Positions 1-64,000 of a stretch of DNA of 64,000 nt are shown here, in pieces. This stretch comes from Balanoglossus misakiensis. Its lineage: Eukaryota > Animalia > Hemichordata. The stretch is from assembly GCA_040954595.2 (NCBI GenBank), contig CM082594.2:8625573-8689572 (forward strand), written 5' to 3'. A model generated the notes under the pieces. That model saw only the letters and a list, made by a program, of their open reading frames with translations, was not told the DNA's origin and did not search any database. Within the stretch, counting starts at the first letter, position 1; every line of letters begins with the position of its first letter. The translations under genes were made by a program, and so were the position numbers.

Positions 1-724
1 TCATAAATGTCATGCAAGTTCTCGCATGTCTTACTTGAATAACATTCTTAGCTATTGTCTGGGTGAAAGCAAGGAAAACAATGGAAATATTCCCGAAATT
101 CACATGTATATATTATTGTGAGATATCACTGTTGGAAAGCTTGATTAAAAGACTAGCTATTGAAACATATGAGACAGAAGTACCTATTTATTAGATATCT
201 ATAGAGAAAGGCAAGGCAGTCGCGAAGTCCAAAGCGAAAATGATAATGCCAATGGAATTAAATTTGTATAAAGAAAAATCTCAAGTTATTATGGGTACCA
301 CTTTTAATACAATACTAAAATATCAAACCAAGTCAATTCCACAAAAAACAAAACTGGAAATATTTGATTACAGGAGGTAGGGATCGGTTGACATACATCA
401 GGCTTGAATTACTTTCACTTTGTCGGGTTTGTTGTTTGTATGTACGTGCCCACCCTCTGTTGTCAATTTGACCTGGTGTCACCAGTGTAGCATTCCATTT
501 TCAAAAATGGAAAGAAATCTAAGGTATCTGATCTTTTTTGGTACGCAGGAAGTTACATATATATATCAGAACAGTAAAGCTCAATTACATATAATTTATT
601 TTTATTTTATTTAGTCACTTTCTGATACATGTAATAACTATAGTGGGAGTGAGTGGGAAGTTGAGTTGACTATCTGGATTGAGCATTTGAAATACTAACT
701 TATCTGTTCTTTTTTAATTCTAAG

Positions 725-3700
725 AATGACCGGGGCCAAGGAACCACCGATGGAACGTTCCGCAAACAAAGACTATTTCAATGTGAACAGGACTGTGGTG
801 TGTTTGTCACACTTCAAAAACTCTCGGACACAGACAAGGCTGCGTCGCAAATAAAGGGCAGAGGAGCTGGGAGGGTGAAAAAGGAGGATGACGTAGAGGA
901 GATTGTGGAGGGGATGAGGGTGGTCATATTCTGTGACGAGGATGGAGAAGAACGGCTCGAACATGGAACTGTGAAGTATATTGGTAAACCCAAGAAATTA
1001 AAAGGAGAGACATTCGTTGGAATTGAACTGGTAAGCCGTTGAAATATTTCAACATTTGAAGATGTCTCTCTGTCTCAAGTCAGTGTGCTTATTCATCACA
1101 CGCCTAATGTATTTCCTGTATGCAAATTTTCAGGACAACCCAGCTGGCTCAGGAAATGGAAAGTTTGATGGTGAAAAACTGTTTGTTGCTAAAAAAGATC
1201 ATGCTACTTTAGTTCCAATTGGTGCGGTGCTGCCTTATCAATATCTTCATGACAAAAAAGGTAACTTTGAACTTGGTTAAAGTCTATGAAGGGACAAATG
1301 CAAGTTAGATATTTCCAAGGAGAATTGATATAGTAAAGGGTTTGGTTCCACTGACTATTGCTAAAAGAATCTTATTCTGATAGTGTCATTTTTCAGCACA
1401 TTAATGTATGAAACCGAAGAAATAAAAAAAATGTCAAAATAGGCGGACTTTGCCCGTATGCTGTCAAAATGGGGTGATGCCCACAATGAATCATATCCAT
1501 TTTCCAAATGATGTCATCATTCACTCTTTTGGCTGACTGTCTTTGTTTGTTTATATTTGAATGATGTCATTGTATGTCAGAAACTCCAAGCAAAATTGCA
1601 TTGGTGAAGTAGAAGTAACCTCTGCTCAATGTACAATTATTGCACTAGCATAGATAGATTCTAGTGCAGTAGGTAAAAGTGTGCATGTTAACTAATGCAT
1701 AAGACAAGTAACAAGAATATAACTGTATGGCAGATGCAGGTCCTGTCCATCGTCCACAACCAACACCAGGCACAGGATCGCAGTCTGAACTTGTGCGGAG
1801 AGGTTTTGTAGATTCCAACAAGGAGCCAGATAGAAAGCAACACCAACATCCATATGCGACTCGAAGCAAACGTGAGTATCACAGATTCCCACAGTGAAAG
1901 GGTCTACTGAGAAGTGAAACTGATAGTAAGAAATGACACTGGTTGGTCATCTTGTTTTATTTAAAGAATATATGACTCATAGACGTGCGTGTAAAAATTA
2001 TTATGTACTTGTATGGAAATTGTAATGCTCGCGAAATTGTTTTGGATGTCTGAGAGAATTCTTTGCTAAGTTAAAATGTCTGTGGCTATCAGTCACCATA
2101 TTTGATCTATTCATGAACTAACAGGGTGGGGTTACTCTCGTCAGTTGAGGTGGCTGAAACAATATTAGTCTAAGATATAATTGTATCATTTTTCTTATAA
2201 ATCAATAGCTGAAGCAAAGTCTACAGAACCAATGCCTAAACCTCTGTCTGGTACAGCTATTGATGTGCTAGATGACCAATCGAAAGAGTTGGGAATGTCC
2301 CGAGGGGATCTCCTCAAAGAACAAGAAGAACTGATGAGACAGTTTGCGCAAAGTAGAGAGAAAGAGAGCAAAGTAGCCGTTGCCAAGCCAACGAAACATT
2401 TGAGTGACAGCATGCGCATGGAGGACAGAGCTGAGGACAGCTCGCAGAGATTGCCAGCTGATGCTCACCGCCAAGAAGGACTAAGAAATTCCGTATTCTA
2501 TACTGATGGTGACAATGTCGACGATGTGGCTGAGACACCAAAGTCAAAGTTTTATGTTCCCATGACGAACAGAGCCAAGGATGGCGACGATGACTATGAA
2601 CACATGTCACCACAGTACCACGACTATGAAAATGTCCCTCATAGGAATGAACATAAACATTTTGTGTATGAAAACACGAAACCCAATAATTCAAAGCTAG
2701 AAGTTCCAGGTATGTGAAGTCACATTCTCTAAACAGGCCTAGGCATCTGTACACTGTTTCCTTCTGTTCTTTCTTCTTCTTCAGTCTCTATGTTTTTGCA
2801 TAACAACGATGCATGTTGTCATGCAAATCAGTCGCTAATCTAATAAGTGAGTAACCTTCAATATTGAATTCTTGAATAGTTGCCTCAATCTTTCTCCCTT
2901 CATTCCAGATCAAAGAAAGCCTCCACTGAAACGTGATTACTCAGATGACAGCCCCAAACTCCTTCCCCCTGGATATTTTGAGACGAATCGTACCCACGAA
3001 TTTGGTGACCTGTCACCTGACATACACCCTGGTACCGGTTACCACAACATTCGAAGGAGCTACTCCAACTCATATGCACCAGAAACGGATAAAATCCAAG
3101 TTCATCGACCAGTTTCTCCTGGTGCGTCAGCACAATCGTCGGGTGTAGATTTAAAAACGACTGATTCGTCGGATATGATGAACAAAGAAGGACACAGGAC
3201 AAGTTTTCACAGAACTCTGAGCATAGGCACCATGGTTGAAATTTTGGGTGACCCACCAAGATATGGGGTCATCCGATGGATTGGAATGTTACCAAAGACA
3301 AGCAAAGAGGCTGTTGGAGTCGAACTGGTAAGTTGCTCAGGCCTGTAACCCTTTTTTCCCAGAAAATTGTAGTGTATCTTGTCAGAATGTAGTAACACAT
3401 GTTATGTATTCATGGGTCACCAATAATGACTAAATGTTTAAATCACTCCTGCAAAATCATGGTCTTGCTTGTATTGACAATAAAGGTGTGATATGAAGTG
3501 GTCATGCTTTCATGCATGCATACAAACAAACATACATGCACACACTTGTACATATTACACAAATTTAAAAACACATGGCCTGATATGAACCTATCTATGC
3601 CAGTGTAACACATATTGCATAGAAGTTAAAAAACACAAAATTAGCTTTTAATTCTGACTCTGAATGTTTGTTTGCAGGAAGAATCATTGGGTAGCGCAAG

Positions 3701-6400
3701 CTGTACAGATGGCACTTTTCAAAAGATTCGTTATTTCAAATGTCCAGAACACAGGGGTATATTTGTTCGTGCCGAAAAGGTTCGACCCGACTCCAGGTTT
3801 ACCGTGCACAAGCCGACCAGACAAAGAAACCCCAGCGAAGGTGAGTGCTTGTGTTTCAAATTTTACTGGCAGCCCAATGCTGGGAAAGTACAGTTTACTG
3901 TTCCGAACTAAACATGATTTAGTCCTCTCTGTGAATATATATCCATCTATAAACATTTGAACCTAAGTAAGAAACTCCAGTTATTCTTTTTAATATGCAG
4001 GAGCATCTGTGTATTGTTTGAATACATCCTGACTGGTTTAGTCCAGGTAACACAAAATCTGCGGCATTGATTTATTTTCATACATAATTAACAGTTACCA
4101 GCAAAATGTTCTTTTTTTTCAGCATTTGGCAGTTACGATGCACCATGGATAGATGACTATTGTGCACCTCCTGATGAGCTGAGTCCCGAACTCTGTGGAG
4201 CCGGTCGGGGAATTCAAGGCCACCACAATTCCTGTTATTTAGATACAACACTTTACAGCATGTTTGCATTCAGTCTGGCTTTTGATGATCTCATACTGAG
4301 ACGGAGTGGTGAAGAGGATCTGGAAGGCTTCGAGGAAGTGCAGGGCATCTTGAAGAGGGGAATTGTCAACCCCTTGAGAAAGTGAGTGATGTGCGCCCTC
4401 TGGTGTTTCAGAGAGAAGCCTGAAAAATCAATGTAGTGAATGGTGGTTACAGTTTGTAAATAAATGTGGTATCATATTTTATCCATGATATAATTTAACA
4501 ACATTAATGACCACAGTTTGTGACAATGTCATTTTATTCTCAACAGACATGGCTTTGTCAGAGCAGACAGAGTTCTGAAATTTCGTGAACTTCTGGATCA
4601 GTTGGGTTCTCTGTCTGGATTGACAACGGAAGAGAAGGATCCAGAAGAATTCCTCAATACGCTGTTGAAACAAATCTTCAAAGCAGAGCCATATCTAAAA
4701 TTGAGGTGAGTAAACAGTTGAGAATTTACTGACCTGTTATGAGATATTATTTTGTGTTCACCTGAGTAGTTGACCAGTGAGAGCGTTTGTGTGTGTGTTT
4801 GTGTGTGAATAGTTAGATACAGACTTATTTAAGTAAACCAGAAGTTGCTTGACTTCGATCATTCTCACCTAAAAACAAACTCATCCTTACAGGGACGTCC
4901 AAGGCGAAGAGCATTCTAGTTACTTCTATCAGATGTTCATGGACAAAGATGAAAGCACACCGGTCCCAACAGTGCAGCAACTATTTGAACAATCATTTAT
5001 AGTTTCTGATATGAAACTTGTAGAGGTGGGTTTTCTTTATTTGGCCACCATCTCAATATCACACATCATGACGCATGGCATTGGACATGTGCAAAGAATT
5101 TCATGAATTGAATTTGTAATACATGAGCATATTTCTCGAAGTTTACCAAGTCGTAATACTTAGTATTACATTTGAATATACAGTGAGATACACTTCGTAT
5201 AAAGATGCATTTACTTTTTCCCCACAGGTGCCTCGTTGTCTGCTGCTTCAGATGCCTAGGTTTGGAAAGGCTTACAAGATGTACGACAAAATCATACCAA
5301 GCCTGAGGTTGGACATCACTGATGTCTTAGAAGAATGTAAGTCTTTAAATGAAAGTTTTCAGGCCAAGTTTCTGATTATTTGTTTCTGTAGTGACTTAGC
5401 TTTCGGAGAAGAAAATCTGTGATCATTGTCACACGTTTATCAGTTTCATTTTTTTTTAAATTTCAGTTCCAAGGCAGTGCACTATATGTCAGTTCTTAGC
5501 AGAATATGAATGCAGAGACTGCAATGTTACTAAGAGTTTCACTGAGCAGATTACTGCATATTGTGAAAAATGTGTGATATTGGTAAGTTGTGTGTGTGTG
5601 TGTGTGTGTGTGACCCGTTTCTTCCCCACTTTCAGTGGTATATTTTAATAAAAAGAAATGTTGCTTGATTCCTTCATGTCTCTGCAACCCAGTTTGACCT
5701 GAAATTTCAATTTGTCAATAAAACATTACCTAACTCCTTTACTGCACTATATTATCTACCTTCAATGTCTAACTGTCTCTATATTTAATCAACAGACACA
5801 CAGCCATCAGAAACGGAAACGCCACAAGTACACAAAGATTCACTTGGACCCAAGTTTGAAAAGTTACTTCAAGGAAAATCCAACCGAGGTTGCAAGGGAG
5901 TATTTGGAGCTGTTTGCTGTGGTGTGCATTGAAACCAGTCACTATGTCGCGTTTGTCAGATGTGGAAGGGGCGAAGACAAGCAATGGTGTTTCTTTGACA
6001 GTATGTCAGACAGACAAGGTATGTAGCAACAGAACCTTTGACTGATAGCATGATGTGTTTCCACAGCTAGTATCAATCTTGAATTTCCCACAATGGACAG
6101 TTTATAACCTCCTTGATATTTACCCGTGAAACTTTAACCCTCACCGATAATTCCTAACTGATTATAGTCCACAGCACATAGGGGGTTATAACACTGATCA
6201 CATGTATTTTTTGTGACACAGGTGAAGAAGATGGTCATAATATTCCCGCTGTGACTCATCTACCGGAATTTGTCAAGTGGTTGGAAGACGACAAGATCAA
6301 GAAAACGGACAACAAAGACATGCCTGAACATTTGCGAAGGCTTGTTTGCGACGCTTACCTCTTGTTCTATCAAAGTCCAGACGCTCTGATGTATGGATAG
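725..6400 (+). CDS. CYLD: Ubiquitin carboxyl-terminal hydrolase CYLD (5'-partial; earlier exons lie upstream)
   Basis: Phase-consistent exons 725-1030, 1134-1260, 1734-1871, 2209-2709, 2909-3327, 3678-3840, 4123-4381, 4547-4705, 4893-5025, 5228-5336, 5467-5582, 5796-6018, 6222-6400. Three CAP-Gly domains (GQGTTDGTFRKQRLFQCEQDCGVFV; GTVKYIG...VGIEL; RYGVIRWIG...VGVEL), USP Cys box GIQGHHNSCYLD, EEKDPEEFL, QMPRFG, B-box Cys/His cluster, His box CIETSHYVAF, FFDSM, end DAYLLFYQSPDALMYG*. Confidence 0.95.
5589..5612. repeat. (TG)12 microsatellite next to a CYLD splice donor
   Basis: Direct read of sequence. Confidence 0.95.
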
Positions 6401-7539
6401 ATGATACCATTGATCACCAGGGGATTGTACAGGAACCAATCCCCTGGTGTTCAATGGTATCTTCTGTGAGATTACTGGAGGTTTGAAGATTGAAACCTGC
6501 AGGATTTTGATACCAGCAACAGATATTTCAATGTTGCCAAGTGAGAGAAGCGCCCCCTACAGGTGATACAGTGCCACCATTGCTAGCTGACCTACTGCTT
6601 CTGAAGAATTCGCTTCAGGTTTGGAACTTCAGTAAACACCTGTATCTATTGACATGGACATTTCTAAAATATATAAACAGTAGACCTTTTGCAGTGATAT
6701 AATGGTACAGTTAATGAAACCAGTGCTTTGTCTACACAAGTAGAATGATATTTACATTTTGGAATTGTAATGTTTTAACTGGTTATTGCCATGGTATTAT
6801 ATACTGCCAATACAGTCTGGGTGATTGGCAACCAGACTTGACTAACTACAGGCAACTTATTTTCCTGGAGACTAGTTCAGTTTTTTTTTTCGTGGAATAA
6901 GCTTCATTTTCCAGGACTTATGTGCACTTAAAAGAATTACTTTGAGCCGTGTGGATATGAACCCAGCTATATTTTGCAACTTGAAGTCGCCAAGTGTGAG
7001 ATATTTCGGCGGGTGTGAATGAAAGTGCAACAAAGAACTTGTTTATCATTGCAGAGATAACATAGTGAAAAGTAGTTTCAATTGTCCTTGTACATACTGC
7101 AGATAGTATTCAAAATTGGGACAAAAATTCTAATTTGATATTATTTTGGTTATCAGCAGAATTGTATACAGTATGTCATTTTGAAAAGCTTCTGCACGAC
7201 CTTTGACCAGACCAGGCAGCATCTTCAAATATCTGCTCTTCAAACTCCTGTAAATATGTTAATCAGGTAAGGTAAGACTTTCCAGGAGTAATGCAAAAAA
7301 TATTTAATAGCTGTCATTTTTTTTTTGGGGGGGGGGGAACCAGATGAATAATTCTTTATATTTACAGATGAAATAATTCAAGAAGTTGTAATTCTTGTTA
7401 CCTTAGTTTTCTTGTGGTTAATTTATACATTTTTTGAAGTGCTGGGTTACTGTAGATTGTAGTAGATGGCTGTGTAGTTTAGTATTAACTGGAGCAAAAG
7501 CTCAAATGTTGTGATGTTACAAGTATTCAAGCTGCAAAT

Positions 7540-7604
7540 AATAAATATTACAATTAATAAGTATGTGTTACAAGGTCAACATCAATTTCAATTATGGTTT
7601 TATT
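7540..7604. terminator. Opposed candidate polyadenylation signals of CYLD (+, AATAAA 7540-7545) and the Kelch gene (-, TTTATT 7599-7604)
   Basis: Hexamers read directly between two convergent stop codons; usage not demonstrated. Confidence 0.5.
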
Positions 7605-7730
7605 GAGAAAAATTGCAATCCAGAACTGATTTAAAAAGAATGTAAATCTTTAATGAAAGCACCAAAGCTTGTCCTGGAAGATAATGAGTTTTCCACTTGG
7701 GCCAATTTCTCCTCTATCTCATATTTGGAA

Positions 7731-9566
7731 TCACAAGTATGCAACGTAGTTGTGGGGAATCTGAATTAATGCAGCCAGCTGACCCGGAATCATGGTTGGG
7801 GCTGGATCTGGAGCAAATTTCTTCCACGACTTGTTTGCATACTGGAACATACAATTTGACCCATCATTGGGTCGCAGATCGACACTTGAACTCTGAATTT
7901 TTCCAGTCTTATTACCACTGCACACAAAGACATCGCCTTTCCCCTTGCGAACGGCAGCAGGACACCCAACAGTGTTACTGTCATCTGGTTTTCGAGGATA
8001 AACTGTCTCTTCCAGAATTATGTCTCCACTTTCTGTTGAAATTATGATCTTGTATCTGCCAAGTCGGGTGATTTCAATGGCACCAGGCACTCTCTGCACA
8101 ACAGGCGGCCATATTTGACAGGAGTCATCATCTTCCACTTCCCAGACTGCACTGCTGGGAAAGCTGGTCTGCCATTGGTCAGTGTGGGTATCATAAAAGT
8201 CTATACCCTGGCAGTTGGCCAATTGCGTGTCTCTTGCTTCTATTATGTATATGTACCTATCATTAACATCTACTGCTGCAAATTTCTTTTCATAGGTACT
8301 GGGTAATGATGCTTTTTCTACCCAGCTGTTTGTTTTAGGGTCATACATTTCCATTTTTCTGGGACAGAATTTACCACCGATGCAGTATATTTTGCTGTTA
8401 CAGACTATGCTAGTGCCGGCATAATGTAGAAATATTGGGTTTGCAATTGGATGCCATGTATTCACCAATGCATCATACATTGCAGCTGATGTTTGTATAG
8501 GGTTGTATCCCCGGGCTGTAAAAGGATCACAACTTCCTATGGTGTATAATTTGTTGTCCATTTCTATCACTTGGGTCGGCCAGATGTCCATCATGGGTGG
8601 CGGCGGAAACCCCACCCAGCGGTTCTCATCGATAATATACCCGTGGAATGATCTGGGCAGTGTTATGGCCCAGTTGCTGCCTCCACAGAGAATGAACACA
8701 TCAACCAATCTACCAAGTCTTGGCTGCAGTCTGAATCCAGCCGTGGCTTCATCAGAGTCTGTTCCTGGGGACGCAGCGTCACAATTTAACGCTCCTTGGA
8801 ACAAAGTGTTATTCCTAACTATCAACTCTTCCGCATCATAACTAGCAAGAATTTCTCCATCAATGCTGTCGAGTCGTATCTGGCTGAGGAGTTCACCGAA
8901 ATCCACCTCTCTGTTCTTTTGATCATGTTTTGTCCAACTGATGATAAATGCAAGCACGTCTTCTTCCTTGACTTGAATATTCTCATTCGAAACGATGGAT
9001 AGAATTTCCTCAAAAGGTAACTGCAGCAAAATCGACATCGAGTCTTTCATTATTTCACTTATTCTGACTTCGATTGTTCGATTTGCGGAGTCTTCCAATT
9101 TCTTCATATCGTACAGCTTGGCCAAATCTCGGACATCGAAACAGTTCGAAGCTGTCAAGTGTTTGCCAAGGAAGTTGCCGCAGAAATCTTTCAAATTCTC
9201 CATCATAAAATGATCGGCACCTCTGATGACATCATATACATTGTCCATGGTCAAATCAGCAGTCCCGGCGTACACGAAGTCAAGAATACCATGCATACCA
9301 TCGGCTGACGTACACTGCAACTCGACTCTGTTGCTGTCCACTTCGCGGAAGCCGCCCCGGAACATCGAATCGAAGTAAGCGCTGCAGGCAGCAAGAACAC
9401 AGCGATGCGCTTTGAAGTCGCGATCATCGATGACCAACTGGACATCACAGAAAAGTCCGCTGTCTCTCTGGTGTTGCAACTGTTCGATCAGAAGAGATCG
9501 GTGACGGCTATGTATTTTTTCTTGCGTTAGTTCGGCATCGACGTCAGCTTCCAGAGCTTCTGCCAT
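7731..9566 (-). CDS. Kelch-like BTB-BACK-Kelch protein, 611 aa, uninterrupted ORF
   Basis: BTB signature FCDVQLVI...FKAHRCVLAACSAYFDSMF, BACK domain (LTASNCFDV...VKEEDVLAFIISW), Kelch blades (FILCGG, KLYTIGS, KIYCIGG...YDPKTNSW, YDTHTDQW). Confidence 0.93.
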   Translation of the reverse strand: MAEALEADVDAELTQEKIHSRHRSLLIEQLQHQRDSGLFCDVQLVIDDRDFKAHRCVLAACSAYFDSMFRGGFREVDSNRVELQCTSADGMHGILDFVYAGTADLTMDNVYDVIRGADHFMMENLKDFCGNFLGKHLTASNCFDVRDLAKLYDMKKLEDSANRTIEVRISEIMKDSMSILLQLPFEEILSIVSNENIQVKEEDVLAFIISWTKHDQKNREVDFGELLSQIRLDSIDGEILASYDAEELIVRNNTLFQGALNCDAASPGTDSDEATAGFRLQPRLGRLVDVFILCGGSNWAITLPRSFHGYIIDENRWVGFPPPPMMDIWPTQVIEMDNKLYTIGSCDPFTARGYNPIQTSAAMYDALVNTWHPIANPIFLHYAGTSIVCNSKIYCIGGKFCPRKMEMYDPKTNSWVEKASLPSTYEKKFAAVDVNDRYIYIIEARDTQLANCQGIDFYDTHTDQWQTSFPSSAVWEVEDDDSCQIWPPVVQRVPGAIEITRLGRYKIIISTESGDIILEETVYPRKPDDSNTVGCPAAVRKGKGDVFVCSGNKTGKIQSSSVDLRPNDGSNCMFQYANKSWKKFAPDPAPTMIPGQLAALIQIPHNYVAYL

Positions 9567-9632
9567 AGTTGTCCTGAGTGACCCCGTTTGACCTCATTGG
9601 TTGAGGGCGCTACACAACCTGACCCCACTGAA

Positions 9633-9640
9633 TGACGTCA
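9633..9640. promoter_or_regulatory. Perfect CRE palindrome TGACGTCA about 70 bp upstream of the Kelch ATG
   Basis: Exact motif in the short gap between the MAF1 3' end and the Kelch start. Confidence 0.4.
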
Positions 9641-11148
9641 CATGTCAAAAGCTTGATTATACTAATTACCTGAGACGAATACTAGCAACACGAGCTGAAT
9701 TGAATGGAAACAACACCATTTATTTCAAATATATGAAGGGAAAAAATCCTGCCAGCCGTGAGTACGACAGAACAGTCCTGACTTGAGATTATATACAAGG
9801 TCAAAGAAAGTCAAATATTCCTACCAGATAGTTTGTGTATTATTTATTTTACATGTCTGAAATGCATCTATACAAGGTACAAAATGTTCAGCTACTTACT
9901 AATTTTTTTTCTTTAGCACACAAAAGACATTCACTTATCACATAGTACTGACATTTCAATTCACAAGAATACACAGAAAGATGTAATATGGTACTACAAT
10001 TTGTTAGCTATAATGCAATACAAAAAAGGCCACTGTACACCAAAAGGTAGGACTGAAATATTTAAACAAAAATGTTTTAAAATTATTTTTCAAACCTGTA
10101 CAACCTGTTTTTGTATCATTAAAACTGAATGAAATGACACAAAACACTAAAAAGGAACTTAAACTACACAGTATTTTATCTCCAAACTCCAAAAAAGTGA
10201 ATAATGGAATTAAATTCCATGTGCATGGATAAATAGTTTAGTTAAACAAAAACACTGCACAATTTCAATTTAGAGATCAGCACATAGTACAATGCATCAA
10301 CTCTGGACTTGCAGTATCTCCACACACATATCAAAATATTCAGAACGTCTCTAAAGTACTCTATAGAAAGGAGTTGAAATTGATTTTCGAAAATTATACA
10401 CAAGAAAAAAATTAACGTGGGCTGTTATTCATGGCAAGTCATATAAAATAATTTGCTGCAAACATCCTAAAATTTAAGAACTCCAAGAACATTAAAAAAA
10501 CACTTGCAACAGTGTGCCTGTCAGTGGCAAATGTTTTTATCAGATGAGGATTACAGATATATCGCTCTGTAGTAACCAGCTCATAGAGTCAAACTCTGAT
10601 CAATTCCATTCCACAAAAGCTTAACTAAGGGAGAGAGACTGCCAACTGTGTAATTCCATGGCTATAATCTGTGGCCACAGTGGTATCCATATTGTGGTTT
10701 CTTTCCACACAGTGGTGTCAGACTAATAGTAATACCCTTTGGTTTCAACTTTTCACATAGCCAAAAGGAAAGCACAATGTCTTTTGTTTCTGTGTTTGGG
10801 TTCGGTGCAGCTCACATTACGAGCAGTGGGTCTAATGTGACCAGTTCTGCTTTGTTCCAAAGTATGTGTCAAATATCTACACAGAACTGATCCCTAACAT
10901 TCGTTGACCAGTTAAACGTGGCACGTCAAAAATTACACCTCAAGTCCAAATATTAATTCTGTGAACTCTTTGAAGTGGGTAACAGGATAAAGGTATAAAC
11001 TGGAATGGTAATACATGTACTAGGAAGGACTGATTGTCACAAGAAACTGAATACTTCTGAATAATTGAAGAACCTCTGTCATCAGATTTGGAGATGTGTT
11101 CCAACACTGTTGTGGAGCCTGGTTCACATTTCAGTCCCTGTGGAGTGA

Positions 11149-13296
11149 TCAGTAGAGTAATGGTGTCACCCTGCAAGAGTGGAAAGAATTCAATGACTTA
11201 GAGATCGGCATGGAAACAAAGAAACTTCGCAGTAGGTATCACATGTACAGGAAGTACACCTTTAATACATGCTCTGGGGTACTGCTCACTCAAGAGTACA
11301 CAACATGACCGGTCATCTCTGTATTATTTCTGTTTAGCACTGACCTTTCATAGGCAGATTGATCAAAATCATCCATGTACTCCATATCATCATCTTCCAC
11401 ATCATCATCAACGCCCAGACTGAGATCGTGACCAATGCCAGAGTCCCCAGCTGACCGGCTGGCTGTTGAGCTGTAGAAAGAAAAAAATCCCAGAGATGCC
11501 AAGTTGTAATCTAACACTGTATCTGATAATCTAGGATTGGCTGCTTCAATCATAACAGAAACCAAAGACTTAATTTGCTCTGTGGGGCAGGGAAGTTATT
11601 TTCATTACTCAGTCATCTTATATATCAAGCTAAATATGGCAAATATCAAGATATGAAAACAAGTTCTGTAATACACACACTCTGTCGGACTCGTGATGTT
11701 CAAAAATTGCCAATGGCCAACATCACTTCTCACTGTAAACTAAGATGACTTTCAGATTTTAAATAAGAGTTATTCACAATAACAGGAGATTAGGATGGTA
11801 GCCTTACCTGATTACTCTGCATGTGAAGAACAGGATGCGTTTTAACTTCTTGTTGTAGATGAAATAATTACAAGACCAGAGGATACCTTCTTCACCAAAG
11901 GGATCACACTCCAAGTCAGGGTTGTAACTATTTGTGAATAATGACAATTAACATTTTTTGTGATTATCAATCATCAAACATGTCACCGACTGCATTTTTC
12001 ATGGAGCAAAACATTCAGGCTTTCTTACAAAAACTTTACTTTACCTGTAGAATTCGCAACTGTCCAGGGAAATTTCATCATCGATGGCAGCCCAGAGCTT
12101 TTGCTTCAAAGCTGAGTACAACTCCCCACCAGCAGCGAAGAGATTCGTGTCAATAGCATTGACTACCCACTGAAGGCTTGGTTCACGACTAAATTCATGG
12201 CTTTTCGCTTCACTGTGGGGAAAAGGAAAAAATGATTTCCAACTTCATAATATTCAAAGCAGCCAGGATGTAAATTGCAAAGTTTGAAAGTGACACCCGT
12301 AGTCATTATTTGAATATTGGAGTAGTCCTTCATGTCCAGGGTTGTCAATGGCCCTTATGGGTGAGAGTTCAAATGCTTAATTAATTTGTGATTTCAGCTG
12401 GCATTATAATTTCTATGTTACTGCAACATAAATGGGGAAACTGTTACCTGAAATCATAGTCTGGGTGAAAGGATGCATTCAGAGTTGAGATGAGATAGAA
12501 TAACATCTTTCTGCTGCATGTATCGCACAGCGGGCCCTCTCCTTCATCACTGGCACTTCTGCTGTACTGTCGATTGGGACTCAGTGACAACTGAGTTTGT
12601 GGCGGAGACAGAGCCTGCAAATCGTGCGGAGACTGGCCTTCGTGACTCATCACTTTGAACAGACGTTTGTCATTTCCAGCCATCTTGCAGGAATAGCTCT
12701 CAACCCTGCAAAGATAAAGATATTTCTGCTGGTTTGACCTTCCAGAACAACACTGGAGAACTGAGTGACCTCAATGACATGTACACACTGACCTTTAGCA
12801 GATAAATGAGGTCAGCATATAAACAAGTAACATGAACATGTAACTCTATTATCAAAATTTATTAAAGTGTCATAGTATTGCTGCTTTGTAGCTTTTCTCA
12901 TCATCAGCTCATAATATCAGTGACAGTCCTTCACCTCTATTTAATTTGAGCAAATGTTTGTGGATTGGCATTCATTAATTATTTATTTGTGAATGTATCG
13001 ATTAGGGGCTTGGTTACATGTATTTAAAGTTCAGGTCCTGATCGAGACGGTAAATCAGATATATTGCAATGTACGTACCAATCCAGACAACTATATGTCT
13101 GGGCGACCTACAATGTAACATTGATATCACAATCTCGTGAACAGGAACAATACACCCACATATTAGTATGCAAACGAAACCAGTCTTGTCGCACAAAACA
13201 TAGTCGAACTCACCTTCCGCAGATCTTGCTGTCTCCTGTTTCGATTGATAAAGCATCGCTTATTGCCTCTAACTTCGGATTCTCGAGTAACTTCAT
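11149..13296 (-). CDS. MAF1: Repressor of RNA polymerase III transcription MAF1
   Basis: Exons 13296-13214, 12705-12448, 12212-12045, 11927-11808, 11470-11345, 11170-11149 (last exon less certain; unspliced read-through would stop at 11290). [13 protein letters not shown]...[65 protein letters not shown], acidic tail. Confidence 0.95.
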
Positions 13297-14392
13297 GGTG
13301 AATTTCCGTACCTCCGAACTTGGGTAAAATTTACTAAAAGCGTTCAGTTGTTTTTATTCAGGTCAGCTGATGTACACAAAGGGCGTCGGACAATACGAAT
13401 GTCACGCACACAAAATTTGACTGAAACGGGTAAATACTGTGATCGACAAGGTAAAAGGGTACAATTTAAGCACTACAGTTTTTAAAAATACTTCTCGGGT
13501 GGCTGTACGGTCGCTGGTGCCAGGTATGCATAGATATTCGCCGCTCGATGACACTTGCGGAAGTCGATTCCGTAGAGGTCCTCCGCGCCATCAATCCCAA
13601 CCGATCGCTTGTTTACAAACTTGGAGATTTTCCACAGCTGAAGCGAATATTGGTTACGGTGACACTCAAAAACCTTTGAGAGTGGGAAGAGATGGGTTAG
13701 CACCAAAACCAAACCCTGCTTTACCCTCCGATTGATAGATTTTGCGTCAAATTCAACCTGTGATTCTCTGGACAGCTGAGTCGATCGTAGTCTAGTCCGT
13801 TGTTTTCGTTCTTGTGTACCTGGTTATTTTCAGTTACCCATAATGCCCCATCGTACCAGGCCTATACTTAGGAATAAGGTAAGGCTAAAAATAACTTTGA
13901 CATCATCGCTTTCAATTTGCAAAATGAAAAATTTCAAAAAAGTGTTATTATAATTATTTTTAAGGTAGATCCAAATGCAAGACAGTTTAGATAATTAACC
14001 TGGCTGGCTGGTGTGGTGCCGTGTCTAGGTGCCAGAACTCTTACTCTACGGTGTGTAGAGGAGAAACTCTTGAAAATTGAGCTACATATTACATAGTCCA
14101 TAAAGTTTAAAGGCAAATATTGCCCGATATCATATATATAACGAAAATGATAGTTTTAAGTTTCACATCTCCTTAGAGTAATGGGTTATTGTTAAAATTT
14201 CCCGAAATAGTACTGCGGGAATTTCCATCTTTGTGCATACGTCATGTCATCCAGTCACATGACTGTACATGTACAGTACAGCTGCATACGCGGAAGTAAA
14301 CGTGATGAAGTCGATCATTTGCGAAATGTTGCCAACAAAAATGCCTTGAATGCATGTACTCGATTGATTATAGAGACTCATAAATAAGCAAG
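13297..14392. promoter_or_regulatory. Divergent promoter region between MAF1 and SHARPIN/RBCK1, with a kappaB-consensus site GGGAATTTCC (14217-14226) and an ETS site CGGAAGT (14291-14297)
   Basis: Two ATGs face away from each other about 1.1 kb apart; CpG-richer than flanks; motifs read directly. Confidence 0.65.
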
Positions 14393-17300
14393 ATGGCTGT
14401 AGGTACTATGTTACTTTCAAAAAGGGCAAATTTGCTTCGTTTTGACCCCAACAGACAGCCGCCATGGTGTTCTTTGAACGATCCTAACGACAGAGGCAAT
14501 GATACTGTGGTGGACGTGCAGGTGTTTGAGCAACCCAATGGCAGGTTTCAAATTATAGCAAATCACGCTGTTGCGCGAACGGTAAGTATGGGTTTATATA
14601 ACAACTGTTATTTTCTAGCCCAGAGCTTTCTACAGAGCAGACCACGACTTCACAAGTGACCGTGGATGGATGCACCAATCAGATGCAGGTGGAGGTAGAC
14701 AAAAGATGACAATTAACATCAAGCAATGACTAAATGCACATTTTAGTACAATTTAAGAATTGTCAGATATTGTTTCACTTTTGAACATTTCATTTCAGAG
14801 TGTACTAAACTTCTTTCTGAATGAAGTACATTATGAAGTCAAAGAGCCAGCATGGCACGAAGTGACGGTTCATGACCAGAAGTACGCCATTCAGTTCAAT
14901 GGAGAAAGGGATGGACAAGGCTTTGCAACTATAGTACAGAACTCATTACATGAAATAAAACGAGCTGGTACAGGTTTGTAAACATACATGGACTAATTAC
15001 AATAATTTGCTTGCACTCGTGGCACAGTTACCTGGATTTACTTCAACCTGTTTATTTTTCCCAGCATGCATTTTTTCTGTTGTATCTGTTGTCAGGCTAT
15101 TCTTAACGTGTCTCACTTCCTCTAAGTACTGTTGCTTGCATGGTGCTGTTGCCCCATACAGTACTTTTGCATGCGTGACACTATTGTTCGTTTAAACTGA
15201 CAGATAACAGCACCAGATTTGGCAATGTTGGTATACCTCTTCCTGGTTTGATTTCACCAAGGACAACAAAAGAGGCTTGGTCGCCACCTGGTGGTGTGTA
15301 TAACTTCTCTTTCTGTCTCTGTCTCAACTATTACAACTATTAAATGGTCAATTTTTAAACCAGTGTTGACTCATAAACCCACACAAGCAGAAGTTAGTTA
15401 CAATGTAAGTTTGTGCTATCATGTGTGGTAAGCCCCTCATCACAAAAATACCATTTTCTCATTTGTCAGGTTTCAGAATGACCTCTTTTCCATTTCTGTT
15501 CAGGAATTTCTCAACCTGGAATGGTCAAAGCTGGTACACTTCCTGCAAGTCGATCTGTTGTGTCTGGCAGACCGTCACAAATCAGTACAACAAGGAGACC
15601 AGCTGATTTTTCCAAAGGTACATACATGTATAGATGTTTTGGGGATCTTTCAGCGTTCTTCCAGAATAACAAAATTGATAGTTGGGAATGTGTTAGAATT
15701 TGTGGGACTGGACCCAAATTTGTGGTGAAAAGGTGACATACTTTCAAGACCGGTAATAATACTAATCACCAACAAATGCTTTCTTTTGATTTTGTGAAGT
15801 TCCGTCGCACGATGAGTTAATGCTGGCCATTGCACGTGGTGATGTCAACGCTGCCAAGACAATCGCTGCAATGTTAGCCGAAAACAAGACACAGTTACAC
15901 ATCAGTCCATCTGCAAATGCAAGACCCTCACGCTTTGATCAGGGACAACCAACTATCAGGTGAAATTCTTGGATTGCTCAGCCTATATTTAACCTTCCAA
16001 ACTTGCTGAACCTCAGAAACAATTTCTGTCTGGGTAGATGTACGTAAATAGGTTATTATGAGAGACAAGAAAATTGTTTTAGGAATGCTGATAACACTCC
16101 TGCTATCCATTTAAATTTTTCATTCATATACAGAGGGGAATCCCAGTAATGTATACCCGGACACCGCCCTACAAATACACAGGTGCATCAGTAGCTTAAT
16201 ATAGAGTCACACACAAAAGAGTGGGTGGGCCTTTAAGAGTACAAGTTAACGATTTTTATTTACCGTATATGGCTCTTTTTTTATTCAGTATACGTGTGCA
16301 CATTGAAGATAAATTTACGTCTGGAGGAAGAATTCCACTGAAGGTGAAACCAACAATGACAATTGCTGAACTCAAGAGAGAGGTCAGTAAATACATGTTT
16401 TGATAAATGTGACCATTTTGCTTTGAAACATATTGTCATTACTTGCTACAGTATTGCAGGCATGCCAGTATTGTCACCTCTGACCTGTTACCTTTGACCT
16501 TTTCTTCGCAGATAAGTGACAAGTACTCATTCCCTGAAGCAGTGCAGCAATGGATTGTGGGTAAAAGGCTTGCGAAGGACGTCGACACCCTCGTAGGACT
16601 GGGAGTGGCCTCTGGATCTTCAGTCTACCTTTATCTGATGTCTGCCGACTCTGTTGGACTTACGAAAGAACGTTACGAAAACGAGAAACTTGCCCGGCTG
16701 TACCCAAATCAGAACCAGGGGAATCGGCAAGCTCAGAATGGACAGGGTTCTGACATTGGTGCAGTTGGAGGACAAACCATGCCCAGACAACAACAAGCTG
16801 GTATGGTGTATAATGTACTACCTGGCGATGAGAGAATAGAAACTGCAAGACCAAATCAAATGGGTAAGTGTTAAATTAATGAGGCTTCACTCCATCATTT
16901 GCAACTGTGTTTTATGTGTGCACATTATACGGATGTGGAAGTTAGAGCAAGTGGGGCTTTGATATGTTTTGGAGGTCAGTGTCCTGATACTAGTTTGTTA
17001 TGATTTTTGTTTAGCTGCTACCCACGCTGGTGTCATTAGAGATCTGGATGATTATCATGAAGAAGTGACCAGACGACCTACTCAACCTCCACCGCCACCA
17101 CCAACAAGGCAACAACAACAACAACAGCACCAACCACTGCAAAGACAACCCAGCAGAGGGGTTAGTATCAATCTTGCAATCAACCATTGTTATTTTCTTG
17201 AATAATTTTCATCATAGATGTCTGTTGACAATACCTGAACATTTTACTGTGTTCAGATTGGTTGAAATATGATTTTTTTTCTTTGATGTGTATATAATTA

Positions 17301-20183
17301 GTAGGCGTTTAAAATGTTGCTTGGTGTATTTTTTTTCCTATCAGGTTGGTTGGGAGTGTCCCGTTTGCACGTTTATAAATGAACCCACTCGACCAGGCTG
17401 TGAAATCTGCAGCGCAAGTAAACCTGAAGATTTTGTGCTGCCTGAAAACTACCAACCAAGTGAGAGAGAAAAGGAACGCCTAAATGAAGAGGCCCGCAAC
17501 AGAGAACTACTGCAGCAAGTAAGTGAAAAAAAAATTATAAACCCGTGTTTGACACACGAATCAGAATTGACAGATCAAGATCGTTGTGATTGGCTTAGCT
17601 GAAACATGTGACCCTAAGCTGACTGATCACAAAAAAAAACCACATTATTGGTGAGCCCAGGAACATGTATAACAACAACCAGTACATCAACATCCAGGCT
17701 TTGAGCATTTGTATGCATATTCCAGAGCCTGAGCCATCCATGATAGGTAACCTTCGTAGGTTTTTGCTTTCCTGCTGAGAGACTGTTAGGCAAATTTAAT
17801 ACCATTAGAGAAAAACTATTGAATGATTGTCATGTCTTCCTAATGTTCTCTCTCTTTCTCCTTTCGTTCTGCCGCAGGCGGAGGAGGAGGAACGAAAGAA
17901 GAGAACGGAAGCCATGGCTCGCTTGATTGGTGCAATTAGAGAAAATGCTGATGTGTTTGATATCAATGATGATGAGGACGAGGATGATGATGTACAAATA
18001 CTACATGAACGCCAAAATGACTCTGATGAGGAAAACTTTAGACTGTAAAACAATCATTGCACTATTGGATGGGCCGTGACAACTTAATTATGTAGCAGGG
18101 CATATTCCTGTCAGATTAAAAAAAATTCAGTAGGAAACAAAAGCCTGCAAAGAAAAAGAAAAAAAATGATTAAAGAATAGCATAATTGTTATATCATGTC
18201 CAAGATTGAGTCCTTTAAGAAATAAATATTATTTTTTGTGTATTTCCTTTTTTTTCGTTTCAATATATATCTTTACTCTTTGCTCTGTGGCCCATGTTGT
18301 TTCATTTGGGCCAGAAAGATCCTTTTGAGAGGGTCTGAGAAGATCTCTATTTCTGTGATTTCAGTGAATATTACGCAAGTATTTTTGCTCTGTCATGTGA
18401 GATTCATCTGAGCCATCAGTGGGCGATGAAAATAAAGTGAGAAATTAAATTAAGGAAAATCAAGTTGTGACTTGCTTTATTCTGTCGTGAATAACATCAA
18501 TGTTTTATTTCTGAGACCTGGTCCCCCTATTCGCTAGTATATTATTCCAATCATAACAGTTCAACCCAAGGAGATCAAACCAATTTGTTGGGATGGAAGG
18601 GGAAAGACAACAAGTAATAAAAATTTGTGGATGAATTCCGTCACCAGGCGCAGGAAATGGAAGAACAGGTGAGACTACAGCAACGTCAGGCCAACTTTGC
18701 TCGGCTGATGGCAGCGGCTGAAGACCAGGCCTTGATTCCCAATCAAGAAGAATTTGATTGTTTGATCTGCTTTGTACCAATTGATCCTGGGGAGGGCGTC
18801 ATACTCAGAAATTGTCTCCATTCATTCTGTCGGTAAGTTCATCTTGCCCCTGAGAAATTACCTGGGTGTTAAAAGATGCAGTACAGTACAGTAGAGTACA
18901 GTGCAGTATAATACAATACGATTCAATACAATACAATACAAAGAAAATCAAAATTTATTTTTCTAATCCAGGCAATGAGCTGTGTAGCTAAGACATAAAC
19001 AATACATCAGTCTGATATACATGACATTTAAATACACCCAGTATACATAGACTTGCCAGATTTCTCCAGCGCTAAACAGCTGATCTTTGTGCATAAACAG
19101 GGATTGTTTAAGAGATCACATCAACCTGAATGAAGAGGCGGCTGTGATGTGTCCATTCCAAGATGATGTCTATTCATGTCAGTCGTCCATTGCTGACAGA
19201 GAAGTCAATGCAGTAAGTGTTTTTAACCCTTTCACCACCATGTTTTGGACCAGATCCATTGTTTTCTATGGTGAAGTTCTTTACCAATCACGACAGTTTC
19301 ACTCATCTTTCTGTCTCCTTCCTACCAGTTGGTGTCTCCAGAGCAGTTTCAGAAATACCTGCAGCGAAGCCTTCACACAGCTGAAAACATGGCCGCCGAT
19401 AGCTACCACTGCAAGACGCCAGATTGCCAAGGGTGGTGTTACTACGACGACAATAATAATTCCTTTGACTGCATGATATGCCATAAACGGAACTGTTTGA
19501 CGTGCAAAGCCATCCACGAAGGGTTAGATTGCAAGCAGTACCAGGATGATTTGAAACGCCGGGCTGAAAATGATATTGCTGCAAAACAGACCAAGGAAAT
19601 GCTAGAGGTACTGTTGTGTTCGTGTATTTATAGATTAACATGTGTAAAAATGTGATAAACTTGCCGACCAACAAAAACTTCAGTTGTACGTGTAATGTGT
19701 TCAGTGTTCTATTCATATACATCAAACAATTTCCTCTGGTTTTTTAATCCTTCACAGCAACTGGTAGCGGACGGAGAAGCCATGGAATGTCCGCGCTGCA
19801 GAATCATCTTACAGAAGAAGGAAGGCTGTGATTGGCTGCGATGTACCATGTGTAAACTTGAAATCTGTTGGGTGACTAAGGGGCCGCGGTGGGGTGAAGG
19901 GGTAAGAAGCTTTTTAAGTATTCATTCAGTATGATGCAATATCTGATTTTTTCGTAAATAACATCTTGGATGCTTGTAAGTGAAACCTAAAAGAAGATAC
20001 GAAAAATGACGTGATTGTCATGTAACAATGTCTAATCTATTCATTTCTGATGTAATTTTGATGTCACCCTTCATAATTTCTGTGTTTTGAATTATTTCAC
20101 AGGGACAGGGAGATGTGAGCGGCGGATGTCGTTGCCGGGTCAACGGGATGAAATGTCACCCAAACTGCAGAAACTGTCACTGA
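14393..20183 (+). CDS. RBCK1: SHARPIN/HOIL-1L (RBCK1)-like LUBAC subunit, long form about 732 aa: PH - LTM - UBL - NZF - RING1-IBR-RING2
   Basis: Exons 14393-14581, 14799-14967, 15504-15617, 15800-15959, 16289-16382, 16512-16863, 17015-17160, 17345-17518, 18648-18832, 19101-19212, 19329-19607, 19758-19901, 20103-20183, all phase-compatible. SHARPIN-type PH ([16 protein letters not shown]...[16 protein letters not shown]), LTM ([24 protein letters not shown]), UBL (IRVHIED...[10 protein letters not shown]...YLYLMSA), NZF ([21 protein letters not shown]), RING2 active site [12 protein letters not shown]-1-type end [21 protein letters not shown]. Confidence 0.92.
17878..18048 (+). CDS. Putative alternative terminal exon giving an RBR-less, SHARPIN-like isoform (about 522 aa)
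   Basis: Long polypyrimidine tract plus CAG ending at 17877, phase 0 matching the NZF exon donor (17518), 56 open codons [23 protein letters not shown]...EENFRL*, then AATAAA at 18221 and 18431, upstream of the RING1 exon. Confidence 0.65.
   Translation, partial: AEEEERKKRTEAMARLIGAIRENADVFDINDDEDEDDDVQILHERQNDSDEENFRL
18880..18940. repeat. Degenerate pentanucleotide repeat (AGTAC grading into AATAC) in an RBCK1 intron
   Basis: Direct read of sequence. Confidence 0.85.
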
Positions 20184-20699
20184 AAATGGAAATGGATGAA
20201 CTAAAGTTCTTTGGTAACAAAATTTTGACTAATTTCTCATATCACAAAAGTGCAATTCATATTTGAGGCAGAGATGACAACGTTTGTGATTTGTTTCCCA
20301 ATACTTTCATAGAAAAGTTATATTGTGTGTGTGTTCAGTTCAGCATGGAATGATCTCAGTTGTGCTCAAGCAGAATTCATTGGTGCTTCTTTGTCTCGTG
20401 GATGGTACTCTATCTCCTGACATTGTTACATCTGGAAGATATATGTCTTTTATACTTTACTGATATATTACTAATTCAAGTAAGAATAGAGTTGGAATTC
20501 CCGGAAAGTTAAATTTATCCCTTAATGAACATCACAGAAAATTGATTAAGTCACTTATGTTGAACTAATCGTAAATTTTTTCATAGTCATTTGATTTTTT
20601 CCAGTCTCATTCCTTTGATTTATCTTGAAGAAATTGCAAATATTCTTGCTCTTATCAATGTTTAGTGTTAGATTGATGAAATAAAGAAGACATTGATCC

Positions 20700-23200
20700 A
20701 AAGTATGAATGCTGGGTATTTCTTTTCACATAGTGGCATCATTTTGGCCGACTTGCTTTTGCATCTGATTTTTTTTCCAGTTGTCAACAAAATGTGACCT
20801 TTCACCTCAGGTAAACTTTGAAACCTGTTCCAAGAATCCCCTCTATTTAACAATCTGAATTTTGATATTAGCCTGGGCATCGAATGCCATGCTTGTACTT
20901 TTTGTCATGTGACACGCCCTCTAACCAGTACCATCATGTTCCATGGTTCCCAGCCGCTTCTGGACTGTGAGGGCGGTATCACACATGGCCAATATTGTGG
21001 TGGAGTTCACCAATCGATCGTGCCTCAGTAGACAATAGCAACAATTGATCGGTTGCGAGGATAGCAAAGGCTTGACGCGACACACAAAACCAAACAGTGC
21101 TAATTTCGATTTTTGCCTTCTTAATTTAGGTAGAGAGTGTTCAGATAAACGCAGACAATGACTGATATTGAAAAGCGATATAGGTGGATTGATGTTCTTG
21201 GTAATGGACAATTTGAGATCAGTGGCTGGTACATGTGTTAACCAGCATCCGGGAGCACTCCAGCTCACCGCTGCCAAAACTGGCTTATACAGGTCTGCTC
21301 AACCAATTCAAACAAAAGCTGGTGTTTTGTTCGATTTCATCCCCAGTGTTGTCTCTGAAAAAATTCCTTGAATTATAGATAGCACAGCATGAACTTGACC
21401 CCCAAAAGAAGTTTCAAGATATGTCAAGTTTTTTTGCGCTTAGAAGTACGTGTACACTAGAGAGAAAGTTGCCTTAAGACGGCTCCTGTACACTGTTCTT
21501 TATAACAATATTCCTTCAGCCATGCCAGGCTTTGACCAGGCAGTTTGAAGCTGTAATTAAGGACCAGAAGAGAAAATGAACATTTATTGTTGCTGTATTC
21601 CGCTAGGCGGTGCTTATTTGTGTCACGGATGGGCGTTTATTATACACTCTGGTTCGAGAACAACAGAATAACATAACGCCGTCCCATTGGTGTTCATATC
21701 AAATCAACAGAGAACAACTGTCCGACTTCTTTTTTCCCCTTTCTCCTCGTGATCTCGATAACCCCTGACTTGAAGACACACAAGGCGGTCAAAGAAACTC
21801 AGCCAGTGCGAAGCAGAGGACCCTTCTCCTTTGTGCCAGTGACCATGACAACCGGGCGTTCGCCTATAAACAACGTACAAAGGCTGGTATAACGGATTCA
21901 GGCGAGAATGGGTATTGTGCTGGTATCATTTGTTTGACAATAGCTCCTTTCGACGTCAGCTCACAAAGAGCCATGTTTTTATTTACCGGCGATCAACATG
22001 GAAGGAACCAAAAGACACCAAGGGGTGATGACCAACAAGTACAGTAAAACGAAGCACAATTTTTTTGACTTTGTACTCATTGGTAAGTTTCTAGAATTGT
22101 GAATTCAAGCGTCTTGTAGATTACAGGTATCAACTTCCCCCTATTTGTCTGCAAACGACGAATCCCAAGCTCACTGAAACATAGACGCCCCTCTCTTAAA
22201 CAGAATGATGTCAGCCAACGAACGAATTGGACCGAACTTCGACGTAGCTTGTCTGTAGGAATGTGCAAAAAGTTGATGTCATCGTAGTCCCCATATAACA
22301 CGCTGTGTGTAATGTTTCAGGAGTTGAAATCGACATGAGTCCGATTACCCAGTAATGAGAACGTACTACTCTAACTTGATTGGTCTCCAAAGGTATGTTC
22401 AAGCATTTTGTTCATAGGATATTCACTGTCTGACTTCACTTGCTTGTGCTGCAGTCCAGCCTGTACCTGACACCTTTAGTGCATGTATTGTAATGCTTTA
22501 CGACGATTTTTAAGGTCGCCGACATTACTTATTGTAATCATCGCCCGCGTTCTTCTGGATACCGCTACTATTCAATACACAGTGAAAGTTCTAAGACACC
22601 AGCGACTGCGGCAGCTAATATAAATACATTTGCGGAATGCACATTTCTTGTAATGATTCAATTGTATGATTTCATTTTTCGCTGTAAGCAATCTAATTGT
22701 CATTTTCCTTTTGATACATTTTATAACTTTATCAATATGTCATTACTGTGGCGTCGCGTGATATTCTACCATAATCACTTCGATATTTATTGGCCATTTT
22801 TTTCTTTCGAATCAATTTCTCATAACCATTCCGGAATGAATGTATCATTGATTTGGTCATTTCCTCGTTTGTTGTACTATTTCCTCCCATTCTGACATCT
22901 AATTCATCGAATATCGCGTTCCTGAGAAAGCAAATCGTCGCGCACATTAATATCATCAGTGAGACCCCTTTTTCCATTTCTCCATCATCAACACATTTCA
23001 TTTAATTGCTGGAATCACACACATCCCAGCGGGTCTCATCTCCGAAACCGAACTGTCAAGACTTTGTCAGGCCACGACGTTAGCCTCAACGTTGTAGTTA
23101 ATGAGAGCAGGGCCGCATCCAGTGTACAATGGACAAGCACATCGCGGCTACACTCGTGCTTTAGAAACCGACGACCGACGTGACCCCAAAATGCATAAAT
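20700..23200 (-). pseudogene. Possible heavily decayed Roc-COR (ROCO) gene relic
   Basis: Frameshifted motif remnants in Roc-COR order: G*TS..LTKSL (about 23055-23090), KCIYI (about 22620), VIG/THVD (22329-22348), RWL (about 22215), VITPWCL (about 22030), AVSWS (about 21270), WLEGV...IRCP (about 20875-20930). Eye match only. Confidence 0.3.
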
Positions 23201-23928
23201 CAAAAGGCCAAACAAAATATCGGCACTGGTGCGACAAAGAGAATCTTTGGACAGGTCTTTTACTATCATTTCAACAGAGTGAATGCATTTGGCGTGTCAT
23301 GGACCAGCCTCTTGAAATCACATTAATGAGCAAAAACAAACTTCGTCGGTGAAAGAAAGAAAGGATATTAAAGTTGTATTAGGTGATAATGAAATATTAA
23401 ATTTATACCAAATATGGGGATATGAAAAGGAAATTAATGCAGCCAGCTTCGGTCATTAATTTAGAAAATCTGACGTACAACTGCAAACCTTGTCTAGGTT
23501 GCAAAACGACAATAATCGTTTGCATAAAGTGTGTCGTTTAACGTGAACTTCAAACTTATAGTGGGAATTGATGGCAATGGGTCGTGATATTTGGGAGAGA
23601 GTCAAACGTTGATTTGGAGATTTGAAGAAAACGTCATGGATTCATATTTGCATTGCAAATGAGGTTGCTACAGGGTCACGCACGTCATTGCGCTTTCACC
23701 TGGTTGTGCGGGACAGGCGCACAGAAAGAAGTACGGGACTTTTAAACAAGTCTTACACACGTATAAAAATGATGACAACTCCTCGCTCTCGTTGTTTACA
23801 GACGCGAAATGTGACTACCTGATTCTATCTGCCTGGATCGATCACTATGCGGAGAGTACTCAACGTGGCACAGTGCAATAGTTTTCTCAAGGCAAACTCG
23901 GTTCACCCAAGATGTCGTCTGTCTAACA

Positions 23929-26900
23929 ATGCAGCTGTCGGGTTTTCAATGCCCTATGTATCACAATAGCGCCAACCAACCAAAACGGATCTCAAGTCGT
24001 CGCAACAAGCCAGTCTGCGGTCTACTTCTTGCCCTCGTCTTCACTCTCACGAACCAAATCGCACCAACTCATGCAGGTAAGCCCATGAATATTAAATTAA
24101 AATCATTTACCCTCAAGGCGGATTCTTCTTAATTTTTAATCGACTCGTTCTCACCTGGCCCAGATGCAATTTCTCTCGATTACTTAAAAATCCTACCCGT
24201 CTTTTGCAGAGGGGCTGGTGTGACTCATTGCGAGGAGTCTCAGTATAAAGTAGTCTAATTGAGTTGTGTTTGAGTTGGGGCTTAGGGCTACATTATGAGA
24301 AAACGCAAAACCGGCTTAGGACGCAACAAGGTTTCTATTGCCGGGGGTCTATAATACAAGTTCATTCATTGGACATTCATGACTGTTCGAAAATTGCCGT
24401 CTTTATTTATCATTGAAATGAACGCACTTCAGTTTCAATACAAGCACCAGTTTCGAGTCCAGAACTCAACAACGCCATGCTCGTGTACGTTTGTCTTCAT
24501 GACGAAAGAATGCAAATGTTTTATTAAAGGTAGCTTGTGAAATTGTTTAAAGTTTTCATCCAGTTCCAGTAAACTTTAAAACCAGATAAACCAGAAAAAC
24601 TTTTAGGTAAATACGGTATGAACAGGTGTCATACAGAGAAGTATACGAAGTGCTCAGAACAAACAAACTGATATGTTTGCCTTGCAATCAAGCTGATGGC
24701 CGCCAGGCAGATCCAGACACGTTGTTTTAGCTAATGCGTTCTTTTCTTTACGTGCGGTCTCTTCGTAGAACCCCGCCATAGATAAAACTTGACAACCGTC
24801 GCTCAGCGAACCCACACTCCCAAAACACCCCGAGTTCACTGTAAGCATAAAACTACCAAATTTTATGTAGGATTTTTTTTTCACGCAACTATCGATTTTT
24901 TAATTGACACTAGAAATAGCTAGTCTTTGTCGATCGATAGGTTTGGCAATAGTGTAGCAGTGTATAAGGTTTTGCGACTTAACCAATACGCATGTGCTCA
25001 GACAGACAGACAGACAGACTGACAGACAGAAAGACAGACAGAAAGATAGACAGACAAACAGACACTCAGGTACAGTACCATGTACCCTACTATATCTATC
25101 TGCCAGAAGCTGTCATTGTGGCATGCAACAAAGTAAAGCAAATATAGCGAGCGGCCCGCAGCCATGCAGATGGAAAAGAGTGCGTAACAATGATATGTAC
25201 GTGGTGTATGCATGAAATCTTGTTAAGGGAACTCGGTTTCTAATGTCCTTCCAAACGACAAAAACAAACACTATGAATTGAATCCCAGATTCCTACACCC
25301 GTTGGTAAGATTCAAACATGCCTTTCACTGGTTACAAAACTTTCGCGAACGGATCCTGTCTAGCAAACTTTACTCAGAACTGTGCTTGGAGAGAGTACAA
25401 AATATAAATTTCATTCGCTGAAAGCGTGAGGGAGTCATGGCAACGAGACGCGCTGTTAGCACAGGGGTCTGTCCTAATCCTCTAAACCTCGCAATACACA
25501 GTAGTGTAATGGAGTCCGTGGATTTGCGTATTTTACGGTTGCGTAATGAGCTCCCAGCCTCAGAGCTCTTTGAAAAAACAAACTGGACGACACAGCATTA
25601 CTGATGGACTCACCGGCAATGTGTTTGTGTAATTAACAGATGGGGGAGAATAATACACAGGTTCGGCAAATAGAGGCTTACACAATTGCCAGTTAACACC
25701 TGACTTTCCAATTGTGTACATCTCCACGGAGACAATGAATCTAACGGGGCTTGCTGTATATGACAGGGTGTCATTTAATTAACGGTCTCGGTAGATTTCT
25801 GTACTTTTACAAAGTTGAAATATTACCTATTTAATAGAATTTGAAACTATAGCGAGTCATAGTCACATAAAATGTCCTACATGTATTTTGTCTCAGTACA
25901 TTTACACGTACGAAACAGCCTCGCACCCTATGGACTGTGCTTTGTCAGTGGACCAGCCGTCGAACAGGTGTCTGCCGGAGCACTTAATCAATGGACGAAC
26001 CCTTTATGACCCTTTACGATCTTTCTTTTAAAACATCCAGTACAAGCCCTCTTAATGATAGTTTCTCAAGATTTCGCACGTCAGTCAGTGTTAATTTTAA
26101 TCGGATGGTTTTCCCACCCGTTGTAAGGAACTTGAAACAATAAAGCGGTGTTGGTAAAATGGTATGCCTTCCGGCACCGGTGACTGGTACCAACTCTTTA
26201 TTTCTCTCGCGCCTAATTACTATACAGCCCTTAAAGAAATTTTAAATTCAGAAGCTCAGGGTGGCCTTGACAGATCATTTTGTATGGACTAGGGTAGCTA
26301 ACTCCTTTGAGGCGGAAACATGACAAGAAGTTGTGGCTGCCAGATAAAATTGTTTACAAGTGGCGCTGATAAAATCCAATTCGAGAGTTTTCGGATATAC
26401 AAATGTACGTCGGTATCCAGTCGTTTGGATGATAACAAACCAAATAGGCGTATATTATGTTAAGTGACAAAATTATATGTATTTTTGTTGTTGCAGAATT
26501 TGAACAATGCTTCCCAGATGACGAAGAGATCATCTTCGAAGATGAACTTTATGCAACAAGTACATCCACCGCCTGGTGGCCGATTCCTGGAGTGGCCATT
26601 TTCATCTTCATGGTGGCGGGCATCGTCATCTTCAGCTTCGCGTTCAGTTGGTTCGTACGGGAATACTTAGACGCGTACTGCGAGTTCTGCTGGAGTTGTG
26701 GAAAAGGGGAGAAGTATGATGATGACGAGGAGGAGGAAGAGGAAAAAGATGTCGTGAGGGACACGGAGGAAGACAAGCGGCCGGTAGAGACACTCCGGCT
26801 GAAAAGTGCCAGGAAGGGGAGAAGGAAGAAGGACCCGGATATTGAACGACAGGGGAGTAATCTGTCCGAGGAGCCGGACGAACTGACGTGGCAAATTAAA

Positions 26901-27938
26901 GTCGACGAATTTTTGAGGGATATGCCGGACGGCGCGAGTGTGAACCACTTGTACAATGACTCTTTTCCTAGGAAGAGCAGTTTGGCCAGCAGTCGATTTG
27001 TGAATGAGAAGGACAGACACACAGACCATAGCAACACGGATACTGAAGCGACACCGAGGACTCATATAACTGTGACGTCATCAAAAGATGGTAACAAATC
27101 CGGCAACGAAACTGATAGAAGTGGTGTCGTTACTACGCAACCAGTAGCTTCCACATCTGGCGTGAAGGAATCTCCGACAACTCCAGTACCATCGACTTCA
27201 AAGACTCAACAGCAGACAGGCAGTAGGCCGCGCACGGCTGCAAAAGCCCCGGCATCAAAGTCTACGACTGCGCACACTTCTGATAGAAGTCCGACGAGGC
27301 CATTGACGGCTGGAAGGAGTGTTGCTGTCCGGTCAACGATTGCGCAAACTCAACACCAATCCGTTGGAGCCGAGACCCGTTCTCGGCCGCAGACTGCCGG
27401 GAGAACTTCCGCGGCCAGACCGACAACTGGTGCAGCTGCGCACAGGACTTCCAAAGTGTCTCCGGAGAGGCCGAAAACAAGGCAAGGTGGTCGCCCAGCA
27501 ACTCGCCATGGCAACAGCGAGTCGCCGGCGGCGGCTCCGGTTACACCAACCAGCGCCAGAAAACGAGAGCAACAGAAAAAGTTCGACGATGCTTGGGATC
27601 AGCAGCAAGACGTGAAAGCGTTGGCACTGGACGACGACGAGTATTTACAGGACGATTCCAACAAACCCGGATCGTTACAAAAACAGCTGCAGACACCCAG
27701 CAAACCTGCTCCCCAAGAACAGACACGAGAGCCAGCTAGACCTCTCATCGGTATCAGGCGACCGAGTCAAACCGCGCAACAGTTTAAAACTACGGGGCGA
27801 ATGACGAAGTCGTACAATAGAAAAGACAGTGGGATTTCTGTCTCCCAGAAGACCGAGTCGCCTGTAAGCACTACAGTGCCCGAGGAAGGCGATAAATCGT
27901 CGATGCCCTCTCAGACTTCCGCTACTGTTCACAGGTAG
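23929..27938 (+). CDS. Uncharacterised type I single-pass membrane protein, about 529 aa, two exons
   Basis: Exon 23929-24076 (ends in signal-like VCGLLLALVFTLTNQIAPTHA, donor GTAAG, phase 1) joins in frame to exon 26497-27938 (acceptor TTGCAG). TM helix PIPGVAIFIFMVAGIVIFSFAFSWFV, Cys cluster, long S/T/R/P-rich tail. Start codon choice uncertain; further small exons cannot be excluded. Confidence 0.75.
24999..25063. repeat. (CAGA)n tetranucleotide microsatellite, imperfect
   Basis: Direct read of sequence. Confidence 0.9.
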
Positions 27939-29814
27939 CACTATAGTGTACATTCGAAAAGAAGTTTTTTTCACAAACGAGAATTTTTAAATTTTTAAAC
28001 TGATATTGTATAATAGGCCATTTGGGGAAAGTTGGCGTTATTTTTTATAATATCGGGAAATTGTAGTATTTTTTGCCAGTAATGATTTAGTAGGCCTAGA
28101 TGATTGATGAAAAATCGACTCGGAACTTGTGGCAACGACCATTCCGTCCAAAATCATGTTGTAGTGCCTGGAAGTTGACAGAGGCGAGTTCAAATATTTT
28201 AAGCGACATGAAATTCTCACTGGCACAAATGTGGGAGGGTGCATTAAAATCAGCCGGAGAGTTAGGCGCCGCCTATCTCTACAGCCGATTTTAATCAGAT
28301 TCGGGGTGGGGGTGGGGGTCTGTTATAGCTGTAAACAGTGCAATTTCATTACTCTCATTTTCAATGATTTATTTTTACTATCTAGTTTTTTCAGACATGT
28401 TGTAATTAGCAGGGTGTTGCGTCAAATTGTGCGCCACAGACAATCTGTTTGAAAGGGGTCGGAATAGTTTGAAACAAATGATGTGAAGTCGACATATACA
28501 ATAAGCGATGACGAAAGCGTTCTTGTTGTAAGTGTCATCGATTCCGGGGTTGTATTATGTACATATATTTTTAACATTTAAATAGGCCTAAGTTCTGGCA
28601 TTGGGCGTCCAACATTTACTCATATTTCGTTCAAGAGACGAAAACTTTTTGTCAAATTGACAACCTTCCATGACATTAGTTTAAACAGTATTCTTTGCTA
28701 CTTCGATTGATTTTTATAACTCCTTCACGAAGGCCACTCGTTTAATTTTATATCGTGGTGACATTCACAGTGTACTGTTGTGGTGTAGGCCTAATTCAGG
28801 TCAGTTCCTTTGCAGTGATGCTTTCTTGGACTCCTGGGGAAATATAAAATTTACATAGTACATGTCTTGGACTGAAGTTGTTTTGGAAAGGTCGCCTTTG
28901 GGTATTTTCAAGTCTTGCTCCTCGGAAACAAACGTTCCCAAGTTCAGATGGTCCAGGATACCAATATGTTCACTGAGGTCAACATACAGAAATCAATGAA
29001 TACATTTTAAAGGTGTTTTAGTGAACAGGTCATTTGGGGTGTCGACGTATTGTAAAACCTGGCCTTTCCAAGGACAACCAAGAAACTTTATGGTCTGATA
29101 TAACAGTAAAACCAAAGCCTGTCAAATACCAGGAGGACAATGATTACATATTCGAATAACCAACCGAGATTTATGTGTAAAATTGTAATCGGCCAGTGGT
29201 TAATTTATACCGTCCCAACAGTGTAAAAGTTCAATGACGTGGCGCAATTCAACTCAAGGTCTGTTCCTATAATGGTGCTCTTTGTCGATTCTGAACAAAG
29301 TGGATGTTAAGATATTGTTATCATTGTTTGAAAATACCGTTGACATTTGCGCAGCTTCGATGGGCCTCGAGAGCTGAAGCCTTGTAATATGACGTCATTA
29401 TCACTCTTGCCATGTTAACAAGACTTCGCGTCAACAGGTGTTCGTAAACCATATATCTTGTTTTTGCATGTGATATTTTCCCGTCCACTTTATTGACAGA
29501 ATTGTGGCAGCAGCAAGGCTAAAGTACCAAAAATTTAAGTTTGCGTCAAAAACAACTCATTTCTGAACTACGATAAATGTCTTTTAGAGTGCTACCGCAA
29601 GCCTTATCGTTCGTCATTTCTTAGAGTTTCTATTCATGGTTGTGGTAATCTTTGCCCTGTCAACGAAATTCCGCAAGGTATTCATTTTGTATTTCACCGT
29701 TTTGTAAATACTGTAATATACATGTATAATGAAGAAGTTTTTACAGTTTCTTTTGCAGATCTCAAAGTGGTAATAAAAACTGTTGTCTCATATACAAATC
29801 ATTACTTTCAAGTT

Positions 29815-29869
29815 GAGAGTGAGAGTTGAGAGAGAGGGGAGAGAGAGAGAAAGAGGAGGGGGAGGAGAG
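29815..29869. repeat. GA-rich simple repeat just past a candidate polyA signal (AATAAA 29772-29777)
   Basis: Direct read of sequence. Confidence 0.85.
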
Positions 29870-31447
29870 AAATATTTACTTGACGGTGTTTTAAAGCGAT
29901 AGTGTAATCGATATGTGTAGGTGGCCCCAGTCTACATGTGACGTCGGCACTGTGTAAATATGCAGTTTTGTGCAATCATTTGTGTACTGTGTCCAGGTGT
30001 ACGTGTTTAGTCAAGATAAACACTCAAGCACGAATAAACAGGGGCACTTTTATAGAACGGTGAAAGTGGTGAGGTCATATTTGAGCCAGTTTAAACACAC
30101 GTACCAGTGTCTTCGAATCTCGCAAAACGCGCGTTGATCCATGGGAGATAACACACCGGAAGTGCAGTAAATGACCAGACGACGTCCCAAACACGGAAGT
30201 AGCTGACATGTTCACCTACAGCTTTGGAATACGACGTGCAAACTGTCAAACCAGCGATATCATTCTGTTTGGTAAGTAGTTATCTTTGTATTTTCAGACT
30301 GCAAAGCCTCACGAACAATACAGTGTAGGCCTAGTAGTATTTTCCCCATTCCGTTTAGTCTCCGCTCACGTGGGCGTGGCTCGAGCTTGTTTTTATAACA
30401 CGATGACCCATCCCCCTTGGTCCGTCGGGCCCTGTGTATCAGGTATTCGAATGTGTACCAACAGAATATGGTGTATATTGTGTTTTTCTAGTTGAATATT
30501 GATAATTGGCCCGACCCCTGGCAGACCCCTCTCGCAGACCCGAGTTCTCCTGTGGGGGCACAGGCCGACTTGTGCTGCCCTGCCTGCGAGGCCAGTCTGC
30601 AAGAGTCCGATCGGCGGCACTTTTTGTGGACGTCTCAATTTCATACATTATAAACAACTGTTTTGACACTAGACGGAGAACATCCGCGACTAGTGAAAAA
30701 CGTATGCGTATAAATGTATTATATTTAAGGCGTGTGTTTTCAAAGTACCCGCGGTGCACTAGCTATCGGTTTTCAATCTCCCATGAATCCACGCGCGCTG
30801 ACACCAGCACAGCGCACCCAGGCGGTAGAAATTGGACAGGAGGCCAGACTAAAAAGCGTGTATATTTATTAAAAACAATACATTTAAATTTCTGTTTGTT
30901 GAAAGCAGCACACAGATAGACTACAATGAAATTAATTATGTAAAATATTTATTATATGAACATCAATGGGAAGACATTGCAACATTGTCAATTTCACCAA
31001 TAAATACGATATAAAAATGACATTATAAAGCTGGTGTATTTCAACATGCAGGGGGATGAGTTTGCATAAGATATTTTACATGAACAATTTTTAAAGCCAG
31101 CCAATTGATTTGCTATATATAAGTTATTGATGATGCTGCCATGGACCAGAATTTTATTTGTAAGTAAATCTACCACAGTAAAGTTAGTGTCAGCTCGGAA
31201 AGTGCCAGTGGCAGATATGACATTTCAGTGAATTTTCATCGGTGATCAAATGTAATCTGCATTCAGCTCCAGTCGTGTGCTCTTCAAGATGTTTCTTTGA
31301 TTTTAGCTCAGGTCAAGTTCAAGGATTTCACACATGGCAATAGGGAAGCACTATTTTCCACATCAAAATGTCTAAAATACAAGCAATAGTACTAAAATAA
31401 ACTTAAAAACATTGAATTATTATGACACAGGTATCGTAATACGGTAT

Positions 31448-31557
31448 TAGGAGAGTTACCCCCTGGGCATTCACCAACTAGACATTTTCCTACCTTGGTA
31501 AAGGATACTATAGGATTAAGGTGTCTGGTGGACAAATGTCAGGGGGTGACTGTCCTA
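31448..31557. mobile_element. Short MITE-like element
   Basis: Imperfect terminal inverted repeats TAGGAGAGTTACCCCCTG ... CAGGGGGTGACTGTCCTA with no coding capacity. Confidence 0.55.
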
Positions 31558-32516
31558 CAACCTAATTTGGAGTCAAATGCATAATTCATATTGCACATGT
31601 ACCAGATAAATATAATCTTAATTCTGAAATCTTTAACAATCACAATTATGGGATCAAAATCCCTCTTTTACATACCCCAAACCTCCCCTCTTTCCAACCC
31701 TCAGAATCACCCCTTTTCATTTCAGCCCCCAACATTAAATGCCTCCTTCCCCTTCCAAAAGACAATAGATCTTGCAGTAAGTTTTCGATTGTTAAAAATA
31801 TACATTTTCATAGGCTGATAAAGAGCAAATTTATGACATATGATATACCTACATTATAATTTTGTTAAAGCGATAAATAATTTTTTACAGGGGCAAGGTA
31901 TCTCTATCTTTTAGTGGTAAATTCTGGTTTGATAGATTAACACTGTTCATATTGTTAAACTTACTGATCAGATTGAATCGTCAGTCATCATAAACTGCTG
32001 CTACCATGTATGCGGGGGCATAACATATGCCATAGTATTATTTTCATGCCATATTCACAAGAACACACAGAACATTAAACACAACAACTCACACAAAACA
32101 AACAAGCAGAATAACAATGATAAAAGTTTGAAACTTTGCCCCTGTAGCATTTTGAAACATTGCATTTTAAAACAGTGCAGTATTGATTTACGTCATATTC
32201 TATCCCTACACTTATAATTAATTTCCTTACTTGCATAAGTAAATGGATTTCTATCAATGCAGCTGCATACTGACGCGAAACGATTTCTACTTTCACAGAA
32301 ATTACATAGTCACAAGTTGTATCATGATGATGTTCATAGTTGTACCATACATTCCAAAGTTGTACAGTACATTTCGTGTACAGCACAACAAGTCTCTTCA
32401 TCTAACTTCCCCTCCATTTGCTGAGCTGTGGATTATCCCAATGATATTCTGAGAGTTGGTTCATTCCATTTGCAGCAGTACAGGGGTGTCAGAGGCTGGT
32501 TGATGAGTAATCTTTG

Positions 32517-37961
<5,445 letters not shown>

Positions 37962-38943
37962 CTTCCCTGTAATGGAAGTAAAATAATAATTTTCAACTCA
38001 AAACTCTTGCTAACAAACTCTTACATCCACACTTTATTTGTTTTTGTTTTTTTAAATGGAATATCTGTTTGTGGGAGAGCTAAACTGATGTGATCACCCT
38101 TGGAGATAAGGGGAATAACTGAAACCCATAATTCAAATCAACCACGGTACAAAGTCAGTTGATGTGTTTGTTTGTACGTAAATTGCAGTCAGGTCATTTC
38201 TTCATAGTAAATAGTGTTGGACAGTGAGTGTGTCCAGTGTCCAGAGATCGGTGGCACCTTAGAGTACCTCCATAGTATGCTGGAACCATGGGGGTAGAGC
38301 AAACAACTCCTTGGTCCATGAATGTTTATTGACAACAGAGGGGAGGGGCCGGCCAGGTATACACACTGACATTGACAACAACCAAACAGGAAGACGCAAT
38401 ATCTTGACGCACTTGTTCCATTGCATTATTCTCTCTATCATCTCCGCATCTTATTCCGTTCGATAATGATACACTCACCGAGTTTTGATGAATTGCATAT
38501 AAATATCGCCGATTTCTTTCAAACTGAACGACAGGGCGCGAATACCTTTTCGTCCACACAACCACTTCAGAATTTATCATCTGAGTACGAGTACGAATGT
38601 AAGAAAATATAATCTACATCCGGGGCGTTGGAAAGCCCTTTAGGTTGATGAATATTGCACATACTGTGATTTGTGTCGCTTTTGCTGTGCTTCCATCTAC
38701 GTCCTGTTAGACATTAAACGATAGGCAAAAGTAAAATGTTATATTCTTGAAATTCCCTCGAATACATGACACTTTCGACACGGTAATACATCTCTAAAAG
38801 TCAAAAGTCGGGATGCGTGCAAGGGAGTCAACCAGAAGTTTACTATGGAATTGTGGGAAATCATCCTCGGCAGCCATATTTACCGGCGTGAACTCAAGAC
38901 CCATTTTCGTCACGTACACTTTATATAATTTCATCGGGCAAAT

Positions 38944-39557
38944 ATGGTCGCAGCGTGGAGACAAGCGGGCATGAGGTAAGGATAAACAATGGGCCGATAT
39001 TTTTTTTACATAAGAAGGGCGAGAAACGGGAGTATATTCTTTAAGACCAGTGTTTTACGTGGTGATCATGGCCCCTGAGCTCTGCAACACGTACGTGCTG
39101 ACTGGTACTACTGCACTGGTGATACGATACACAAGTACTACTGCAATGCAGTGCCTGCGCATTATTTTCTATGCCTCAATCAATTTCATTCAGACTTGTT
39201 ACAAGGACAGTGTACTGTTATACTGTAACTGATCCCGTGAATATTTTGATTTTATCAGCTACATCCAGTACTCTGCCTTGTGTGCAAGGTTGGTCAGGAG
39301 AGCTCTCAAACCAGAATTCCGTGATCAAGCCGTGAAGAAAGAAGAGTCTTTCAGTAAAATAACAAAATGGTTGGAAGGAAAACCTGAGCCAAGTAAGTGG
39401 AAATCTTACTGTATTTGCCAGTTTGTAAGAACATATGATCATTGTGTATATTGGACAACTAAGGTGTTTACTACATCTGAGAGATGAACCATCAGTGTGA
39501 CATTCTGTAAATCACAATTTTTTCCCCCATTCTTTTTTTCTTACAGAAAAATCATGA
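38944..39557 (+). CDS. ATP5F1E: Mitochondrial ATP synthase F1 subunit epsilon, 58 aa
   Basis: Exons 38944-38975, 39259-39392, 39547-39557 give MVAAWRQAGMSYIQYSALCARLVRRALKPEFRDQAVKKEESFSKITKWLEGKPEPKKS*; the WRQAG.SY..YS.....VR.ALK.EF pattern is diagnostic. Confidence 0.93.
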
Positions 39558-41438
39558 CTTGGCTTGGAGTGTTGATACAGTGTATATGGTGTGTGCATGG
39601 TAGATAATGGTGATGGAACTCCAGTTTGATGATCACATCTTCAGTGCTTGCCGTTTTCTCCACCAGATTTGAGTTTTTTGGCAACATGTAGATATCACAT
39701 GGAAAGATATTTGTAGTTCTCAATGTCATTTAACAAGTTTGTTGTTTTTCAAACCCAAATAATTTCCAAGAATATTAAAAAGTGAAAAATATATATACTG
39801 AACATCTCGTTTGAGTCTTGTGTGCAAACAGTGGATAATGTAGCCCTGTGAAAAGAAAATATTGGTTCTGCCTGTTGAGGGCGCTAACAGTCAATCATTA
39901 TTCGACTCATTATTGTTGACCCACTTTTATAATAAGTGATATGATATACTAGTAGTCTATCTGTGCATAGCAAGAGCAAGGCTGCAGAGGATAGAACATT
40001 TCTGAACTAGAGGCCAAGGTCAGTGAAGGAAAAGTAGCATCTAAGCTTAGCAATAACAGACAGCTGCTTGTAATATCCTGTTTGAAGTCACTATCTCAGG
40101 AAACAGATTTCTCCAGGGCTGTGTTTGATGATCACTTCAATATTGTTTATCCACAAATGAAAAATGAGACCTGGAAACCAGTGAGGAAAAGTCTTTCTAC
40201 CAACAATTAACAATGTAAAAATTTACTTTTCCATTATCACATCTGATAATGTGATTCTGTCAGGGAAGTGTAATTAGTAACTGTATTTACGACAGTTGTT
40301 CCTGCACGCAGCCAAGGAAACCATGAATGGTCATATTACTGTAGCCAACCTCAAACATGTGATCTGGTGATAAATCATGGGCATGCCACACATTCTAAAG
40401 GTATAAAACGATACTCCATTAAGAATCTAAACAATGTAACTCACACATCAAATACAACAGTAAAGTGGCAACTGAGTATTTGCCAATGTGTAACATGACA
40501 TGCTGTACCAGACAGTAACGTGTAATGCGTCATTCATTACTCTCAGAAAAATCCACTTACATGTCTCGCCCCATGCCCTGATTTATTCAAACCAGCCAGA
40601 CACATCATTACTTTTCCAGAAATAGAAGGGCGCCATCATATTTACGTCTTGATTAATAACATGAATGGATGTGACCAAAATAATTTTAATATCAGTGTGT
40701 ATTTTGATCCTCTCTGGGGGTTAGAACTGCTGATTATGTTATTGAGCATTCCGAAGAAAAAATACCCTTCAAAATATTTCTATTTTATTTCGGATCATAC
40801 ATCCGGTGGTGTAGTGAATATACATCAACTTGTCAAAATTGCTTGTGTCATTCTCCTGGTGCTTGTTACCCTTTGACCCCAAGTAACTCACAAATATTTG
40901 ATCTATGTGACAGATTTTGACAGGTGGAAGTCATCAGATGCATGCATGTAGTCTACCTGGGAAAAAGTGAAATGTAGTCCACACACTTTGGTAGAACCTG
41001 CCATCTTTTATTATACTGTTGGGATGAATACAATTTCATTGATGCATTAATACTGCATGACAGCTGAATGGCATATACTCTACAAGTCCTACAGTGTATT
41101 TTAAACTTATCTGAGATAGTAAGTCCTGAAAATTCCTATTTAACCTGGCTATTGATCAACACTGAGGTATTGATTGAATGTTACTAGTCTACAGCCCCCG
41201 TGCTGGTGAAACTAAGACTGTGAATTCAATACTCTTGTGTATGTCATGTCATGACACCTGGGGTCCACACAGACTCTGGTGTAACCAGACATTCACAGCT
41301 TGTCTCAAATGTATCTGGCAGTGACCCATGTAAAGATCACAGCAAGGCTGGTCTGGTGATCTAAAGACAAAACAATTCCACGTAATCAGATACAGTTCAA
41401 TACACTGCTACTGTCCTATAAGGATTGTGAAAAGTTGG

Positions 41439-43087
41439 TTAAAATTTTTCTGGATGTTTATCAATTTCTTCTAAAAGTCTCTTCTCCACCAAGGGCAGTA
41501 ACATTGGGTCAGTTTGGAGATTGTAACTAACGAAGATCTGTTTGCCAGTTTTCTTTGCTGAAAGAGAATAGAAACATAGAAATCTGTTAGACTATATGAT
41601 ATGAATCTAAGAATGAAGAAAATGAACTTCACAAAATTAGTATGCAGACTTAATCACATAAGACTCTGCATTTCAAAACGTACATTTCATTCATTCTTAC
41701 CTAGTTTCTGTGCTAGTGATGTCGATGGAGAGTCAGTTGTTTCTCCGAGTAAGCAAGAGCTAGTTGGAATGCTGTCCTGCAAGATATCAAAACCACAGAA
41801 TTGTTACTATTATTCATGTCAGTGCAAAACCAGTAATACAATGATAAAACATGTGCATATAACTTGACCATCTGTCATTTTTTTCTGAGGAGCTCTGAAA
41901 TATCTATTTCTTTCAATGACCATGCAATTAATTCTAAACTGTCTGATCAGAAAATACACATCAAGGATTGTAAGAACACAGTCTTAAAAATAAATGTACA
42001 TGGTTTATTTATGTAAAGTATATTGTCTCAGTATGACCTCAGAGTGATTCATTTTGACTCGTAAACCCTGCAATGTCTGACTTCATATACCTCCCACACA
42101 TCTCACTGACTGATTTTCCAGGGTTAAATTAAAAGGCCTTTTTACTGATCAAAATAGAGTCTTGATGACAGCTTTATTTTAAAGATGCTTTCCACACGCA
42201 TTTCAGGTTTCCTTTGGAGCAGGAACCTTGACCTTGAACCTGACTGTTCATTCTATCAGCATCAATTATCACTTTCAAATGACTTTGGATTTTAGGCATA
42301 AATTCAGGATGATGTTTTCACACTGGTTAGTCTGAATTAAAATTCCAATAAAGCTTTTAATGGTGGAGTTCATCTAAGTGAAAGAGAACTATATTTAGGG
42401 GAAAGGTTAGACCAGGTTAACACAGTTTGTGAAAATGACTCATTCTTTGCAACCGGCGTTCACACGTCACTTTACGTGTTCGAATTATTAAACAGCACGT
42501 GGGACACTGCCTTCACTGGATGCCTTGTGGGACATGGCTTGGAATGCCTGTCTCTCATTCATGCCAAGTACAGATCACTTACATTTCATTCAGAACACAC
42601 CAGCTGAACACGCTCATTTTTTAAATGCACTGTAGGGTTAGTCTGGGTCACATGCATAAGTACCCAAGGCGAGATATCACGCCACACAAGCAGACAGCAA
42701 GAATGGAAAATCACTGACAGACACTCTTTTTATGAGAATTAGCATATGTGCTATCACCATAGCAACGAAGGGAAACGATGCCATGACAATCTAAACTTTA
42801 TGTAATATATTCCATTGACCAATGTGTCATTTTCCTCTATTAACATGACAGAATTAAAAATAGAGTTTGACTGCAATGCCTTTGGCGTTCGAAATGTTTG
42901 AAATACTTACAAATTTTGTATTCATTGCTACCGCAAGACTTGACAGGTTAGAGGCTCCAGTTCCAACCCACAAGAAAAAGCTGTCTGCTAGTTTAAGAAC
43001 ATGGAAATGCACGACTTGCTGTAAAAGACTTTCCGAGAAGTTATACACTTCTGATGCACACTGTGCTTCTTCTATCGCCACTTCCAT
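41439..43087 (-). CDS. PSMG4: Proteasome assembly chaperone 4, 123 aa
   Basis: Exons 43087-42911, 41776-41701, 41557-41439: YNFSESLLQQVVHFHVLKLADSFFLWVG...LAVAM, STSLAQKLAKKTGKQIFVSYNL, LVEKRLLEEIDKHPEKF*. Confidence 0.92.
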
Positions 43088-44064
43088 TGTCAGTGTTCGT
43101 TAAATGAAAGCCGATTCGCCGTTAGGTCTGTGGAATGAGTGGCTGTACTATTTGAAATATCACCTAAGTCTAGTCAGTGTCCCTGGCCTGGCCAAGAAGC
43201 ATCCGTGATCCGTGGAGTTTATTGGATGCGAATGAAACCGCCAACCCCGTTAAGTACGTTATCTAGTATTGTGTACTACCGGTAGTATATATACAGGTAG
43301 TGTACACCTGCAAAGCGATGGACCAGATATATAAATAAGGGATTCTATTTCAATGTCACTTCTCAACTCACGTGTTGTCGATTGCAGTCAAAATAAGACC
43401 CCTTAACTCCCTATGCAATTGGATTTCCCCGGAAGTACCAAGTTAGCGGGTCCCTAAAGCTAGTACACATCTTTACTTTTCCCCACTTATGTTCTTTTTT
43501 GTACCGATGTCTTCGAACAAAGATGCACCAGTTGTATTAAAAAGGGATATTTTTCTTTTAATTCATTTGTGAGAGGAGTAGCTAACGGATCTCGTTTAAT
43601 TTGCAACAAGGCCAGGGCGCGGGCCTCTCGCTTTCGGATGACGTCGGACTTCAACCGTCTCGCGCTTACTCTTCTGCAGTGTGCTCTACCGCATCAGTCA
43701 GCACCATTTGGGATTGGAGGGAAGAGTCATTACATTATATGCGGACAGTTTTACATTTTTAAGTTTCTGATCCCGTAAAAGTCAAGAAACAATGTATTTT
43801 CTGTAAAGAATGCAACCTGATTAAGCTACGATCATTTATAAAATAATTATCACAGAAGACATGGAATTTGCCACTATGTTTCCTCCCCCGTGATTTATGG
43901 AATTGTCTGAGTAGTTGCCATATTAGGCAATTTCAGCGGATGAATACATTTATCTATATGTGAGTTCATCACGTTCAACGGTTCAGTCGTTCATTCGATC
44001 AACCGACGTAGAAGAAGTGCAGACGTGACGCTGTCTATATCTATTACTTGAAAAACCTCCCAAA

Positions 44065-46511
<2,447 letters not shown>

Positions 46512-47880
46512 GCCGGAAAAAAAACCCCCACTTGACGAGAAACCAGTTTCTTTGACCTGTAGTGTGTTAGTACAACTCTTGCCTGGTGCTATTCAATTTA
46601 CACTGGTATTAGTAAAAAAGCATGCTGCCAAGTTTATGACTTGTATGTTGGCCTTCATATCTTCTTGACAATAAAAGTTGCACAGAAAGTGCTATGTATC
46701 TGAATATTGATTGGTCTTTTATTTTCTTGTAAAAGTAAAACAGAATTTGTGCACCCAGTTTCAGTTAGCTTGGCAACCAGCCTATAATGTGTACAGATAC
46801 CTCTTGTTAAATAAACCCATTTCAGACTTGTCAACAACAGTCGGGTAAGTAGAATGTGGGACTATGGCACCTGGAGTAGAGTAATACACTGACAAACAAA
46901 AAATACTGAAGAAATAAAAGGTACAGCTAGCTCTTTGCATTTGAGGGACATGCTTTGAATCCTTGGTTTTTAACTGGACAGGCATCAAATCTTGAAAGTG
47001 TAAGTTAAAGCTCTCCAATTGAATAGAAACCACTTGAGGTCAAGGACAACGTCTGTGGTGGGCGAAACTCTGCTTTCACTGGCAATCATGACCAGACTAA
47101 TGGTTTGAAACACAATAATGTCTTGTGTCTAGTGTTGGCAAGTGAAAACATTAAACCAATGATATGATATGCCGTACTTGATACTCTGACCAAAACTAGA
47201 TATACAGGCTTGGATATGCAAAACATGTGGGAACTTGTAAGTCTTTCAGTCGGACTTGGTGTCAGTTTTGCAAATCAGAATCGACCACTTCTCGAAAACA
47301 GCTGAACAAGAACAGCAAAGAACCATCAAGGATAAAGAATGAGTCTATTCTAATGGTGGTATCTCTCATTTTCGAAGTTCTTTATAACTTGAACCTCGCT
47401 GGTTTGGCGCCCTCAGTGGCGATATCTTATTGATCCAAATCACAGTCCCTCTATTCTTCACCTCCAAAAGGAATGTCACTGGACGGTATATATCGTGAAG
47501 GTCATCCATAAAAGTTTCAACATGCTCTCTGTCTCATTGCTTACAGTGGTTAAAAAGAATGAAAATAGTCTGAGACTGCATTTGGTATCAGTTGGGTGGT
47601 CCAGAAGGCGCTATTGGTCAAAGCCAACTTTTGTGTCACCTTATTTCACGATGAAGAACTGCCTGTTTCATTCATGAAGAACTGGCCAATAAAAGGTATG
47701 TTGCATTTTTCCTGATATACCCCTCAGCCACTGCTCTATTGCCCACTAATTCATGAAAAGACAATTTTAATGTGGACCAGTGAATTCTTGAGATACTAGT
47801 ACATGTACTTGGTTATACTTTATTGATGCATCGTGAATGCAAAGTTTGGACTAGAAGTTGATTTGGTGACAGGTGTCGTG

Positions 47881-47913
<33 letters not shown>
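47881..47913. repeat. (CA)n microsatellite between tubulin copies 1 and 2
   Basis: Direct read of sequence. Confidence 0.95.
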
Positions 47914-47915
<2 letters not shown>

Positions 47916-48346
47916 ACACAGACGTGCGTCTTTAACACCACGCCTAGCTGTGTTCATGCTGATAAGCACATAAGCCAAAACGAATTTTCATTCAAAGAGT
48001 TAAAAATTTATTAATATTCCAACACTTAGAGATTGGCAAAATAAAATACGAAAATACACGGATCTGAAATGATAATTTACAATGTAATTAGTCGGTGCAC
48101 CTTTCGAATGCATGTTTTAGTACTCAGAGTCAAAGTCTTATCTCAGATGACATCATCACATGCTGTCTCGATTTTTGATATACACTGTACCAGCAATATA
48201 GTACTCGGTTTGTGGCTCCTGTTAATTTGCAAGTGTAAAGAAAAATGCAACACAGCGACAAAATAAAAGTAAAGCGCTTTTGATGGTCGATGGGCGATAG
48301 AAAGTCAGAGTTGATTTTCGGATCGAGATTGTCGACATGGAGCTGT

Positions 48347-50587
<2,241 letters not shown>

Positions 50588-52699
50588 TTTGGCAATTTAT
50601 GTACAAAAATACCGCAGTGCAAGATCGACTTCTTGTCTGATTTTTCAACAAACCGGGAGTGCCTGATCCGTGCCACAGTTGCGAAATTTGAAGCTGTTTC
50701 GACCGGGTATTCTTCCGCTTGATATAGTATGTAAATTAGTTAAGAAAAACATAGTCCTCCTGCAAAATAAGACTGAAACAAACCCTTTGCTGAATTTTTT
50801 TCTGGTGGAAGAGAAAACCTTAGAAGGAGTCCCTTTCACATATGGGATTGGAAGTCTTAAATCGTTGCTGCTTAACTTGAAACACAAAAGTAAGCACCTG
50901 TCTTAAGGGGCAGTGACCTAAATTTTAACTACGGATAGGATAGTACGGCCAAACAGCAGAATTCACTCGCCATTGTGAACAGTTCCTGTATATACGGTGC
51001 ATAGCGACAGGCAAACACGCATAAACGTGTTTCCATGGCCAGGGTTTGACGTCATATTGATTTATGATAATCAGTCCCCATATAGCAGCGAGGTGCCAAT
51101 TTCAAACATTGTTACAACTTTATTAAATATGGAAAATAACTGACAGAAAGGGCCCATTAACTAACATTCCTTGCCGTTGACAACTGCAGGTGCACCCCTG
51201 CATTTATTTAGAAAGTTTGTGTAAAGTTTATTGCAAGCATTTTTCACGTGCGACTCTACAAGTCATGGCCATAAAACCATGAAAACCATGTTTGGCTGGG
51301 TAAATATATGAGGGACACTCCGTCTGCTGTGCTTGTCCACTCAGACGGTCAAAGTATACATTGATAACAGGTTTCGAAAAAATGCGCCAATGAGATGGTT
51401 GGTTTTTAACGGGGTTGGCACCAACAGCGTTATCTCCAGAACTGAAAACCTTAATTAGATATATGGTAGTTAGCGTTTTATCGTCTTGTTCAAGTCTGAC
51501 TGGGACCCACACCTGTGTACATTTGTATACCAATCCTCACAAGGGAATATAATATGTTTGTCGCCAATGACAGTTGGTTTTACATTCCATCACCCCTATG
51601 CGGAATCGATTTGTAAGTCTGCTATCAGCTTTAGTCTACTTGGTATGTTTGCTTCGGAATGTCGTTTATCGACAGCTACTTGCTGACCCTACTGAAGGTG
51701 TGGAGCTTTATCGGCACTGGGCAATCTGTATTGATACGCTGTTTGAATGGCCGATAATCCATTGTATTGCTGCGTAGCTAAGCATCGTAGATTTCTTGGG
51801 TCGCTCTGCTCATGTTGCATTTGAATTCACGAGGTTCGCCCTTAGTTGTTTTCCATTGGATTTCTTAAACATCAAAAATGTTTATTTGCCGGGGACCAGT
51901 GAAGTGTTGTGTTGACATGGACCTTTAAACGGGCTTAATAGGAATAAAAATGTATGTATAGTCAGTCTAAAAGAATTTTGGCTATATTCAATGACTTCTT
52001 TGACTTCCAACATACGTGATGGTATGTAAAACACCCCTAGGGGGCAGGTGATCGTTTATTGTCTGCTAGAATCAATACCGCTCGTCCCCACGACCTCACA
52101 GGTGATGGAAAACACAACATACTTTTTAAACACCTGGATTTATGTAAATCTTGACCAGGCCAATGACTTTCATGCGCATATCTTTCATCTCAACATTAGC
52201 AAAAATGCGAGCATTAAGGCTGATTGGCTCCCGTCAGTTTTGGCCAATGCGTTTTGGTTCTATTATTTTGTGCACACATGTACAGTGGTAAATCGACTCC
52301 GTGCGGCCGCACCAGTACACGCCACCAACGACGAAACGTCCACCAGTTTCAAGCTATACCCACAGGGCGTGCTTCAGTTGACTGAAGAGGCGCTCATCAT
52401 AGTTCAGGTTCTTCGGTGCCTGCAACCCCCCCCCCCCCCCTCCCAATGTGGCACATTGCCAATCACGGTGTTACACCGGTTACCAGGGCAGCACACGGAC
52501 ACGAACTGGGAGGTCAAGCATCACTTCAATCACTAGGTTGTAATCCGTCGATGGTCCGCCATGCTTTTGACAGTTGACTGATTTTCAACAATACCCATTT
52601 ACTTATTGCCCCCAAAACAACGTGAAGCCAGCTTTGAGTTTCACACTACATTGTACATACTGTGTTTAGGCAAATACTAATGCACAATCAGACAGTTGA

Positions 52700-53500
52700 T
52701 TATAGACGTGGAGTACACGTCCGCATATGAAATATTTATAATATTCTGTTACCGATCTGGTAAAGCCTACTTTTATTGTGGTGTTCGTTAAGTCATAGAA
52801 AGGTATAATATTCACAATTACCAAATGCACCGATACAAGGGTGTCGTGACGAGTGTTGTATAGAATAGAAGCACAGGAATTGCTAGTACGACATAAATTA
52901 TCACACCTTGTCCTTCTACTGTTTTCGCAGTGGTATATGTTGGCTTCCAGCGGCTTCGCAGATTTGATTGTCAGCAACTTTTTCAACCTCTGTTACCGGA
53001 CTAGAATCCCTGGGTGCGGTATGGCTTTATTGTCTGCCGAAGCTTTTACTCAACACAAACAGAATGGATTCAAAAGAGTCACAACATGCATAGGGGAGAC
53101 AGCACTAGCGCATAATTCATCCAAAAAGCTTTGGTGTGTTCATTGTGGTGAACAGGACCAGCATTGTGTGAGTCCCAACCTCTCCACGTCAGGTCGTGAG
53201 ACAAAAGCAGTCTTGCCAGCACCTCGCCCACAGAGTGAAAGACCTCTTTGAATGTCCAGTGCATAGGGGTTGTTTTGGAGCTGGCAATCTTGCATACACG
53301 GCTGAATAACTTTGTCGGTTTAAATGGCCAGGGAATGTTCCCCTTTTAAAAGTCCGAAAGTTTATCAGCTGTTTTCGGTCGGTAGCCCGTGTGAAAGTTG
53401 TCCTTAGGCAATCTATCATCCAAGCGACCGTGCGATTCATTTTTCTCCCGAAGAATAGATTTCACCATTCTTGCGCTGCAAACTGCTGTAATCTCCGCTC
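52700..53500 (-). pseudogene. Possible decayed NACHT/STAND NTPase relic
   Basis: Minus-strand GRGAGKT (53209-53229) followed across frameshifts by LSHDLTW, MLVLFTT, ESILFVL (53051-53071) and KKLL...LEANI...NSRR, the order of Walker A, Walker B strand and sensor 1. Walker B acidic residues are missing. Confidence 0.3.
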
Positions 53501-53863
53501 ACCCGTTTCCGTTCTGCTTCAGCAAAGCAACAGGATGCATTTAATTTCTTTGGGTTGCAACATTTACATGTTAAAGTATTCTTTCAAGGCGATGAGTCCA
53601 AGCTTTCATGTCGATCCAGTACAAATTGCCGTGGTAGAATTTTGGCTGTGCAAGTCAGACTTGCAGGAAAATAATGTGAGACGGTCCACCTCACGAGAAC
53701 AGTGCACTGTCAGTGTTTCTGTGATGTCTGGAAATCCCTTTCCTATTCTGGAAATGCTTTTCAATCTTTAAAGAGCCACTTTATTTGTAACAGAATCAAC
53801 ATTTCGTGATTTAGAATACCTGTATGTAAATGCAGTCTGTTTATGATTACATGTATCAACTCG

Positions 53864-53880
53864 GTTGCCATGGTAAACAA
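53864..53880 (+). promoter_or_regulatory. X-box-like GTTGCCATGGTAAAC overlapping a forkhead site GTAAACAA, about 0.9 kb upstream of tubulin copy 3
   Basis: Motif match to RFX and FOX consensus; function untested. Confidence 0.4.
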
Positions 53881-54786
53881 CTTGCGGGCATCAAAAACTG
53901 CTGGGCTGCAATTCTGGCTGGATTTGGTGGGTCCATTTTGGCCTGTCGCTTTGTCACAGACCATGGTTAATTAAAGCATTTGGCATATTATGCTGTAATT
54001 TCTTTTTATTGAAATGTGTCATTATTGGTGCGTAGCAAAAATGACGTCATTGAAATCATATTACGCATATTATAAGATTCATAACTGCTACCGATTCGAC
54101 TTGTCTGAGCATGCTCATCAGAATGAACTGACTAGTGTGTCGATGACACTGATTTGACCTCTTAAAATAAAGTACTATAAGCTAAGCACACAATGAAATC
54201 TAAAATCATCCTGCTCAAACCAGTTTGCTGTTTACTTAAAATGGCGTGTTTGTGAGGCCCTAACTTTGGGGCGGCGTTAGGTGATAGGAATGCTGTTGGC
54301 AAGGCGCACAAGTCTATTTACGTGTCAACATTGCAACATACCACTGACTGTGTCTTAGGGTCAAACGGGGCCGGCCTTCTATGGAGCGACGCATCGACGC
54401 GACGTCTACTTAAAAGTCGCGGATGAATATACATGCTGCCTTGGGCGACCGTAAACAACACAATGATGCACAGTCAAATTGTTTTCAATTTTGTTTAAAA
54501 ACAGACAAGTTTGATATAAATTAATTCGATGTTACAGATTATCATGATTATTGTAAACTTGATACTGGATTTTAAATAGAGACTCGTTTATCGCTCAGAT
54601 GACGTCAGTTGAAAGAACTATTTAGCGGGCGTAGGTTGCGTAGTGCGTTATCAGGCTCTGGATTTTTACTCACAACATGCACGATTTCGAAAAAAAGTGC
54701 TGTCCAGCTCTCGGGTTTCGATTGAGTACAAGCATCAAACGTTCGAACGATTTAAATTTTGCAATTTAACTTCAAAATCCATCAAA

Positions 54787-56895
<2,109 letters not shown>

Positions 56896-58970
56896 ATTAC
56901 ACGACCGAGACACGTGACCAAGATCTTGTCAGAATAAAACATTTTGCTATTTCAATTTAAAACAAGGACAGTTAGTGACACAAGTACAACTTCACAAATA
57001 AAATGTTGTCTAGAACATCTTAATGCTCTTTATCTCGTCTTGAGATTCACCAATCATCACCAAGACTATGTATAACAATGATAACACCGAGAACAACTTT
57101 CAATTTATGTAAATGAAGTCAATAGTATTGAATAAAACCTTAAAATGATTGGAACTACTCTGTGAAGATAAGATCTTTAAAATAGTCTGAAAATAATTTA
57201 CATATCAATGTTCTTTTTTGTAAAAACTGAAATTCTAGTAGAATCATGTCTGTTGATTTATAGGAAATTTCTAGTTATCTTATAATCACAAAATAGTTCC
57301 AATTGTGTGTCTGTTGAAAATAAAACCAGTTATGTTTCTATTGGTCTATTTTTATAATGAGAAGAAGTGGATTAAAATATTCTCTTATGGTATGGATACG
57401 GAAAATACACCAATCTCAGGCTCATGATAATCTTCAAAAATGACCGCCATATTTCTATGTAACCCACTTTTCTCAAGCCTGCCCCTGCTATTAGAGCAGG
57501 GTTATCCCGAGTGTCATGACTGTGACGATGTTCGGTGAATCTGCGCAGTCTCGGGGAGCTCGAGAATCGAAGCGCACCTGCCCTGTGCTTGGAATGAACG
57601 CTCTGTAGCATCGTGGAATGTTGGAAACTACAACGGTCGTTCTCGAAGGAAACGTTCTAGAGTAGCGTCTACATAGCAACGCGTAGGTAAACAATAGTAA
57701 TCAATCGCAACACTGTCTTGGAATTATCATATTAGCTTGCCACATAAAGAATACGCTCCTCTGACCGTGCTGAGCTTTCGTAGTTCCAGTCGACTTTTAC
57801 CAAAGTCATTGTTCAATATGCCATCTCAGTTGGAAACACAAGGTTTAAACTCCTTTTCTCAGTTAAATCGTGTTTTATTCTCCATCCATTTGAACTATAT
57901 TCTAAGTTAGAAATCGATCGGGAATGTTAGCCTAAGTCCATTGTCGCAGTATGCTTACTTTAAACCCAGTTTTGGTACCACTGACCGAAACACTCATATT
58001 TGTGTACTACTTTCTTAGAATAGTATTTTAATGGAGATATCTTTCTACACTTGTCAGATATTATCAGAGCGGCTGCTGAGGCAGCATGCATTGTACCCGA
58101 AGAATTTATGGCACCAACACATAGCCCACAAATAGTAAGTACTTATTTAGGAAGAAAAATCCCCGTTCACGTGATCATCTAGGTCGTCAGGCTAAGCAAC
58201 AGACTTCTCTTAGAACACCTTTACAGTAGTTCGTGCCATTTTTTGCTTGCAGAGCAACGATTGTGAAGACATCGTAGCGCTTACGTCACTTCATTCATTC
58301 CTGACGTCACAATGTGGCAGTCAGAAGTGTGACTGCTGTCAATCAAATCAATGTAACGAATTCTCGTCACCCTTGACACGATGGGGCACGTCATATCCAG
58401 AAATGATTGACCAATCACCCGAAGAAACACCGAGGAACCTATGGTAAGTGATACAAATCAAGCTTTAGCTTACCTACTTGCTTACTTACCTACTTACCTA
58501 ATTATTAAATCGGTGATGAGATATCTTACAAATGTCTTGGACTCGTACGACATGCTATTTACAATACGCGAAAATTGAACAGTGCTCAGGAAATCCAATT
58601 TTAATAAGAATGTGTTAAATTGTTGATGTACAGATTCTTGATCTTGGTATTTGTGTTTCTTTACAGTTTGCCATGCCAGTACCACAATCCATGGTCGTCT
58701 TCGTCGCCTTATTACCTTGTATCGACGCCGTCACCCACACCGATGGATACCGTGACGTCACACGGTATAATGTTAGCTGACAGGAATGTAATCGTGCACA
58801 CGTCCGCTCGGTGCTCTTATTCACCCTTGATGCTATCAAGTCCCGTAATTTATTCATCCACTGATTCAACTTTTAATGAACATAAACGCCCTCACGATAA
58901 CAGGCAAGCTTATAAACTCTTCTTTTCCCCATGTATCATTTTCATGTAAACTTTCCAATATGGCGACTTG

Positions 58971-58983
58971 GTTACCGGGCAAC
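58971..58983. promoter_or_regulatory. Consensus RFX X-box GTTACCGGGCAAC between tubulin copies 3 and 4
   Basis: Fits GTNRCC-N-RGYAAC exactly; function untested. Confidence 0.4.
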
Positions 58984-59898
58984 TGTATGTATGATGTTGT
59001 TAATTTCAATGCATTTTTTCCAGTGAGGGCGAAACGTCTGAAGACACCCCTATCACAAAACAGTTAAGGTATGATGGCGAAAATGACACGGTGTATGACG
59101 ACAGCGTCCTCACGCCGAAGATGAGCTGTTTCCAAATAAGGAGACTGGCTCAGGAGAAGAAGTTAGTATAACACTACGTGCTGTTGTGTGGTGTGCGTAT
59201 TTCTCTCCCTTAGGATACTTGTTTATATGTATTGTCAAAGCTGGAACTACGCATATTCCTTTCTAGAATGCAAAGTGCGTAACTTGTCATGGTTTTCAAC
59301 GAGTGACAAGAGAAAGAGAAAGATGAAATGCTAATTTTATATTATTTCATCTTTTTAATTCGACAGTGATGGAAGAAATATCAGAATTCGAAGGTCAAGG
59401 AGTGCTTTATCGGTAATCAAACCAAATTCAAAGACGTAATTTCTCACCTGATCATATTTATGTCGATCTATTAATAATTATTTAATTTTCTTTTGCGTAC
59501 ATAGGTTGATTCAATTGTGTCTTTATAGATATTTCACTTCTCCTGATCGAATGAATTAAACATTTTCATTTTTATCGTCAGAGATATTTCATACATTTTA
59601 TTTCTAAAGGCAAGTTGCGTGGGTTAAATAGATAAAAAAAAACGGAAGAAGGTTTTAAGAGAAATATTTGTACTTTTATTTACATGAAATAATGATTACA
59701 CATTATTTTGAATGTGCACTGAAAGAATTGGACAAAGATGCATATACCGTCTGTAGAATTCAACTACATGTAATTCAGTGGCTCAGAATTATGTGATGTT
59801 GACTAAAAATGTGATAGGTGTTGATACATTCATTGAATTTAAAGAGAGCAGAAAGGATTCATTGACAAGATCTCGGTCACGTGTCTCGGTCGTGTAAT

Positions 59899-62171
<2,273 letters not shown>

Positions 62172-64000
62172 TTTGATAGATTTTGATTTTTAAAAACCCT
62201 GGACTAAAAAACGCCGATGATGAGCCTGTGGTGTGCCTGCCTTGGTCCAAACCGTGGGAGTGGTCGCTTCTTCTTAAAAACTCCACATTTGACAACCCTT
62301 TTTGGCGGACCACACACCATATTAAGCTCCCGATTGGACAAATAGTTCCCCCAAATAAGCGATAATATGTAGCAGACAGAGTTAATGTTTTTATGTTAAG
62401 AGCAAATTTTCTTAATTTTGTCTCTCCTGGAGAGAAATATTTCTATTTTAGCAAGTTTTCTTGATTTGTGGAAAATTTATGAAATTTGCCGGTGGCAACA
62501 AGATGATTATCAACAATTTTGTTTACTGTTGTTGATAGGGTGAAAAGTAAACCAATGCGCGGATGTGAAGGGGTCGCGTTCGATGGTTTAGGTCGTGACC
62601 GCATACGACCGCACAAAACACAAAGGTTGCACTGTTCTTACAGGAGAACTGGCTGTTGTCAAACGGCATTCAGAAGATGAGCACGCCCTGCCCCCTTCAT
62701 TCATTCATTTCAGTGAAAGATGTCGCAAACACCAGAGTACACAGGTTTAAAAGCCATATATGGGCTACGAGTGGCGAGACACATCTATTCTTTGGCGTGT
62801 ATTACCCTTCGCTATTCTGTTCAAATTGTGTTTTCGCCCTCGTTCGAGAACCCACAATGACTGTCCGGCTGCCCAAGCCTTAAACATTTTGACTTATACA
62901 TGTATAAACGCCTCGGAAGATGTATAATAACAGTGTGGTTTACCTTTGGGTGTACAGTCAACTGTGAGACGGCCAGTTAATGGTAGACTGCCCTCTGTAG
63001 GCAGGCTTTTTATTTAGAAAATAATTATTCGCACGATGGCCTATATTAAACTAAGTACATGTGTAGGATTCATACATGGCCAATTAAATTTTGCAAAGCG
63101 TTTTGTATGTTTGGGCTCATATAGTACGCCCTCAGGCGACACAGTGTAAACTTTAATTAGCCGCTTATGAATCCCTGCCAATCAAGCCAAAAATACGATT
63201 TGGACAGCACGAGCTCATACGTAACTGAAAGTTTTCACTTTGCCTTTCCAATTAACCCTCGCCGTCCTATTAAAACTATTTTGTCTCTCCTTCTCACACA
63301 CAAAGTCGCGTCGTGTGTGTATCCCCAAAGGTCTTACGTCGACCAGGTTTCAAAGTTCTCCCTTGGCCATAGGAAGACCGAAAACTGATGCCACGTCCTA
63401 TGACGTCAGTGTATGGGTGGGCGTGATTGTCAATTGTCTTACCAAGTCTTTGGTATGATAGAAAATTGACATATAGTAATGACATTTGTGGGAGAATTTT
63501 GTAGATTTTATTTCCTCGATAGAAAAATAAAGTTGCATTTCGAGATGTAATGCATACAGCATATTTAATTTGCAAAGCGTTGGTGATTTCTTTTAAATCA
63601 GCAATATTGTACACGAGAAAATAAAAGTTCTGCGTTCACGGGATCATATCCGCCTGGCTAATAACTGACAGCAGAGTTCGTTCTCCAAATCAAAACCCAA
63701 AGCAGGTGTAAGTCAAAGTTCTGTATTCACATGTAAATGTGTACCGTTGTAAGCCAACGTCCATTCCGACCACGAATCTGAATACATCTACAATATGAAC
63801 TCGACAGCATTGCACCATGTTCAGCGACCAAGCCTTCGATTCGTAACCACACTATCAGCGCATACAAAATCACTCACAAACATGAGATTTTTTGGAAAAC
63901 GACATCGATAATATTGAAAATATTTCTATTTTATTTGACGAAATTTCTAACAGTACACTACACCCAGCTAACACGAATAACGCGTAACTGGCGCCGCTCC

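What the first reader, a model, noticed from the sequence alone, without database searches (positions are those of the whole stretch)
17345..18832. One gene, two LUBAC subunits: an alternative last exon could switch between SHARPIN-like and HOIL-1L-like proteins
Seen: after the NZF exon there are two phase-0 acceptors. The first (17878) has a strong pyrimidine tract, reads 56 codons to a stop and is followed by AATAAA at 18221 and 18431. The second (18648) opens the RBR ligase. Established: vertebrate LUBAC uses HOIP plus two LTM-UBL-NZF paralogues, SHARPIN (PH, no RBR) and HOIL-1L (RBR, no PH), whose LTMs co-fold. Inference: splicing and polyadenylation choice here yields PH-LTM-UBL-NZF (SHARPIN architecture) or the full ligase, so a three-subunit LUBAC could be built from two genes and its HOIL-1 activity tuned by isoform ratio. 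The vertebrate gene pair would then be two ancestral isoforms split between duplicates.
Basis: partly seen in the sequence, partly recalled or inferred. Interest (0 to 1): 0.9.

Follow-up and report, generated by a model that had tools for sequence, protein, structure and literature searches.

The report
One gene, both LUBAC helper subunits
This acorn-worm-like animal has a gene related to two mammalian immune-signalling proteins (SHARPIN and HOIL-1L), with an extra stop exon that likely lets it make either the full ubiquitin ligase or a ligase-free scaffold, and annotated proteins of molluscs, a shark, a frog and reptiles end early at the same junction, which suggests how SHARPIN may have begun as a splice form.

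Summary
Observation confirmed. The gene has 14 exons (PH-LTM-UBL-NZF-RBR, 763 aa), is closest to Ptychodera, and lies head-to-head with MAF1, the neighbour of mouse Sharpin. Intron 9 is 1129 nt (the others 116-329). It holds the best acceptor of 71 AGs (17878), 56 in-phase codons, a stop, no downstream donor, and AATAAA with a U-rich element. No RNA could be laid on the window, so use of this exon is inferred. Orthologues carry the case: 20 stored proteins leave at the same junction into a stop exon. That exon is conserved within bivalves and from shark to frog, squamates and a bird-like fragment, with RefSeq isoforms (Aplysia X2, Saccostrea X3) and an intron-free contig. Corrections: non-mammalian SHARPIN still encodes a full RBR and keeps both forms, so the split between paralogues was late and lopsided. 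The short form keeps the HOIL-type NZF tail that human SHARPIN lacks. The three clades' stop exons show no detectable homology, and the window's resembles its own RBR-opening exon. Ptychodera and Glandiceps clusters hold no short form, and 11 worm-like introns share no stop exon. Not found in print in 10 searches; RBCK2 is the precedent.

The parts
14393..14581 (+). exon 1, start codon, first half of PH domain
   Evidence: AG/GT model; aligns with Ptychodera and Glandiceps N-termini
14799..14973 (+). exon 2, Sharpin PH domain
   Evidence: PF16764 E 1.9e-8
15204..15290 (+). exon 3, likely cassette exon (29 codons)
   Evidence: present in X1 and absent in X2 of both Ptychodera and Glandiceps
15504..15617 (+). 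exon 4, linker
15800..15959 (+). exon 5, LUBAC-tethering motif (LTM)
   Evidence: PF25393 28.6 bits, above the 27.5 cut-off
16289..16382 (+). exon 6, UBL first part
   Evidence: aligns to P0001 UBL (PF00240 E 7e-8)
16512..16863 (+). exon 7, UBL second part and linker
17015..17160 (+). exon 8, Pro/Gln-rich linker
17345..17518 (+). exon 9, NZF core plus HOIL-1L-type tail; shared phase-0 donor at 17519
   Evidence: PF00641 E 2.3e-9; best PDB match HOIL-1L NZF 3B08, residues 1-50, E 8e-19
17853..17877 (+). strong pyrimidine tract and CAG acceptor of the stop exon
   Evidence: best of 71 AG sites in the intron
17878..18048 (+). candidate alternative last exon (X): 56 codons plus TAA; predicted helix 2-24, then acidic disordered tail
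   Evidence: same-position stop exons in orthologues
18221..18290 (+). AATAAA with U-rich downstream element, likely proximal poly(A) site
18431..18436 (+). second AATAAA
18648..18832 (+). exon 10, helix and RING1 start; weak acceptor
   Evidence: RING profiles; pyrimidine content 0.55
19101..19212 (+). exon 11, RING1 end
19329..19607 (+). exon 12, IBR
   Evidence: PF01485 E 4e-6
19758..19901 (+). exon 13, RING2 with GCDW catalytic motif
   Evidence: PF22191 E 2e-6
20103..20183 (+). exon 14, C-terminal zinc-binding end and stop (distal AATAAA at 20680)
11290..13296 (-). MAF1, head-to-head; its start codon is 1.1 kb from this gene's; 3' end approximate
   Evidence: PF09174 E 7.5e-21; translation; Maf1 lies 5' of mouse Sharpin (PMC7371178)

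Best explanation
The window holds a hemichordate pro-orthologue of SHARPIN and HOIL-1L whose ninth intron contains an in-phase stop exon, and splicing into it with proximal polyadenylation likely yields a 553-aa PH-LTM-UBL-NZF protein without the RBR, beside the 763-aa ligase. Shown: the gene structure, the domains, the tree position, and same-junction stop exons in molluscs and jawed vertebrates. Inferred: use of the exon in this animal. The strong proximal acceptor would compete with the weak distal one and the intronic poly(A) site would end the transcript. Predicted from mammalian LUBAC: both isoforms bind the two UBA domains of HOIP through identical UBLs and co-fold through their LTMs. 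Their ratio would then set the number of HOIL-1-type ligase centres per complex (0, 1 or 2). In mammals that activity dampens LUBAC output, so more short form would mean more M1 chains on targets. History (inferred): after the vertebrate duplication RBCK1 lost the PH domain, while the MAF1-linked copy kept both forms from sharks to reptiles and lost the RBR only in the mammal line, by a truncation upstream of this junction.
For: Intron anatomy. Same-species or same-genus long/short pairs that are identical up to the junction and differ after it: Chiloscyllium punctatum 474 of 474 residues, Crotalus 426 of 429. RefSeq short isoforms: Aplysia X2, Saccostrea echinata X3. Three gene models chain stop-exon sequence and then the RBR exon, which fixes their order (P0045, P0222, P0242). 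Stop-exon peptides are conserved within clades in leave-one-out tests: 8 of 8 bivalve-type and 7 of 7 vertebrate peptides beat all 500 shuffles. L031 holds an intron-free 672-codon frame running LTM-UBL-NZF into the bivalve-type exon, a stop and 584 nt of tail. L046 shows the genomic form: donor, 1.7-kb intron, pyrimidine tract, 46 codons, stop, AATAAA. All vertebrate paralogues form one clade (99/98) without the window gene; joining hemichordates to the PH-bearing clade is rejected, p-AU 0.007. LTM co-folding: PMC6044281. HOIL-1L E3 dampens LUBAC: PMC8534859.
Against: The 90% clusters of the two nearest relatives hold only long forms (Ptychodera 2 of 2, Glandiceps 2 of 2), and no short Ptychodera protein was among the 36 hits. 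The window's exon matches neither the bivalve profile (273 of 300 shuffles score as high) nor the vertebrate profile (150 of 300). Its 5' DNA resembles the gene's own exon 10 (2-14 of 1000 codon shuffles; the other 12 exon starts >=113 of 1000), as a decayed duplicate would. Eleven distinct worm-like introns share no stop exon, one is only 268 nt, and one shows the motif set with an unremarkable peptide. AATAAA excess over shuffles is borderline (110 of 2000). Most vertebrate short forms are gene predictions, not curated transcripts.
Confidence: 0.66

Rival explanations
1. The exon at 17878 is a decayed tandem copy of the start of exon 10 that is not used, or used only as noise; the gene makes just the full ligase.
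For: DNA likeness to exon 10 only (whole-exon local test 17 of 1000); no short form in the Ptychodera or Glandiceps clusters; no homology to other clades' stop exons; 1 of 11 control introns shows a similar motif set.
Against: Its acceptor is better than that of exon 10 and the best in the intron; the frame stays open and in phase for 56 codons; AATAAA occurs in introns only behind its stop; orthologues in two other clades use this junction for a conserved stop exon.
Confidence: 0.2
2. The short isoform is made but works as an inhibitor or anchor of the long form, like mammalian RBCK2, or as a PH/NZF scaffold outside LUBAC, not as a stoichiometric SHARPIN-like subunit.
For: RBCK2 lacks the IBR, binds RBCK1 and inhibits it (passage in PMC4064560; title in the PMC8245127 reference list). 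A mammal-type RBCK1 record (P0138) leaves at this same junction into a 20-residue tail. The short form keeps the HOIL-type NZF tail, so it is not a copy of mammalian SHARPIN.
Against: It retains a complete LTM and UBL, the parts that build the mammalian ternary core (PMC6044281); truncated HOIL-1L that keeps its N-terminal region still supports LUBAC (PMC8534859 passages).
Confidence: 0.14

Closest known systems
Mammalian SHARPIN
   Same: PH-LTM-UBL-NZF without RBR; gene next to the 5' end of MAF1 (PMC7371178)
   Different: A separate RBR-less gene of 387 aa that ends about 10 residues after the NZF core; here it would be an isoform that keeps the 36-residue NZF tail and adds a 56-residue helix plus acidic end
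Mammalian HOIL-1L (RBCK1)
   Same: LTM-UBL-NZF with tail, RING1-IBR-RING2, GCDW motif and terminal Cys-His
   Different: Has no PH domain; no vertebrate-type stop exon found in the one RBCK1-type intron available (L048)
RBCK2, splice variant of RBCK1 (Tatematsu 2008; seen as a passage in PMC4064560 and as a reference title)
   Same: RBR-less isoform of a HOIL-1 gene that modulates the full form; P0138 departs at the same junction
   Different: Appears to arise by exon skipping with frameshift (inferred from P0138; details recalled), lacks PH, and is described as an inhibitor, not a LUBAC subunit
Non-mammalian vertebrate 'sharpin' / shrprbck1r genes (database annotations)
   Same: PH-LTM-UBL-NZF-RBR long form plus short form through a stop exon at the same junction
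   Different: They coexist with a separate RBCK1; their stop exon (GRRE motif) is not detectably related to the window's
Mollusc RBCK1-like genes with short isoforms (Aplysia X2, Saccostrea X3)
   Same: Same junction, same order, same acceptor-frame-stop-AATAAA anatomy
   Different: Different stop-exon peptide with its own conserved leucine motif in bivalves

Membership tests
HOIL-1L/RBCK1 RBR ligases (long form) | LTM, UBL and NZF ahead of RING1-IBR-RING2 | tested here: met
   Pfam hits on exons 5, 9, 10, 12, 13; 527 of 734 aligned residues identical to Ptychodera X1
HOIL-1L/RBCK1 RBR ligases (long form) | NZF tail helix for M1-chain binding | tested here: met
   aligns to 3B08/8IM5 across core and tail, YxP motif kept (PMC10511788)
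HOIL-1L/RBCK1 RBR ligases (long form) | no PH domain; one-to-one orthology with vertebrate RBCK1 | tested here: not met
   PH present; gene lies outside the vertebrate duplication, so it is a pro-orthologue
HOIL-1L/RBCK1 RBR ligases (long form) | ligase activity (mono- or oxyester ubiquitination) | not testable with these tools
   catalytic motifs present in the model; no assay
SHARPIN (short form) | PH-LTM-UBL-NZF without RBR | tested here: met
   predicted isoform; conditional on use of the exon
SHARPIN (short form) | locus at the 5' end of MAF1 | tested here: met
   PMC7371178 passage for mouse; divergent orientation in mammals is recalled
SHARPIN (short form) | NZF core without HOIL-type tail, gene without RBR exons | tested here: not met
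   tail kept; RBR exons follow
SHARPIN (short form) | LTM co-folding with HOIL-1L and UBL binding to HOIP UBA1 | not testable with these tools
Alternative last exon with intronic polyadenylation | 3' splice site, stop, poly(A) signal and no 5' splice site | tested here: met
Alternative last exon with intronic polyadenylation | spliced, polyadenylated transcripts in this species | not testable with these tools
   no run could be laid on the window
Alternative last exon with intronic polyadenylation | conservation in near relatives | tested here: inconclusive
   absent from Ptychodera and Glandiceps protein clusters, their DNA not available; same-position exons in molluscs and vertebrates without sequence homology

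The most novel reading that the evidence does not exclude
SHARPIN began as a splice form. Across bilaterians one PH-LTM-UBL-NZF-RBR gene supplies both accessory subunits of LUBAC through a stop exon behind the NZF exon, kept from a common ancestor or re-invented at least three times (bivalves, acorn worms, jawed vertebrates). Non-mammalian vertebrates then run a LUBAC with a switchable third RBR ligase, and mammals froze the short state.
Probability: 0.45. Interest if true: 0.85.

Novelty: new variant of a known kind. Interest (0 to 1): 0.7.

Why it matters
LUBAC is the only maker of M1-linked ubiquitin chains, and why it needs two look-alike accessory subunits, only one with a ligase, is unexplained. 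A conserved last-exon switch gives a testable origin for SHARPIN and a natural dial for HOIL-1 ligase dose, the activity that limits LUBAC output in mammals. It also means that fish, frog, reptile and bird 'SHARPIN' is often a second HOIL-type ligase, which affects how knockouts and annotations in those models and in farmed bivalves are read.

Tried and rejected
No whole genome is held for this window, so a separate SHARPIN gene could not be sought. RNA runs: none was listed, so no reads were laid; this is no evidence either way. Complex prediction of the LTM pair was not available; no verdict. ESM Atlas gave no usable hit for the exon peptide. Pfam has no match for it. A single-sequence fold gave a low-confidence model (pLDDT 65, helix 2-24). 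Homology among the three clades' stop exons: not detected. Stop exons as copies of the RBR-opening helix at protein level: not significant for bivalves, vertebrates or the window (sum over three acorn-worm sequences 205 of 2000); only the DNA test on the window was positive. Many short database hits begin with Val at the junction and are intron read-throughs from gene callers; they were not counted. A bacterial promoter/terminator scan is irrelevant and was ignored. Monophyly of PH-less RBCK1 was neither shown nor rejected (support 42). Earlier findings of the scan: nothing returned. Literature: 10 searches found no paper on an RBR-bearing SHARPIN or this exon; subscription papers (such as older RBR phylogenies, recalled) and supplements were not seen and may mention the duplication.

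Full report
The gene. Exon edges were fixed by AG/GT rules and phase: 14 exons from 14393 to 20183 give a 763-aa frame with one terminal stop. Pfam finds Sharpin PH in exon 2, LTM in exon 5, NZF in exon 9, RING in exon 10 and IBR profiles in exons 12 and 13. The model aligns end to end with Ptychodera flava (527 of 734 residues identical to X1) and Glandiceps talaboti (466 of 739), and the tree places it with these two (100/100), so the animal is likely an acorn worm. MAF1 lies head-to-head, its start codon at 13296 on the minus strand. In mouse, Maf1 lies 5' of Sharpin (passage, PMC7371178), and a human insertion within SHARPIN is 424 bp from the MAF1 start (table passage, PMC4741842).

The observation. 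It holds at every coordinate. Acceptor 17878 is the most pyrimidine-rich of 71 AG sites in the intron (0.86) and the RBR acceptor is weak (0.55); 56 in-phase codons and TAA follow. Intron 9 is 1129 nt, the other twelve 116-329 nt. AATAAA occurs three times in the 599 nt behind the stop and never in the other 2729 nt of intron; against shuffles this is borderline (110 of 2000). The 18221 site has a 60% T downstream element, and no donor-like pattern was found in the exon, so it would be terminal. As a control, 1 of 11 unrelated introns at this position shows a similar motif set. The sequence alone is therefore suggestive only, and no reads from this species could be laid on it.

Orthologues. 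A search with the Ptychodera protein returned reptile and bird 'sharpin' and shark proteins of 640-770 aa with a PH domain and a full RBR, plus short forms. The short forms leave 36 residues after the last NZF cysteine, exactly at this junction. A profile-free search of 1.84 billion representatives (best 150 of 720 hits read) and a profile search (91 hits) added more. Of 304 distinct stored proteins, many of them fragments or read-throughs, a script flagged 27 with a UBL upstream, no RING and 10 or more residues after the junction. I dropped 7 by eye (P0125, P0138, P0140, P0183, P0219, P0229, P0233: skips, frameshifts, read-throughs, an unshared end, a pattern miss), which leaves 20. Seven are vertebrate (Chiloscyllium, Xenopus laevis, Crotalus, Naja, two geckos, one unnamed), five are named molluscs (Aplysia RefSeq X2, Saccostrea RefSeq X3, Pinctada, Potamilus, Plakobranchus) and eight are unnamed. 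In Chiloscyllium punctatum the long and short proteins agree in 474 of 474 residues up to the junction and in none directly after it. Three gene models run stop-exon sequence and then the RBR exon in one chain (Crotalus horridus, Aplysia, Magallana), which shows the order in the genome. Several unnamed proteins of 430-680 aa sit on contigs of 1.7-2.5 kb; I infer that these are assembled RNA, but saw only lengths. Among 49 metagenome loci, L031 holds an intron-free 672-codon frame into the bivalve-type exon, and L046 holds the genomic anatomy the window shows.

Conservation and its limits. In leave-one-out tests each of 8 bivalve-type and 7 vertebrate stop-exon peptides beat all 500 shuffles against a profile of the others, the shark included. 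The exon is thus conserved within each clade. Across clades nothing matches: the window's peptide scores at chance on both profiles. Its first 60-120 nt resemble the start of the gene's own exon 10 (12, 2 and 14 of 1000 codon shuffles; all 12 other exon starts 113 or more), while the protein-level test is not significant (205 of 2000). The window's exon may be a local duplicate of the RBR-opening exon recruited as a last exon, which favours repeated origin or replacement over simple descent. Results against: the Ptychodera and Glandiceps clusters hold two long isoforms each and no short one; 11 distinct worm-like introns share no coding block and one is 268 nt; the one RBCK1-type fish intron has no vertebrate-type stop exon.

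History. In a tree of the NZF-RBR region (33 rows) all vertebrate sequences form a clade (99/98) with a nested PH-bearing group (100/98) that includes sharks. Forcing the hemichordates into the PH-bearing group is rejected (p-AU 0.007, 20 rows); monophyly of the PH-less group is unresolved. The window gene is therefore a pro-orthologue of both. The duplication predates the split of sharks and bony fish, yet the PH-bearing copy kept the RBR and the stop exon in shark, frog and squamates. Human SHARPIN has 387 aa (passage, PMC12722640) with W379 already outside the NZF (section 3.2, part 1 read, PMC9884707), so it ends before this junction. Monotremes and marsupials were not seen.

Mechanism. 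[quoted passage not shown] Inferred: the two isoforms share LTM, UBL and a tailed NZF, so they could fill the two UBA sites of HOIP in any pairing, and last-exon choice would set ligase dose. LTM self-pairing was not modelled here; PDB 8K6Q holds four chains of the isolated HOIL-1L LTM, which I did not examine. I put use of the exon in this animal at about 0.75-0.8 and the full model at 0.66.

Prior knowledge. RBCK2 is an RBR-less RBCK1 variant that inhibits the full form (passage, PMC4064560). The databases already hold the isoforms unremarked, and the gene name shrprbck1r occurs in one listed paper (listing only). Passages of the Drosophila papers (PMC5090701, PMC6462001) and of PMC9527308 do not discuss this. 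Ten searches found no description of the stop exon or of RBR-bearing SHARPIN; subscription journals and supplements were not covered.

Verdict. A real feature with good comparative support but no direct transcript evidence in this species; a new variant of a known kind; interest 0.7.

Noticed in passing
window 15204-15290: 29-codon exon between PH and LTM that is present in X1 and absent in X2 of both Ptychodera and Glandiceps: a likely conserved cassette exon.
   Followed up: partly
window 683-6100 (+): CYLD-like gene (CAP-Gly-like and USP-like exons, recognised by eye; UCH profile weak, E 0.005) about 8 kb from this LUBAC subunit gene; CYLD cleaves M1 chains. Linkage may be chance.
   Followed up: no
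window 7731-9593 (-): Single long frame of 620 codons that looks like a BTB-kelch protein (by eye).
   Followed up: no
window 26448-27938 (+): 496-codon frame with a transmembrane-like segment and a long low-complexity tail.
   Followed up: no
window about 32500-38000 (-): Rubicon-homology domain gene (PF13901, E 1e-11).
   Followed up: no
window about 45500-61500: Cluster of at least four near-identical beta-tubulin genes on both strands, differing in their acidic tails.
   Followed up: no
P0105 (Branchiostoma lanceolatum): About 55 extra residues inserted at the same NZF/RBR junction, absent in B. belcheri models; may be part of an amphioxus stop exon.
   Followed up: no
P0138: Mammal-type RBCK1 record of 273 aa that leaves the same junction into a 20-residue tail, RBCK2-like.
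   Followed up: partly
P0246, P0251, P0252, P0255, P0258, P0286: Crickets, bugs, cockroach, termite and a damselfly have HOIL-1-like RBR proteins, often 1300-1900 aa, although Drosophila is reported to lack one.
   Followed up: no
L002-L037: In worm-like loci the junction lies 32 instead of 36 codons after the NZF, and no shared stop exon is seen.
   Followed up: partly
P0001, P0003 (Ptychodera): The LTM lacks about 11 residues, including the likely beta strand, compared with the window and Glandiceps.
   Followed up: no
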